Below the pieces are notes generated by a model. The model searched no databases. It was not told where the DNA came from and saw nothing but the letters and a program-made list of their open reading frames with translations. A DNA stretch of 61,879 bases, filler included, from Hausera hauseri (taxonomy: Eukaryota), in the NCBI GenBank assembly GCA_046269625.1. It is 12 parts of 12 records of this genome, joined end to end, with 100 filler letters (N's around TTAATTAATTAA, not from the genome) between each part and the next. Parts side by side here need not be neighbours in the genome. Positions count along the whole stretch, not along the records: positions 8,889 to 13,962 come from JBJURY010344045.1; 11 more parts are not named here. The stretch is one strand, 5' to 3'. The stretch's first letter is position 1; the number at the start of each line of letters is the position of its first letter. Below are positions 1 to 61,879 of the stretch, piece after piece. Both the position numbers and the translations under genes were made by a program.

Positions 1-1589
1 AAAACTTTCCTTAATGCCTTAATCTATGGGTGAACAGTAGTGAGTAGTGACATTGGACAAATAATATAATGTGCTAATACTTTGAAAAATTCCACGCTCC
101 GCCACTGGAATTAACTAATATACTATCAGTCTTCAGCCCCAAACTGACAGCAGTGCAACGCATCAAAGATTTCGATGGATATTCTACGAACCATGTTTAT
201 TAGTTTATTACTTTAAGGAAGACGACATCGATAGAATCACACTTGGAGTAAGGGCTTCGTCTTTGTTTCTTTGTGTGCAAATCTGTTTTTAATGACTCTC
301 CATGCTCTCGATATTTCCCTATTATCACATGACAGTGCTCTGTCTAATCATATACCTCTTTAGCACAAGAATACAAATTAAAAGTACAAATGCATGTCTA
401 ATGATTAAGGGAATATCAGTAGTAAGCATATGTACAAAACGGTTAGCATTTGTATCGATTTTTCATGTGGATCAATGGTCCCATATAACTTAGTATTTAT
501 GTGGATCGGCATGTGGATCTGAAGATCCACATTCAACAAGGTTCTATAAGGAAAAATATATATGTAGTAGATGATGTATACGCTATCATCATAATTCTTT
601 TTTTTTATTTTATTTAGATATCATCACGTACCGTGTCATATAAGGGGGTAGCATTGTTAGAGTTATTAGTGACCAAGACATGTCTTTGTAGTAAGGTAGG
701 TAGTAGATGATGTATACACCATCATCATTTTATCGATGACGTCAGCATCTTGATGACGTAATTTCTTTAGTTATGTAAGGTGTGTATTGTTTCCCATGAG
801 GAGAGATGTTTTTAAGTTTACATTAGATATTATCATGTGCCATGTCGTATACGGATTGTTAGTGACCAAGACCTTTCCTCCAAGCATAAGTGTAGTGTTT
901 TCAGGGGATGAGGTATAGGGTAGCATCAGGTGCCCTGTTGGTTTGGTGTCTGGGTGCTGTCATCAGGGGAACCACTCGAGACTTGCTGGCAGGCAGCCCG
1001 GGTTAACTGCTTGTTGGTTGGCAGACCGCCGTGGCAACATCGGTCATTTTTCCTGTAACTAAAGATACAAGGACACTGAAATTACAACATAACCCAATTT
1101 TTTTATATTTTTATTTACGTTAGCACATAGAAGCAAATTTTCTAAATGTTCTAATTTTAGTCTTTTGGTTGGTATTCTTTGACTGTCGATTACAGGTATG
1201 TACTGAACAAAGGAGGAGGTTACCGCTTCGATGTTCGGTTCAATAGTAACATTGGTTTGGTACTAGGTTCTGTTGCTGTAGGACTCGTTGTTTTTCTTGG
1301 TCTTTTTCGTCGAGCTCTCAATTTTAGGGGCTCGGATTCGTCGTGGCTTGGTAACTGTTCATCAAACGTATTTTGCGCAGAGCAATCAAAGGACGAAAGA
1401 AAGTTCTGAAAGTTAGGGATTTGCAAAGATTCGTCAAAGTTCTGTAATGGGTAGGTTTCTCTGGAAGTTTCAACCAACGCCTTAATAGTCTGTAGAGGCT
1501 CGGTTTCTGTGGCTGCATCGGTAAACGACGGTCATTCTGGAACATCCTTTGGTTATGTCGTTAGGTATTTGACGGTGGATAAAACGTCA

Positions 1590-1803
1590 CTTTACACGTC
1601 GACGAGTTGTTCAAACTCTTCGAATATGAGCGAGATACCAGTTTTCATAGTGTACTTTTTGTTGCTTTGGCCAAAGTATCTTCTAATGCGTATAAGCACT
1701 CTGTTTCTATACGGGGAAACTGTAACCAATTTCACGGTCTTATCGATTTTGCCAACACGGCATCACCGATCATGTAAACGTTGTTGTCAATTTGTGTAAA
1801 CAT
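1590..1803 (-). pseudogene. PC4/Sub1-like ssDNA-binding domain, frameshifted (absent from the ORF track)
   Basis: Manual translation: ATG at 1803 (MFTQIDNNVYMIG), then a shifted frame gives KLVTVSPYRNRVLIRIRRYFGQSNKKYTMKTGISLIFEEFEQL, matching the PC4 pattern VSVxxFKGKVLIDIREY...KGISLxxEQWxxL. Confidence 0.7.
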
Positions 1804-1890
1804 TTTTGAAACAGAAAGACGCCCGGGCGTGCCACTCGCTTACATACCAGTATAACCGGTTTACGTCGGTTTTTATGACATCATAGTTAT

Positions 1891-2364
1891 TTATAGAACA
1901 ACTTTGATTAGCCAAGGTCGAACTAGACGCCAAACGAGCCCATCGTTGGCGTGCTGGCGCGTAGATGTAAAAGGCATGATGACGCGTCGCATCGATCCAC
2001 CTCTACATTTAATCATGATGAAATAAATGACGTAGAGTCCACACGTGGTACTAAGCATATCTTGTATTGGTCGCGCGTTATAGATGACAGGTCTGTGCGA
2101 GTTACGTTTAATAAAGGCCGCAACGTCTGCGTGCAGCGGTGGAAAACCAAACGAATCAAAGTAATGAAACGTGCCAACACCATCATAGTACAAAGCTACC
2201 CAATGCGTGCCAGGACGATCGCTGGTATCTGTATTTACGACGAAGATTGCTGGTTTAGTCTGGTCGATAAGCGTTGGTAACATAACGCGAGGTAAGACTT
2301 TGACAAGATGTCGGCGGACGAAAATGTCAGGATTTAGAATCGCGTATAGCTGTCGAGTATCCAT
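1891..2364 (-). CDS. Adenain-like cysteine protease (Polinton/adintovirus maturation protease)
   Basis: Intact 157-aa ORF with VVNTD..PGTHWVA (His), YFDSFG (Asp) and QDMLSTTCG (Gln/Cys) motifs. Confidence 0.92.
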   Translation of the reverse strand: MDTRQLYAILNPDIFVRRHLVKVLPRVMLPTLIDQTKPAIFVVNTDTSDRPGTHWVALYYDGVGTFHYFDSFGFPPLHADVAAFIKRNSHRPVIYNARPIQDMLSTTCGLYVIYFIMIKCRGGSMRRVIMPFTSTRQHANDGLVWRLVRPWLIKVVL

Positions 2365-2367
2365 CTT

Positions 2368-3666
2368 TTAAGCCACGAAGTCTAGGAACATTTGACGAGT
2401 CTTGGAAATTTCAATTATAGAGTCTTGCTCAGCGTACACCATGACTTGTAAGGGATACAGCATTGCGGTGGAAAATTTAAACTCTAATGAAAGAGGTCCA
2501 TTTTTTGCAAGTTCAAACTGGTCACCGTCCAAAAGGCTGGGACTTAGATCGAAAGCATAAAGGGCATAACCGTCTTTAAAATTTTTGTAGTCGACATCAC
2601 AGCCAGCATCCTTACCGATCAGACCTATGGCTAGATTGGTGCCAAAGAAAGCTCGGACGTAATGGTCATGGTCAAAATCGACTGTTAACGACTTCCCTGT
2701 GGCCGTCTGCCCGTCGACGGTGACGTTCAAGTATGTCAATTCAAAATGTTGAAAGTTGAACGGGTTATTTTTTTTGGCGCCATTAAAAGCTGAGGCATTT
2801 ACTAACCCGACCATGATGTGCATCGGCGTTTGACTGATGAAAAGGTTATCTTGAATGTGCGACAACATTCCTCTTGGGATGGACAAGGTCTTTATTACAA
2901 CTCATTTGATTTGGTATTTTGCGTTCGCTGTAGTTAAGGCCTTTTCATGTGCCAGAGAGATGGCTGGATTTAACTTGGCTTTCCTGACTACCAGGACGGC
3001 TGAACTATAATTGATTTATAATCTGCTGGATCATCGGCTTTAAGCGTCCTTGGCCGGTGTGAACTTTATTTTTACATCTATGCCGTTCAGCAAGTATCAG
3101 TCTTGCACGAAAATGTCAGAGTACAAATTTCCCATCATATCCATTTCTCAACTACCTCCAGCCAACTCCCGACGCACTTTTATTCCAAAATTGAATTCAC
3201 CTTTTGCATCATCAAAAAATTTTGGAGTGTCATTGTAGTATAGAGCTGCCGTCAGGTGACCCTTTTTGGCTTCCTGACCGTAATTTAAGGTCGAGTCGAG
3301 ATAAGATCTGTAAGGATATGTTTTTTCACTAAGCGTGATCAATGTATGATTCAGGGCTACGTTCACTTGAGAAAATAAACTGTGTAGGTAATTGTTGACT
3401 GGGGCGACAACCGCGTCTTTGGGTATGTTGTTGCCATTGGCTAAAACGATTTTGGCTCTCACATGTAAAAAAGTATTAAACAAATCTAGATACTCTTTGC
3501 CGTTTCTGGATATTACAAATTCTATGTTCACCCCAGGTGCGGGAGAAGCGAGAGGGTGAATTTCTACAAACTGTCCTTCCTCTGCTGTCGTTTGTGTCAG
3601 AGGAACGCTAAACAAATCCAGTCCAAAATGAAGACATTTGCACAAGCCAGGGTGAATAAGAGACAT
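2368..3666 (-). pseudogene. Polinton/adintovirus double-jelly-roll major capsid protein, broken by several stops
   Basis: LDLFSVPLTQT, IEFVIS..EYLDL, PVNNYLHSLFSQV, YPYRSYL, AHEKAL...AKYQIK, AFNGAKKNNPFNFQHF, GYALYAFDLSP; in-frame stops between 2900 and 3150. Confidence 0.9.
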
Positions 3667-3767
3667 TATTAATCAAAGATATCTCAATACGGCCTCTTGC
3701 TTTTTCTTGGACTCGTTATGAGAAATACTCAAAGTGACTGTCGGTTTTGTTCTTTTGTTCGATCGCA

Positions 3768-4127
3768 TCATGGGGCAGCTTTTCTTTTACATTGGATTCC
3801 GCTACCCGAATGGTTGCCTGCCATGTGGCTCACCGCACCTTGCAGCAGTTTCGGAGCCGCTTGTTTGGCATGGTCTCTAAAGACTTCACCAACATTTCTA
3901 CCGACTAAAGCGTCCTGGGCGACTTGCAAGCCCGTACAAACGCCTTCCCTGAGCAGGGCTTTGCCTCCAGTCTTTAGCCATGGAAGCACCGTTTGACCCA
4001 AGCCGCTAAAGAAACTTCCAATCCTACTTCCTCTTTGATGTCTACCACCGACAAAGATGGAAATCCCATCTCCATTAAAAGTCTTCGTATGCCTCGGCGT
4101 TTCGATGCAAAGGGTATGTCTGACCAT
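3768..4127 (-). CDS. Polinton/adintovirus small Gly-rich core or membrane-active protein between penton and major capsid
   Basis: QRGSRIGSFFSGLGQTVLPWLKTGGKALLREG amphipathic segment, GxG motifs, basic C-terminus, typical gene position. Confidence 0.7.
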   Translation of the reverse strand: MVRHTLCIETPRHTKTFNGDGISIFVGGRHQRGSRIGSFFSGLGQTVLPWLKTGGKALLREGVCTGLQVAQDALVGRNVGEVFRDHAKQAAPKLLQGAVSHMAGNHSGSGIQCKRKAAP

Positions 4128-4129
4128 CT

Positions 4130-4613
4130 TTACTGGAAATCGACTTGTCTCTTCGTCCTAAAATGTAACGTCACCATCGATGTTTCGCCCATAAATAGGA
4201 TATTTTGTCCCAGTTCGTTGGTTAAAAGTATTTCCACAGTATCAAAGGAAAAACGGCTCAATGATAAGTAATGCGGCTTGTCGTAAATTCTAAACAATGA
4301 AGACAATGTTTTATCCAAAATAGGAACAGTTCGCAACAATGGGACCATGACATCTCCAACGGGTCTCGCGGCTACAAGATCAGAGTACACGTACATGTTT
4401 CGTATGTCGCTGTCGAGATTCAACGGGGATTCACCTACTAGTAGTGACTTGTTGTCTGCGATGCGTTGGGCTCCGAACCCAGCCATGCTGCTTAATTTGT
4501 CGCTGATAAAAACTGCGGCCTCTTTCACGTACCATTCCAACAGGATAGTTTTCTCGACTCGTTGATAGTGGACTCGAATTGGGGGCATCTTCATGAAACT
4601 ACCGAGCCGGCTG
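4130..4613 (-). CDS. Polinton/adintovirus penton (minor capsid protein), 5' end truncated by the contig end
   Basis: MYVYSDLV...VGDVMVPLLRTV...PHYLSL....FDTVEILLTNELGQNILF....VTLHFR, the typical penton C-terminal signature. Confidence 0.88.
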
Positions 4614-4713
4614 NNNNNNNNNNNNNNNNNNNNNNNNNNNNNNNNNNNNNNNNNNNNTTAATTAATTAANNNNNNNNNNNNNNNNNNNNNNNNNNNNNNN
4701 NNNNNNNNNNNNN
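4614..4713. other. Artificial contig-joining linker (44 N + TTAATTAATTAA + 44 N). Identical linkers at 8789-8888, 13963-14062, 20601-20700, 25147-25246, 30684-30783, 35295-35394, 39590-39689, 48936-49035, 53332-53431, 57412-57511; 10-N gaps at 24851-24860, 38140-38149, 56962-56971
   Basis: The same 100-nt cassette occurs 11 times; TTAATTAATTAA puts stop codons in all six frames; sequence content changes abruptly at each linker. Confidence 0.99.
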
Positions 4714-6172
4714 AGGTGGGATTGTTGTTGGTCTTTTGTATGATCCTCCTTCGGGTCTAGTTCTATCATTCATCAAACTTGGTATCCATCCGCTCCCACA
4801 TTTTACAAAGTTTTCTACGGTATCTCGTAATACCTTAACTGTCACTTTTATATTTCGTTCAATTTCGTCCAAATTTTGTGTTTGGTAGTTAATCGCGATT
4901 ACCTTATATAACAAATAGGCGACCGCTGTTGCAACTTTTTCTCTAGTAATTCTTGTTGCAAACATTTTTTCTAATATATCTTGTTCATGTAATTCATTAA
5001 TTCTCTCTTCATTAATATTTTCGTAAAATTGTCTGCTAATTCTCAACATAACATAACGCATAGTCTGGAATAATTCATCGGGGATAGTAACTTGCATAAG
5101 GAACGATGAAAATGAGGTATGTAACTTTGCTAATAACGTTCTTAACAATGGGTCTATGTCTATTGATTCTGTCAATGTATCCGTTCCTGCCAACAGCAAA
5201 CGTCGTACTATTTCCTCATTCCCATCTCTCTTATTTCGGATATCACTGATTTTCGTTCCTTTTGGCCTTCCTCTTTTTTTTCTCAGTTTGTACTGCGACA
5301 CTCTGAGTATCACATGGTGGTTGTTCTACTACGTCCGATGGTTGCATTTCCTTCATTATATTATTTATCGTTTCCCCCGCTCTTGCGTCCGGATGTATCT
5401 CAATTATCGTGAGTGGGTTATAATTCTCACTTCTACAGCCAATACTTGATAATTTATCGTAGCTATATAACGTCCTTCCATAAAAATGTAACCCGTATAC
5501 TTTGTCCTTATAGAACGGTTCTAACTCTTCAATTTTTCCTCGCAACGTCAATATATCATCCTTTTCGTTCATTCTGATGGCTCTCACGTCTTGACTTTTT
5601 TTATCGTTATTCTTACTGCTTCGTTTCTTCCCTTTTCATCCTTAACCGCCTTACCTAATATCGTCCGTGCTATTTCTCTTATCGGACTGATATCGTGGGC
5701 GCGTAGCAATAATTGGAATATAATTTCGTTTATTTTAACTACAGATACTTTCCCTTTCATTAATTTTAATATCGTACTTGTCGCTTGGTTTACATCGACT
5801 ATGTTCTCAGGATCAATAGCAATGACTGCTTGAATAATATCATTCTCAGCATCTAAATCTACTTCTATATCATGTATCACCTGTTCAATCACGGTTTCAT
5901 CAAATAACTTTGTAGGCTGCGCTTCTTTTTCACTTCCCTCCGATGCTGATTAGCTATGCTTACTTCTTCGTTCTCTTTTCTTTTTTTCCACATCAGTTTT
6001 CGCCACAGAGGTTTCTCTGGATTCCACATCTATTATCTTTTTGTTACCTTTCTTTCTTCCTTGGCTAGGTTTTCCTCCTTTTGACTTTTCCTCCAACACA
6101 GATACTGTTTCCCCTTAATCTTTTCTGTTGAGTTTTATAATCTCTTAGCTCCATATCTAACTGCATTCTCAT
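4714..6172 (-). pseudogene. Decayed long ORF (track ORFs 5584-5892, 5243-5587, 4666-5313 joined at poly-A frameshifts) with an AT-hook and a Bcl-2-like domain
   Basis: Frames switch at A-runs near 5596 and 5275; KKRGRPK AT-hook; EKMFATRITREKVATAVAY...VLRDTVENFVKCGSGW has BH1-to-BH2 spacing. Confidence 0.55.
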
Positions 6173-6337
6173 GCGTTGGGACAATATATCGTTAACAAGA
6201 TTTACACTTTCTTTATACTTATTGTAAGTTCAAAGAATAAATATCCGGGTACAGAAAACAAGTTAAATTTCAAAATTAAATCGAAATGTCAAAATGGCCA
6301 ATTATATTTATTTTTCAAATTTACAACCAATAATTTT

Positions 6338-6900
6338 TTAGTATTCAAACAAATCATGAATTTTTGTCTGTATCACCCCGATATTGCAGAATGCACTTAT
6401 AAACACTCCATGGGCAATGTCACAGGTAACTAACTGATGATCGGCTCGAAATAGATTCCTTGTCAACAGATTTGATGTTATCTTTTCATGTTCAGCTCGA
6501 GACTTACAGAACACTGACGAAGCGCTACCAGTAATGAAATGAATTCGCGGGTATGGTATCAGACTTGAGCCGAGTTGAGTTAGATCATTTTTGATTGTGC
6601 TTTCGAATCGCAGTGAAACGGTAATATTACTAAACATATGAGATAAAAGACGACTGATATTGTTGAATGTGGGATAATTAACGTCCATAAGATTAGCACA
6701 TACGTTAAATAAGGCTTCACTGTTGAAAAGATTCGTAACATCAGATGAATCTATATGTTCAGCATCGACAAGTTGGAATTATACGGTTTAATAGCCACAC
6801 AGAGAACTGGAGTGGGAAATATTGTCATTTCGTATCTCGTTAATTTCTAATAATTGAGTATCATGGCATTCACCATTAACGATGTAGATGCCCTTTAAGC
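6338..6900 (-). pseudogene. Divergent alpha-tubulin-like fragment, intronless and disrupted
   Basis: EMTIFPTP...IKPYNS, then shifted NSEALFNVC...YPTFNNISRLLSHMFSNITVSLRF...NDLTQLGSSLIPYPRIHF, versus alpha-tubulin PTYTNLNRLI.QIVSSITASLRF...DLTEFQTNLVPYPRIHF. Confidence 0.85.
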
Positions 6901-7112
6901 TCAGCAGACAGTTGCTGACACGATTGAATACTGCACATTTTACAAATGATAAAGGCTGTTTGCGACTTCAGAGAAATGTGACCGATTACGAACAATTTTA
7001 TCTACATTTTTACAATATCATGTTGAGTACAGACGTTGCACAGAACTAGTGTAGTTTCCAGGATAAGTGGTAAATTGTCTTGCCAATACATTTACGAGAG
7101 CAGGAATGAGTT

Positions 7113-7420
7113 TTATGATAAGAAATTTTCCAGATATTTATTTTTGTATCTCGTCATGAGTTGTAAGTATTTCACAGCCTGATGAACGAATATTTCATTT
7201 TGGCTTTGAAGCATTTCAAGAAACGTTGACCAAACGGAAACTCGGTCATCATGAAGCTCAATAAAGTACTCAAGAATTGTAGTTCGAACCGAAAGAACTA
7301 TCATGTGAACAACGCCTCTGTTCTCTGTGTCACGAATTTGTATATTAGCTCCAAGTGACATAATGGCTTTGATTGTTTCAAGAGCCCCGGCACTGACAGC
7401 AAGAAGGATTGGAGTAAACT
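7113..7420 (-). pseudogene. ANKAR: Ankyrin-repeat fragment resembling ANKAR (ankyrin-armadillo junction)
   Basis: TPILLAVSAGALETIKAIMSLGANIQIRDTENRGVVHMIVL...VSVWSTFLEMLQ resembles ANKAR TPLLLAATSGALDTI..L.SIGAN...VWKTLVEMLQ; fragment only. Confidence 0.7.
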
Positions 7421-7439
7421 TAACGATATTTCGAGTTTG

Positions 7440-8310
7440 TATATTTTTCCATTCCGAATATTCCATCGTTTTCACCAAATGTGAAACGACGAGTTCGATA
7501 GATCGTGGAACATATTCATCAATACGACCTCAGTAATCGATAATAACCATTTCCAGCAATTTTGCAGCATAGCTTTCGTAGATTTCATTGCTCTCTTGAC
7601 TGTTAAATACGATTTGGCAGATTTCGTAAGTCGTATTGATTTTATTACAATCGGCAACGAAGGTGTTTTTGTCAACTGTAATGTAGTTGGTTAGCAACGA
7701 CATCATCTCCCAAATTTCATCGGGTTCGTTTTGGATGTTCGTCTTCAAGAAGAACAATACTTGCTACATTGTCGGTGTTGCTCTACATACGGTTAAATTT
7801 GACGCAAGAGAATAAACTTCTTCGTAAAATTTAAGACGTTCTTTGTGAATATTACATGGATGATTGAAACAACAGCCGGTTTCAATGCTGAAATGATCGT
7901 TTCATTTTCTTCCATGGCTTTAGTTATTGTCTCAACAGTGCTCAAAATTCCCATGACAATGAGTTCTTTGTTATCGTCGATTTCACCCTCATTGCGAATT
8001 GATTCAATTGTCGACTGGAGATGAACGGTCATATCCAAAGCAATCAGAATAATTTCGTTGTTAAAAGTCGAAATGAGAGTGCAAAGCGTCATTCAATTCA
8101 TCAATTTGTTTTTCTCGAAGTAAAGTGAGAATGTTGGAAACTAAATTATTCAAATGTAGTGCTAAATTTGGTTTTGCTTCATCGCTCTTTTCCGGCAAAA
8201 TATCACATAGAGAATTAGCCGCCATGATTATTACTGGCAATTCTGAATCGCTGGAAATCGTATGGACAATGTTGTGAATCATATTCCGAAACAACGTCAT
8301 TCTGATAAAT
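7440..8310 (-). pseudogene. IPO7: Importin-7/8-like HEAT-repeat fragment, intronless and frameshifted
   Basis: LPVIIMAANSL, IALDMTVHL, MGILSTVETI, LLTNYITVD, YAAKLLEMVII match importin-7 MPVKVEAAIAL, IAVEMTQHL, MGILNTIDTL, LLHNYVTVD, HAAKLLEVIIL in order. Confidence 0.82.
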
Positions 8311-8639
8311 AAGAACGTGGCAATGATTGTCGAAACCGGTAAATGTCAATTTGCTACCATCTTTGTTGTAGCTCATTGAATCAACTTTGATTCCCGATTA
8401 TGTCGACGACAAACTCGGTATTTTTTTGTCTCCGGAATCGTAGATGTTTGATTTGAAGTCGGTAAGTTTCATTTGATGTCCAACCAAGTGGGCCAGAGGG
8501 CGCCGGCCGCTGTGGGCACCACAGTTGTCCTTAATGTTGAATGAGTTTTGCCTCCATTCGGTCTAATTTTGAAAGGTCCCTGAAATTGATTCACCAATTT
8601 CGTATATACGGAGTGAGTCATAATTCATGGTGAATTTTA

Positions 8640-8788
8640 AAGTTTTCTTTTCCAATTAATGAAAGTTCGCCTAGGAGGTGCAACATTATTGAATTTATTA
8701 ACAAATCTTCTACTACAGCCTTCAGTACTTTCATCGTCCTTGCTGATAACCCAAGCTGTAATTGTAACCTTTTCATTTATTGTGTATA
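8640..8788 (-). mobile_element. Possible Tc1/mariner-type transposase N-terminal helix-turn-helix relic (DUF4817-like)
   Basis: Manual translation YTINEKVTITAWVISKDDESTEGCSRRFVNKFNNVAPPRRTFINWKRKL. Confidence 0.45.
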
Positions 8789-9651
8789 NNNNNNNNNNNN
8801 NNNNNNNNNNNNNNNNNNNNNNNNNNNNNNNNTTAATTAATTAANNNNNNNNNNNNNNNNNNNNNNNNNNNNNNNNNNNNNNNNNNNNGGATTATCTCAG
8901 GTGAAACGAATCGAATAATAGTATCGGTTGCTACGGAGGAAACAAAAGAGGCCACAAGGAAAGCTAAAATAGATCAATGTGTAGGGCGGATTGTGGGAGT
9001 TAGAGATGCAACAATGTATTTCGAGTACTTGCAAAACGGACAAAGACAAGGAACAATACGATAAAAATCTAGTACCACCCAGTGAGATCGCATCAGTTAT
9101 CGCGAAACAAAAGCGTCCAGTCAACAGACCGCGAAAAATACGAGAAGAAATTGATTATAATGCCGATTTAACTAGAGAATTGAGGCAAATGTCCATACCT
9201 AACTTTAGTAGAGAAAATGAACAGCTAAATGAATTTATGAAAAATTTGATACTCATAGTAAACCTGTGAGACGAAATATTAGACGAAAAAGAGATATCTA
9301 TATTAAATGCAGCTAGAACAATGAAAAACTTTCTCTGTAAACTATCGAGAAGCTCCTTGAGCGATGGAAGGGATGTTAGAGGGAATTATGGTAGAGAACA
9401 CCATAGAAGAATTAAGGAAAGTGCTACTGTATTTGGCCATTAAAACAAATCCAGCTTGAGAAAATGAATTTAACAAAGCCACTAGTCTAGTGCGGAAAGC
9501 TGCCAGGAAATTACCCCGAGAAGTAAACGGGTCTAAATTATTCGAAAAAGAACAAGAGCATCAAAATGGACCCTCACTTAACGATAGTAATGGTATATTC
9601 AAAGACATGTTGCGAAGTTTAAACAGAGATAATCGGTGAAACGAACCAAAC

Positions 9652-11450
9652 TTGATAATTAATTTCCTAACTGTGATGATGTTAATAAGACAAATGGGAG
9701 AGGTTACCATATATGACTGTGACAAGTTCAAACTTGGCCAAAAATATTCATTGATGGATTTAGAAATATGCAAAGACGCGAGGCCACATAGATTAGAAAC
9801 AAAAGAAAAAAGCTACGTACTGTATCAACAACAAGAGCTAGTCTCATTAGACGGGATAGAATGTATGCTGCGACGATCTCGCAGTATCTTCCATTGTGAG
9901 CTAATACACAGACATTCATCTATAATCAAGCCAACGACCCCACTAATTCCAATGAACTTAGAACGCCAGCATTGTTAACAAGGTAGGGAGATAGGCAGGT
10001 TAAAATGGAATGGTATGGAAGTAGAAATGCAGCAAGAAAAAATAATCAGAGCATATAAAGTAGCAGCCGGAAGATTAGATATGTATACCGGACACTGTAA
10101 CGGTGCAGAATACGGTACTGGAAATGGATTAGAACCAAATATAGTGGTTGTGGATTTCTGTGAAACCGAGATGGGCACATATAAAGTGATGTTTCATAGC
10201 GTTACTAAGCTGTACAAGGAAAACCAAAAGTGCCAAATCCAAGACGGCACTTGTGTTTTTAGAAGTTAATTAGTAATTTTGGAACCTCCAGCCAAGACCG
10301 ATTGCAATTTTAGTAAAATTAAAGAACTTAAGTTTAATGAAATGACAGGAAAATGTTATGTAAGTAGTACGGATACTAACTCGTAAATGCTAGAAGATGT
10401 AGCTGAGCATCCCACACCTACCATATTAATTTCCGATACTCATGGGTTAAAATTTGTAAAGAAAGATGTACTCACAAGATGCGATGTAGTAATGTATGCC
10501 ACTAATTATGAAGCGTTCTTTGTAACTGAGCCTGAGACAAATGCCAAAACGTTCAAGCTTGAGACTCCAGATATTCAAATTGAGGATTATTTGAAAAATA
10601 GAGACTATTATTTCTACAACAAAGGACAGGCTGGAATAGCTGAGTTATACCACAAAATGATAACGAATGACTGCAAATTAGACTTAGAAATCATGAGAAC
10701 CAAACTGGATTTAATATATGCCAATCCCGAGCTAGCATTATCAATATTTCCGATGAAGGAAGGCGTTTTTCGTCGAGTAACTGGAGAAGTCCTACTGACT
10801 TATGAATGCGAGAAAAAAGATGTACCCATTAATGTGGAAGAGAAGAGATGCACACAAGAACTTCCGATAATATATCAGGACATGCCGATATTAGTACTGC
10901 CAATTACTAGAGTATTACTGTCAAATTCCACCCAACCGACAATTCTGAAAGATTGTAAACCTAGTCTAGGAGAACCCATGTTTAGACGTAGCTTACCAAA
11001 CGGTGGTATAATTACGCCGCCCATTAAGTTAACGGGAACGAACTTAATAGAAGTAATAACTAATAATAAGTTTCAAGATACTGCAGCAAAAGGCATTTAC
11101 CGACCAAAAGAAGTGGAGGCATTCAGACAATTTCTCGCTTTCCCAGGCCAGCGCACACATGAACTAAACAGAGCTATGCACACGATACTAGAAGATTCAC
11201 GTTATTAAGCGAAATGGGAATCGTTACTTTGTGTTAACTACTGTCAAAAAGTAACTACCGAAATATTGTATAAAATTTTCGGAAGGTTTCTAATATCCGG
11301 ACAAGCCGCATCAGGATTACTTCCAATTTATTTCTTAATTCACCTGGTTAAAGCGATAATTCAAGCGGTCATAAATGTATACGAGATCCTCACTATAACA
11401 GGATTCTAATGTAAAATTTTAACAGCTATATCACATCTTTCAATAAATTG
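9652..11450 (+). pseudogene. Chuvirus-like (class III-type) envelope glycoprotein with signal peptide and C-terminal membrane anchor
   Basis: Hydrophobic leader then IYDC...YSLMDLEIC; NDCKLDLEIMRTKL..ANPE..EGVFRRVTGEVLLTYEC..RCTQELPI..LPITRVL; KGIYRPKEVEAFRQFLAFP; read-through gives FGRFLISGQAASGLLPIYFLIHLVKAIIQAVINVY. Confidence 0.8.
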
Positions 11451-12149
11451 CTAAAGGCTTACGAAGAAAATAGATGGAAAGCGGATATGGAACGATATGT
11501 TGGCTATCATAATTGAAAACGTAAAAGGAGACACATTTAGTTACAAACGCACATTTATAAATGTCAAGACACGAAGAGATAACCCTGATGATGATGAGCC
11601 TAAGGGAGGAGACGCCGTCTCCAAGATATACAGACACAGAAACTATTCAGTTATAAAACCACTACTACTAATGCTACCGCCAACTGTACCGATATATGAA
11701 GACTGTGAAAAACAATCTATGAGCTCATATCAAACAGATATCTATATAATACCGTTCAACCTTGAAGATCCTTATTAAGGAGCAAAACATTATGGTATAT
11801 TACGTAAAGTTAGCGAAACGAAAAGAACACCTGCTCTATATCGTCATTTAACTCTCGACGACCATGGAATAATCTATTCACCAAGAATATCCAGGCCGAA
11901 AGAAATACGATCCACATTCTCCAAAGACCATGAGACGCAGAGTTTTAGGAATCAGGAAATACAGCCGCCAGTTAGGAAGCAGGAAACGGAAAACGTTAAT
12001 TGTACGAACAATGAACTGTACCCAAATGGAGAGCTAAGACAGTTAATCGACCAGCCAGTAGCGACCACTGAAGTTAGAATTAACGGTTATAAGGTGTTGA
12101 CAATTCAACAACCAAAGAAAGCGCCAAATTACTATGGTACAATAATCGA

Positions 12150-13962
12150 AGGTAGACCCAACGCGAAAATTTAGTTGGAAGATGGGGAAGTCTACGCATT
12201 GATAGACAGAGGATCCGAGATATCACTAATAAAACATGACTCAATATTGCAGTTCCTACCAAAACAATTATACCCCTTTAGAACAACAGATCCAGGAAGT
12301 ATTGAAGCTTTTGGACAGTCATCGAAAAGCAAATTCCGGTGGAGGCCAGAAATTTGCATAATTGGGCAATTTTTTCATCACGAATTTTTAATAATGTAAC
12401 AGTTAACAGACGACGTAGTTTTAGTACACGATCTGTGGAGGCAATTACCTAATGTAGCAATAGACTTTCGTTCAGGGAAATTAATGGAGCTCGGTCCGAT
12501 AAAAGGAGTTAAGACCACCAAAGATAGGCAATTTGGAGAAGTATGGATTCCAGTGGACATAAATATTAACATATGGTCAGATCTTTAAGATGACAACCAA
12601 CCAGTATATTTTGAGCCAAAAGAATCCTTAAACCCTAGCACTGTACTCAGTAATGTATTAACGAAAGTGTCAACGGGTCATGTGCCAATCAGAATAGCTA
12701 ATAACGCGCCGACCGAAATTAAATTGTACTCCCATACTACTTTGGGTCACACTTACAGAGTATTATCAATAACTATCGACGAAAAATTTTACAAATGTGC
12801 GGAATTATCACGTAATGTCAATATTAAATTCTCACCGGAATCATACTTTCGTTTTTATGAACTACTTTGCAGCTGTAGTTCAGTCGTCGCAAAAGACGAA
12901 GAAAGTATTGGTAGAGCTAAAACCCTGAGATTAGCAATTCCGCTTAAGAAAAAGCCGGGCTGGAATGACGAAATTGATCTAAAAGACTAAAAGATGCCAG
13001 ACAGTATCCTTTTTCTCACTCTTTAAGGCTTGAGACAACAAAGGAAGTTGAACGTATGCTAAAGGCTGACATAATTAAACCGAGATATAGATCTTGGTAC
13101 GCGCCCATACTTATGGTTAAAAAGAAAAGTACTACAAAACATCGATTTTGTATCGATTATCAAGCGTTAAACACCCTTATTATGAAGGATTCCTTACATT
13201 ACCATCAATAAAGGAAGCCCTGGATAGACTCGCTGCAGAAAAATGGTTTACCACGCTAAACTTGCAATCTGGATATTGGCAAGTAGAAATAGAGGATGAA
13301 GATCGCTATAAAACCGCACACTACAGAGTATACTAATTTAACATTATGCCATTTGGGATAACTACCGGATCAGGCATCACTACTCGAAATAGGAAAAAAT
13401 GTTCGTGGGATTGGAAAACGCGATAGCGTACTTGGACGACATAATAATCGCATCAAAAACGGAAGAAGACTTAAAGGGTATCGAGGACACCCGCATGAGA
13501 GTGGAGCAAGCAGGATTGAAACTGAATCCTAAGAAATGTAAACGGGCTCAAAATGCAGTATCCTATCTTGGACATATAGTTGGAGAAGGAGGATCGAAAC
13601 CCGACAAGTCACTGTTAAATAAAATATCAGACTGTATGGAACCTCTGAACCAAAAGGAATTAAGATATTGGTTAGGTTTATGTCAGTATTATGCCACTTA
13701 TGTACCTGACAATTCGAAGATAAATGCGCCATTATACCGTTTGCTTAAAAAAGGAATTAAAAGGAAATCGACCGACGTCAAGCAAAAGGCTTTCGATTAA
13801 ATGAGAAAAATTTTAACTAGCGAACCAGTTTTAAGATATCCTAATTTTAACCTACCGTTTATAATTAAAACTAACGCCAGTAAAGAAGGCATTTGATACC
13901 ATTTTGCTCAGAAACGAGAAGATGAAGAGGTAGATCATCCTATGGCTTATGGAGGACGATCA
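12150..13962 (+). pseudogene. pol: Ty3/Gypsy pol: aspartic protease, reverse transcriptase, start of RNase H
   Basis: ALIDRGSEISLI (DTG mutated), APILMVKKK..RFCIDY, LNLQSGYWQV, AYLDDIII, GLKLNPKKC, YLGHIV, LTSEPVLRYPNFNLPFIIKTNAS. Confidence 0.93.
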
Positions 13963-14062
13963 NNNNNNNNNNNNNNNNNNNNNNNNNNNNNNNNNNNNNN
14001 NNNNNNTTAATTAATTAANNNNNNNNNNNNNNNNNNNNNNNNNNNNNNNNNNNNNNNNNNNN

Positions 14063-14540
14063 CGCTCTGAATGGAAAGAAGGACATCTTGTTAAAATTCG
14101 TAAAAGGTAGATCTTGGCGACTGCGCAAACTATAAAGAAACCACCCTGATATCTATACCAAGGAAAGTTTTAAACAGAATAATCCTAAATAAAATAAGAG
14201 ACACAGCTGATACACAAGCGGTGGATCAACAAGCTGGCTTCCGCAAAGGGAGATCCTGTATAGACCAGATCACAACACTGCGCATTGTTGTAGAACAGTC
14301 TCTAGAATGGAATTCCCCTTCTATGTTAACTTCATTGATTACGAAAAAGCATTTGATAGTGTAGATAAAGAAACACTATTGAAACTGCTTCGACACTATG
14401 GAGCACTAAATAAAATAATCCCTATCACAGAAAATACACACGATGGCATGAGTTGCAAGAAGATGCATGAAGGCCAACTTACAGTCTTTTCAAGTGAATA
14501 CTGGAGTTAGGCAAGGATGCTGCTGTCGCCGCTTCTCAAT
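14063..14540 (+). mobile_element. RTE-clade non-LTR retrotransposon RT fragment, disrupted
   Basis: QQAGFRKGRSCIDQITTLR, FIDYEKAFDSVD, GVRQGCMLSPLL. Confidence 0.88.
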
Positions 14541-15383
14541 AGAAAGAAGCTTCAGAGAACAATGTTAAAAAGGTAAACTTTGTATACCTTGCTACATTTG
14601 TGATCCCTTTCCTTGTCAGACAGCTTTAAAAGCAGAAAATGCTGGCTATTGTCCCACAGAACAGCTTTTCATATGGCTGAATTTACCATGTTTGACTTAC
14701 CAATCATGTCACTACTGGAACTTCAAACAATACCTATATTATTTTGTCCTGTATCTTTGCAGCTACTTTATTTGTTCTTCATCTTATTGAACAATGAAGT
14801 ATTGAATGTATTGAATGTTTTAATGTCTCTGCATAGAATTGACATCCAAGTCACTAATAAAGTCTTCCGTTTATATTCTACATGTATCTTTGTATCTCAT
14901 CTTTGCCTCATGGCCTTGTCCCCTCTGACAATTTAGCAAATAAAATATTTTGCAGCAGTTAACAGCGAAATTGACCTGTAGGCTTACACTAAACACAACA
15001 CTGCACAAACTCTGTACGTGCTATGCCGAAACTATTTATATTTGTTTTTTTTAATGGTATGTTTGATTTGACATACATCAGCTGAACATCTTCATGACAA
15101 AAAATCTTCGCTGGCTTTTGTGATCAGTAAGGCAGGAAATTCTATCATGCAAAGAAATTAGCAGTTGAAAATTTAAATATGACAGTAAATGCAATTAAAG
15201 TATTTAACATTTAAAAAGAAATAGAATAAGTCACTGTGGCAAATTTTGTTAGATAAATTAATGAACAAATATAATTGATGTACTAAGAAAATAAATATAT
15301 AAACAGTCTGTATCCTGTCTACTTCACAGACATTCCCATTTGATGTTTCTCACCTGCTGGCACAAGGAGTAGAGCTGCAACCC

Positions 15384-15911
15384 ATGTCATCTACCAGGCT
15401 CAGGTACCCATATCCATTTCTGGATTCAGTTTTAGCTACCCAAAACTCTACACTGAAATCTACTGTGAAAGCGTCACATTTTTCAGCTAAACCAAGTGAA
15501 GGTATAGAAGACTATAAGATCAACTGCCCTGCACAAGCTGTTGTAAATTTACCTCAAATTAGCAATGATGGGAAAGAGCCAACTCCTTTGTCCAAAACTT
15601 CATCAAAAGCATCAGGATTCACAGCTGTGTCGGGAATGAGGAATATGTGCTCATTCTGCAAAAGAATCAGAGAACGTGAACAATTTTGTGCATCACATTC
15701 TCAGAAAGATCCAAATGGAATTGTGATTTGTCCAATCCTAAGAGCCTCTATTTTTCAACTGTGTGGGGCGACTGGAGACAATGCTCACACACGGTCTTAT
15801 TGCCCACTTTCAATTGAGAATTCACGCGCAAAGCATTCCGTGCACAAGAAATGTGGTAATGGTTATGTAGGATACAGCCATGGTCGTAGATTTCTAGGCA
15901 ACAGTTTTTAA
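15384..15911 (+). CDS. nanos: Nanos-family CCHC zinc-finger protein, possibly the last exon (candidate acceptor AG ending at 15329); one zinc ligand substituted
   Basis: CSFC-x12-H-x10-C-x7-[F]-x2-C-x7-H-x4-C with PILR and CGATGDNAHT signatures. Confidence 0.85.
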   Translation: MSSTRLRYPYPFLDSVLATQNSTLKSTVKASHFSAKPSEGIEDYKINCPAQAVVNLPQISNDGKEPTPLSKTSSKASGFTAVSGMRNMCSFCKRIREREQFCASHSQKDPNGIVICPILRASIFQLCGATGDNAHTRSYCPLSIENSRAKHSVHKKCGNGYVGYSHGRRFLGNSF

Positions 15912-17799
15912 ATGCAGAGCAGAAGGTTCCCAAATCACACAGGTAATTTTTGTTGGATGGCATTTAACTGAATATGGTCTTTGCTTATAGTTTAGTTCTC
16001 ATGGTAATTGGGCTTGTGTATATTCTAGTTTACCTGTCATGGCCTTGGTAACTAGTCAGGCCAGGACCAACATACTGACCAGGACCTGATAACGAGGAGT
16101 TTGCAAAGAGATGATGATAATTAAGTTTCTCTTATAATTGATGCACACACTTGTCAATTGAGCGGTCATGGGTTCAACTCCCAGCACTGGTAGGCTGTAA
16201 CAGTTAATACATTTTTACGGTGATTTTAAGTCAATTATGATGATCGTTATAAGAATCTGTGATGATGATAGTGATGCAGATAATTTAATTTAAGAGTGAG
16301 GATAAAAATTCATGAGATAAAATTAAGGATTTTCTGTGGTAATGATAATGAAAATTGTGTACATAAAGTTTTATTTCCTTTTTGTGATAAATTATATGGT
16401 TATTGTGGGGATTGTATGTATGGTTTTCTAGAATAATGATAATGTTTCTATAGATACATACGTTTTTTACTGGTTGTGATAAATTGACGTGTGCATCCGG
16501 TTTTTGTCATTTGCTATTAAGACAGAATGTCTAGAGTAATGTGTAGTTACAACAGGTTTTTTAAAATGATAATTAGATTTGTCCATATAAAGTTTGTGCC
16601 CTACTATATTTTTAAGATAACTGAAGTATCTAGAATAAGTGTCTAGAAAAATAGTTTCTATAGTCACAAGACGTTATGATATTTGGACTTGTGTACATAC
16701 AATTTGTTCTTTTCTTAATCTATGATTATTTTTACTGAGTATCTATAGCCATTATCAGTAATGTTTTTTTAAAAATTATAACACATTTTTCAATAGTTCT
16801 AGTCACTAGGGCTGTGTATACAACAATTTTGTCATTATCCGTCTTTATGGCAGTTAAACTATCTTTCATTTGTAAACATTCAAGGTAAAGTTGAAACTTT
16901 TTTTTATTTCAGTTAAACATTGTATGCAATTGTACTTGTGAACACCCTTTTTTGGGTGGGGGTGGAGGGGGGGGGGACTTTCAAAGTACAGGTACATTTT
17001 TAAAAATATTCAAAGTAATTGGACTAAGCTATCGTGGCCACATTTTTTGACAGTAATTGTACATGTGAACACAATTTTTCCTTCTATACAATGATAGTAA
17101 CCAAAAAAGTTATATGAACATTTTAAGTATTGGTAATTTGATTCTTAAGAAAACAGTTTCATTTACGGAGATTGAACATGTGAATATAATTTTGCTTGTA
17201 CAGAAAATGTATCTCGAAACATTCAAATTAATTGGATTTATGAATGTAAAGTTGTTTTTTTTTTAACATTCTGCTCAATTAAATTTGGAAACATAATTCT
17301 TTTATTTTTATACAACATCTAACAAGATTTATAACAATTTTCTTAAAGATTTTAAGTAACTCATCTTGTCAAAACTATTTTAAACATTCCTTCTAACTGG
17401 CTTTATGAATATATAAATATACGCTGTTTTCTTTTTCAACATTCTATGCTTTGAACAGAAATTGATTTGTGTAACAGTATTAATATTAGATGCTAAAGTA
17501 GTTTAGAACATTCAGTGCAAAAATACATTCATTGTTACATTTATTGTCACAACCATTAAGCCTACATCAAGCCTACTAATAATAGAAATTATACATTCCC
17601 GTGTTTTCGTTTTTTATTGGTTTCCTAAAGTGTAATACACTTTACATTAATACAGTTTATGGTTACAAACATTTTGTATAATAAATTTTTTAAAACAACA
17701 TCTCTGTCTTTGTTTTATTTGAATTTTGTGAATGGATTATGTTAGAAATGATGAAATATGATAAGAAAGAACACAGAACAATGTATTCATCTACTAGGT

Positions 17800-17925
17800 G
17801 AAAGGTCAGCAGACCACGCTCCTCAATAATTCCCTATTTTTGTTGTCTCTAATCATTCTGTTGCCTTCCTCTTACCATGCCACATGATCAACCCCTCTAG
17901 GAACGTTGCTCTTGGTCTGCAACTT
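17800..17925 (-). mobile_element. Short RTE-type LINE 3' relic; a second relic on + at about 18860-19040
   Basis: Degenerate RPRATFLEGL..W and GLERLITDG-like translations typical of RTE C-termini; heavily decayed. Confidence 0.4.
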
Positions 17926-20900
17926 TGCTTCGATTTTCCAGTACTTGGCAAATTTTCCAGTATCACCTTTCACAACTTTCCCACTTTTTTTACTGCACTA
18001 ATAATTGTGTGATGTTCTCCAGCTTTATTCAGAACTTGTTGATTTGTTTTCGGTACTGTTCAGTGGATTTGTTACATTTTTCTATAAATGGCTCAGCAAT
18101 CAGATCATTTAAATATTAGGAGCAGAGATATACATGGAATGAGTGAACCTTATCAGTCTCACACCAGCATGTACTAACACTGCAGCTGAGGTACAATCCC
18201 TTCAAAATGCAGCAGTAATGATCAACAAATCTGAGACTTGTGTCACGTGGTGGTATTTCTCACTGGTGAGATTTCAGTACAACTAGGAATTCCATCAAAA
18301 TGTGGCATACCCGGAAATGAAACGGCAGTATCGTGAAAGAATGAGATTTGAGCAAAAAAGAAACTACAGTCTGATGCAATGAAAAGATACCCCTCATTAA
18401 AGCTAAGGAAAACTCCCCAGCCAATAGGTGATATTCATGTCCTTGATCGAACAGACCATGTTTCGACTTAGAATCGATCACAGGCGCCTAAACCACATAA
18501 TGCACAAATTAAAAGAGCACGGCATGCTCATGTGGTCTGGAAGAAAAAAAAACAAATGGGAACATTTCATTCTGCAAAACTGCAGACAAATACAAAACTG
18601 AATGGAAATATTAAAAGTGTCATCCTACATCTAAAAATATAAGAATATTGCTTGACTTGGGAGGGGGCGGGACTGCAATGTCTGCACATTAAGGTCCTGG
18701 TCATATTGTTTGGTTTAGTTTCTTATCCTTTCTCATTTTATTTGGGATCTTCCTTAGATACATCAATTCAGACATCTGCTATTCACGTTTGTGAGCCGAT
18801 GTTATCCGTAGGTTAGAACCAGGACATCATAAAAAAAAATAACAGCTTCCAAGTAAAATAATGCAGAGGAGTATTGACATAAAAACAGTTATGTACAGAG
18901 AACGATGACTATTCAACAAAACACATCCTACTTGTAAACACCATTACGGTAAAGCAGTTTGTTTTGTCCATTATATGGACATAATGGATTGGAGAGACTA
19001 ATTACTGACGGGAATTGTTCAAGGAAAAGAAAAGACTAACATGATAAGATCTGTATTTAAGATAAGATAAGAATAACCTCGTCGATATAAGGGAGGTAAT
19101 TTCAAGGGAGTCAAGGGCAGATAATCGGTTTTACCTTGTACTAGGTCACCGGGGACTCACCGGGTGGGTTGCGTGGTCGGCATGCTATACGACGTTTCTA
19201 TAGGGCAAAGAAGAAAAAAACCCGGAGCAGGCTGGAGCAGCCCGGAGCGAGGCGATCACAGGGCTAGGGGTCATTGGGTCACCGGGTGGGCACGGGGCGA
19301 TGGGGGACTCGGGGTTACCGGTCGGGTTGCGTGGTCGGCAAGGGAAAAAATTAAGTTTTTATAGGTAAAATATTAATAAATCTTATATAGGAAAAATATG
19401 GAGGGGGTGCACGATCGATAGTGTGACGTCATCCGGATTTTGGTACCATGGGAGCGCTGTAAGCCTATAGAAACCTTCCAAAGCTGTATGAGTCCAGCAC
19501 AACTAGCGAGCTTCCAAAGCGCCCAAGACCGTTCGACGCTGTAGGAGCTCTGGCGGGTCCCAGCATAGCTTAAAACCAACTGGAGCATGGGAGCGAACCT
19601 TTTGGGCAACCTTGGAAGTGCTCGAAACATTCAATGCTTGACCTGTGATTGTAAGGCGAAAGAGAGAAAAAACATCATCATCACTGTAGAAAGAGCGTAT
19701 TTCATCACTTCGTAGAAGACACACATTCCCTAGCTTAGGTAGTGGACCCGTCTCCGGGATTTGGCCGCTGCCGCCGTTGCTTGCTGGCAGACCTTCTGAT
19801 TAGCATGGGCGCTAATATTGAGAAACCTTCCAAAACTATAAGATGAGCGTTGGATCATTACTGTCAAGCCCTTCTGATGAAGGGAGCATGGGACGAGAAA
19901 CCATCAAGAGCAGCCGAAGAAGCAAATAAAGTGAATAAAATTATCAGGAGAGCAAGAAAGAGTGTTCAGGCAGCTGAGGAATACCCTAAAGATGATTCCT
20001 ATGGAGCAGGAGCTCACTAAGTAAACAATTATTCCTGAAACTAACATGGTAAGTACATTTTTTTGCCTTTTTCTCAAAATGTATATTTTTATAAAATTTG
20101 TTTCACTCTTTGCAGAATATCTGAAATGATTCTTAATATATTGTCTCCAAAATTGGAACATATATAGGAGTGTACCATTGAAGTAGAGTGAACTAAAAGA
20201 AATGCAATAGCTTGAATGCTGTATGAGATTTTGTCATTTATGTTAAACCCTACCCCTAAATTTTTTTAAAAATTTACAACTGTTTCACATAAATGAGCAT
20301 AACTTTTGAATGGTACATATAACCCAAAAGATTTTAGTTCAGATTATGCACAACATAATGTCCTAATTGCATGTTAAGTTTCATTAAGCTCTGAGTTTTA
20401 GTTTGTGAAATATCTTACAATGTTGCTGAATATAAATTATGCTATTTTCCACATAAATTATCACATTTTTAGTAAATTTTCACCAAAATAGGCTGATTTT
20501 AACCCCAAAAGTTATTTTTTCTGTAATAATTAACAGGTATGTACATAATAAAATCAATGATTTCAACAGATATAATCAAAATCAATTTGGGGGTTACAGC
20601 NNNNNNNNNNNNNNNNNNNNNNNNNNNNNNNNNNNNNNNNNNNNTTAATTAATTAANNNNNNNNNNNNNNNNNNNNNNNNNNNNNNNNNNNNNNNNNNNN
20701 CCATTGCTCGATGACAGATTTTCCGAAAAATGACGATAAACTAACTGCAATGAAATTATATGTTAGTGTGCGTGAAAGGGTGGTGGACATACGTTAATGA
20801 CAGTCACTGTTGCCTTTGTAAACAGTGCTTATAATAACACAGTGCTTCTTACCAAATGTCCTGTATTTCGGGAATGTCCTTTAAACTACATAGATTGAAC

Positions 20901-22596
20901 ACATCATGAGAATTAATATGATATGTCCATTAATATGGGCTCTTCTCCATACTTCTTCGCCACCTTTGTTACATTTGGTAGGCACGACTCATTAACTTTT
21001 AACAGGTTTCATACAGACAGGCAGGCAGCTATGCAGCCAGGCAGGTCAGTTGTTGTCAATCACCTTCTCGCGCCTCTTGTTCACGGTGAGCAGAGGTAGT
21101 GGAAGTACCTGGTTACGTGCTCGTGGTTTGAGAATGATGACGATGATAATGTTGCTGATGACTTTGAAAATTTCCATTTCGATTATTGTACGACACGATA
21201 CGACAAACGAAAAATAAAACTTTAGATTTTAACAACGCCTTTTCGCGTTATTTTTCACCAACTTGCAATTGTCTATTCGTGAGGCGCTTATAATATGAAA
21301 TGTGCTTCTCGTCACGGGCTACGTGCTCATTGAATTTCCATCGCCGTTGGACTTGAGGAATGGGAAATTTGTAGAGTTTGAATTTTTCCCATCGATTTTT
21401 CCCTATGTTCCCAGGTTCGAACAACGTTGAAAGTGTGTTCATTTGACTCTTCGACATCGATTTGACGTATGCCTATCGTTTTAGTTTGCCATGAATGTGT
21501 AACCCTTTTCTGGTGATGCATTTCCTGTTTTTCTTTTTTGTCTTCTAGCTCCTCTCCCTTACATTTTCGGACTTACCCGCGCTACAAAGTTTTCCTCGTC
21601 TCGTCCAGCTCTACCGATTTGAGTCGGTTCGACGTCCAACGCTTTTACCACCGGGGAGAGGTGGGTCATCCATAATTTTTCGTGAAATGTTCGTTATAGC
21701 ACGATAGGTGGGGAAATTATATAGAAAACCGATTTGGAAAGAATTGTTGAAAGTGGTAACGAACTGACACTTTTACCTACTGACGCGGCCATATTGATGA
21801 ACCCGTGGAATAAAACGATGGAAACGAAAAGTAAAAATAAAAGACTAATAAGAAGGTACTCCAGGGGATATATCTGCTTTGCTCGTCCGCCGATTCGTGG
21901 GGCTTTCCTGTGGTGGATCGAGCCGGTGTCGATTTGGCGTCATTCGCATGGTAAACATGCTAAATCTTCCGAACAGGTGCTTCTTAGTTTCGGTCGTCGT
22001 TTCGCCCATGTTCAACTGCAGGGGATCAACCGACACTTCGACGAGGCCAGCGATTTGAATAGGCGGTCCGTAGCGGCCATCAGCCTAATGGAAACTTCCA
22101 GGAACACCGACGAGTGGAATAGTCTCCTATTGTCTTTGTCGGCATAGAACTGGTCGAGGAGAGCGGTGGACAGTGCGTATGGGTTGTTACTTGGAAACCC
22201 GGTCAGGTGCCGTAAGTAACGTCCTTGCTGTAAGAGCTCATGTACCCGAAATCCGAATAGGATTGATATGGAGTAGGTTGTTAGACTCTCCGGTATCTTC
22301 TCCCGTAGGGCTCGGCGCCTCGTCGGTTCGAAGGTTGTTTGTGCATCATGTCAGATTCATCGAGTGAATCACTGTTAATGATTTGTGGGGATACTCCAGG
22401 ATGTGTTAAATTCTGGACTATGTGAAAGTGCATAAAAAGGCAGACTATTCATATCGATAAAATGTTTTGATGTTTATTCAGTCTTCGTAAAAAATGTAAA
22501 TTTATTAGTTGCTATGTGAAGTAATGTGATTGAATGTTAGTAGTTATGTTAGTTTTAATGCGCAGTTTTGTCATTATTTGTTTTTCTACTTCTGTA

Positions 22597-22835
22597 ATGA
22601 GTGAACAGGTTATCTCTTCATCTGATGTACAAAGGGTTATTATTAAATTTCTTACGAATGAAAATGTGAAACCTGTAGAAATTTTTACAAGGGTACAAGC
22701 ACAATATGGCAATGAAACGCTCTCAAGAACTCAGGTGTATGAATGAAGTAAGTCTTTTAAGGAAGGCCGAGCAACATTTGAAAACATTATCCATGCTCGA
22801 AGACCAAAGACATTTGTCACTGAAATGAATATGGC
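22597..22835 (+). mobile_element. Mariner transposase N-terminal HTH fragment
   Basis: QRVIIKFLTNENVKPVEIFTRVQAQYGNETLSRTQVYE*SKSFKEGR....HARRPKT; no catalytic domain follows. Confidence 0.85.
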
Positions 22836-22989
22836 AGAAATCTACCACCTATTCTAACAGTCATTCGGTTATGTATTATCAAGACATGGAATAATTATGA
22901 ATTGCCCTTTGTGCACATAATTAATCTGTATTTCGTTTGAGTGTTGTTATAAATCATGTGATATTTATTAATTTGCTTTTAGTTAGAGT

Positions 22990-24610
22990 GTAAATCCATG
23001 AAGCAGTTCTTGTTCTTAATTACGCACAAATAAAGATCGCACTTTAGGCCACGCACAACTGTTGCTCCATTTCAATCAAGCAGCTTGAACCGTGTATGTT
23101 TACCACAGCAAGCCGATGTTCTACTAAGCCTTTACGAACACAGATTTTGTGTATTGGCTTAGTGGGCCCTCCGTGACGTTTGGTTTCAAACTGAGTTTGT
23201 GAAGGACGTCTTCGTTTACGAGCGCTCTTAGCTAAATCCTTTCCTTGTTTAACAAGGCACTCGGCTAACTCTATGCGGAACTCAAGCAAATCGATCTGCT
23301 CCTTTTTCTCAACGTTTAGCAACCTGCAGTCTCTCTTGAACAGGAGCCAGGCATTGACGACTGCTGAGTCCAGAAAGTGGAAGAAACATCTTCGACCTGA
23401 TGTAGATTCTATAGTATGTCACTAGCGCATACAGTGCATCCACTTCCATATTTGTATTGTAGACTTGAATTATTGTGGAATATGGGGCTTCTATGTGGCT
23501 TTTGTTTGATTTGCCCCATCGTTTCATAGTCTGAAGTAAATGCGCAGATGATGAAGAACTGGCAAGCGCAACCAATCAGTTGTCATACCACTTGATTAAC
23601 CTCGCCGGCATACCGTCTACATTACCCTTCTGCTGCTCGTACGAACCCCTTCTTTTGTTCAGCACAGCATCAGTACTGAAAGTACAGCCATTTAGGCGAT
23701 TAGATAGAATTGTGCCAACTGATCACACACTGATTTTGGCCAACTCTGATACCAGCGCAAATGTAGTAAACCAGTTGTCGAAATACACGATACAGTTAAT
23801 TCCTGGCTACACAACTTCACACATCTTGAGGACGATGTTGCCTGCACTTCCAATATCAGGAAACTATGCAGGTGATTGAATTTTGCCGGTGTACACCTCA
23901 AAATTGTGCACAAGACTTGAGATACTACACAGCTTATAAATCTTGTAGCCCCATTTGTACGGCTTACTTGGAACGTATAGTCGAAGACTTGACTGACCTT
24001 TAAAAGGCACTATCTGTTCATCGACACTCAAGTACTATTCCTGGGGGATCTCTTTGTACTTCTGCAGCACTGAATCGACTGGTGGACGAATCTTGTACAA
24101 TCTGTCACGGTTGGGGTCAGCTTTATCGGGAGTGTTAGTGTTGTCGTTGAAAGGTAGATGGATTTTTATTTCTTGCCACCTGTTTCTAGACATTCTTGCT
24201 CGTGGCAGATTGTACAAGGACATGTACAACAATGACGATAAGAAATGGTCTAACTCATCTCTTGTTAGAGTTAATGGTTTTGTGACATTCTTCTGCACTG
24301 CGTACAAGTTCGTCCATCAGCTGGTGGAAATATTCCAGAGTCACTTTTACAGATTCAGTTGACAGCAATTGGCCTATCCACGTAGGATGTGATCTTGCTG
24401 TTGTGATCAGTTGCTGCAATTTTTTTCCACTGAATTCTTCGAGCACTATCAGCAACTCTAGTCGCTTTTGCATTAGAGGTCGTTGGCTGCTGCGATGTGA
24501 TAATGGAATTAGATGATGCGTTATCATCTCCTGTTTGTGGCCATCTCATCTTCACTGTCGCTCAATTGACTGTCGTCACTGCAATCAGGAATTGTACGAG
24601 CTTGCACTTG
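22990..24610 (-). mobile_element. piggyBac transposase pseudogene (PGBD2/3-like)
   Basis: MSRNRW, DRLYKIRP, LSVDEQIVPFKG, KPYKWGYK, YFDNWFT, YNTNM.VD, LLEFRIELA and a Cys-rich C-terminus; many stops and frameshifts. Confidence 0.92.
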
Positions 24611-25645
24611 AGATTGACTAGCAGTAGCTGGTCGATAAAATTTTCTTACATCTATCTTGAAAGAAACATAAACAACACAAGTTATAAACAAATAATGAGT
24701 GCAATCTAGTAAAATAAAAGTATCATTATTATAAAGATATATTGGATCGGCTGTTGGTATGAATTTTCTACAGTGTTTCCTATACCAACTATTTAGTCTC
24801 AAACGTATTTGAAATAAAACTATATAGGAGAACCGAAAACTGCATGCTAANNNNNNNNNNGCTAAAATTATTTGTCCCATATGTTGAAGTCAATACATAC
24901 CTAAAAACGGCAATTCATGACCAGAAGTGCAATACAAACAATTATAACACCGCAAATTACAAAATATAACATTTCTTCTGCGTAAAAATATTTTATTTGA
25001 TGGGTAAGACGAGTAACTCATCTGAAAACGAACCACAGATCCGGCAGTAAAATGAAAATCATGCAGTGTGTAAACCAGTTCCGCAAGGAAATAGAATTAA
25101 AAGAAATTTCAACACTATTCTTGGTTCTTCTACTTTTTATATACAANNNNNNNNNNNNNNNNNNNNNNNNNNNNNNNNNNNNNNNNNNNNTTAATTAATT
25201 AANNNNNNNNNNNNNNNNNNNNNNNNNNNNNNNNNNNNNNNNNNNNTTCGATTCAATAATACTTGAACGCAAGGTAAATATTGCAACGTATTTTTCAATG
25301 TATTAAATAATATTTAAGCATAGTTTCACAAATAAGTTCAGAGATCGGATATTGTTTAAATTTGTTATTTCAATTTTAAATTGAACGCACTTTTTTAAAT
25401 TCATTTTAGAACAGTATGAAAACATAACCGCCTATGTATTAGTTTCCATGTAGGTTAGAAGGTTCTTTCTCATTTTCCCACCCCATGGAGCACTGAAAAT
25501 TTTCAGCTAGTTAAGTTAAATGTCGTATTTAGATATATAACTAAAAGAAATTTATTTGCTAATGGGTAATTTTAACAAAAAATAAAAAGCTTTAGACATC
25601 TGTTGAACAGTATATTTACAAAAAATATACAAAAACTGAGTGAAA

Positions 25646-28600
25646 TCACCTCATTAGTTTCTCCAGAAACATTTCCACATTGTACTCTTTTTCATATTCT
25701 TCAACAGAATCATAAGCATTCTCCAAATTAGACAGCACAGCCTTCAATCCAGTTTTTGGTATCTTTGGTTTAGTTTGACTCTGTACAGAATCTCTGTTCA
25801 TGGAATCGAGAAGATTATCCGACTGCATGGAAGCCAACTGCTGATTATCCGTACTGACGACAGAATTCGCGATGTGCAACTTAAACTGCTGTAAATTCAT
25901 TATCTTCTCCTCAATGGAGTCAGCAGTGATCAATCGATAAACATTCACTGTTCTCCTCTGACCGAGTCTATGTGCACGATCCATCGCCTGCAGATCTCTC
26001 ATTGGATTCCAGTCATGTTCTACAAAAATGACTGTATCCGCTGACGACAAATTCAATCCCAGACCACCGATACTGATCGTCAATAACAAAATATCCACTG
26101 ATGGATCCTCATTAAATCTATTCGACACAAAATCAATTGTCATAATAACACGCAATACTTGTCGACAATTAACTGTCGTTCCTTCACCGATATTGATCCG
26201 TCCAGTCTCAAATAAGACGCCTTTGGAATATGGGACTTTAACATTCGTTCCACCAATGAAATCATTGATTTTGATTGGCAGAAAATGAGCACACGGTGAT
26301 TGGATACAACAGCAGCAGAACATATGATATCGGGTGACGGTGATGACGTCACATAATCATCGATACCGATGCCGCAGTCGAATATTAATTGTCTAAATGA
26401 ACATGAGAGGAATGTTAAAAGAATCAGATACATGGTAATTGTCACCTTAGTGCAACTAATTTCCCCGACAATTCTACATCGTCAATTGACTGGTGACAAT
26501 CGATCAATTCCTTCATGATGGACTCGTTCATTGGATGTTTATTACACAATACCAATGATGGATGATTACACACCAATCGTAAATAATGCAGTGCCTGAAA
26601 TACGTGTTTCCTCTCGTCGGTATTTATTATGACAGATTCGTCATCAATCAAATGTGAAATGTCATTTCCGGCAGTCGATTGAACGAAACACGAGTACAAT
26701 CGGGATTGGATGGGTGTCATTGTGCACATGTAGTCCTGTATGATTTTCGGTGGTAATTCATTCAAAACATCCTCCTTAACACGCCGCAGTAAAAATGGCA
26801 ACACCTGTCTATGAAGAGAATCTAATGCAACAGTCCCTTGTTCACTGTCGACTTTCTTCCCGCTACTCGAACTATTTTGTCCGAGATATTTGCCGTATTT
26901 CCGATGGAACTCCGAATGATTTCCCAGTAAACCCGGCATAAGGAAATCGAATAATGACCATAATTCGGCAACTCGATTCTGAATCGGTGTTCCTGTCAAC
27001 ACAAGCCGATGTCGAGCGAACACAGATTTGGCGGCCAAGGCAACTTTACTTTTGTGATTTCGAATAAGGTGGCCTTCGTCAAGAACTACATAATTCCACA
27101 ATCCTGTTTTGCCATCTGGACGACATAGATGATCGACATCATTTCTGAGAATTTCGTACGACGTTATCACAATCTGGTATTTGGTGAATGACGGTACCAA
27201 CGACTGCCTGTACTCCGTTGTCCCATTATAAACAATACACGTAAATGACGGAAAACACACATGCATCTTAATTTCCTTTTCCCAATGAGACGTTAACGTT
27301 GTCGGACAAATGATTAGCGATGGCGGACATCTCGTCGGATCCCTCTGATACTGCCCCACGATAATGGAAATTGTCTGTAATGTTTTCCCTAAACCCATAT
27401 CATCAGCAAGAATTCCGTGGAGTCCATATCGACTAAGAAACGACAACCAATTAACACCCTGCTGTTGATAATACCGCAGCGATGTGGAAATGCAACCACC
27501 GACACAATATTCCGCTACAGAATCTGGTCGCAACAGACCTTGAATAAATTCCCGATTCTCCTTCCGTTCGGCAATTCGTCTATCCGTCAATATGCTGACA
27601 TCGGCACCAGATTGTTCCAGTGGCATCAGATTCAGAAGTTGTGAGAAAATCAGAGTGGCCACTTTACGAACTCGATCAATAGGTGCATTCAAGGCACGTA
27701 ACACCGATGGCAAAGTATAGATAACAAGAGCTAGTCTGTACCCGAGTAATCCCCGCTGAAAGACCAAATAAAGCATTTCGATAATTCCCAAGCAAAAAGT
27801 CTCGTTAGAATAGTTATCGAGTTCTGGCAACGCCAAACCCAGTAAAATGGAATCGACAAGTTCACGACTAATGTCAACATTCTCAGATGTCAAAGGAATG
27901 AGCAGAGAAGTCATAATTCGAGCACTCCAATGTCGGACAATATTATTCTTCTGTGACAAACCATGTTCAAAAACGCACAGTGCAAAACGATTGAAATCAA
28001 TATCACACAATTTCGATAAACTTATCAAATACGGAATACACACATCCATCGACTGCAGTCCGCCTAACAGATCCGGGATTTCTTTCTCACTCAATCGTTT
28101 CAATATTTTCACAGGATTATTGTAAATGGCATCGATAAATAACGATAAATAATCCTTACAATCAGGCAGCGTCAATTGGCCAATTCGTAAACACACTTTC
28201 TCCAGAACGAGTCGACAACCTCGATATTTTATAAACGACGGTGAATCGAAATTCAATTCATCCGGGACGAATTCTTGACCGGGAAATGTTTCTCGACCGA
28301 ATTGATCAATTTTGTGCAGAATGACAACACAATCTGGATCTGTTATGCCGCCCAATGAATCAATAGAATCCGACAAGGAACCGATAACGTTACGCAGTAA
28401 CTTCCCGATAGATGTCATAAGATTCGGTGGTGTCTTGTTAATGAGCAATTGGGAAAGAGCCATGGCCGATTCAGTCTGCAAAGTCAAACGTGGATCACAC
28501 CGGACGACATCCATTAACGGACGAATGAGTGGAGTCAATTTATCCGGCAACCAATGCCACGTCAGAAGACCTCGACCCAACGCCACTTCAACCATTCTCA

Positions 28601-29462
28601 AAAGATTCTGATGGTATTGTGAACACAAATCAACAGCAGTTCGGGCACATGAAAAACACGGATCTGCAGCGGCATCGATTGACATTAACTTAGAATACAT
28701 CTCATTGGTGACAAGTGACTGACATTGCGGTAAATTCGGATTGACGACCGATGATGGAATGGACACGGGGATTTTTCTTTCGCTGTAGACTTTAATGAGA
28801 TCTTTACAGGACTTTATCATTTGGCGGAACATGGGCAACAATTCCTGATAGTAAATGGGTTCAGACAACGACGTCAACAACTGTTGTCGTACAGAACATA
28901 AGATCCGTTCGTTTTCCATTGTCCAATCAGCATCGGCCGACCAGTACGCCAGAATAGTTGCGGCAACAAATCGCTGTGTAGCCAATCGTTCACGGAGATG
29001 CGTTTGGGAAATAATCGTACCAAGGATATGATCAGCCAACGGAGGAATGAATGACAATTTCCGACAAAGATGAGCCAATGCCTTACAGGCTGTGATACGG
29101 GCTCTGAGAACAGACTCATCTCGTAACACGGAATCACCTTCAGACATGTATGATTCTCTACCGCCAATGTATAGATCTTGTGGCATGTGATATTTATTGT
29201 CTGCCATATCATTGTCTGTGTCCGGCATAATGAGCAGGTCCTGAGAGAAACTCAATCGAGCAGGCTGCATGGCACAACACATCATAATATCAAGTCTCTC
29301 AATACAACTCTGTGTCAATAATTCACAACTAATTTTGTCAATAAACATTATGTTTGTTTTTCTCATGTCGTAGTAATTACAAGTCAAAATGTAATTATGA
29401 ACATTATATTTTTGACAGTTTATTGTTATCTCGTTCCATAATGTCATTACTGCATTAATCAA
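25646..29462 (-). CDS. BTAF1: BTAF1/Mot1 SNF2-family ATPase, 5' part incomplete; exons about 29328-26446, 26392-26159, 26117-25646
   Basis: LRYYQQQGVNWL, GILADDMGLGKTLQ, VLDEGH, LTGTPIQN, LPPKIIQD, HRVLIFCQ, GGLGLNL, HDWNPMRDLQAMDRAHRLGQ; GT-AG introns at 26393-26445 (53 nt) and 26118-26158 (41 nt) restore the frame. Confidence 0.93.
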
Positions 29463-30783
29463 CTTAACGAACTAAAATGAAACATGTGAATTAACCAAAT
29501 TAATCACAACAATTGCAGTGTATTGTAATTCAGCTTACTGAGATGAAAATTACAATCAACCAGTTTTTTGTTAGATAATTCTAGATATGCGGTAAAGTGC
29601 ATTACAGGTCACAGAGTGCGTGAGTATCAACATTCTGTTTACTTCATTATTTTGTATTCATTTGCAATGGCAAAGTTAATTAAAATGTTCATACAAATGG
29701 GAAATAATGCACTAGAGCTTTCTCTGCCATTTTTGTGTAGGAATTCCACATCAAGATTGGAATTTCTGTGACTGATTTCTTATCCAACATGTTTCTTGCT
29801 CCCTAATTATTCATCGGTGCACAAATTCATCGTGGCGAGTGTCAGGAACTTTATCAACTAACGATCTGAGTTGATTTAACACATGATTAAGTTCTCATTT
29901 CCTATACGAAAAATATCAGCTAAATTCATTTTCAGAGACAAACGATCTCATGACATCGGATGACCGGTGTGTCACCTGATGATGGTGAATAATACAATCA
30001 AAAGCTGCAATTTGTGTTTATTTATTTATGTTTGCAAAATTCTGTAAGCACAAGTTTATCATCGACAGTAACAAGAACTAATACAGTTTCTTAAAACTCT
30101 GTGATTTTTTTTTTTATTTGGACCTTTCTTTTCCAATCTTCCAACCGGCCCGTGACAGTTTTCAAAGAATCAAAGTTATGATCATTGTATGATCTCCTTA
30201 ACGTTACCCTCTCCTTAGCATTCCTGACAAAAGCTCACATTATGACCAAAAACCAGACCAGACCAGGAACAACTCACCCCAAGTAAACGGGAAGAGTTAC
30301 ACATGTGCACACACAAACTGATCTGTATGTTATACAAAACACAAAACGGATTTGTGAATGCTTTGATGTCGTTGACATTTGAAAGCTAAAGGAAATAAGA
30401 CAACGAATTTAACAACAAATGCTAACGTTGATGTATAATTTAACAAAAAATATGTAGATAACAGACGTTACTTTCTGGCTGAAATGGCTCAAAGAAGGGT
30501 GAAAAATGTAAATGAAAAGTTACCAATAGACTTGCATGTTTAAAAAGATCATTAAAATGGTACCTCGTTTCACGAACTTAATCCGTTTTGAAAAGTTGTT
30601 CGTGAGCCAAATTGTCCCTGGAACATATCAACTCTTCCCATAAGAAATAATGTAAATTCCACATAATGTCTTCTTGACCCCCCNNNNNNNNNNNNNNNNN
30701 NNNNNNNNNNNNNNNNNNNNNNNNNNNTTAATTAATTAANNNNNNNNNNNNNNNNNNNNNNNNNNNNNNNNNNNNNNNNNNNN

Positions 30784-33700
30784 ATGGCGTGGTCTTCCAT
30801 GATATGGTCTTTCATGGTGTTGACTTCCATAGTGTGGTCTTTCATGGTGTGGACTTCCATGGTGTGGCCTTTCATTGTGTAAACTTCCATACTACGGTCT
30901 TTCATGGTGGGGACATCCATGAAATGGTCCTTCATGGTGTGGACTTCCATCGTGTGGCCTTTTATGGTGTGGAATTCCATACTATGTTCTTTCATGGTGG
31001 GGCCTTCCATAATGTGGTCTTTCATGGCGTTGACTTCCATAATATGGCCTTTCATGGTGTGGACATCGATACTATGGTCTTTCATAGTGTGGACTTCCAT
31101 GGTGTGGGCTGTCATGGTGTAGACTTCCATACCATGTTCTTTCTTGGTGGGGACTTCCAGATGTGATATTTTTAGGTGGAACTTTCAATGATGTGGTCTA
31201 TCATGGTGTGGACTTTCATGGTGTGGCCTTTCATTGTGTGGACTTCCATACTATGTTCTTTCATGGTGGTGACATCAATGATGTGGTCTTTCACGGTGGG
31301 GACTCCCATGATGTGGTCTTTCATGGCGTGGTCTTCCATAATATGGTCTTTCATGGTGTTGACATCCATAGAATGGTCTTTCATGGTGTGGTCTTCCATA
31401 CTATGGTCTTTCATAGTGTGGACTTCCATGGTGTGGGCTGTCATGGTCTAGACTTCCATACCATGTTCTTTCTTGGTGGGGACTTCCAGATGTGATATTT
31501 TTAGGTGGAACTTTCAATGATGTGGTCTATCATGGTGGGGACTTTCATGGTGTGGCCTTTCATTGTGTGGACTTCCATACTATGGTCTTTCATGGTGGGG
31601 ACTTCCATGATGTGGTCTTTCATGGTGTGGTCTTCCATACACTTAACTTTTATGGTGAGGACTTCCATGATGTGGTCTTTTATGGTGTGGACTTCAATGG
31701 CGTGGCCTTTCATAATGTGGATTTCCATACTATGTTCTTTCATTGTGGGCATTTCCAGATGTGGTATTTCTAGGTGGGGCTTTCCATGATGTGGTTTTTC
31801 AAGGTGTGGACTTCCATGGTGTGGTCTTTCATGGTGTCGACTTCCATACTATGATCTTTCATAGTGTGGACTTCCATGGTGTGGGCTTTCATGGTGTGGA
31901 CTTCCATAATATGGTCTTTCATGGTGGGGACTTCCATGATGTGGTCCTTCATGGTGTGGACTTCAATGGCGTGGCCTTTAATGGTGTGAACTTCCATACT
32001 ATGTTCTTTCATGGTGGGGATTTCCAGATGTGGTATTTCTAGGTGGGGCTTTCATGATGTGGTCTTTCAATGTGTGGACTTCCATGGTGTGGCCTTTCAT
32101 GGTGTGGACTTCCATACTATGGTTTTTCATGGTGGGGACTTCCGTGATGTGGTATTTTATGGTGTTGTCTTCCATACTATTATCTTTCATGGTGGGGACT
32201 TCCATGATATGGTCTTTCATGGCGGGGTCTTCCATAATATGGTCTTTCATCGCATAGACATCCATAGAATGGTCTTTCATAGTGTAGACTTCCATACCAT
32301 GTTCCCTCTTGGTGGGGACTTCCACATGTGATATTTTAAGGTGGGGCTTTCCATGATGTGGTATATCATGGTTTGGACTTCCATGGTGTGGCCGTTCATT
32401 GTGTGGACTTCCGTAGTATGGTCTTTCATGGTGGGGACATACATGAATTGGTCTTTTATGGTGTGGACTTCCATGGTGTGGCCTTTCATGGTGTGGTCTT
32501 CCATACTATGGTCTTTCATAGTGTGGACTTCCATGGTGTAAGCTTTCATGGTGTAGACTTCCATACCATGTTCTCTCTTGGTGGGGACTTCCAGATGTGA
32601 TATTTTTAGGTGGGACTTTCCATGATGTGGTCTATTATGGTGTGGACTTTCATGGTGTGGCCTTTCATTGTGTGTACTTCCATACTATGTTCTTTCATGG
32701 TGGTGACATCAATGATGTGGTCTTTCACGGTGGGGATTCCCATGATGTGGTCTTTCATGCTGTGGACTTCCATATTATGGTCTTCATGGTGAATACTTCC
32801 ATGATGTGGTCTTTCAGGGTGGGTACTTCCATGATGTGGTCTTTCAGTATGTGGTCTTCCATACTATTATCTTTCATGGTGGGGACTTTTATGATGTCGT
32901 CTTTCATGGTGTGAACTTCAATGTAGTGGCCTTTAATGGTGTGGACTTCCATACTATGTTCTTTCATGGTGGGAATTTCCCGATGTGGCATTTCTAGGTG
33001 GGGCTTTCCATGATGTGGTCTTTCAAGGTGTGGACTTCCATGGTGTGGCCTTTTATGGTGTGGACTTCCATACTATGGTCTTTCATGGTGGGGACTTCCA
33101 TGATGTGGTCTTTCAAGGTGTGCACTTTTATGGTGTGGCCTTTCATGGTGTAGACTTCCAAACTATGGTCTATCATAGTGGGGATATTCATGAAATGGTC
33201 TTTTATGGTGTGGACTTTTATGGTGTGGACTTCTATACTGTGGTTTTCAATGGTGTGGACTTCCATGGTGTTGCCTTTCATGGTGTGGACTTCTATACTG
33301 TGGTCTTCCATGGTGGGGACTTCCATGGTGTGGCCTTTGATGGTGTGGACTTCTATATTGTGGTCCTTCATAATGTGGAATTCCATGGTGTGGCCTTTCA
33401 TTGTGTGGACTTCTATACTGGGATTTTTCATGGTGTGGACTTCCGTGCTGTGGCGTTTTATGGTGTGGACTTCTACACTGTGGCTTTTCATGGTGTGGAC
33501 TTTTATACTGTGGTCTTTCACGGTGGGGACTTCCATGATGTAGCCTTTCATTGTGTGTACTTCTATACTGTGTCTTTCATGGTGTGGACTGCCATGGTGT
33601 GGCCTTTCATGGCGTGGATTTCCATGGTGTGGCCTTTCATTGTATGGACTTCTATACTGTGGTCTTTCATGGTGTGGACTTCCATGGTGTGGCCTTTCAT

Positions 33701-35294
33701 GGTGTGGACTTCTATAATGTGACCTTTCATGGTGCAAACTTCCATACTATGGTCTTTCATGGTGGGAATTTCCATTATGTGGTCTTTCATAACGTGGTCT
33801 TCCATGATATGGTCTTTCAGGGTGGGTACTTCCATGATGTGGTCTTTCATGGTGTGGACGTCCATAATGTAGTCTTTCATGGTGCGGACTTCCATGATAT
33901 GGTTTTTCATTGTGTGGACTTCCATGGTGTGGCCTTTAATGGTGTGGACTTCCATACTATGTTTTTTAATGGTGGGGACTTCCAGATGTGGTTATTCTAA
34001 GTGGGGCTTTCCATGATGTGGTCTTTCATGGTGTGGACTTCCATGGTGTGGCCTTTCATGGTGTGGACTTCCATAATACGGTCTTTTATGGTTGGGACTT
34101 CCATGATGTGGTCTTACATGGCGTGGTATTCCATGATATGGTCTTTCATCGTGTTGACTTATATAGTGTGGTCTTTCATGGTGTGGACATCCATATTATG
34201 GTCTTTCATGGTGGGTCATCAATGATGTGGTCTTTCATGGTTTGGACTTCCATGGTGTGGCCTTTCATGGTGTGGACTTCCATCCTATGTTCTTTCATGG
34301 TGGGGACTTCCATGATGTGGTCTTTTGTGGCGTGGTCTTCCATGATATGGTCTTTCATGGTGTTGACTTCCATAGAGTGATCTTTTATGTAGTGGACTTC
34401 CATACTATGGTTTTTCATGTTGGGTCATCAATGATGCAATCTTTAATCGTGTGGACTTCCATGGTGTGGCCTTTCATTGTGCCGACTTCCATACTATGGT
34501 CTTTCATGGTGGAGACATCCATGAAATGGTCTTTCATGGTGTGGACTTCCATGGTGTGGCCTTTCATGGTGTGGACTTTAATACTATGTTCTTTCGTGGT
34601 GGGGCCTTCCATAATGTGGTCTTTCATGGCGTGGTCTTGCATGGTATGGTTTTTCATGGTGTTGACATCCATAAAACGGTCTTTCATGGTGTGGACTTCC
34701 ATGATGTGGCCTTTCATGGTGTGGACTTCCATACTGTGGTCTTTCATGGTGTGGTTTTCCATGGTGTGGCCTTTCATGGTGTGGACTTCTATACTGTGGC
34801 CTTTCATGGTGTGGATTTCAATACTATGGTCTTTCATAATGGGGACTTCCATCATGTTGTCTTTCATGGCGTGGTCTTCCATGATATGGTCTTTTATGGT
34901 GTTCATTTCCATAGTGTGGTCTTTCATGGTGTGGACTTCCATACTAAGGTCTTTCATGGTGGGTCATCAATGATGTGGTCTTTCATAGTGTGGACTTCCA
35001 TGGTGTGGCCTTTCATAGTGTCGACTTCCATACTATGTTCTTTCATGGTGGGGACATCCATGAATTAGTCTTTCATGGTGTGGACTTTCATGGTGTGGCC
35101 TTTAATGGTGTGGACTTCCATACTATGTTCTTTCATGGGGATGTCATCAACGATGTGGCCTTTTGTAGTGGGGACTACCATGATGTAGTCTTTCATGGTG
35201 TTGATTTCCATAGTGTGGTCTTTCATGGTGTGGACTTCCACACTATGGTCTTTCATGGTGGGTCATCAATGATGTGGTCTTTCATGGTGTGGAC
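30784..35294. repeat. Tandem minisatellite with a 30-bp unit (about GGTCTTTCATGGTGT GGACTTCCATGATGT) made of two related 15-mers; fills the whole contig
   Basis: About 150 directly visible degenerate copies; responsible for the many repetitive ORFs on both strands. Confidence 0.97.
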
Positions 35295-35499
35295 NNNNNN
35301 NNNNNNNNNNNNNNNNNNNNNNNNNNNNNNNNNNNNNNTTAATTAATTAANNNNNNNNNNNNNNNNNNNNNNNNNNNNNNNNNNNNNNNNNNNNAGTAGT
35401 TACTTAGTTTACTTGGCCTTATCCTATATCCCACATAACTTGATCAAGAAGACAACATGATATTTCTATACAACATTTGTTAAACAAAGAATAACAATA

Positions 35500-38400
35500 T
35501 TTACAATGCCATATGTCTGTGAATTATTGTGTGGATTCCATCGCTCAGGATCTGCCTCTTGTAGTCCGTATAATCTAGGCTTTTCTTATGTAGAGTTACT
35601 GTTTAGATGTTATGATCCCTAGATTGGATTTTTAGCATTTCCGATATGATGTAAGTCTGCTCCTGCAGAACTGGCAAATGGTTTTGAAAACTGATCTTCT
35701 TAGCCAATGAAGCCCTTTAAACCACTTTTGCTTAATTCTTTATTTGGCCACATACGTCTATGGCATACATTTTAGATCTGAGATCCACAAATCGCAAGAT
35801 TATTGTTCCATTCACCTCGTCTTTTAATTTTTCTAGGACATTCTTATTGGCAATTCAATAGTTGGAATAATCCTTCGGATAGTCCGAGGTATTAATGGGT
35901 TAAGCCAACTGGACAAAGTCCTCATAAATGTCCTCTGTATGGATTTGATAGATGAAACTATCAGTATCCATATACATCATCTGCATGGACTTGAATTTGG
36001 GGCCCATGATGTCGTAATGGAAATGATACATTAAGGTCTTTGACAGATCGAGGATTGTCATACCCACATATATTGGCTTTTCGAATATCATTGCTGTTTT
36101 CAGAATATGGATGTCTACCAAGTTCTCAGTACATATAGTTCTGCTATGAAAGTTGGGCTTAGCAATAAGCTTCTTTGCCCGCGTCCAGTCATATACTAGC
36201 TCAATATTGATCCTATTGCGGATATTTCCCATGGTCTTTCCAAAACGCTGTTGTTATATAGTTTGAATTGACCTTTCTCAAAGTCGTTTTTGGCACTAGT
36301 CCACAGCTTCTTACTGAGATCTAAGTATGACTGCAGCCACATGAGCTGGTTGAACTGCATGGCTCTATGGATCTTGGTAATATGAAGTCCGTATCTAAGT
36401 GCCTTCTGGGGATTGATGAGGTGAACTACACACCTCTCCTTATTACCCAGATGACAGAGCAGCTTTCTCTGCTTTCCATGGGGAGGAGGCCTGCTCTCAG
36501 AGAGGAAAGGCAACTGTTGATGCCTAGCGTGGATTGAATCCGGATATTCCATATCTACCTCCAGTATGTAGCCCGTATCTCCACTGAGATCTAGTTCCAA
36601 TATAGAGAGGTTTTCAGGATTCTCGACTCATTTGAAGTTATCATATGGCAATGGGGCACTCATTGGCCATCCACAGAAGTTGTTGGAATGCAGGTATGAT
36701 ATATATGAGTATTCCTTTGTTGAGTCGTATTGGGCCACTTACTTATTATTTTGCCTCAATATACCGATGAATGGCCTGGCATATTCCGTCTCTAATGCCT
36801 CTGTCAATCATAAAGATCATATTATAATTCTTAATAATCTGCAGTCTGATACCAGTATAGCGCAGTATTACTGCCTAACTCATCCCTGGCGCCGTAAAGA
36901 AATGAGCCGGATTTAATGCATGACTCTTCATTGTAACATCCCTGAAATTATCAAAGACATCTGTCAGCAGCAGCACGTCCGTCGTGAGGTATATGCCGCT
37001 GTATTCCCCTAATTTTCGGCATTGAAATGCATGCCAAAGGTTCTAGGCATGCTGGTAGTCAGCATCACTAATATAGCAATCAGATAGGATATTGTAAAGT
37101 CCTTTTTGTCCGACAATTAAGTCTCATCCAGTGTTTCCCATGAAGTTATGTAGTCATAGGGAAACACGCCTTTCCTCTTGACTAGGTCAAAGTTAGTGGA
37201 AAAGAACCGCTTCGTCTCCTTGATTTCTTCTGCAGGGAGGTTCTTTACTAAACTGTCAAGTGAAGACGACATGAAATGAAAGCTGTCTATAAAGCGAAGT
37301 CGGATTTTGCCAACATGCTTAGTGAAAGTGATATATTTCGCCTCACTGTTGGGGATCATTATCAATGTTGCATAATCCTCTGACTATGAAATGGAAATCA
37401 TAGGCACTGAGATTATGGAACACTATTGGTACATATGTGCATGTTTTGCAGCGAAGATTGCAGTTGTTGCATGCTGCCCTCACTGATCCTTAACTTTCCA
37501 ATTTTCCTTGATGAAGGACTTGTAGCACAAGTAACATGATGTTGCCTTGCGCCATTCTTCTTCTTGTTTCCACGACATGCTCTTATTATCCTTATGCTGC
37601 TGGAGCATGTTTTCAAGCTTATGAGCCATGTCTTCAAGTCTCTTCATGAAATGTGCTGCGGCACCTGGATACCTGAATAGAAATGGATCACTGTCCAGTC
37701 CTTTGACATACATGCAATATGATGAAAGTTCATGGTATTGGTATGCCGTTGTGCTTCTCTGTTGAGGACTGGTAGTGCAGCTGTGAACTGGACGCAGAAT
37801 AGCCTCAAAGTCGCAATAGGTAACAATTGGGACCTTGATCTTCTTCTCGAACGCCTTGAATTCAATGTAGTTCTCCTTGGGAAATTCTGGCCTTGCACAG
37901 TAATTGTTGTTGCAATACATCTTGTGCCTTACGAGCTTGTCCACTGCTGAAATGAGATAGGCATCGCTTACATATCTCAATTTTCCCATGATTATTCGTA
38001 ATTTGGGATCTTACTAGACGTTCAAAATTCCTCATACAAACATAATGTTTCTTTTCTTCATCGCCTAGTAGGCGCAGATCCCTATGATCTTCCAATTTAG
38101 CATTACATATATGTGGAGGATATAATTTATCATCCTCATNNNNNNNNNNTCCAAAGATATTGGTTGATATGTTGTTGATTCGACTGAACTTCTTAATTTC
38201 ATCTAAGGATGAAGGGAATTTGATACATTGGAAGTCACAGTTGTGCTGCACATCCTTATATTGTCAAACTCTTGAAGCATTTTGTTGATCCAGTACGAGT
38301 TTTTATAGAATGGCATACATGAAACACATGTTGTCATTATTATGGACATTTACGCATGCTTTTTTATTAGCGATCAAATCAGAGACTTGAATATATGAAC

Positions 38401-39310
38401 TACCTGCATGGAGGAGAATCTGTGCACATACACAAGCAATCTCTTGATGGTTGCCAGAGTCCATCCGCACTTATTACTCTGGCTCTCATCGGCTTCAGGG
38501 ATCAGCTTTGCATGCTCTTTATGCAGCCATTCTACAATATTGGTGGCTTCAAAAATGGGCCTATTTCTGGTCTTGAAGGCCCTTTTGACCTCTTCTCAAT
38601 CAACATTGACGTATGTGGCCTAAGGTTTCACATTAACCTTAAGGGCCTTGAGCTCAGCTGTGTTTTCCTGGAGAATCCCTATTGTTTCTTCCTCTGTATA
38701 CTCCAGGAACTCCTTGATTGTTGTTTGACCAGCTGCATCAATGACATATTTGCGGACTTTTTTCTTTAATGCTGCAGCATTAACTGACCGCTGCCTTTGG
38801 CTTTTTGATGGAGCTGCTACGCCTGATGCGCTTGACGGGTTTGATGCACCTGATATGTCTGATCCGCGTTTTAGTCCTGCATCCGGCTGTGGTACTGCAT
38901 CTGGCTGTGGTGCTGCCGGCTGTACAACTGGCTTATGTTCATTAAAGATGATCTTTTTTGACTTTGATGCGAAGTCGGTAAAATGATGTTTGTGGTCTTC
39001 ATAAAACTGTATGTATTCTCCATGACATACAGCCTTACATCTTGGGCAGATATAATAGAGGATCCTATTCATTTTGTATCCATAATAGCTCCTCATAGTA
39101 TTGTTGCAATTCTGAGGGTTGTGTATTATGGACATTGTGAAAGTCTTCATAATTAGTTTGACACACTATCTTACATGTAGGGCATATATAATACTGAACC
39201 CTGTTGTAAATATGACTAAAGAATTTCATCATAATACTGTGGCAATTTTCAGGCTCATGGATTTGAGCCAAGCATTCTCTGTAAAGATTGCACATATAAA
39301 AATTAACCAA
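35500..39310 (-). pseudogene. polB: Polinton/adintovirus protein-primed family B DNA polymerase, heavily disrupted, with N-terminal extension
   Basis: KKACVNVHNNDNMCF, CKRCLSHF, YCDFEAIL, RFIDSFHFMSSSLDSL, RKGVFPYDY, YLTTDVLLL, GYILEVDMEYP, FKLYNNSV, KPIYVGMTILDLSK, YMDTDSF, LRSKMYA. Confidence 0.93.
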
Positions 39311-40661
39311 TTATTTGAGGAGCACAATTAAAAAACGTACCATTCGTTGAAGTGATTTTGGTAATAATGAAATATATTGCCATATCACCATGTCCTGGTC
39401 CGCTTCTTGATGGGTTTTAATGCACTTTTGTTTCAATGCATCAGTTAAATTAAGTGATTGGTGGCGCCAAAGCCGATTAGGTTTTCGACCATGGGGAATC
39501 GAATGACGTTACTAGATTCTTCGAATAATGCATGCTTGACCGAGTTTTTGAGTTCGAATAGCTAAGTATTCGACTCGGAAGCTTGAATTNNNNNNNNNNN
39601 NNNNNNNNNNNNNNNNNNNNNNNNNNNNNNNNNTTAATTAATTAANNNNNNNNNNNNNNNNNNNNNNNNNNNNNNNNNNNNNNNNNNNNAGATCTACAAT
39701 CAGGCGATGTCAGTTCAGGCGATATGAACATGAATTCTATTTCATGCGACAGTACCCAATAAACGTATCCAGAATGTAAATACAACATGGGTTGAACAGG
39801 TGCCGTTGAGAATCATGCTAATCTTCAGAATAAATGCTTTTCAATATCTGACGAACGAAGATTTATTCCCGAAAAAAATGGAATCATACCTCAAAACTTT
39901 TATCAGTATAATCGTCAGCAAACCGGCTTTCAATCAGCAAATATAATGTCCAACGATAAAAGTTATGTCAATGCAGTCACAGTTGCCACATCCACCTGCA
40001 CCCGGTGTCAGACTGCTGAATTTGCTACAGCAGCAGCCGCCACAACAACAACCATCGCAGCAGCAGCAGTATCCGTCGCAACAGTCGCAAACACAGACGC
40101 AACAACTGCCTCCTCGGTCCTCCGATCCGTTATCAAATCAGATAAAGAGTCCGATCACCAACAACGTATTATAAGTCGTTTCTTCACAGCTGTCTGTGAC
40201 CCAATGATCATTACCATTACAACATCGATAACCACCATGAGTGAGACAACCCCTCAGATACACACTCCTTGGAATAATCGACTGTATTTCAATTTTTTAA
40301 TCAAGATTAGATTTAATAATAATAACCATACAACTTATGATGATGACGATTGATGCTGATGTGATAATGATGACTAGTGAATGTAACTGGTGGTTACATT
40401 GCTACTATCTTTTTCAACAAGGCCTCTATCTCTGTGCACAGACAGCGTTTGTTTGTGTGTATAAATGTCTGTATGTGCTCGCGTGTGTGTGATAGTTTTT
40501 GTTTTAATATTGTAAATTATTTACGATAAGTGTAAAAACATTTTGAATAAATTGAATTTTATTTGTTATCAGCCATACTTTGTCAATTTTAGAAGATAAT
40601 CTTTTAGAATTACATTATTTTATACACGCGGATATTTATCAGCCATAATACGTTCATAAGT

Positions 40662-40672
40662 TGGTGTCAGAA
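40662..40672 (+). promoter_or_regulatory. Candidate LTR-retrotransposon primer-binding site (tRNA-Leu type) TGGTGTCAGAA
   Basis: 11-nt match to the complement of a tRNA-Leu 3' end; follows an AT-rich stretch with AATAAA at 40546; no second LTR seen. Confidence 0.4.
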
Positions 40673-40719
40673 ATAAATTATTGGATTGCTTGAAATCAGT
40701 AATCGAGAGCATATGAATT

Positions 40720-41530
40720 TTCGTTTCGGGACTTAGTGAAGGATTTCGTGGACGCTCCTGGACGCCAAGTCAGCGGTTTGATTTATTTCATAGACTGGAG
40801 AATTTCGGAATGAATACGTACGTTTACGTACCGAAAGATGACCCAAAACATCGACAGTTATGGCGCACTTTATATTCAAAAACAGAACTTACGCTCTTGA
40901 AATATCTTATTGCAACATCAAAGCTGTACAAAGTAACATTTGTTTATTTCATTTCACCAAGTTTGGACATTGCTTTTTCTGATTCGACAGATGTTCTCAC
41001 CCTAAAACAAAAAATGTCGCAGTATCTAAAATAGGCTGTGAATCATTTGCAATGCCTTTTGATGACTGATTCTAATTTAAAAAAACTAATTCAAAAGGGT
41101 ATATTTCGTCGGCTCAAGCTCAGATCTCAATAAAATATGACATGTGATTTTTTAAAACGTTTGAAATTGTCTTTCTTTTGCCCAACAGAATATCGTGGAA
41201 CTTGAGCTGTTTTGTCTGTTAAAGAGTCAGACTATCTAAAAACTGTCGGAGAATTTTTATCACCAGAAATTCGCGTTTTGTGGACTAGTCCAAAAGTTGT
41301 TTGGAAATTTATTCCGGTACTGTCAATCATTGAACTATCTGACGTTTTGCGACGATTTCCTGTTATATGGGACAATATCCACGCTAATGACTATGGTCAA
41401 CGTAGACTTTTCTTAGGTCCGCATTGTGGCCGTTTATCGAGCCTAATTCAATACGTCAGCAGAGTACTTACCAACCATAACTGCGAGTTTGAGGCTAATT
41501 ATATTTCAACCCACGCGTTGCCTCAATGCA
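40720..41530 (+). pseudogene. OGA: O-GlcNAcase GH84 catalytic domain, intronless and disrupted
   Basis: [88 protein letters not shown]; stops and frameshifts. Confidence 0.92.
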
Positions 41531-43220
41531 CACAATGTTATAGAAAAGTGTTAAAATGTGCTTTTGTCGATTGGCTAATGGTTTTGTGTGGAGATGTCGA
41601 TAAACATTTCGAAAATACAGACAAAGTGAACAAAAAATTAATTATCAACAATAATTCATTAAATATAAAATTCTCCACTGTGTCAAAAACATACACTGCC
41701 AAACCTTTGCAGGATATGACTGCTGAGATTTTGATCAAGTACTCTGCAATTGAACTGCCAAATATATTGCTACCATTCAATGCTCCCAATACCGAAGTCG
41801 ATGCGTCTAATAAAATTTTAACAAATTTGCAAAATGTGTACAAATGTGAAAGTACCGACGTATCAACATCTTCCAAAAATGCCATGGTACTCTTTCCAGT
41901 ATTTGATGTTAATCGGCCAGCTAACAGAAGCATACACGTCTTCGTAAAACAGGAGAACCTCTGACAATCAGACTTAGACAATTTATGATACAATCCATGC
42001 TTAAACACAAAATGTATGGGTTTGACACGCCCAAAAATTTACCAGGAACCTCAACAGCGAGATTGGCTTTGAAAGCATCACAGGTTAAAGGGGCACAGGG
42101 TCTCCATTAAGTGTCTTTATTGATGCTGCAACATATTTAATCACATCATTAACAATGGGGTTTTGCTGCAGTTGGTTGTTGGGCTCCCGTTTTTCATTTT
42201 TATCCCTTTCATTACTCTTGCCGGTATAATGCAAGGAAAACTTCCTTCTGTTCAGAGAATGATTGATAGTTCAAACGTTTTTTCAGTTGCCTTGCTTTTC
42301 ATAACGCTTAACAATATACGAGTTTTTCATCATTCGGATTACAAGCATATTTTTATGATAAATATACGGTTAGTCCAAAGTATACAAACAGATCAAAACA
42401 TTTTAGACTGTCATTCAATGGGCTAGTCTGCGGAATTGGTGCCTCAGCCACCTATTTTGGCCACCATGTAGTGTTTATTACTGGTGGAATTCTGTTAGAT
42501 AGGAACAAGATTGATTTGATTGGCCTCATAAGAATGTTTTCATGCTTCACACCGAACTCTGCAGCTTTCGCACGCGCATTTTGCTTTAGCGCCAAATACA
42601 AAAAAGCAAAAAACGTCACGATGCAACTGTTTGACGTCGTCGACCATATCAATCGGGCCGGTGTGATAATTTCTGCTAGTACATCGGAAATAGCGGAATC
42701 GTATAAAGGTAATACAGCATTTGTTGCAATAGATATTAAGTGCTATATGAATATTCTAATCAAATTACCTTATAAAAATTATCCTGATCACTGCCTGCAA
42801 TTTAAATCATTTGTAAACATGCCCGATAAAGCCCACCAGCTTGCTTTTAGAACCGCAGACTACGACGAACAGTCAGAGGGGAGGTCGGTCACCCTGCAAT
42901 TTGGGACCCTCCGTGCCGGGGCGGAGGTCTCGACCGTCAAACCTACGCCGGTCGGTCAGACGGCGCCTTTCGCGTCGGCCTCACACCATGCCCCAGGCAC
43001 ACTACTTTCCCATCTATTTTCCTTTTTATAAATAATACACACATGCACACTCAGTACATCACATTTACATATTGCAACCCTTCGTACCTTCATTTCTTTC
43101 TTACACAACTCTTCCGATTTCTATCTTACACATAACGGTTTTATAATACCCCTCACCGGAACCCTACCATCTTTCTCAAACCACACTTGCCTCTACATAC
43201 ATTCCCGTTTCCGTGGTGGC

Positions 43221-45460
43221 ATGAACTTTTCGCCAACCATAGACACCACGGATAAAACCACCACAAAATTAAAACCTGTCATATTGCTTCAAAAACCTAT
43301 TTCTACCCCTTCTAGCAACCTCCCATCCATTACCTCTTCCGCTAATTTACCTAACTGCACAGAATTTTTTATTGACAACCAATGCTTCAGCAAAACTTGG
43401 TTGCAATTCCATTAGGTATGGCTACAGGCAAATAACATCACTGACTCTTTAACAAAAGCACATAATCTTCTCTTCTTCCTCCCTAATAATATCAAAGCCG
43501 AATTCACAACATCATCGAAATCTTTGAACTTCCATACCCATATTTCCAACTTTCCAACGCAGTTCTTAAGATCACAGAACCTTCCATGGACACGATCATA
43601 CAATGTTTCTTCAACAACAATGTTATAGGCATTCAACGACCATCAGAATTCTTATGCGCCTCTTTAGCACATCTATATACCCTCGGCCTCACTAAGGAAC
43701 ACAATCCAAACCTACTGCGCCACTATTTCCTCAATGCACTACCTATCCAAATCCGGACTTTACTTACCGTGGTGGAGGACTCCACACCGCTTGAGAAATT
43801 GGCCGAATTAGCCGATAGGGCACACGACGTCCTACACGTAAATTCTCCACAAGCTGTTTCAGCAGCAATTGCTGCTAACGATATTCAAACAAATAGCACG
43901 TCTATAGAACAACAGCTTAATCAGCTACGTGCTGAAAATATTGCACTACACGCAACAATCAAAAATATCAATAATAAACTAAGCGTACTCACCCTGTCCA
44001 GCCGGAGGGATTTTGCCGCTGACTGCGCTCGTTCCGCGTCTAAAAACCGCTTACCATCGCCTGCGCGTTTGTCGATCTGCTATTACCACAGCAGATTTAA
44101 CACTAACACTCGGAAGTGCTGCCTAGGGTGCATGTTTTATAACAATAATTTTTCCTCGGATACAGTTGTTTGCATCTACCATGCAAGGTTCAAAAATCAG
44201 GTTCGTAAATGCATTCCAGGCTGCACTTTCAAATCAAATACGAACGACGGACGTACTGCTTTCCTTCTAATAGTCATCCTAATTCACCCTTTCAAAAAAA
44301 CTAAGTTCGCCGCCAGAAGTTACGGCAAACTCTGGCAAAGGCACTACTTCACTTTCTGAACGCCGACACGTCTCTTTTGCTGTCTGTACTCTAAAGGCTG
44401 CAATCACTGCTTTTACAACGCAATCTGTTGACTTCCTCATTAATACAGGTGCAGCGATTTCTTTATTACCACAAACCTTTCCTGTACAAAATTCTCCATT
44501 CAAAGTCAAGCCCTTATACACTGCTTCAGGCCAACCGCTGCACATTTCTGGCATGGCTAAATTATCTTTCACATTACCTTTTTTTTCACCTTTCCACTGG
44601 ACGTTCACAGTCGCTAACGTTTAGACGGCAATTCTAGGATCCGACTTTCTCTTACACTATAATTTACTTTTTGACTGCAGTCAACGATGTTCGATGAACG
44701 GCACCGTTGGCGACATTTCTGGACATGTCAATAGCATTTTGACTACCGCGCAGTAGACCGGAACGCGGAGGTCAATCTTTAAAAAGTCAATAAATAATTC
44801 GATTTTTTATAACAATAATGCCATTCGAAAATTTTTAAATAATAATAGTGATATACGATCGAGGTTCGATATCGATAATTGTGGTACTGCCACCAACGTT
44901 AATTCATTCGACGAAAAAAACTTCATCCAACACCATTTTCAATTCGACCATCTTATACCAAATACCACTTGACTGCACGTCACCTAACAACTCACAAATT
45001 GCATCCTCTACTACTCAAGCCGTTTCACCACTTCCACCAAATCTCTTACAGTTACCTGCAACTTTACAGCAATTCGTCAACACATCATGTCCACGCGTAC
45101 TTAGAAAAGACCGCACGTTTACTCCCGCAAACAGTACTTTACACACATACTCATACAGCATCGACGACCAATACGCCAAAATGTACGGCCTCTGTCACCT
45201 CGCTGTAGGCAGGCTGTAGAAGCCGAATTTCTTAAATTAGAACGTTCCGGCATAGTACGCCGTTCCAAATCTCCTTGGTCATCATCTTTTCATGTTGTAC
45301 GAAAAAGGACGGTACTTTTAGACCATGCGGTGACTACCGACAGCTGAACAACTTGACTATCATGGATGCGTACCCGCTACCACACATCAAGGATATCTTA
45401 CATCGTCTTAATTCATCCACCATTCATTTGACCATTGATTTACCTAAGGCATACCATCTG
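43221..45460 (+). mobile_element. Decayed Ty3/Gypsy element of CsRn1-like type (gag with CHCC motifs, protease, truncated RT)
   Basis: RPSEFL, FLNALP, LEKLAELADR; CYYHSRF..RKC..GC twice; FLINTGAAISLLP; KKDGTFRPCGDYRQLN..DAYPLPHI..IDLPKAYH, then abrupt truncation. Confidence 0.88.
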
Positions 45461-45751
45461 TGAGCAGGAATTTAAACGAATATTAAAGTTTAAATTTAAT
45501 TCAAAATTAAATTAATAAACAGCCAATATAAAATCAGGAAATTCAAAAAAGGATGAAAAGAAGAATCATTTAATGAGTGAAGGAGATAATTGTTATACCA
45601 ACTTTTATAATAAATTTCTAATGAATAATTCAGTCTTACAATCAACGAATGACGTTGAGGTCGGAATGGTAGATACGCGATCTACTAACAGAAAGATTTT
45701 ATATAAATTCTGTAAACAGTTTTCCATTTGGATATGTTGAAATAAAATGTT

Positions 45752-48700
45752 TTAATGAGAAGCCATCGCATGATCCTCAGTGCTTGGAGTGTCCGTTGTA
45801 AATCGGTGTATTGCAGCATTCTCTGAGGAAACTGCGAAACCAGCTCGTATCGCTGTTGAACCACGTGGAGGCAATATGTGGACTTGATCTGCGTGCCGCC
45901 GATGCACAGAACCGTCTTCTTGGTCAAGCAAACTGATGACTCTAGCACCCTCTTTGCCACAGATGACACCTTGACACAAGCGGTTCTCCTTGCCACGGAA
46001 AAACGTGACTTCAGTGGCATCCAGGTTCAGGCTGCGTAGATTTCTTTCATTAAAGAGTAAAGCAGAGGTTGCCTCGTAACTGCATGCGACGTGATGCGGT
46101 ATTAAAATAAGTAGTTGTCGATGCATTCTTCTAATGCCGTGAATGTAGGATAGTTTGAAGATTGTATAGATGATTTAAGTGACTTAATAAAATTCACAGC
46201 TAGACCATTCGACTGGGGATGACTTGGATGAGCAAAAACTTGGCAACATCCTATACCTTTTAACAAGTTTTGCATTTTACTGCCTGTAAAATGTGTACGA
46301 TTATCGCTGACAAGAACACGCGGAATGCCTTCACGCGAGAAGAATTTTCTCAAAGCCATTTTCGAAAATGAAGCAGACGCAGACACAGTCAAGAAAACTT
46401 CAGGATATTTGGAAAACCGTCAAAGATCCCCAGTGCGTAGTATTTCCCGAGGAAGGGACCACAGTAATCAACGTGAATCTTGTTCTTTGCTTCTCAAGTG
46501 CTTGGCCAAGGTTTCCATGAACAATGCGACTTCGGTTTGGCTTGGCAGCCGTTACACTATTTGATGTAAACATCGATGTCAGCATTAAACTCGGGCCACC
46601 AACACAGTAATCGAGCAAGCGATTTCATTTTATCTCTGCCAACATGGCCTTGATGTAGATGCACTAACATAGCACTGCGGCATACTGGTGGAATAATGAC
46701 TCGCTCATGAAACAGAAGAACCGCATCCACATCTACAGAAAGTTCATCCCGATACTTAAACAGAACCAGGAATCTTTTCTTGGCGCTTAGACTCCATCAG
46801 AATTTCAAGCAGTGGAGGACTAAACCGTAAAAATGACGCGTTTCCATAATCAAGCGATTTCGGTCAATGGACACCGGATTGACTAGAAAAACTAATTCAT
46901 CTCCATTCACTTCTGGTTTTTCCAAATTTAAAAACCGGGACAAGAAATCAGCATTTGGAATTTGTTTACCAAGTCGATGCACTGTGTCATAACGATAGCT
47001 TGAAAGTTCCATTGCCCAACGCTGTAACATCAATGAAGTGCACCTTGAGAGAGATGCATCAGGATGAAATATGTATTCTAACGCTTTATGATCCGTTACG
47101 ATCGTAAATGCGACACCAAAAAGAAATTTGTGCAAGCGCTTTAATGCCCAAAGAATGGCAAGAGCCTCTTTCTGTGTCTGTAAATAACATTTCTCAGTTT
47201 TGCTTAACAAGCGAAAAATAAAAACAACGGGACGTCCTTCCTGTTCTAGAACAGCGCCTACGCCTACTTCGGAAGCATCAACAACAATTTGTGATTTGGC
47301 AGTAAAACTAAAACTTTTCAGGACTACCTTGTCCTTCACAAGCTCTAGAAGCTTGCCATGCGCAACTTCTGCAGCTTTGTTCCACAAAAACTTATCGGCT
47401 TTAATCAACTTAAGCAGTGGACTAGCAATGGTGGAAAAATGAGGGATGAACTTTATATAGTATTGCATACAATAAACAAAAGAAAGTAACTCAGCAGCTG
47501 TTTGCGAAACTGTAGCAGACAAAAGAGAGCAAATTCGGTTTGGGTCAACCCTTATAACTTGACCATAAACACAATATCCTAAATATTGTAATGACTAGTC
47601 ACAAAATACAGACTTATCAGCATTAATACGAACATTATTTTCAAGTAGACGCTCGAGCAGAGCACTAAGATAGGAATCCTGAGCATCCTGTGTGGAAGCG
47701 AAGACAAGGATGTCATCTTGATAAGCCTTGACCCTTGTAACCCCTAAAGAAGTTTGTCAATCGCCTTCTGGGAAATTGCTGGTTCAACCTTCAAACCAAA
47801 TGGTAGATAATTATAACGGGAAAGACTCCGGATAGTATTGATGGTGGTGTACTCCTTAGATCTTTCTTCCAATGGAATTTGAAAATAAGCGTTTTGCAGG
47901 TCAACTTTAGAGAAGAAGGAACATCCACTCAAGCCTGATACCATTTCCTCAACATCTGGAGTAGTAGATGAAATGCATTTCAATGACCTGTTTACCGTTA
48001 CCGAGAAGTCTCCGCAAACTCGAACTTTGCCAGTCGACTTAATTGCTGTAGCAAAAGGAGTGGCCCACGAACTTGACTTTATGCATTCCAAAACGCCACA
48101 AGCAACTAGTCTATCCAATTCTTACTTAACAGCATCACGCACACTAAAAGCTAATGGTAGAACCTTGCAAAACTTTGCAGAATGGGCTTCAACAAGCAAC
48201 TCAACTAAGGAGATCTTCATGCTACCTTCAACTGTGGATCATTCAGCAATAAGTTTTCGCAGTCTCGTGGTCAGTATCGGCTTTTTAATTCCGTTTTTAA
48301 AATGCATTTAACTTGCAGAGAACGAAGACCGTTTAGGTCCAATATACACGGACTTTCATTTATGACCAAGAAATCTAACTCAACACGAGTGTCGCCCGAA
48401 ACGGAGACCTTGGTTGAAACTTCACCCTCAACTGACAGTCGATGACCTGTTATGCCTGAAGCAGAAGTAATGGTAGGTACTAGGTATTTACGACCAAGGC
48501 CAGCAACGCGGAGAGCAATGGCATTCAGAAAATTGACAGGGCTTCCTGTATCAATGATGAAATCAAAATATCAACCATTGGAGAACCCCAGCTTCTCAAC
48601 GATGCGATCAGATGAACAGCTATTTACACCGAGAACCTGGAAGTCAGTATCAATATTCGACTGAATAAACTTAACCTGAGTCTGACGACAGACTTTATTG

Positions 48701-48935
48701 AGGTGACCTGTCTTCTCACACTGAAAACACTTCGCCTCACGAAATTTGCAGTTTTTTCGAAAGTGATGTCCACCACACGAATGACAAGAGGTATTAGTGT
48801 TCTTCTTCACAGGATTCGCAACTGATTGTTATTTTGACTGAGTACTATTAGGTTTAGCGCGAACAAATTGTTTAGACAACGATGTCTTAGCTACAACCAA
48901 CACTTGCGTGTCAGGAATCGCATATTGAATATTGT
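45752..48935 (-). mobile_element. Decayed Mag-clade Ty3/Gypsy element (zinc knuckles, protease, RT, RNase H, integrase)
   Basis: [104 protein letters not shown]. Confidence 0.92.
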
Positions 48936-49035
48936 NNNNNNNNNNNNNNNNNNNNNNNNNNNNNNNNNNNNNNNNNNNNTTAATTAATTAANNNNNNNNN
49001 NNNNNNNNNNNNNNNNNNNNNNNNNNNNNNNNNNN

Positions 49036-49581
49036 TTGCCATAAATTAGCCTTGCACACTGGACAAAAACTTTCAGTGTTATTGTCTAAGTCACAATCCG
49101 TGACCCTTGTTATTTCTTGGAAAAGGAATCCTTTGGGGGTTTTTATATATATATATATATATATATATCCGTGCAATTGTTTTTGGTCGGGATCAACTGA
49201 ACTTTTCCGTGGATCACCATTAACGGCTATTAGGGTCCACTCAATTACGGGTTGGGCATCTAGGTCTGGGACTCCCATTTTCTTGTACTGTTTCTTTATT
49301 TCTATTCTGGTCTGGTTGTCGACTGGCACGGTTATTCTCTTAGTTTCTGTTTTCGATCTGAACACTGGAGTTAGATATCTGCCTAACTTGGGGTCAATTC
49401 GAGCATAAGCATTTTCATGTAATTCTAATATTGGCACTGTACGAATGTAAAATACTGCCTCTTTGATTTTCCCACGACTTACATACTCTGCCATTATCAG
49501 GATGCTAGGTTGTTCTTCCGTGTCTTTGTGGTCTTCTGTGATTATTATTTCCTTATCTTGTCTCCTTTTTAAAACATTCAC
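49036..49581 (-). CDS. Unknown ORF ending in a CxxC motif (CPVC), cut by the contig end; contains a (TA)n tract at 49144-49168
   Basis: Open frame co-oriented with the upstream cargo ORFs; no recognisable family. Confidence 0.4.
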
Positions 49582-49762
49582 TTCCGTAAGTCTCTCTGGT
49601 ATCTTCTCCGGAGGATGTTTTCTAATTTGTTCAGTTTGGGATGATCCTTTTTCTTTCTTCTTTAGAAATCCGAATATTGATTTCTTTTTCTTTTATGGAG
49701 ATGGGTCTCTCAATTTTGGCTTTTGGTTGATGTTTCTTGATAGCTCTCTATTTTCTTTGTTT

Positions 49763-50880
49763 TTACAGGTACCTGAAATCCATATGTAAGGTTACTGGGT
49801 TTATGTTGGGTAACATCTTCTTGGTTTGAAACTGATACCGTAATTCGCATGTTATTGTCCCTTTTGGTTCGACGATTCGCATCGGCGAATACGGATGAAA
49901 TTGATTCCGGTGGTGGGAATTCAATTCCATCGGGTTTGTACTGCTTTGATTGTTATTTTTGGGGTTCAGGGCCCACCATTCATGATCCAATTTGATCGTG
50001 GCGTAAATATCGCGCAAGTATTGGGTCCTTTTAGTAGCAGGCAACTGTCGGTTGATTCTATAGTGGGTTCCGATCATGATTTCTATCATTGCTTTGAAGT
50101 GCGTTTCCATGGTCATGGGGACGGGTCGATTTACACTATCCATTTTCCCTTTAATGTTGGGGTCAGCCCAGAATTCTCGTATTCCGGCTATATTTTTGGG
50201 TTTTATTCCTAGTTTGTCTATTTGTTCTTGGGTTCGGAATTCCGCGATTATGCAACCGTACAAACAGTGGTTTAGTTCTATATCTACAGCCTTTATGTCC
50301 TTTCCATATATCATATCTTCTTTTCTTATGCCTGTTATTTCCGCAAACGTTTCTTTTACTCTTTTCCGAGGGGCAATCAGCCTAGAATACACTTCTATCC
50401 CATTCATATCTCTAACTGAAACTTCAATGGGGATAAAATTTCCGTTGTCTTCTTCTCCGTAGTTTGTGGCAATGATACGGACGTTCCGTCAGTCTTGTAC
50501 CAGTTTATATGACCCTAAATGTTTGTCTATTTGGTCTTCCGTTGGATACTGATGGTATATCAAGAAAGGCAAAGGTATAATCGGAATTTCCTCTCAGGTG
50601 ATTTCTACCATAAGTTTTACCGGTAGGGCTGTGATTCTTAATTCTATTTCTTTCACAATTAAGCTTCCTGCGCACAGCTTAAAAGTACTAAATTTATACT
50701 ACCGCCATTTATTCGAATCCCAGTTTTGTTCAGTCAATCTATAGTAAACTTTCCCTTCTGCTAGATGTATGTATACGTCATTATGCCGTTCTAACTCACA
50801 TTTTAGTAGGTTCCGTAGTTTATAAGATCGAGCATCTTCGTTGTTCCGCATGGCATATAATCGTATTATTCAATTCTCTT
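49763..50880 (-). pseudogene. ORF with a DEDDh 3'-5' exonuclease-like (REX4/ISG20) domain, catalytic residues not evident
   Basis: EVSVRDMNGIEVYSRLIAPRKRVKETFAEITGIRKEDMIYGKDIKAVDIELNHCLYGCII parallels REX4 RVSIVN..G..VYD.YVKP...V.DYRT.VSGIRPE.L..G......V..EV...L.GRIL. Confidence 0.68.
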
Positions 50881-51129
50881 CCATGATTCCTTTTAAACTG
50901 TTGGTATTTCATCTATTTTATTTTACTCAATTGATGGTTTGTTCTGTAATTCCAAGTGTATCGCATTCTCTTGCAAAAATCCATTGATGTCCATACAAGA
51001 ATTGCTGCTGGCCGCTATGATACTCACCAATCTGAAATAGAACAAATAAAGGTTAATCCTAAGACAGATCTTTGTTTCATTACAAAACAATTTTACTGTC
51101 TAATGACAGAATAACCTGATCTGTAGTTT

Positions 51130-52464
51130 TCAGGTTATTTTATCATACAAATCACTTTGGTAAACCACTCTTATTCCCGTATTACGATTTCTGCGCTGCT
51201 TTTTACAATTTTTGGCAACTATATAAAATGACGCAATTAGTATTAATAAGACGAACGCTGATACTCCGATGGTTGATACAATAGGTAGAGTTGTTAATTC
51301 AAATGGTTTCTGTGTTGTCAGGGGTGTAATAATTATGTTTTCTATGTTTTGACCTTTTTGTGAATCTGGATAAATTCTTTCTGGTAAAGTATGTAAAGTG
51401 ACTGTCTGATTTTGCTTTCAGGGTGCGTTAATTTGTATTATGTATTCTGTCTGAGATTTTAATGATTTACATTTGATTTGTGGCGTATTCCTTATGAGTA
51501 CTATCTTTTGTTTCCTATATAAGGTTCGACAGTTTATTTCTATATCGTAGTTTAATATTTCCTCAACAAAAATATTATCTTATTTCGCTGCAGTAGGTAT
51601 TTGATAAGAATACTTTCCGGTTGTTTTCCGGTCCTTTTCCTCGCCGTGACGATTTTAGTAGTGGTACCAACTGGTTGTCGTTGTTTTAATTGGAATCTTT
51701 CAATTTTGTCCTTGTAGACGATATCGTCTTAGGTATATACTTGGCTGGTTTGATCTGACTTTGTATAGGTCAAACTGTATTTCGTAATTGTACCCTTGGG
51801 GTATCTTACAGCACGGTTTTGGGTTCCATTGGCTAATAGCGCAATATTTTGCGGATGGATTTGTTTAGTCAGACGGTATAAATCGAACCGAGATCTGGTA
51901 GGATTTGGTTAGTTTTGTTCTAGTTTCAATCTGGATACATGCATGTTCCGAATCTTTGGAAACTTTGATTATATTCTTATTTAATAATTTAATTTGGGGT
52001 CAGTGCTTTGAACTATGTCGGATAATTTTGTGTCATCCGTTAGGGCTTTCCTGGGCATAACTATTTCAATTTGAAGCTGTATATCCGCTCGAATGACTTC
52101 ATAAGGGTAATAATATATGAGTATTGTATATTTATATGTTCGTCTGAAATCCAGTTCGCAACATTTTTTATAAATTCCATATTCAAACTCACAATCTTTT
52201 ATCTTTTCGATATTTTGATCAGTAAATTTTATACGGATTTTCATATATTCTCTGGTAACTTTGTCAGTTTTGAACCAAATACAGAGCTTTGTCCAATCCG
52301 CGTCATCTGCCTTCATGGTCCTTAAATTTTCCACACCTTTTCGTCCTTCCAAGTGTTGTTGTTTCACTATCGTCCCACCACTGCGCTGTAGTCTTAGGAA
52401 CATAGGAGGCGATTAGTGATAATGCCAAAATTATCAGTACGTAAGAAATTGGTCTAGTGATCAT
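51130..52464 (-). pseudogene. Type I membrane protein: signal peptide, three FN3-like domains, transmembrane helix, short tail
   Basis: Signal ISYVLIILALSLIAS; repeats ending CCELDFRRTYKYTI, CCKIPQGYNYEIQF, CKSLKSQTEYIIQINA; helix LPIVSTIGVSAFVLLILIASFYIVA (51288-51214) followed by KNCKKQRR. Confidence 0.7.
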
Positions 52465-52479
52465 AGAGGATGTTTTCGT

Positions 52480-53331
52480 TTTCGAGCTCGGTCGCAAATT
52501 GTAACGTTTTTCTGGATATATTTCTTTTTTAACAACTCTCTGTATATATATACTACCTCTTCTTTACCATTTTTATTAATGTACACAGTAGTTGGTGTGG
52601 TTCGAATAACTTCGTAAGGCCCTCGTCCAGTACGAGTAAGTTTTAATGAGGTGCCTTTCCTTGCGAATGGGTAGTGTATATAGACCCAGTTTCCTTTTTC
52701 TAAATCCTGAGGTTCTGCCTTCTTACCATATTGTTTCTTAAATTGTTCTTGATACTCGAGAGTAATCATTTTCGCTATATCCCAACATTTTTGTAATCTT
52801 ATTTGCAAGACATCTGCGAAGTTTGGTTCTAAATCTTCTGGATTTGCGTGATACGGAGTCATCCCTAAGTCCGTAGGTAAAATCGCTTTGCGTCCGTACA
52901 TCATAAAAAATGGTGCAAATCTTGCGGCGGGGTGTGGGGTAGTATTAATAGCAAATTATGTTCCTTCTAAAAATTCATCCCAGTCCTTTTGATCCTTCGC
53001 TACTACGGTTGATAAGACACGTACAACTGTGACAATCAATCGTTCGACCATCCCACTGCACTAATGATGATAAGCAGTAGTGGTTAATAGTTCAATTTCG
53101 AAGATTTTAGAAATTTAGTCAAATAGTTCGCTTGTAAAGTTTCTTCCTCCATCGGTCAATATTTGTTCAGGCGGTCCGTATCTGCAGATGATTTTCCTTA
53201 CTACTGCGTCTGCTAATGTTTCCGCTTTTTGATCGAATAATGCGATTAATTCCACAAAGTGTGCTAAACGGTCCACGCATATCAGAATATATTTGTTATT
53301 TTTATGAGTTGTAGGTAAATGTCCCACTATA
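52480..53331 (-). pseudogene. Ty3/Gypsy integrase core and GPY/F region
   Basis: KYILICVD, YGPPEQILTDGGRNFTS, TTAYH..SGMVER, PFFMMYGRK, RGPYEV and terminal KRYNLRP. Confidence 0.93.
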
Positions 53332-53431
53332 NNNNNNNNNNNNNNNNNNNNNNNNNNNNNNNNNNNNNNNNNNNNTTAATTAATTAANNNNNNNNNNNNN
53401 NNNNNNNNNNNNNNNNNNNNNNNNNNNNNNN

Positions 53432-56225
53432 CGATCGGATAGATGTTTCCGTTTCAATAAAAACTGATAGAACTTCTCAAATTGAATCTGGCCACGTTTG
53501 TAATAATTGTCGAATGATTCCGGTTTTTCTCGCCCATTATACTCGTCTACGTCCACTAATTCGTCCAACATGTTTTCCAAATCAAAACAACGGGCCAAAT
53601 CACGCAAACCCTCCGACACTGTTCCCTGGTAGATTTCAAACAAATTCTTCCGCAGATCGTCACAAAGATTCCGATAGTCAATTAGACAGGCTTTCAGATT
53701 TCGAATTTTCCAAATCGCTGCGTTCGGACCCAGCGCCGACATGTCGTCCACTTCATTCAACGAATCCGATATCCGTTTTTCTTCAATTATTCCGTCCCAG
53801 TTCGGATGCAGAAACGGAAAAAGGTAATTGCTCGGTGAAATATTGCGTTCGATACACACCCGAAGATTGTCAGACATTTCGTGAAGAATCTTGAACAGTC
53901 TGGGAAACCAAGTCGCCACTTTCCACGGTGGGAAACTGCCGATTTGCAATTTGGAAATAAATTCAACGATCGGATTGAGAATGTCGATAGAAACACAAAG
54001 GTCAATAATGAAATCTCGACCTTGGAGAAAAAACCCGATCGGTGAACTGATATCGTACGACGACGTTTCAATGTCGAATTCGGCGAATATTGATGGATAA
54101 TAGTTGAAATATTTTTTCAAGTCTCGCAGAAATTTGTGTGTAAATTTGATGCGACAAACTTCATTTTTCGACAGTAACTCCTGATCATCGTCGTAACCGT
54201 CGATATTATCAATTTTGAATATTGCTTGGAATTTTTGACAGCGTTTCGTGAAGATATCGAAGAATTTCATTGAACCCGTGACTTTTTTCACACAATCATC
54301 AATCCATTCCGCTATATCATATATGATGAAGAAATAGCAGTCGTCCATAATGCCGATTTGCCGTTTGATTTGCGTGTAGAACGTATAATCGTACGAACTA
54401 TCGGCGTAAATTGTCGTAATTGGAAACAAATGTTCCGTTTTCAGATTCAAACGTTCTTTGATGATACTCATTACGACACTGGCACGATCTTTACCTCGGC
54501 CAGTTTCTTCTACCGACTCGGAATCGTCACACGAATACGTCATCAGACAATCAATTGGAATGGCTTTCCGGATTCCGTTCGTGTTGACGATCAGCATTAT
54601 CATTTGATAATCGATATCATTCTTCACTTTGGAATTGAGTGCCAGACTGAAGTGTTGTGGCATGCCTGTAGCGGACAAATTACTAAGAATGTGCGATGTT
54701 AATTTCTGCTGTCCGTACGTTCGTAGTATTTGAATAAATGACTGGAGATTGTTGACATTCAAACGACTTGGCCCAACATCCACTCCCAATGAATCGAATA
54801 TTGACAACATATTCGTAAACGTTTCATTCGAGTGTTTCAATTTTATTGCACTAAGAGCGACAGCAAGAATATTTTTGGCCGATGAAGTCTGAATTCGATC
54901 GGTTTTGTGGATTTCAACGTGACGATTAAGTGTTTTTCGTAATGCAATCCAAGCCGAACTTTTTCCCGTTTCAATATCCATTGCTTTCTGGTCGATGAAT
55001 TCTAATCCGGTAGCGAGAGTCGTTTTGTACTTGGATGATTTGACATTTTGTTTGCACAGAACACAGAAAATTTTAAAGCCACGTTCAATTTTCACTTTTA
55101 TAAATAATTCATGCTCGGAAATATACGTGTTGATATTATCCGATTTCATCGATTTCTTTTCAACTGGTTCTTTCTTCGGAGGTTTCGACGAATTTCCCCT
55201 ATTGGGAATATCATGAAACTCTTTGTGTCTATTCAAACATAATTTCAAGCTGTACCAAATTTGACTACCGCCAGTTTCAACTTCTTCTGCCTTGTCACCG
55301 GAAAACTTCAGACCATTCCAAAATGCTGCTTTACTTCGATTAACAATGTTTTCCCGTTTACACAGTAAACAAATGATCTTAAACCCATCTTCAGTAACTA
55401 CTTTACGAAAGATATTGTTTTCCTCCAGATAAATGTTAATGTTATCATACTTCTTTCGACGGACTTTGGTTTTTTTAAGAGACGGACTATACCGCGGTCG
55501 GGAATATTCATCAAATTCCGATTCTTCAGATTTTTGAATTTTGTTCGACGAAATACTGAAATTAGTATCGGAAAAGTCATCGAAGCTGAGATTGTCAGAT
55601 TTCTTGGACTTCGTTACTTTTTTTGTGGAACAAGAAAAACTGGAATCGTAAAAATCATTTAAACGAAGGCTTTCGGCTTTCTTTGACTTCTTCGCAGCTT
55701 TCGGCTTTTTTAATGAACTAAATACTTCTTCGTCATCATTTTCATTTTCTTTCTCCTTTTTGAATTCGTCCTTTTCATCGCAAAAAAATTCTTTATTGTT
55801 ATTAAATAACCTATTCGTACTGCAATAGCTAATCTCTGTCATAATGTCATCATAGTTATTGATACGCCGACGTTTACGTTGATTGGATTCGACAACTGTT
55901 GGTGTCTCTCTAACAGATGGTAAACTTTCTTTAACTTTGGATATTTCTGTTGAAAATGATTTATCGGCATCTTCAATTGAATTTGAAGCCGTACAACTTT
56001 CATATCTTCCTTCTATTAGCTTTTGAATGCTTCTGCACGAATTTGTCGTGCTACCAACTATTTTCAAAGGATTGGGAATCTGTTTAACAGAAATCTTTGG
56101 AACCGATGTTGTACTCGTCGGTACATTTACACTATTAATCAATGAGCTCTCTTCAAAATAATTGTCTTTAAGATTTTGCACATCAACTATTGTAGCATGA
56201 TCGATATCAATATCAGGCTTCCAAT
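53432..56225 (-). CDS. Intact large exon of a hAT-transposase-derived protein with two repeated CxxC...HxxxH zinc modules; 3' end truncated
   Basis: More than 900 uninterrupted codons; in-frame splice acceptor TTTTTAAG ending at 56226; hAT-like segments GVDVG, QHFSLAL, IYADSSY, DILNPIVEF. Confidence 0.7.
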
Positions 56226-59200
56226 CTTAAAAATATAATTCATATTCAAATATATTATAGCAAAATGGTAAAAAAAAATATCATCTAAATCAGCAATAAA
56301 TAAACTTAACAAAGTTTTATAAAATAAAGTATTATTAAGAATTTCTGTAGAAATATAAGACCTTGAAAAGATCCGAACCTCTAGAAACTCTAATCTATAG
56401 TCAACTTAAGAAGTGGGGTGCCTAAGGGGGTTTAGTGGGTTAAAACTCCCCACGAAATTTGGCTTAAAATTTTTTTTCATAGCATGTATTGCCGTATTAA
56501 ATTTATTTATAGTGACGTTTCACATTTTAAAATTACAAATTTTCATATTTGGAATCGTGTATGCAAGAAATGTCGTAAAACAGAAGCTACATTTGGCAAA
56601 AGATTTATACAAGAACTTTCAATATGCTATAAATATTACATAAACCCCCTTTGCTAAATCCTTAAGAGGCTACATAAAATAATCCGATTGACGTTCAAAC
56701 CCTGTGCTTGATTCTCATCTGCAAAGGCTTATGAAAATGACAACTTAATATAAAGGATGGCAAAAAACGACCATTGCATTGAACAATATCATTACTCAAA
56801 TACTATCACTACCTGACATCCGTTACGAAAGCCTTTCCACTATTTTTTCATAAATTAAGAGATATTTTATTGGAAAAATTTGTGCAGCATTTCCTAAACT
56901 TAAACGACGTAATTATGTTGTAGTATGATTTTCGCAAATCTTAAAACTGGAATACCATTAANNNNNNNNNNACTAAATAAGCGCCTGTCTTGATACTCGT
57001 TCAATCCCCCTCAGTTTGTATAGACAAATTGAATTTTGATTAAAATCTCCGTACATATTGAAAATGAAATAACTAAATGTGGCCAAGATCCTTTACTGAA
57101 AAGCAATTATCATATTTTGAATAAAAAAAAGCGTTTAACTTCAATAATCCATTGAAAACCTTACAACGGTCCATGACTGTGAAATTCGTTCTCAATCATA
57201 ATTGCTAAAAATATCAATTTAACCATATCCCATCGAGATAAAGACGTTAGTAAAAGTTAACATCTTTCAGTAATAAACTAAACAAACAAAATAATTTTTC
57301 TATCTGAAATTACAAACATCAGAACAATTGTTTAAAATAAATATTTACCGTTGACAAAAAACGTAAGAAATAATATCTAATATCGTAAACAAAGAATACT
57401 CACCGTAAACGNNNNNNNNNNNNNNNNNNNNNNNNNNNNNNNNNNNNNNNNNNNNTTAATTAATTAANNNNNNNNNNNNNNNNNNNNNNNNNNNNNNNNN
57501 NNNNNNNNNNNGACTCATCCCATCATTTTCAGTGAAAATTAACAAATTTTATCAAATCAATTTACTAAAAAAACATTGTCAAATCCGAGATATTCGATTA
57601 TGAAAAATCAATTATTTTAATAACAAAATTAGAAATGTTAGAATTTACAATTTCTAATGTTGGATTTGCATTAATTCAAATATTACAGTTGTTACGAATT
57701 GCTGAGTCATTCCAATTCATCATGATGAGTCATTGATATTTATCTGATTAGATAATCATCGATGATTGGTGGCTTTTGTAAAAATGAGACTTGCTTATCT
57801 GGTTAGTTAGAATGTTACATTAGAAGGAGCTGCCGACGATAATTTGATGGAGTATCGCAGGAATGCCTGTTCATTTTATAAAATGCAGTAAGAAGGAATC
57901 ATAGATAACAGAAATGAGTCATGTACTCAATGATATCTTTGCGTTCAGAGAAAATTTGATTGTGAGATTCAAAAATAATGCAATTGAAATATTCTGACGG
58001 TAGACAGGAAGTGGATTTTTAACGAAATACCGAAATTATTTCCGATTTATCAACTACAAAACAAAGCTATGCATAAATACTAAACCTTTCATTTTGTCAT
58101 GTGCATGAAGCATGTCAATAACACACACACACAGTCAATTTAATTTACTAATTCAAATTTTCATCAACTAACTATATAGTTGAATAAAATTTATTTTACC
58201 ATCAAATATTTATTGCTAAACATCTATCGATGATTTATTTTATCGAATATGAGAAGGCATCGAATCGACACGTCAAATTGAATTTGTTTCATCATTTTAT
58301 GGATGATGTTGGACTGCAAATTTTACTGAAATACCAAAATTGTTATGCATACATATTTGGATGGGGTATAATGAAGAAGTACCACGACGTAAATATTGAT
58401 AATTTTAAACAATATATCATAAACAAATAATGACTTTATGCAAAACCTAATAACTATGTTCAACTAATGTTTATTCAGCATGTATTATCAAATAAAATAA
58501 TTGCATGTGTTATACATTGGGATGGCCCTTATTCAACTCCAACTATATAACAATAATTACAATTGAGATTTGAGTACCTTAATGCAGGTAAGGTCTGCCG
58601 TTATCGAATAGACAGAATGTACCTTATAACAATTAGTTTAATCAGTAATGCTGGTACTCGTTTGCGGTCCTGTGCAAAAATGTTTAACAAAATTCTCCTC
58701 CTAACTACATAATTTTACAGTAAAATTTAATGACCTTAGTGTAGTCAAATCACCCTTAAGGGGCAATGAAAAACTGTATAAGAATTTTAGAATAAACAAT
58801 GTATTTTTACAACAAAAATAATTACACAGCTTCTGTATACAGCTCCGGTATCGAATTCAAATCAATTGGCTCAGGAATCAATCCTCAGGAAATGTCTTCG
58901 ACGAATCTGCGCTCTTCGGCGTGTTCTAAATTTTCTTCGTCTTCTCGACGATTCGATATTTCGATTTGAATTTTCAACTTCTCTAAGGAAGTTCAAATAA
59001 GCTCCAATAGCTTCAATTAAAATCAGCTATCACAACTTTCCAAACTCAAATATTTCTCAAATAACTTCAACTAAAAACAAGTTCAATTAACACTCACTAA
59101 CACTCAACAATACAACAATTTATACTTAAAATTTCACGCTTATATACTAATGTAACTGCGTACGTGACTGATTTAATTTCAGATTCTTGCAATTATAAAC

Positions 59201-59449
59201 AGTTTTAGCTGAAGTTTTCATTATTATCCGATTTAAAAATTCATATAAATTCAACACTTTCTCCAAAAATTCTGAAAAATATACCAATTTATTGCTAAAT
59301 TCCTTCTTTAATTCTGTACAATAATGGAAAATGTCATAAAATAATAAATATTTACAATTTACTGCTTATAATAGTATTTACAATATTGTATGTCTTTACA
59401 ACACATGCAAACGACCAAACGTTCAATTGTAACTCATTATAACATTATT

Positions 59450-60345
59450 GTTCACTTTTTGGAACATTTTGAACAAATATTTGCCAAACATTTTCCACAT
59501 ATTGACAAATTGCATGATTTCGTTTGAAATTCGATTGGACACAGCAATTTAAACATTTCAGTGACACTGTTATCATTTGACTGAAATGCGGTCACGTCAG
59601 CAACAACCGAAGGGCCAATTGGTACTGCTGAATCCGGGGCATCGCATAGCTCACTTAACAGCTGAACAAGGAATTTTCGTATGCCGATGTTGCTTCCGGT
59701 ATGCTTACGAAATAGATATGTTGAAGAGTACAGCTAACGGCCATCGACAACAATCAGATTTCGTCGACATTCGGTGACACATTGAGTTCAACATCTGAAT
59801 TGGAATTTTATCAGCATTGTAATATCGAACTGCCTCGGTTTATGTTTTCCTTCTTTTCTGACGATTCACGACCGCATGTTGAATTGAAAGAATCTGGATA
59901 GTTTTAGTCTTTTTGGCCTGACATTGTGTGAGATGAAGATTACCACTCCTGAGAAATCGTGATGCTGATTACTTCGCATAGTACCTGTGAAACTAATTCC
60001 TTTCAAATGAAAAAGATATTGGTTGTTATGCAATAGCCCTTGTTATATAATGGTTCACATAACTGCTTTGCCAGTCTAACGTTTCGGGTTTCATTTTTCT
60101 AAGATATGGAATGATATTCAATCAATACTTTGAATCAACTTAGGTTATGATCCAAAATTTTCATTCTGCCATGTAAATTTTCGTAGACATCTTGAAGCTA
60201 AACCACTGTATTTTCGTCTATCACATTCGATATTTGAATTTTGACGTCTTTAATATCATCTCGTTGGGTACGATAACATCTGCCGAAAAGTGTTAAATAT
60301 CGTATGATCTCATATTCAAATCTAAAACAAATATCATCACGTTCA
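59450..60345 (-). mobile_element. Highly decayed piggyBac transposase (PGBD4-like), not visible in the ORF track
   Basis: Manual translation: KFWIIT*VDSKY*LNIIPYL, CEPLYNKGYCITTNIF, GTMRSN, EAVRYYNADK....LNSMCHRMSTK...RWPLAVLFNI, RKFLVQL, C-terminal SICGKC..IC. Confidence 0.8.
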
Positions 60346-60485
60346 AATTGGTGGGTATAATTCGGATATTTCAAGTAGCACGTGTAGTTCTGTGTTACAT
60401 GACTTTTAAGGGTCTCTTACTTTTATTTTTATTCCTCGCCGTAAGCCTCCACTTCAGTCGTTCACTTACTTTGTTCCGTCCAAAA

Positions 60486-60926
60486 ATGGCGAGGAATAAA
60501 ATAAAAATGAAACCCCTTAAAAGTCACATGATACGAGTTACTGAAGCGGGACATATTGTGTTAGATAATGAAAGTAAAAGTAATATTGACAATCAAAGTA
60601 ATAATATAAAAATGACTGAAAGTAAAACTCCTAAATTGTTATCAATAATTTCAATAGATTTAGAAGAGAATTTTGAAATTATTGAATTAAACAGATGTAA
60701 TGTTACAAGAGACCCTAGAAACATAATACTTTGTTATAAAATTAAAATGCCAATTGTAACAGAACAAACCCTCCGAAAAGTTTTCAGAAAATTAATAAAT
60801 CTAGCAATGATCAATCAGACAAATACAATATTCAAATTTGGACCGTCCAAGAACATGGATAACATTGCAAAATATATCGTTAACATTATGAATTCTAATG
60901 TTTTTATCAATCGATACTGCGTATGA
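60486..60926 (+). CDS. Hypothetical protein of unknown family
   Basis: ATG-initiated open frame of about 146 codons in very AT-rich DNA; no motif recognised. Confidence 0.3.
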   Translation: MARNKIKMKPLKSHMIRVTEAGHIVLDNESKSNIDNQSNNIKMTESKTPKLLSIISIDLEENFEIIELNRCNVTRDPRNIILCYKIKMPIVTEQTLRKVFRKLINLAMINQTNTIFKFGPSKNMDNIAKYIVNIMNSNVFINRYCV

Positions 60927-61879
60927 AATGAAAGACTGAATATACCCATATCGCAATGGTATTCGATTGATATATGAAATCATTGATGAGAGCCTTAAGC
61001 AGAATCTAAACTTTGTTTCAAGTGGTTTCAAAGTTTGCATTAAATTGAATGATAGACAATGGTCAATTTGATATCGATTATTGATGACAATTTTTAGATT
61101 TACATTTCAAATAAGGACGATAATTTGCATATATATATATATATACTGAAGGAACATAAATAAAGTGGAACACCATTTAAGAAAGTATTTATTCGCTATA
61201 TATTTCAGAGAATCGCTCTCCATCTTCAGATGGTTCTAAATCAAAATATAAACTGCTTATCAGCAAAACGGAAAATCTCAAATGTATTCAGAATGGTAAC
61301 AGTAACTTTTTGCAAAATTAGAAATTAAAAAAACAAACAAACTGTGTTTTCACATTAAAATTTTTTTTCTGACATTTACTACTACTGTATATATCTATTT
61401 GCCTTTAACTAAAATTATTTGGCCAATTAAACCGATTTGTTATGAATATTCAAATGTGTCGTATGGACCGCAATGTGAACTTAAGAGTGGGTATGGATTC
61501 TGATTAGGCTGCCACTCGTGTCACATTTTTTAATCAGCGCACTTGAGCCGCTCGCTCCCCTCGTTCATCACCGGCCATTCACGCGGTTGGCACCGAGTTA
61601 CGGGACCATTCAGACGCCAGTCAACCGGCGGCTTGCCGTGGCGTGTGATTGAGAAGGAGAGAGGGCGAGGGAGCGAGATGTCACAGAGCATCAAAGGCTA
61701 ATCAAGCACGTCTGAGCCTCGCAATCACATCCCATTCAGCTAACTTTTTTTTTTTTCTCCTCTCCCCCTCCAGCAGGTTAGCACATTTAAGTAATGCTTC
61801 ATTGTTGCCTGTCAGGGGGGGAGTGACATTTGACTTGTAATTAATGACTGCAGACAAAATTTAAGCAGCAGAGTTCACC

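Follow-up and report, generated by a model that had tools for sequence, protein, structure and literature searches.

What kind of sequence carries a Bcl-2-like domain inside a broken, A-rich reading frame, and what might such a domain do there? The stretch of DNA analysed here (hereafter, the window) is 61,879 nt long including filler, comes from the Hausera hauseri assembly GCA_046269625.1, and consists of 12 record parts joined by 100-N spacers. The ORF in question abuts one end of a contig of 4075 bases (G000:C778871, record JBJURY010778871.1), which occupies positions 4714-8788. We read it as a dead fragment of an enveloped element whose Bcl-2-fold domain is likely a membrane-anchored, virus-style damper of host cell death, and we put the probability of this reading at roughly 0.6. 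In the identity of the element and the Bcl-2 fold, taken jointly, we have high confidence.

A dead fragment of a Ty3/Gypsy element

The window copy, at 4714..6222 on the minus strand, is a dead, frameshifted and truncated piece from the interior of a Ty3/Gypsy Gag-Env-Pol LTR element of the subfamily that we call A. The fragment is 72% identical at the nucleotide level to the copy on contig G000:C511016 over 4749-6214 (64-79% by tblastn) and corresponds to residues 361-863 of the intact polyprotein, matched in three pieces; homology stops upstream at ~6222, and the frame changes relative to the intact copy near 5281, 5595, 5950-5970 and 6091. The initial annotation had described an A-rich, broken ORF of more than 480 codons, and this description holds, as the coding strand of 4714-6223 is 41% A and spans ~503 codons. 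It had also placed the domain in the distal part of the ORF. That is true within the window, where the domain appears distal because the contig ends at 4714, at the join with an N spacer, but in intact copies only about one quarter of the polyprotein precedes the domain.

Read along the minus strand, the fragment starts with a charged spacer and helical region (5621..6222, approximate) that separates the Gag zinc knuckle from the ubiquitin-like domain; this region has no Pfam match below E 0.08, and its pN/pS among intact copies is 0.26-0.28. The ubiquitin-like domain (5390..5620, approximate, minus strand) is of the RAD23/ubiquilin type, without the C-terminal diglycine, and is split by the frameshift near 5595. 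It is followed by the basic motif KKRGRPK, with a GRP core (5280-5260, minus strand), which is AT-hook-like and could equally be a nuclear localisation signal. The basic GRP motif is present in subfamilies A, B, D and E, with none seen in C and F, and the best match to Pfam AT_hook has E 0.21, in one subfamily E copy. The Bcl-2-like helical domain (4768..5241, minus strand), as found by Pfam, model and fold searches, comprises an extra N-terminal helix and the Bcl-2 bundle. The four motifs originally pointed out do share one minus-strand frame (4714-5322), in which the BH3-position helix MLRISRQFYENI lies at 5049-5014, the BH1-position motif EKMFATRITREKVATAVAY at 4971-4915 and the BH2-position motif VLRDTVENFVKCGSGW, which ends in GW, at 4833-4786; the spacing of 59 residues from the BH1 Phe to the BH2 Trp is likewise correct as an inclusive count.

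An artificial N spacer (4614..4713, strand not applicable) joins two unrelated contigs, so the Polinton genes at 1-4613 do not flank the element. That separate contig holds, on the minus strand, a Polinton/Maverick structural block with an adenain-type protease (Pfam E 1.3e-7) and, by eye, capsid-, penton- and core-like ORFs, the capsid-like frame being interrupted by stops. The N-terminal part of a Polinton polymerase and a Polinton accessory gene were both considered for the Bcl-2-like ORF and rejected, since the Polinton genes are on another contig and intact copies run into Env. At 6338-8400 (minus strand), host-like broken pieces that are apparently intron-free (an ankyrin repeat, a tubulin C-terminal domain) adjoin the element's truncated end; they are shared with none of the other loci compared.

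A search of the genome with the window protein gave 3070 candidate matches, which led us to reject a spliced single-copy host gene; all 150 that were scored are 68-100% identical, and some matches lie in open frames of >3000 residues. The copy on C511016 is bounded by LTRs of ~0.8 kb (1221-2022 and 13359-14173, 93.5% alike) and is ~13 kb long, with a TGG-starting primer site after the LTR, which we take to be that of tRNA-His, and one ORF of 3279 aa. Its Pfam matches run in the order Ty3 capsid, zinc knuckle, Bcl-2 (E 1.6e-4), fusion glycoprotein, protease, RT, RNase H and integrase, the Env between Gag and Pol being a Monjiviricetes-type class III fusion glycoprotein (PF24664, E 4e-91). The full order is Gag, zinc knuckle, spacer, ubiquitin-like domain, basic motif, Bcl-2-like domain, variable linker, hydrophobic segment, Env, PR, RT, RNase H and IN. 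Thus, C511016 has everything by which a Ty3/Gypsy element is recognised (LTRs, primer site, Gag, PR-RT-RH-IN), and the window has a fragment only. The initial suggestion of a large retroelement as carrier is confirmed by this LTR-bounded polyprotein, and the homologues proved to be multi-copy, with Gag, Env and Pol in the same ORF. The ubiquitin-like domain matches Pfam ubiquitin in 13 of 28 copies (best E 1.9e-5), and 19 of the 20 PDB matches of its profile are ubiquitin-like (best RAD23A, E 0.0028), the remaining one being BOK.

Searches outside the genome returned little. Protein searches (of near-length proteins, of long proteins with residues 470-900, and of longer proteins with a 71-row alignment) found no relative outside this genome, and none was found among metagenome and viral contigs; no Burro sequence (see below) was among the matches of the protein, metagenome or viral-contig searches. 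A set of 1.84 billion representatives gave one match, P0002, which is 80-85% like subfamily B of the same genome. For expression, no RNA run was listed as containing the element; it occurs as contigs in three runs of unspecified kind, which we do not count as support. Subfamily B was reached via P0002, and C, D, E and F via an Env search. All six subfamilies share the order ubiquitin-like domain, helical domain, hydrophobic segment and Env (the ubiquitin-like domain of D and F by eye). Their RT regions, where measured, are 40-59% identical to that of A; the helical domains of A and B are 45% alike and those of other subfamily pairs 10-26%, and the polyprotein of subfamily F reaches 4293 aa.

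Further relatives occur in the window itself. A second decayed element, of subfamily E, lies at 8889-13962 (plus strand; 59-67% to C427696) and has an eroded domain at the Bcl-2 position, a signal, Env, protease and RT, and the tail of a third relative lies at 48988-53330 (minus strand), with integrase and then an exonuclease-like frame (49763-50488). Other parts of the window contain a nanos zinc-finger ORF (15303-15911, plus strand), a BTAF1/Mot1-like helicase in a 1009-codon frame (25646-29471, minus strand) and a long degenerate 15-base tandem array (30732-35346). The assembly is mixed, in that its cox1 genes, by eye, presumably resemble those of fish and of two gastropod-like, crustacean-like and mite-like animals. 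One cox1 gene has AAA at conserved Asn positions, which is the flatworm/echinoderm code; the host of the element is likely a flatworm.

The predicted fold and its eroded motifs

The window domain is predicted to fold as a helical bundle around a central hydrophobic helix, as in the Bcl-2 superfamily. A search against the Pfam Bcl-2 family (PF00452), as initially recommended, gave a match that is full-length (profile positions 6-100 of 100) and weak (E 0.014), its 16.3 bits falling below the curated cut-off of 31.4. At least 11 sister copies of the element are above that cut-off. With a threshold of E<=0.1, all 28 copies of one set match, as do 40 of the 71 in a wider set; this number equals that of the A and B rows, and a separate Pfam scan matched no C-F copy. 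We also built a cellular profile from 12 Bcl-2-family ORFs of the same assembly that do not belong to the element. Against it the window domain scores 13.0 bits, which none of the 1957 reported shuffles (2000 made) reaches, the maximum being 11.7; 38 of 39 A and B copies are above the best shuffle, and 0 of 31 C-F copies score better than shuffles. Conversely, the non-element Bcl-2 ORFs score 0-12 bits against the element profile, and none stands out as a donor gene. These ORFs are of various kinds. An ordinary cellular Bak-like gene, split by very short introns, lies at 1380-2250 (minus strand) of G000:C22864 (L054). At 93-593 (minus strand) of G000:C8457 (L067), a contig of 52% GC, a Bcl-2-family ORF sits beside an RNA-polymerase-like ORF, and this contig probably belongs to a large DNA virus in the mixed sample. 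Loci L048 and L049 likewise have single-frame Bcl-2 ORFs, of ambiguous origin.

A first model, based on subfamily A alone, was poor (pLDDT 55), and its fold search yielded no clear match. The second model of the window domain, for which 71 element copies and zero cellular sequences were aligned, reached a pLDDT of 71.2 and a pTM of 0.69. In a Foldseek search of the PDB with this model, 42 of the 42 matches listed belong to the Bcl-2 family, each with a weak score (E 0.049-0.24); there was no fold match at E<=0.001 in the PDB or BFVD, and none in BFVD under E 0.12. The likeness to Bok that had been proposed reappears here and in the sequence, as BOK ranks first in Foldseek and human BOK is the sole match of the subfamily profile among PDB sequences (E 0.061). 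BAX rows are among the matches of the wide profile (E>=0.28). In a VIA comparison with 48,161 chains, the top 21 of the best 50 rows are of the Bcl-2 family (Z 8.3-6.0; first outsider Z 5.9), as are 28 of these 50 rows overall, with an rmsd of 3.1-4.5 over 102-120 residues in the alignments of the top 21. A Z under ~13 between helical bundles may just reflect a common arrangement, and because values of this size are common in such bundles, the weight of the result lies in the enrichment of one family. Residues 30-158 of the model align with Bcl-2 proteins, the first helix being extra. The nearest ESM Atlas clusters are viral or cellular Bcl-2-like, all under 0.8, and serve as a lead only. Between the Pfam matches of sister copies and the family enrichment in both Foldseek and VIA, the Bcl-2 domain originally proposed is supported.

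For the more divergent subfamilies, hhalign links A-D, B-D and C-D at 85-94%, and D-E at 13% (subfamilies A to E compared). Since C-F copies score no better than shuffles and the D-E link is so low, the putative homology of the E and F domains to Bcl-2 is argued from their position and terminal Trp.

The motifs of the family have eroded to different extents. The canonical pro-survival NWGR-type motif of BH1 is absent, with the Trp in 1 of 71 copies and the Gly in 1 of 71, so that the lack of both in the window, which the initial annotation had recorded, is a family trait rather than decay of this copy. Changes particular to the window are the loss of the Gly before BH1, though sister copies have it, and a BH2 that reads GSGW where the sisters have GGW. 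The BH2 GGW is kept in A-D (22/23 in A, 16/16 in B, 12/12 in C, 6/9 in D) and is absent from E and F, and the residue at the BH1 Arg position is still basic in A and B and no longer so in E and F. Effectors of the Bax/Bak/Bok type have the BH3 motif L-x-x-x-G-D-E, the Asp of which is needed for effector dimers. This motif is not found here, the Asp position being occupied by Arg in all 24 rows of subfamily A, the window copy among them, and by Glu in all 16 of subfamily B. Canonical BH3 binding by the domain appears doubtful, because the BH1 Trp and Gly are absent across the family; mouse Boo, which has SWSQ instead of NWGR, is described as binding no pro-apoptotic partner (PMC5691656). The predicted complex of the domain with the BH3 helix of the Bak-like gene scored 0.02, with the alignment unused, and is evidence neither way.

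Despite this erosion, codon comparisons show the Bcl-2-like domain to be under purifying selection. Among nine long-ORF copies, the domain has 83% amino-acid identity, near-saturated synonymous sites and a pN/pS of 0.12; elsewhere in the same ORFs, pN/pS is 0.14 in the protease, 0.08 in Env, 0.04 in RT and 0.69 in the adjacent linker. In all 847 pairs compared, from five subfamilies, pN is lower than pS. These copies are the best stop-free matches, a choice that biases towards conservation, and the contrast between regions of the same ORFs is less affected by it. The alignment holds 71 of the ~90 domains collected, and both it and the pN/pS sets exclude copies with stops, with <88% coverage or with <55% identity to the subfamily query.

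What the domain may do

A hydrophobic segment with small residues at its end precedes Env in 8 of 8 polyproteins from the six subfamilies; it lies ~40 residues past BH2 in intact copies, and beyond the contig end in the window copy. This segment would be the internal signal peptide of Env. Host signal peptidase would cut past it and release Env into the lumen, and Gag, the ubiquitin-like domain and the Bcl-2 domain would remain in the cytosol, fixed to the ER membrane by the spent signal much as a Bcl-2 protein is by its tail anchor. The element protease may separate the Bcl-2 domain from Gag. The domain would restrain effectors of the Bak/Bax/Bok type, probably without a canonical NWGR groove, and the cell would be kept alive during particle formation. 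This anti-death role, predicted by analogy, we hold at somewhat better than even odds. We favour it because M11L-like divergent viral folds act in this way without the motifs and because Burro1 has a reported IAP. M11L and other viral Bcl-2 folds in which no motif can be recognised are described as sequestering Bak and Bax, and their full activity as requiring C-terminal anchors (PMC5691641). Against the role stands the loss of nearly all BH motifs in E and F.

Other readings account for parts of the same evidence. One that we entertain only tentatively is that a cassette of ubiquitin-like and Bcl-2-fold domains, not an IAP, is the original cargo of a lineage of enveloped retroelements that predates Burro and spans the flatworms, and that this cassette, which stays under purifying selection with the BH3 groove motif lost in all six subfamilies, is now a non-apoptotic, ER-anchored module of assembly or immune evasion. 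If true, a cell-death regulator has turned into a structural part of a retroelement. It is also conceivable, though in our view unlikely, that the Bcl-2 fold no longer acts in apoptosis and instead inhibits signalling of the innate or antiviral kind, with the ubiquitin-like domain as a docking or decoy module. The constant pairing of the two domains would suit this, as would the absence, throughout the family, of the NWGR Trp and Gly and the BH3 Asp amid strong conservation elsewhere, and the poxvirus Bcl-2-fold proteins B14, A52, A46 and K7 offer a precedent (PMC5691641). However, A and B retain the BH2 GGW and the basic residue at the BH1 Arg position, the closest fold neighbours bind BH3, and the putative anchor suits a membrane role.

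We find it rather improbable that the domain serves the particle structurally, as a matrix-like, membrane-binding or pore/curvature module through which Gag is tethered to Env and the ER membrane in budding. In favour of such a role, the domain shares one ORF with Gag and Env and is produced in equal number with them, it directly adjoins the Env signal, and it is present in all six subfamilies despite BH erosion; the nearest (weak) sequence matches are the pore-forming Bok and Bax. Yet Gag-Env-Pol elements of nematodes and bryozoans are described with no mention of such a domain, in a paper that had not looked for it (PMC13524379). The rank of BOK in sequence and Foldseek searches, together with the BAX rows of the wide profile (E>=0.28), might suggest a pro-death effector in the manner of Bok or Bax, which would kill the cell at a late stage for particle release. 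This is very improbable, as all of these matches are weak, the BH3 Asp is absent, and an element resident in germ line or stem cells gains little by killing its own cell. A chance likeness, in which an unrelated helical bundle happens to have a GW motif, has equally little to commend it and is largely refuted already, because weak single-copy scores and zero formally significant fold matches are outweighed by sister copies above the Pfam cut-off, by 38 of 39 A and B copies above the best shuffle, by one family topping two fold searches, and by the same domain in the same place in Burro (PMC6431247).

Relation to known elements

To our knowledge, few retroelements carry host death regulators. 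Grohme et al. 2018 and Jurka 2007 are reportedly the sources on Burro / GYPSM1. In the account of Arkhipova and Yushenova, these are giant Gypsy-like LTR elements of planarians with thousands of copies, and Burro has Ubi2/SUMO-like, BCL2 and mononegavirus-like Env domains in frame between Gag and protease (PMC6431247). The Gag-Ubl-BCL2-Env-Pol layout is, by this account, already published; the BCL2 motif is listed there, and we found no functional study of it in the literature, our search for BCL2 in Burro having returned only this article and papers citing it (the original Burro papers may hold more). Our element, like Burro as described, is high in copy number and has one polyprotein with Gag, ubiquitin-like, BCL2-like and fusion glycoprotein regions before protease and RT. 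It differs in size, at 13 kb with 0.8-kb LTRs and 3279 aa versus >30 kb and 4873-5140 aa for Burro, which we compared by description only. Unlike Burro, it showed no Pfam match to MATH, BIR, ankyrin or dUTPase at E<=0.1-0.5 in the element ORFs scanned. It therefore has the Burro-type layout, but not the size and extra cargo of Burro sensu stricto as described. What is new is a compact, BIR-less radiation with graded motif erosion, evidence of selection and family-wide loss of the groove motif. Its six subfamilies, in which the cassette is kept under selection while BH motifs erode, offer a natural series for two questions: how a Bcl-2 fold functions once NWGR is gone, and whether one peptide can serve as both signal and tail anchor.

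The B-IAP of planarian Burro1 is reportedly the subject of a Dev Cell 2026 paper. According to a second-hand account, Burro1 encodes an IAP that reportedly shields stem cells from caspase-mediated death (PMC13465017). The present element resembles it in having apoptosis-related cargo in a related kind of element; however, B-IAP is described as a RING/BIR caspase inhibitor with a reported function, whereas our element showed no BIR in the ORFs scanned and the role of its Bcl-2 domain is predicted.

Flatworm errantiviruses of the GAG-ENV-POL HSV/gB type, 12-18 kb long, were described from three flatworms by Chary and Hayashi and named Smed_errantivirus_1-6, Pcro_1-2 and Mlig_2 (PMC13524379). They share with our element the ORF order, a class III Env and a similar size, and the Env row given for Smed_errantivirus_1 resembles the Env here by eye. 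Unlike our element, they are described without mention of a Bcl-2 domain, for which there are 0 true matches in the article text and 0 in seven supplements (PMC13524379). With viral Bcl-2 homologues (E1B-19K, BHRF1, CNP058, M11L, F1L) and BOK, as these are described, the element domain has in common the predicted fold, the helix order, the BH2 Trp and a C-terminal hydrophobic segment (PMC5691641, PMC5691656). It differs from them in lying inside a retroelement polyprotein, in a putative anchor that would double as Env signal, in its extra N-terminal helix and in the loss of the NWGR Trp and Gly.

Past integrase, the element has two regions that set it apart from Burro as described, one being a second region bounded by signal/transmembrane segments and the other resembling an ISG20 exonuclease. 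The former spans ~400 residues in C511016 (~2814-3250), where it has no Pfam match, and is also found in B and F. In 4 of 4 subfamily A copies checked (L032, at 1901-1931, L033, L035 and L037), the long ORF ends with one in-frame stop, followed by CGG or CAA-TTA, ahead of the ISG20-like region (E 0.007). Both CGG and CAA-TTA after a stop are viral stop read-through contexts. In subfamilies B and F, the ISG20-like region is in frame, without a stop.

Follow-up and report, generated by a model that had tools for sequence, protein, structure and literature searches.

The 5,074-nt contig at positions 8889–13962 derives, with a probability of about 85%, from the middle part of a Ty3/Gypsy (Metaviridae-type) element with GAG-ENV-POL order that integrated into an animal genome and has since decayed; when active, the element consisted of one open reading frame (ORF). 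The single-chain domain order is present in intact relatives, and the contig copy is a member of their group. The window, i.e. the complete 61,879-nt stretch analysed, is made up of short contigs in series, and the element under study occupies a single one of these; this contig is bounded at 8889 and 13962 by N-TTAATTAATTAA-N spacers, and sequence beyond either end is therefore not physically linked to it. Neither an LTR, a PBS, Gag nor integrase was detected on the contig (8889–13962), and the A-rich strand skew was uniform across 9001–14000. A comparison based on BTAF1, aimed at the host, gave two proteins at 58% and all those from named organisms at 41–46%, which pointed to no particular lineage.

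Within 9361–12987, the frame of the glycoprotein and protease contained 12 stops in 1,209 codons, compared with 115 and 102 for the remaining frames, an openness matched by none of 2,000 shuffles (mean 86.9 stops). This frame runs through a chuvirus/gB-like glycoprotein (PF24664) and a linker of 240 codons into the protease. An earlier note on this DNA had placed ORF pieces starting at 9421, 9652, 10015, 10387, 11497, 12175, 12667 and 13399 in one shared frame, which checking of the coordinates confirmed for all eight; the shared frame does span glycoprotein, linker and protease, but is broken before the reverse transcriptase (RT), of which the first half (12999–13363) is in the other two frames. 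Since the RT is frameshifted, the copy of the element on this contig is dead, and it is unable to make any of the products proposed below.

The previously described order of signal, glycoprotein, anchor, linker, protease, RT and RNase H was recovered from the contig, with all features on the + strand. A decayed internal signal sequence (9652–9708, assigned by its aligned position in 15 relatives) precedes the conserved [Y/F]DC with which Env begins. In the contig copy, the stretch from the stop at 9637 to the signal's hydrophobic core contains no ATG. The chuvirus-like or herpes gB-like (class III type) glycoprotein ectodomain (9709–11304, 4 in-frame stops) matched Pfam PF24664 (E = 7e-50), and is followed by a region with a hydropathy peak of 2.05 and one stop (11305–11451), consisting of the membrane anchor (11305–11400) and then an amphipathic, weakly hydrophobic segment. 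The in-frame linker (11452–12156, about 235 codons, recognised by frame openness) gave no Gag, knuckle or protease signal. As reported earlier, no Gag zinc knuckle lies between glycoprotein and protease, with no CCHC motif in any + strand frame of the contig, and a Gag capsid signal was absent from the contig and from all + strand frames of the linker. Profiles built from the relatives identified a retropepsin-type protease with a degenerate active-site motif (12157–12456, 24.5 bits) and a protease-RT (PR-RT) spacer domain common to the relatives and termed dUTPase-like in the earlier note (12580–12780, 32.0 bits), both scoring above 1,000/1,000 shuffles. The RT (12999–13620), located using tblastn of relatives and RVT_1, is in three frame pieces (12999–13193, 13199–13363 and 13399 onward), and the connection domain and start of RNase H (13621–13962; RT_RNaseH_2, E = 6e-12; RT_RNaseH, E = 0.03) are cut at the contig end.

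Comparison with class III fusogens, as the earlier note had suggested, gave herpes gB in 38/39 PDB rows for the glycoprotein family profile (best E = 5.4e-4, over about 75 positions). A PDB search with a single glycoprotein sequence returned chance matches only, and the single-sequence model had a pLDDT of 33, so that the class III fold assignment rests on sequence profiles. Membrane segments were scored by a rough home-made insertion scale, instead of DeepTMHMM or SignalP, on which the signal and anchor of the contig copy were both below threshold, as was the signal of P0009; in P0021, the signal is preceded by an additional hydrophobic segment. Between ectodomain and first protease, this rough scan found exactly one membrane segment in 14/14 relatives. 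The signal plus one membrane segment thus provide the even number of crossings needed before the protease, in agreement with the predicted topology; P0156 has an insert with two further membrane segments, by which parity is kept. We infer from this arrangement that the polyprotein passes through the membrane.

The region upstream of the glycoprotein is less clear. A coding-looking segment in two other frames (8891–9061 and 8985–9358) makes up 8889–9360, which by position would be a Gag-side accessory region, and for which no Pfam, relatives' profile or ESM Atlas match was found. The suggested likeness of 8891–9061 to the dUTPase-like spacer did not hold, as 582/1,000 shuffles scored equally well, leaving a second protease module upstream of the glycoprotein unsupported. 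The adjacent domain (9361–9651, 2 stops) is in frame with the Env signal, with 9361–9639 having 2 stops in 93 codons in that frame; 48/2,000 shuffles were as open, which is weaker than for the linker. It occupies the position of a Bcl-2-like domain in four relatives, and in comparisons of this decayed copy with the five-sequence Bcl-2-like profile, 220/1,000 and 314/1,000 shuffles were as good. There was no profile support for the helical/ubiquitin-like module of the relatives in the upstream segment, and the ESM Atlas provided no usable match for this segment or for the Bcl-2-like domain of the relatives.

In the glycoprotein clade, 11/15 other proteins run from Env on into the protease with no stop at the junction. 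P0021 and P0399 are single chains that extend from capsid and knuckle through Env, PR, RT and RNase H to integrase, and bear out the proposal of a fusogen inside a single Ty3/Gypsy polyprotein, ahead of the protease. Gag capsid and CCHC knuckle are present upstream of Env in P0021, P0399, P0020 and P0018, and Env is thus located between gag and pol in relatives; the contig begins downstream of both Gag features. The four 3,865-aa sequences P0399–P0402 are 99.4–99.7% identical to P0399, with an ORF of about 11.6 kb on contigs of 11.8–12.9 kb, so the ORF nearly fills each contig. The PR-RT-RH-IN order used as criterion for Metaviridae is represented by PR-RT-RH in the contig, and is present in full in P0006, P0007, P0016, P0021, P0156, P0397, P0399 and P0404. 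Three other proteins are organised otherwise, due to either decay or a different design: P0008 and P0019 stop no more than about 30 residues past the anchor, and in P0074 RT-RNase H precedes a partial Env.

In the Env tree, the clade containing the contig copy was supported at 0.996 and separate from 31 other glycoproteins. An RT phylogeny, proposed earlier as a check, placed the contig copy among the Env-bearing gypsy-type Pols: it grouped with 8/8 of these in the RT-RNase H tree (UFBoot 97), in which most other rows were multi-RT gene models chosen from a single search (31 out of 119), without NERV (Nematoda endogenous retrovirus), flatworm, bryozoan or curated BEL/Pao, Copia or retrovirus references. 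A second row from the window (contig 39690–48935) was 21% aligned and probably misframed, and was disregarded. Since the Env and RT-RNase H trees agree on the group, the contig is no chimera. The Pol search was dominated by multi-RT gene models, with PF24664 in 3/120 rows. Other known element types fitted less well: Troyka (PMC12440569) lacks env and GPY/F, whereas Env is present here and GP[Y/F] in relatives, and a Chuviridae-derived endogenous element, with N or L genes or standalone, does not agree with a glycoprotein that is in frame with a protease and in its own clade.

Some members of the family encode additional proteins. Four relatives and a sibling contig, the grouping of which was supported weakly by the integrase tree (53), have a Bcl-2-fold domain directly before the Env signal. 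This accessory domain matched Pfam Bcl-2 in 5/5 sequences (best E = 2.4e-5, all below the curated cutoff), and Bcl-2 proteins made up 59/60 PDB rows among the matches listed, 20/20 of the best VIA rows (Z 6.4–8.4) and 35/35 Foldseek rows, none of the latter at E≤0.001. The best fold matches were the viral Bcl-2 proteins A179L, BHRF1, CNP058 and KsBcl-2, from which the domain differs in having 5–12% identity and in being inside a retroelement polyprotein. NWGR, presumably the BH1 motif of Bcl-2, is not kept, and a hydrophobic segment 10–50 residues downstream resembles a tail anchor. Furthermore, a second signal-ectodomain-anchor protein often follows the integrase in this clade; a profile of this protein missed the sibling contig (E = 0.77). 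Our literature search found no published report of a Bcl-2 fold within a retrotransposon polyprotein, nor of the repeated proteases and the post-integrase second membrane protein of this family.

NERVs reportedly have a continuous gag-env-pro-pol ORF, and are said to be nematode-restricted with other accessory ORFs; we know of no Bcl-2-like domain in these elements. Their flipped ENV-POL order (Sacco et al. 2022, J Gen Virol 103:1739) is cited in the available text of PMC13524379, in which Chary and Hayashi (eLife 2026) describe GAG-ENV-POL 'ancient errantiviruses' with an HSV/gB-type ENV from Nematoda, Bryozoa and Platyhelminthes, some with two transmembrane domains flanking the ectodomain. 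The elements described here share with these the Ty3/gypsy Pol, the gB-type chuvirus-like Env and the location of env between gag and pol. The architecture, considered unusual in the earlier note, does form a single chain in relatives, but with the GAG-ENV-POL order already in print (PMC13524379) it is less novel than first rated. The terms 'polyprotein', 'fused' and 'single ORF' are absent from the available text of PMC13524379, of which the figures or GitHub ORF sets may show fusion, and 'Bcl' is absent from the available preprint text. Capture of a chuvirus-like glycoprotein by an LTR retroelement, as here, is also described in the available text on the BEL/Pao element Anakin (Dezordi et al. 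2020, PMC7642597), which differs in its BEL/Pao Pol and, judging from P0034, in having its kind of glycoprotein in a standalone group outside our clade.

We propose that, in the active element, a single ORF would run from Gag through accessory domains and the signal to a gB-type Env with its anchor, and on through the protease(s), RT and RNase H to integrase, with the second signal-ectodomain-anchor protein often following. Gag would be synthesised in the cytosol, after which the internal signal may bring Env into the ER, with signal peptidase predicted to cleave before the conserved [Y/F]DC at which Env begins; transfer would stop at the anchor, allowing the protease to appear in the cytosol and release itself and Pol. 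The cut signal may keep the C-terminal part of Gag membrane-bound, which would couple capsid to envelope, and particles would bud and fuse with the target cell via the class III Env. Internal signals thread part of the flavivirus, alphavirus and foamy-virus polyproteins through the ER, and the capsid protein upstream stays tethered by the cleaved signal, a likeness in working rather than a claim of homology. A more elaborate version, which we offer tentatively, is a polyprotein crossing the ER four times to yield Gag, a ubiquitin-like module, a Bcl-2-fold protein (in some members, using the Env signal to anchor its tail), the gB-type fusogen, multiple proteases, Pol and, as receptor-binding partner of the fusogen, a second type I membrane protein, thus combining apoptosis control with two-glycoprotein entry.

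The long ORF could alternatively be a coding layout only, in which case Env and Pol of the same element would arise chiefly from messages of their own or through recoding (splicing, an internal promoter or read-through). One chain would impose a 1:1:1 ratio of Gag, Env and Pol, which is unusual among retroelements, and P0008 and P0019 stop shortly past the anchor; the available text of PMC4402516 also describes an internal env promoter in Tor elements. We consider this unlikely, as the contig copy has no ATG ahead of the signal core, membrane parity is kept even with the P0156 insert, and most clade members have an uninterrupted Env-protease junction. A short contig without ends, and a linker with no detectable homolog and stops at both its ends, might raise the suspicion of a chimeric contig, or of two insertions, adjacent or nested, that brought a chuvirus glycoprotein EVE or the env end of one element beside a Gypsy pol unrelated to it. 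This reading is largely refuted and very improbable, since the shared frame is the only one open across the linker (11452–12174, 3 stops in 241 codons versus 15 and 23 in the other frames, 0/2,000 shuffles), each half groups independently with the same family, and the junction is intact in relatives. An Anakin-type BEL/Pao element is hardly credible: the Pol groups with Ty3/Gypsy-type Pols, Env precedes protease and Pol, GP[Y/F] follows the integrase core in 7/7 relatives checked (a region past the contig end), and P0034, which bears DUF5641, presumably a BEL/Pao marker, is outside the glycoprotein clade. The shared glycoprotein family, according to the available text of PMC7642597, is what speaks for it.

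With the gene order known, the contig copy by itself is a modest find, and the interest of the single-ORF GAG-ENV-POL element lies with its relatives. P0399–P0402, intact and near-identical at 3,865 aa, point to a recently active member, suited to processing studies. The available discussion in PMC13524379 treats entry of gB-carrying elements as unexplained, since herpes gB needs partner glycoproteins, and the second membrane protein following the integrase is a concrete candidate for such a partner. Finally, a Bcl-2 fold in a retrotransposon polyprotein, as predicted here for relatives, would mean that LTR elements have acquired the anti-death device of large DNA viruses.

The decayed Ty3/Gypsy copy occupies, end to end, one whole contig (8889–13962, 5,074 nt) of the 12 in the window, so that both ends of the element are absent, and since the contigs are separated by spacers of 44 N, TTAATTAATTAA and 44 N, its neighbours in the window have no physical linkage to it. 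The ORF starts listed in the earlier note share one frame by their coordinates, and from 9361 to 12987 this frame contains 12 stops in 1,209 codons, with 115 and 102 in the other two frames, an openness reached by 0/2,000 shuffles. The linker between anchor and protease lies in the same frame and matched the known domains in openness (3 stops in 241 codons, equalled by 0/2,000 shuffles). The protease and the spacer between protease and reverse transcriptase (RT) outscored 1,000/1,000 shuffles, the RT (plus strand) is split over three frame pieces, and the RNase H (plus strand) is truncated at the contig end. The copy is a dead element. No knuckle or capsid signal was detected within the contig, in agreement with the proposed absence of a Gag zinc knuckle between glycoprotein and protease; the dUTPase-like segment suggested at 8891 was not upheld, with 582 of 1,000 shuffles scoring as well.

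The glycoprotein matched PF24664 (Monjiviricetes fusion glycoprotein) over positions 5–591 of 653 (E 7e-50), which bears out its description as chuvirus-like. The comparison with class III fusogens was made with a 62-sequence glycoprotein profile against the PDB, and returned herpes gB in 38 of 39 rows (~75 positions, best E 5.4e-4), suggesting, at the level of sequence, a likeness to herpes gB. Among 1.84 billion representatives, searched without filtering, 472 matched at E ≤ 0.001, and the best of the 150 listed were long proteins that contain the glycoprotein internally. In a tree of 46 of the matches and the copy, the latter fell in a 16-member clade (support 0.996), separate from 31 mostly standalone glycoproteins.

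The relatives, compared as protein sequences, have the same domain order on a single chain. The chain continues from Env into a protease in 11 of the 15 other clade members, P0015 and P0017 being fragments and P0008 and P0019 terminating just past the anchor; further relatives came from cluster look-ups and from a Pol search (P0156, P0397, P0399–P0402, P0404 and P0406). The relative P0399 (3,865 aa) is composed, in this order, of a capsid, a pair of knuckles, a helical/ubiquitin-like module, a signal, Env and an anchor; next come two proteases, the spacer, RT, RNase H and integrase, and after these another protease and then a signal, ectodomain and anchor. Three further sequences are 99.4–99.7% identical to it, and since each of these ORFs takes up nearly the whole of its contig, they are not spliced gene models. 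Sacco et al. (2022) reportedly described a continuous gag-env-pro-pol ORF. Counting against the common order, RT-RNase H precedes a partial Env in P0074. None of 30 cluster members listed had an animal name, and one was filed under a bacterial metagenome-assembled genome (MAG). The closest relative, P0006 (HBK71150.1), carries an annotation as a protein of a Flavobacteriaceae MAG, and probably derives from a contig of an animal retroelement that was sorted into a bacterial genome.

In a 40-row RT-RNase H tree, of the kind called for in the earlier note, the copy grouped with 8/8 Env-bearing Pols (UFBoot 97), the other rows being 30 gypsy-type Pols from one search and one discarded window row, with no curated references. 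A chimeric contig and two adjacent elements were considered and are largely ruled out, because the glycoprotein and RT-RNase H halves of the copy both indicate one family. The main rival explanation is that the layout is indeed one ORF, but that its expression is divided by splicing or internal promoters.

In the most probable mechanism, the internal signal would direct Env into the ER lumen and be cleaved ahead of the [Y/F]DC start of Env, the anchor would bring the chain back to the cytosol, and the protease would then free Pol. Of 18 sequences scanned, 16 carry the [Y/F]DC start and two lack the end on which it would lie. The cleaved signal would keep the Gag-side chain bound to the membrane, resembling the flavivirus capsid, which is held at the membrane by its anchor. 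On a rough home-made insertion scale, exactly one membrane segment lies between ectodomain and first protease in 14/14 relatives, consistent with the expected topology parity, and the amphipathic segment after the anchor never passes. An insert in P0156 contributes two extra segments on this scale; exceptions are P0021, with an additional upstream segment, and P0009, with a signal under threshold. The decayed copy passes nowhere, its anchor being detected by hydropathy.

Retropepsin domains are repeated before RT and after integrase, with 2–7 per chain, in P0156 (up to seven, the most among relatives), P0010, P0009, P0011, P0397 and P0399, with C2H2 fingers between them and, in P0156, also ankyrin repeats. 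A signal and anchor follow the integrase in 4 of the 7 chains extending that far (P0006, P0007, P0156, P0399), and P0016 has the signal only. The same layout is found on the minus strand of contig 49036–53331: an integrase core with GP[Y/F] motif (52539–53330; best six matches Env-family Pols, tree support only 53), a signal (52396–52464), an ectodomain, an anchor (51205–51297), and further ORFs at 49763–50488 and 49039–49692. The first of these ORFs had no Pfam match, and we take it to resemble a DEDDh exonuclease; upstream of Env, P0016 (residues ~115–290) and P0019 (residues ~370–790) also have segments that resemble exonuclease-fold domains.

A helical domain is common to P0008, P0009, P0019, P0020 and a sibling piece on a separate contig (4753–5163, minus strand, 42% to P0020), and in the four proteins ends 10–50 residues ahead of the Env signal. 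The five sequences, selected after a first Pfam hint, all matched Pfam Bcl-2 with scores under the curated cutoff (best E 2.4e-5), and against the PDB their profile returned chains of the Bcl-2 family in 59 of the 60 rows listed (best E 0.002). With a domain model (pLDDT 67), Bcl-2-family chains formed the top 20 VIA rows, A179L reaching Z 8.4 (rmsd 4.2, 115 aligned) and the first unrelated row Z 6.4, values which the tool warns helical bundles attain by chance; Foldseek gave the Bcl-2 family in 35/35 rows, with 0 at E ≤ 0.001. Each test is weak alone, and the agreement of sequence and predicted fold suggests a Bcl-2-like identity. No chain with both this domain and RT was found among the relatives; P0009 joins it to proteases and P0020 to Gag. 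For the copy's own upstream segment at this position, the profile gave no score above that of shuffles. The sibling Gag-side region (4714–5949, minus strand) comprises a helical domain, a ubiquitin-like segment (5270–5596, minus strand; labelled from Pfam E 0.03 on P0020), a GRP motif and the Bcl-2-like domain, and breaks off with the contig, at the point where an Env signal would be expected next.

Elsewhere in the window, a nanos zinc finger (15303–15911, plus strand, Pfam E 1e-19) adjoins what is presumably a LINE-like RT fragment (14104–14510); the zinc finger suggests that the host is an animal. A BTAF1/Mot1 gene (25646–29471, minus strand) has a 1,009-codon open stretch and is 41–46% identical to all named proteins and 58% to two others, features of a fast-evolving, intron-poor host. 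In a 4.5-kb tandem array (30784–35294; 15/30-nt sub-periods, ~329-nt higher period), several frames are open and read as pentapeptide-like repeats. Contig 39690–48935 contains a further two decayed elements of gypsy type in head-to-head orientation, with gag-protease-RT (43490–45457, plus strand) and protease-RT-RNase H-integrase (46012–48558, minus strand). On the minus strand, we take 3768–4613 (no Pfam match at 3771–4157) and 35900–39165 to be Polinton/adintovirus-like ORFs, including a DNA polymerase B-like stretch, and 6338–8345 to be decayed fragments with a likeness to tubulin, to an ankyrin-repeat protein and to an importin.

The paper of Chary and Hayashi (PMC13524379) describes, from nematodes, bryozoans and flatworms, Ty3/gypsy elements that have the order GAG-ENV-POL and an Env of gB type, reports a chuvirus-like glycoprotein adjoining gypsy pol, and credits the flipped order to Sacco et al. 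2022. The arrangement seen in the copy is real and was correctly read, and the copy is a dead member of this published kind of element. Literature searches, which took in few subscription papers, gave no match to the single-ORF wording, and neither they nor the text of that paper's preprint yielded a retrotransposon-encoded Bcl-2 fold. Compared with the text of PMC13524379, whose figures and data may present such fusions or accessory domains, the family represents a variant in having accessory domains that we did not find described. A bolder reading, which we hold to be rather unlikely, is that of a polyprotein crossing the ER membrane four times, in which some members would carry a Bcl-2-fold protein for apoptosis control, and the gB fusogen would be joined by a receptor-binding partner after the integrase.

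Follow-up and report, generated by a model that had tools for sequence, protein, structure and literature searches.

The cargo described at the env position of gypsy elements comprises captured viral fusogens of the F and gB types (PMC13524379), small FAST-like proteins (PMC11952523) and enzymes (PMC5408684), as far as the accessible text of these sources goes. The env genes of errantiviruses encode either F-type fusogens, with a conserved furin site and a fusion peptide, or HSV gB-type fusogens (Chary and Hayashi, PMC13524379). The Juno and Vesta elements of bdelloid rotifers carry a non-env ORF3 cargo that includes GDSL, DEDDy nucleases and small transmembrane ORFs (PMC5408684). In MDG1-group elements, the sORF2 or FAST-like proteins are 63–107 aa long, with an ectodomain of ~30 residues and a myristoylation motif, and they set a precedent for a membrane protein that serves transfer without env (PMC11952523). 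The word 'fibronectin' occurs 0 times in the main texts of PMC13524379, PMC5408684 and PMC11952523, and the literature searched, judged by titles and abstract starts, did not describe any LTR element with an FN3 ORF (Repbase, Dfam, subscription journals and supplements lay outside this search). The errantivirus survey used env baits, as its accessible text describes, and would therefore have missed an FN3 membrane gene (PMC13524379).

Here we analyse a locus in a window of 61,879 nucleotides from Hausera hauseri, the window being the whole stretch of DNA examined, which consists of short contigs chained by linkers of 44 N, TTAATTAATTAA and 44 N. The locus occupies the minus strand of a 4.3 kb contig (49036–53331) with N-linkers on both sides, in which a Ty3/gypsy integrase is followed by a membrane protein gene and a further broken ORF region (Table 1). 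Because the linkers bound this contig, linkage is demonstrated only within 49036–53331. We read the locus as a decayed Ty3/gypsy-type copy in which the integrase is followed by a single-pass membrane protein with three putative FN3 domains that likely acts in attachment or adhesion, and we give this reading a probability of roughly 50%; the attachment role, taken by itself, is evenly poised. The contig is partial, ending inside the integrase at 53331, and no LTR, gag or RT was found on it, nor did it have a second match elsewhere in the window when checked for LTRs; of its eight purine runs none is diagnostic of a PPT. Two candidates for further element parts, a 948-aa ORF (53380–56226) and a gypsy RT/RNase H at ~46000–48900, were ruled out, as an N-linker intervenes in each case. 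Other contigs of the window encode animal genes (a nanos zinc finger, a BTAF1-like SNF2 protein and a piece of an O-GlcNAcase), and further retroelement parts are present on other contigs as well.

Table 1 Features of the element-bearing contig, in window coordinates.
Feature	Position	Strand	Basis or remark
Element-bearing contig	49036..53331	.	entirely repetitive; 30/30 depth bins covered, run X1, at least 80% likeness
Ty3/gypsy integrase core and C-terminal region, GPY motif	52464..53330	-	rve and Ty3 Gag-Pol matches; cut by contig end
(TA)5 run, site of integrase frame slip	52543..52552	.	length varies among run X1 copies
Integrase tail of the alternative frame, closing with KRYNLRP and in phase with membrane-gene Met	52465..52563	-	translation
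ATGA overlap, TGA of slipped integrase frame and membrane-gene ATG	52461..52464	-	sequence
Predicted signal peptide, hydrophobic core, T-x-A before Q	52384..52464	-	conserved in P0007
Domain 1, predicted FN3-type beta-sandwich, 4 conserved Cys	52050..52316	-	homologues, model
Domain 2, the best-modelled of the predicted FN3-type beta-sandwiches, 4 conserved Cys, interrupted by two in-frame stops	51690..51975	-	
Thr-rich linker between domains 2 and 3, frame switch inside	51612..51689	-	
Domain 3, predicted FN3-type, 2 conserved Cys, interrupted by a frame switch and an in-frame stop	51380..51611	-	
Transmembrane helix, 25 aa	51214..51288	-	Kyte-Doolittle maximum 2.62 over 19 aa
Cytoplasmic tail, K-x-C, basic patch, C-terminal Y-x-[KR]-I-T, stop codon	51130..51213	-	
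Further broken, repetitive ORF(s)	49036..51100	-	longest open 50488-49766 (241 aa) and 49692-49036 (219 aa)

As in errantiviruses, the gypsy integrase is followed by an ORF with a signal peptide, a Cys-rich ectodomain and a C-terminal transmembrane helix, but unlike the F and gB env proteins the ectodomain is predicted to form three FN3-type domains (PMC13524379), and the conserved furin site and fusion peptide of the F type are lacking. Juno and Vesta likewise have family-specific extra ORFs after pol, and a second extra ORF follows here too; in contrast to our locus, FN3 or immunoglobulin cargo is unmentioned in the accessible text on those elements, whose transmembrane ORFs are 210–230 aa long (PMC5408684). 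Like sORF2, which has been linked to cell-to-cell transfer, the gene product is a membrane protein other than env whose juxtamembrane patch is basic; it departs from sORF2 in its length of ~470 aa, its signal peptide and its three folded domains (PMC11952523); the intact homologue P0007, at 479 aa and with a signal peptide, also falls outside the sORF2/FAST-like class. The giant gypsy elements Burro and GYPSM1 of planarians are similar in carrying numerous accessory domains and in their polyprotein fusions, but their env lies between gag and pol, and fibronectin or FN3 is unmentioned in the text available (PMC6431247). Fibronectin-named modules and a Thr-rich region also occur in a flatworm virus, the planarian nidovirus PSCNV, but those modules are of type II (~40 aa), with an unrelated fold, and belong to an RNA virus polyprotein (PMC6211748). 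Among cellular proteins, FNDC5, the cytokine receptors and Dscam/contactin share the signal peptide, FN3 domains and membrane anchor; unlike these type I proteins, to which it has no detectable sequence homology, the gene is intron-free, multi-copy and tied to an integrase.

The integrase frame upstream of the membrane gene matches Pfam rve (E 2e-9), and its best PDB match is Ty3 Gag-Pol (E 1.6e-13, residues 4–256), with GPY aligned to GPF, as in a DDE integrase of the gypsy type with a GPY/F motif. Three in-frame stops interrupt it. Distant relatives of the integrase were identified in 11 of 412 metagenome matches (27–44% identity); the membrane gene is absent from all 11 (E<0.1), which are too distant to be informative. 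Nine of the 11, as judged by eye from the translations, apparently form a single family with a chromodomain-like end, in which the env-like ORF is a different and longer one. No integrase relative was found in viral contigs (0/33) or in phages.

The integrase and the membrane gene lie on the same strand and adjoin directly, with no spacer between them. The preliminary description had noted an integrase tail, KRYNLRP, in frame with a downstream signal peptide, a frame slip at a (TA)n near 52541–52552, and an ATGA stop/start overlap at 52461–52464, and all three hold: the frame from 52563 (...KRYNLRPSSKTKTSS-MITRPISYVLIILALSLIAS) is stop-free across the integrase tail into the membrane gene, the repeat is (TA)5, starting at 52543, and the overlap is present where it had been placed. 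A single Rfam match, at chance level, falls on the (TA)n. The description of the integrase as 'running into' the membrane protein stands for the in-frame run-through of this copy but not for a fusion, since the ATGA overlap offers an alternative reading and P0007 is a stand-alone gene call; the same slipped copy can be read in either way, as run-through or as overlap. The family may still make one Pol-membrane polyprotein from which signal peptidase would release the membrane protein via the internal signal peptide, a possibility that carries appreciable weight, although we lean against it. Between KRYNLRP and the Met there is no stop codon in the window's copy, the copies in run X1 vary in length at the (TA)n slip site, and the accessible account of Burro describes giant polyproteins with in-frame env (PMC6431247). 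On the other hand, P0007 begins 9 residues before the aligned Met, and these residues are unlike the window's integrase tail; a length-free search returned no integrase-fused relative, and a search for longer proteins with domain 1 gave 0 of 141 candidates, which is weak evidence. Such a polyprotein would be compatible with an attachment role as well as with a host-acting one.

The membrane gene in the window is decayed and encodes a predicted type I membrane protein, in which a signal peptide precedes three Cys-containing domains and a helix of 25 residues leads to a short tail. Its outline agrees with what had been reported earlier, as the two related Cys-containing domains, the third domain, the hydrophobic helix (51288–51214), the basic stretch and the Tyr-containing tail were all recovered. 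The signal peptide cleavage site was placed by the -3/-1 rule, which we assume to apply here. The score between domains 1 and 2 is reached by 0/3000 shuffles, and from their sequences the two are a duplication; domains 2 and 3 are weakly alike (62/3000 shuffles reach the score), and 2772/3000 shuffles reach that of domains 1 and 3. Comparison with the homologues P0007 and P0006 revealed that the reading frame switches four times (near 52340, 51995, 51680 and 51570) and is broken by three stops in frame (51867, 51702 and 51420), so the window's copy of the membrane gene is dead. The start of domain 3 and the Thr-rich linker sit in another frame, an assignment reached by 0/2000 shuffles for each homologue. 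The tail of the window's copy ends in YDKIT, and a terminal Y-x-[KR]-I-T is found in 3/3 sequences (window, P0007 and P0006); its Tyr motif may be a YxxPhi sorting signal.

Homologues of the membrane gene are few. A word-based search with its second half, stops being read as X, yielded 279 candidates, one of which (P0006) matched, and a full HMMER scan of 1.84 billion representatives gave three matches, P0007 (479 aa, E 4e-44), P0006 and P0008. The last of these (771 aa) was rejected as a tandem-repeat artefact with 12 short stretches and is left out of all counts. Both true relatives, P0007 and P0006, are single-member ENA contig ORFs, on contigs of 4.9 kb and 16.2 kb respectively, and no named host protein was found among the 1.84 billion representatives; pattern matches added no relative (0/36, 0/592, 0/2 and 0/87). 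P0007 is intact, with one unbroken, intron-free ORF that matches all pieces of the window's gene in order, at 50% identity over 52 aa for the signal peptide, 35% over 124 aa for domain 1 and 36% over 279 aa from domain 2 to the tail. Since this intact protein matches the signal peptide, both domain stretches and the tail, the layout of the window's gene is not due to chance. P0006 represents a third lineage, 43–46% identical to the window and P0007, and aligns with the window from domain 3 to the tail (43% identity over 150 aa). The predicted type I membrane layout, proposed at the outset, is kept in both of these diverged homologues. All 10 ectodomain Cys and the juxtamembrane Cys are conserved at ~35–45% overall identity, and at the sequence level the conservation of the Cys and of the tail motif points to long selection on the membrane protein.

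The structure of P0007 was predicted with AlphaFold2 from a 3-sequence alignment. The model is weak overall (mean pLDDT 51, pTM 0.28) and contains a helix after the signal peptide (residues 32–74), three all-beta domains and a helix (430–465) that corresponds to the transmembrane segment. Domain 2 has seven or more strands at a pLDDT of ~70–82, and domains 1 and 3 range from 40 to 75; a seven-stranded beta-sandwich matching FN3 structures is firm in the model for domain 2 and weaker for domains 1 and 3. Folding followed by a Foldseek search had been suggested as a check on the FN3 assignment, and it came out in favour: 208 PDB matches at E<=0.001 are led by tandem fibronectin III fragments (E 5e-9), gp130, Dscam, contactin and Tie2, with low whole-chain TM-scores because domain packing was not modelled. 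With VIA-align, three of 48,161 chains reach Z>=8, counted for the whole model, and FN3 domains dominate the list, with fibronectin 4–7 at the top (Z 8.8). Domain 3 aligns with an FN3 chain (Z 8.2, rmsd 2.8 over 75 residues) and domain 2 with a cytokine-receptor chain (Z 7.9, rmsd 2.9 over 88 residues), domain 1 being covered within two-domain alignments. Non-FN3 sandwiches score too (a beta-galactosidase domain at Z 8.4 and a designed Ig at Z 8.0), and Z values of 7–9 are near the level reached by models without a clear match. The nearest named clusters in the Atlas carry fn3 (0.85–0.87), which serves as a lead only.

Sequence profiles capture this fold poorly: Pfam fn3 (PF00041) scores 13 bits on P0006, under the curated cut-off of 25, with no match on P0007 or the window pieces, and PDB sequence searches with the membrane protein found nothing. 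When folded alone from a single sequence, domain 1 of the window reached a pLDDT of 44 with no structural matches at E<=0.001, and its Atlas match was weak and ZP-N-like (0.80). The tyrosine-corner spacing L/I-x5-Y is found in all three domains, in 7/7 domain copies examined. The full signature LxPxTxYxVxVxA, on which the FN3 assignment was originally based, is only partly borne out, as domain 3 of the window reads LKSQTEY and has no Pro, whereas P0007 has the exact L-x-P-x-T-x-Y corner in its domain 3 (LSPQTEY). FN3 domains have a conserved Trp in strand B; at this position Trp occurs in domain 1 only (CIWF), with Gln or Phe in domains 2 and 3. Taken from the model, an FN3-type fold of the ectodomain is very probable, and the domains are best described as a divergent, disulfide-bearing FN3-type sandwich. 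In domain 2 this prediction is firm, and in the other two domains it is probable.

The best structural matches include cytokine-receptor chains (gp130, the IL-20 and TSLP receptor complexes, IFNAR and IFNGR), and the product could be element-borne but host-acting, either as a decoy or dominant-negative receptor or as a block against re-entry by related elements. The Cys pairs in domains 1 and 2 resemble those of cytokine receptors, and a cytokine-receptor-like FN3 ectodomain with a tail too short to signal alone would suit a decoy. Giant flatworm elements are also described, in the accessible text, as carrying host-modulating BIR, BCL-2 and ankyrin domains (PMC6431247). We nevertheless consider a host-acting product unlikely, as the cytokine-receptor matches score no higher than plain fibronectin or adhesion molecules, P0007 has no WSXWS motif, and the conserved terminal Tyr motif suggests active sorting.

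The repeat status of the locus was assessed in run X1, which holds 0.32 of the sampled words and is possibly the window's own source, hence not independent. In this run, 5987 contigs map to the 4.3 kb with a likeness of at least 80%, most of them below 95% (372, 1007, 2361 and 2247 by four identity classes), and coverage extends over 30/30 bins, as expected for an interspersed multi-copy repeat. At every one of 7 listed sites within the membrane gene, 6–36 X1 contigs have another letter, and the length differences among the copies coincide with the frame-switch places of the window's gene. Because many differing X1 contigs lie over it, the membrane gene and the region after it are repeats. This cover rules out a single-copy host gene hit by an integrase insertion, the outcome that the preliminary description had set against a multi-copy element, and bears out the latter. 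Among 8 listed of 6032 X1 pieces, none bridges the junction between the integrase and the gene, and one X1 joint from the integrase to domain 3 has a short side of only 21 letters; the co-occurrence of the two in other copies we infer from this contig. No RNA run is among the listed holders of the sampled words. We hold with good confidence that the membrane gene is element-borne cargo.

The gene might instead be a captured or neighbouring piece of a host FN3 surface-protein multigene family resembling EG95/45W, amplified as a passenger with the element, which the linkage to the integrase, known from this one contig, would allow. Tapeworm EG95 is a multigene FN3 surface antigen with a signal peptide, but it is GPI-anchored and has introns, as far as the accessible text shows (PMC2671473), whereas P0007 has a transmembrane helix and tail in an unbroken ORF; the GPI anchor and intron-bearing host gene of EG95/45W are replaced here by a helix, a tail of 25–27 aa and a single ORF. 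That only two true relatives were found among the representatives scanned, neither a named host protein, speaks against a passenger, and so does the retention of every Cys across three lineages at 35–46% identity, which is not expected of one. A passenger origin is accordingly quite unlikely.

Class II fusogens contain an Ig-like domain, and the env position, type I topology, Tyr sorting tail and long helix after the signal peptide (residues 32–74 of the P0007 model) could fit a true envelope, namely a new fusogen built on beta-sandwich domains, but this is highly improbable because a conserved furin site and an internal hydrophobic fusion peptide are both absent and three small predicted FN3-like domains would account for the ectodomain. 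The protein is also far longer than the sORF2/FAST proteins of 63–107 aa, as described in the accessible text (PMC11952523). P0007 lacks an R-x-[RK]-R site, and its only hydrophobic stretches are the signal peptide and the transmembrane helix; the RTKR of the window, which coincides with a frame switch, is not conserved. No viral fusogen is among the listed Foldseek, viral-library and VIA-align matches, the viral structure library yielding mostly FN3/Ig proteins of phages and large viruses. The earlier view of an adhesion or receptor-like protein rather than a fusogen is upheld as regards the predicted FN3 fold, the type I layout and the lack of fusogen hallmarks in the sequence, but not as regards function itself.

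The preferred reading of an attachment or adhesion protein can be put as a sequence of steps. The signal peptide would take the membrane protein into the secretory pathway, whether translation starts at the protein's own Met or signal peptidase cuts it off the end of Pol, and its disulfide-stabilised FN3 domains, carried on a Thr-rich stalk, would bind a surface partner. The conserved basic tail with its Cys and Tyr may sort the protein to the membrane where capsids gather; attachment would then bring the capsid-loaded membrane against the target cell, and the element could thereby pass between cells. Membrane merger, if any, would come from an env elsewhere in the element or from host uptake. 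Adhesion and receptor proteins have this build of FN3 repeats, Thr-rich stalk and sorting-type tail, but a shared fold by itself does not demonstrate function. A wider proposal is that a gypsy lineage turned a cellular FN3 adhesion or receptor fold into an attachment glycoprotein, possibly cut from the Pol end, that docks capsid-bearing membranes on target cells (stem or germ cells) beside a separate fusogen or without a viral one; we regard it as tentative and rather doubtful. A paramyxovirus attachment protein works beside F in a comparable manner. The position after the integrase need not mean that env has been replaced, because the contig lacks the element's upstream part and the env of Burro, in the text available, lies between gag and pol (PMC6431247).

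The ORF region downstream of the membrane gene has no match in Pfam, NCBIfam, PHROGs or PDB, and no relatives were found among 40 candidates (0/40), with tblastn matches at chance level only. By eye, 50488–49950 resembles a DEDDh exonuclease without its acidic residues. A DEDDh profile built from 5 E. coli enzymes was equalled on this ORF by 195 of 819 scored shuffles (of 1000), and the DEDDh identity is not supported by this profile test.

In conclusion, we find a real feature, an accessory-ORF-bearing gypsy element with a putative FN3-type membrane cargo, whose function we infer. A receptor-like membrane protein with three FN3 domains, under selection in the element, would add a cargo class to those known, and one probably derived from the host. 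If the reading as an attachment glycoprotein is true, it would be a third kind of retrotransposon surface protein. The intact natural copy P0007 makes localisation, binding and adhesion directly testable, and the locus may offer a handle on the way in which retrotransposons of animals other than insects select target cells and get to them.

Besides the FN3 gene, the decayed membrane-protein gene that follows a Ty3/gypsy integrase, the window carries further mobile-element pieces, host-like frames, repeats and a fragment of an envelope-type gene.

Features identified in the window outside the FN3 gene
Feature	Positions	Strand	Details
Bcl-2-like ORF	4666-5325	-	weak likeness; E 0.019, under cut-off
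Chuvirus/Monjiviricetes-type fusion glycoprotein	10387-11208	+	fragment; PF24664, E 6.5e-21
Nanos zinc-finger ORF	15303-15911	+	ligands partly altered
BTAF1/Mot1-like SNF2 gene	26442-29471	-	one open frame, 1009 codons
Long tandem array	30720-35070		15/30-nt units coding for pentapeptide repeats; PF13599, E 1.7e-22
O-GlcNAcase-like fragment	41206-41964	+	
Separate decayed gypsy-type element	45900-48935	-	protease, RT, RNase H and integrase pieces; contig neighbouring that of the FN3 gene
Second cargo region	49036-51100	-	broken, repetitive; 3' of the FN3 gene
Additional open stretch	49692-49036	-	219 aa; within the second cargo region
948-aa open frame	53380-56226	-	on its own contig

The 948-aa frame, which returned no match in a Pfam search, bears two related Cys/His-containing repeats (CLLCKR...HKEFH and CVLCKQ...HVEIH) and by eye looks like a DNA-transposon protein. 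Downstream of the FN3 gene, the segment at 50488-49950 (minus strand) resembles by eye a catalytically dead DEDDh exonuclease; this identity found no support in searches of Pfam, NCBIfam, PHROGs and PDB or with a profile of five E. coli DEDDh enzymes.

The SNF2 frame is either an intron-poor host gene or a retrocopy, and the Nanos and O-GlcNAcase-like pieces may be retrocopied scraps. BCL-2-like domains are carried by Burro elements, the giant gypsy elements of planarians (PMC6431247). P0008, a database protein of 771 aa, consists of approximately 12 near-identical repeats of 64 aa each and is probably a translated tandem DNA repeat.

Judged by their translations, nine metagenome contigs with distant integrase relatives (L001-L008 and L010) appear to belong to a single gypsy family. 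In it the integrase ends in a chromodomain-like segment and the env-like ORF is long and rich in Cys, similar to the chromodomain errantiviruses in PMC13524379. The fusion glycoprotein fragment indicates that gB-like envelope genes are therefore present too in the Hausera hauseri genome.
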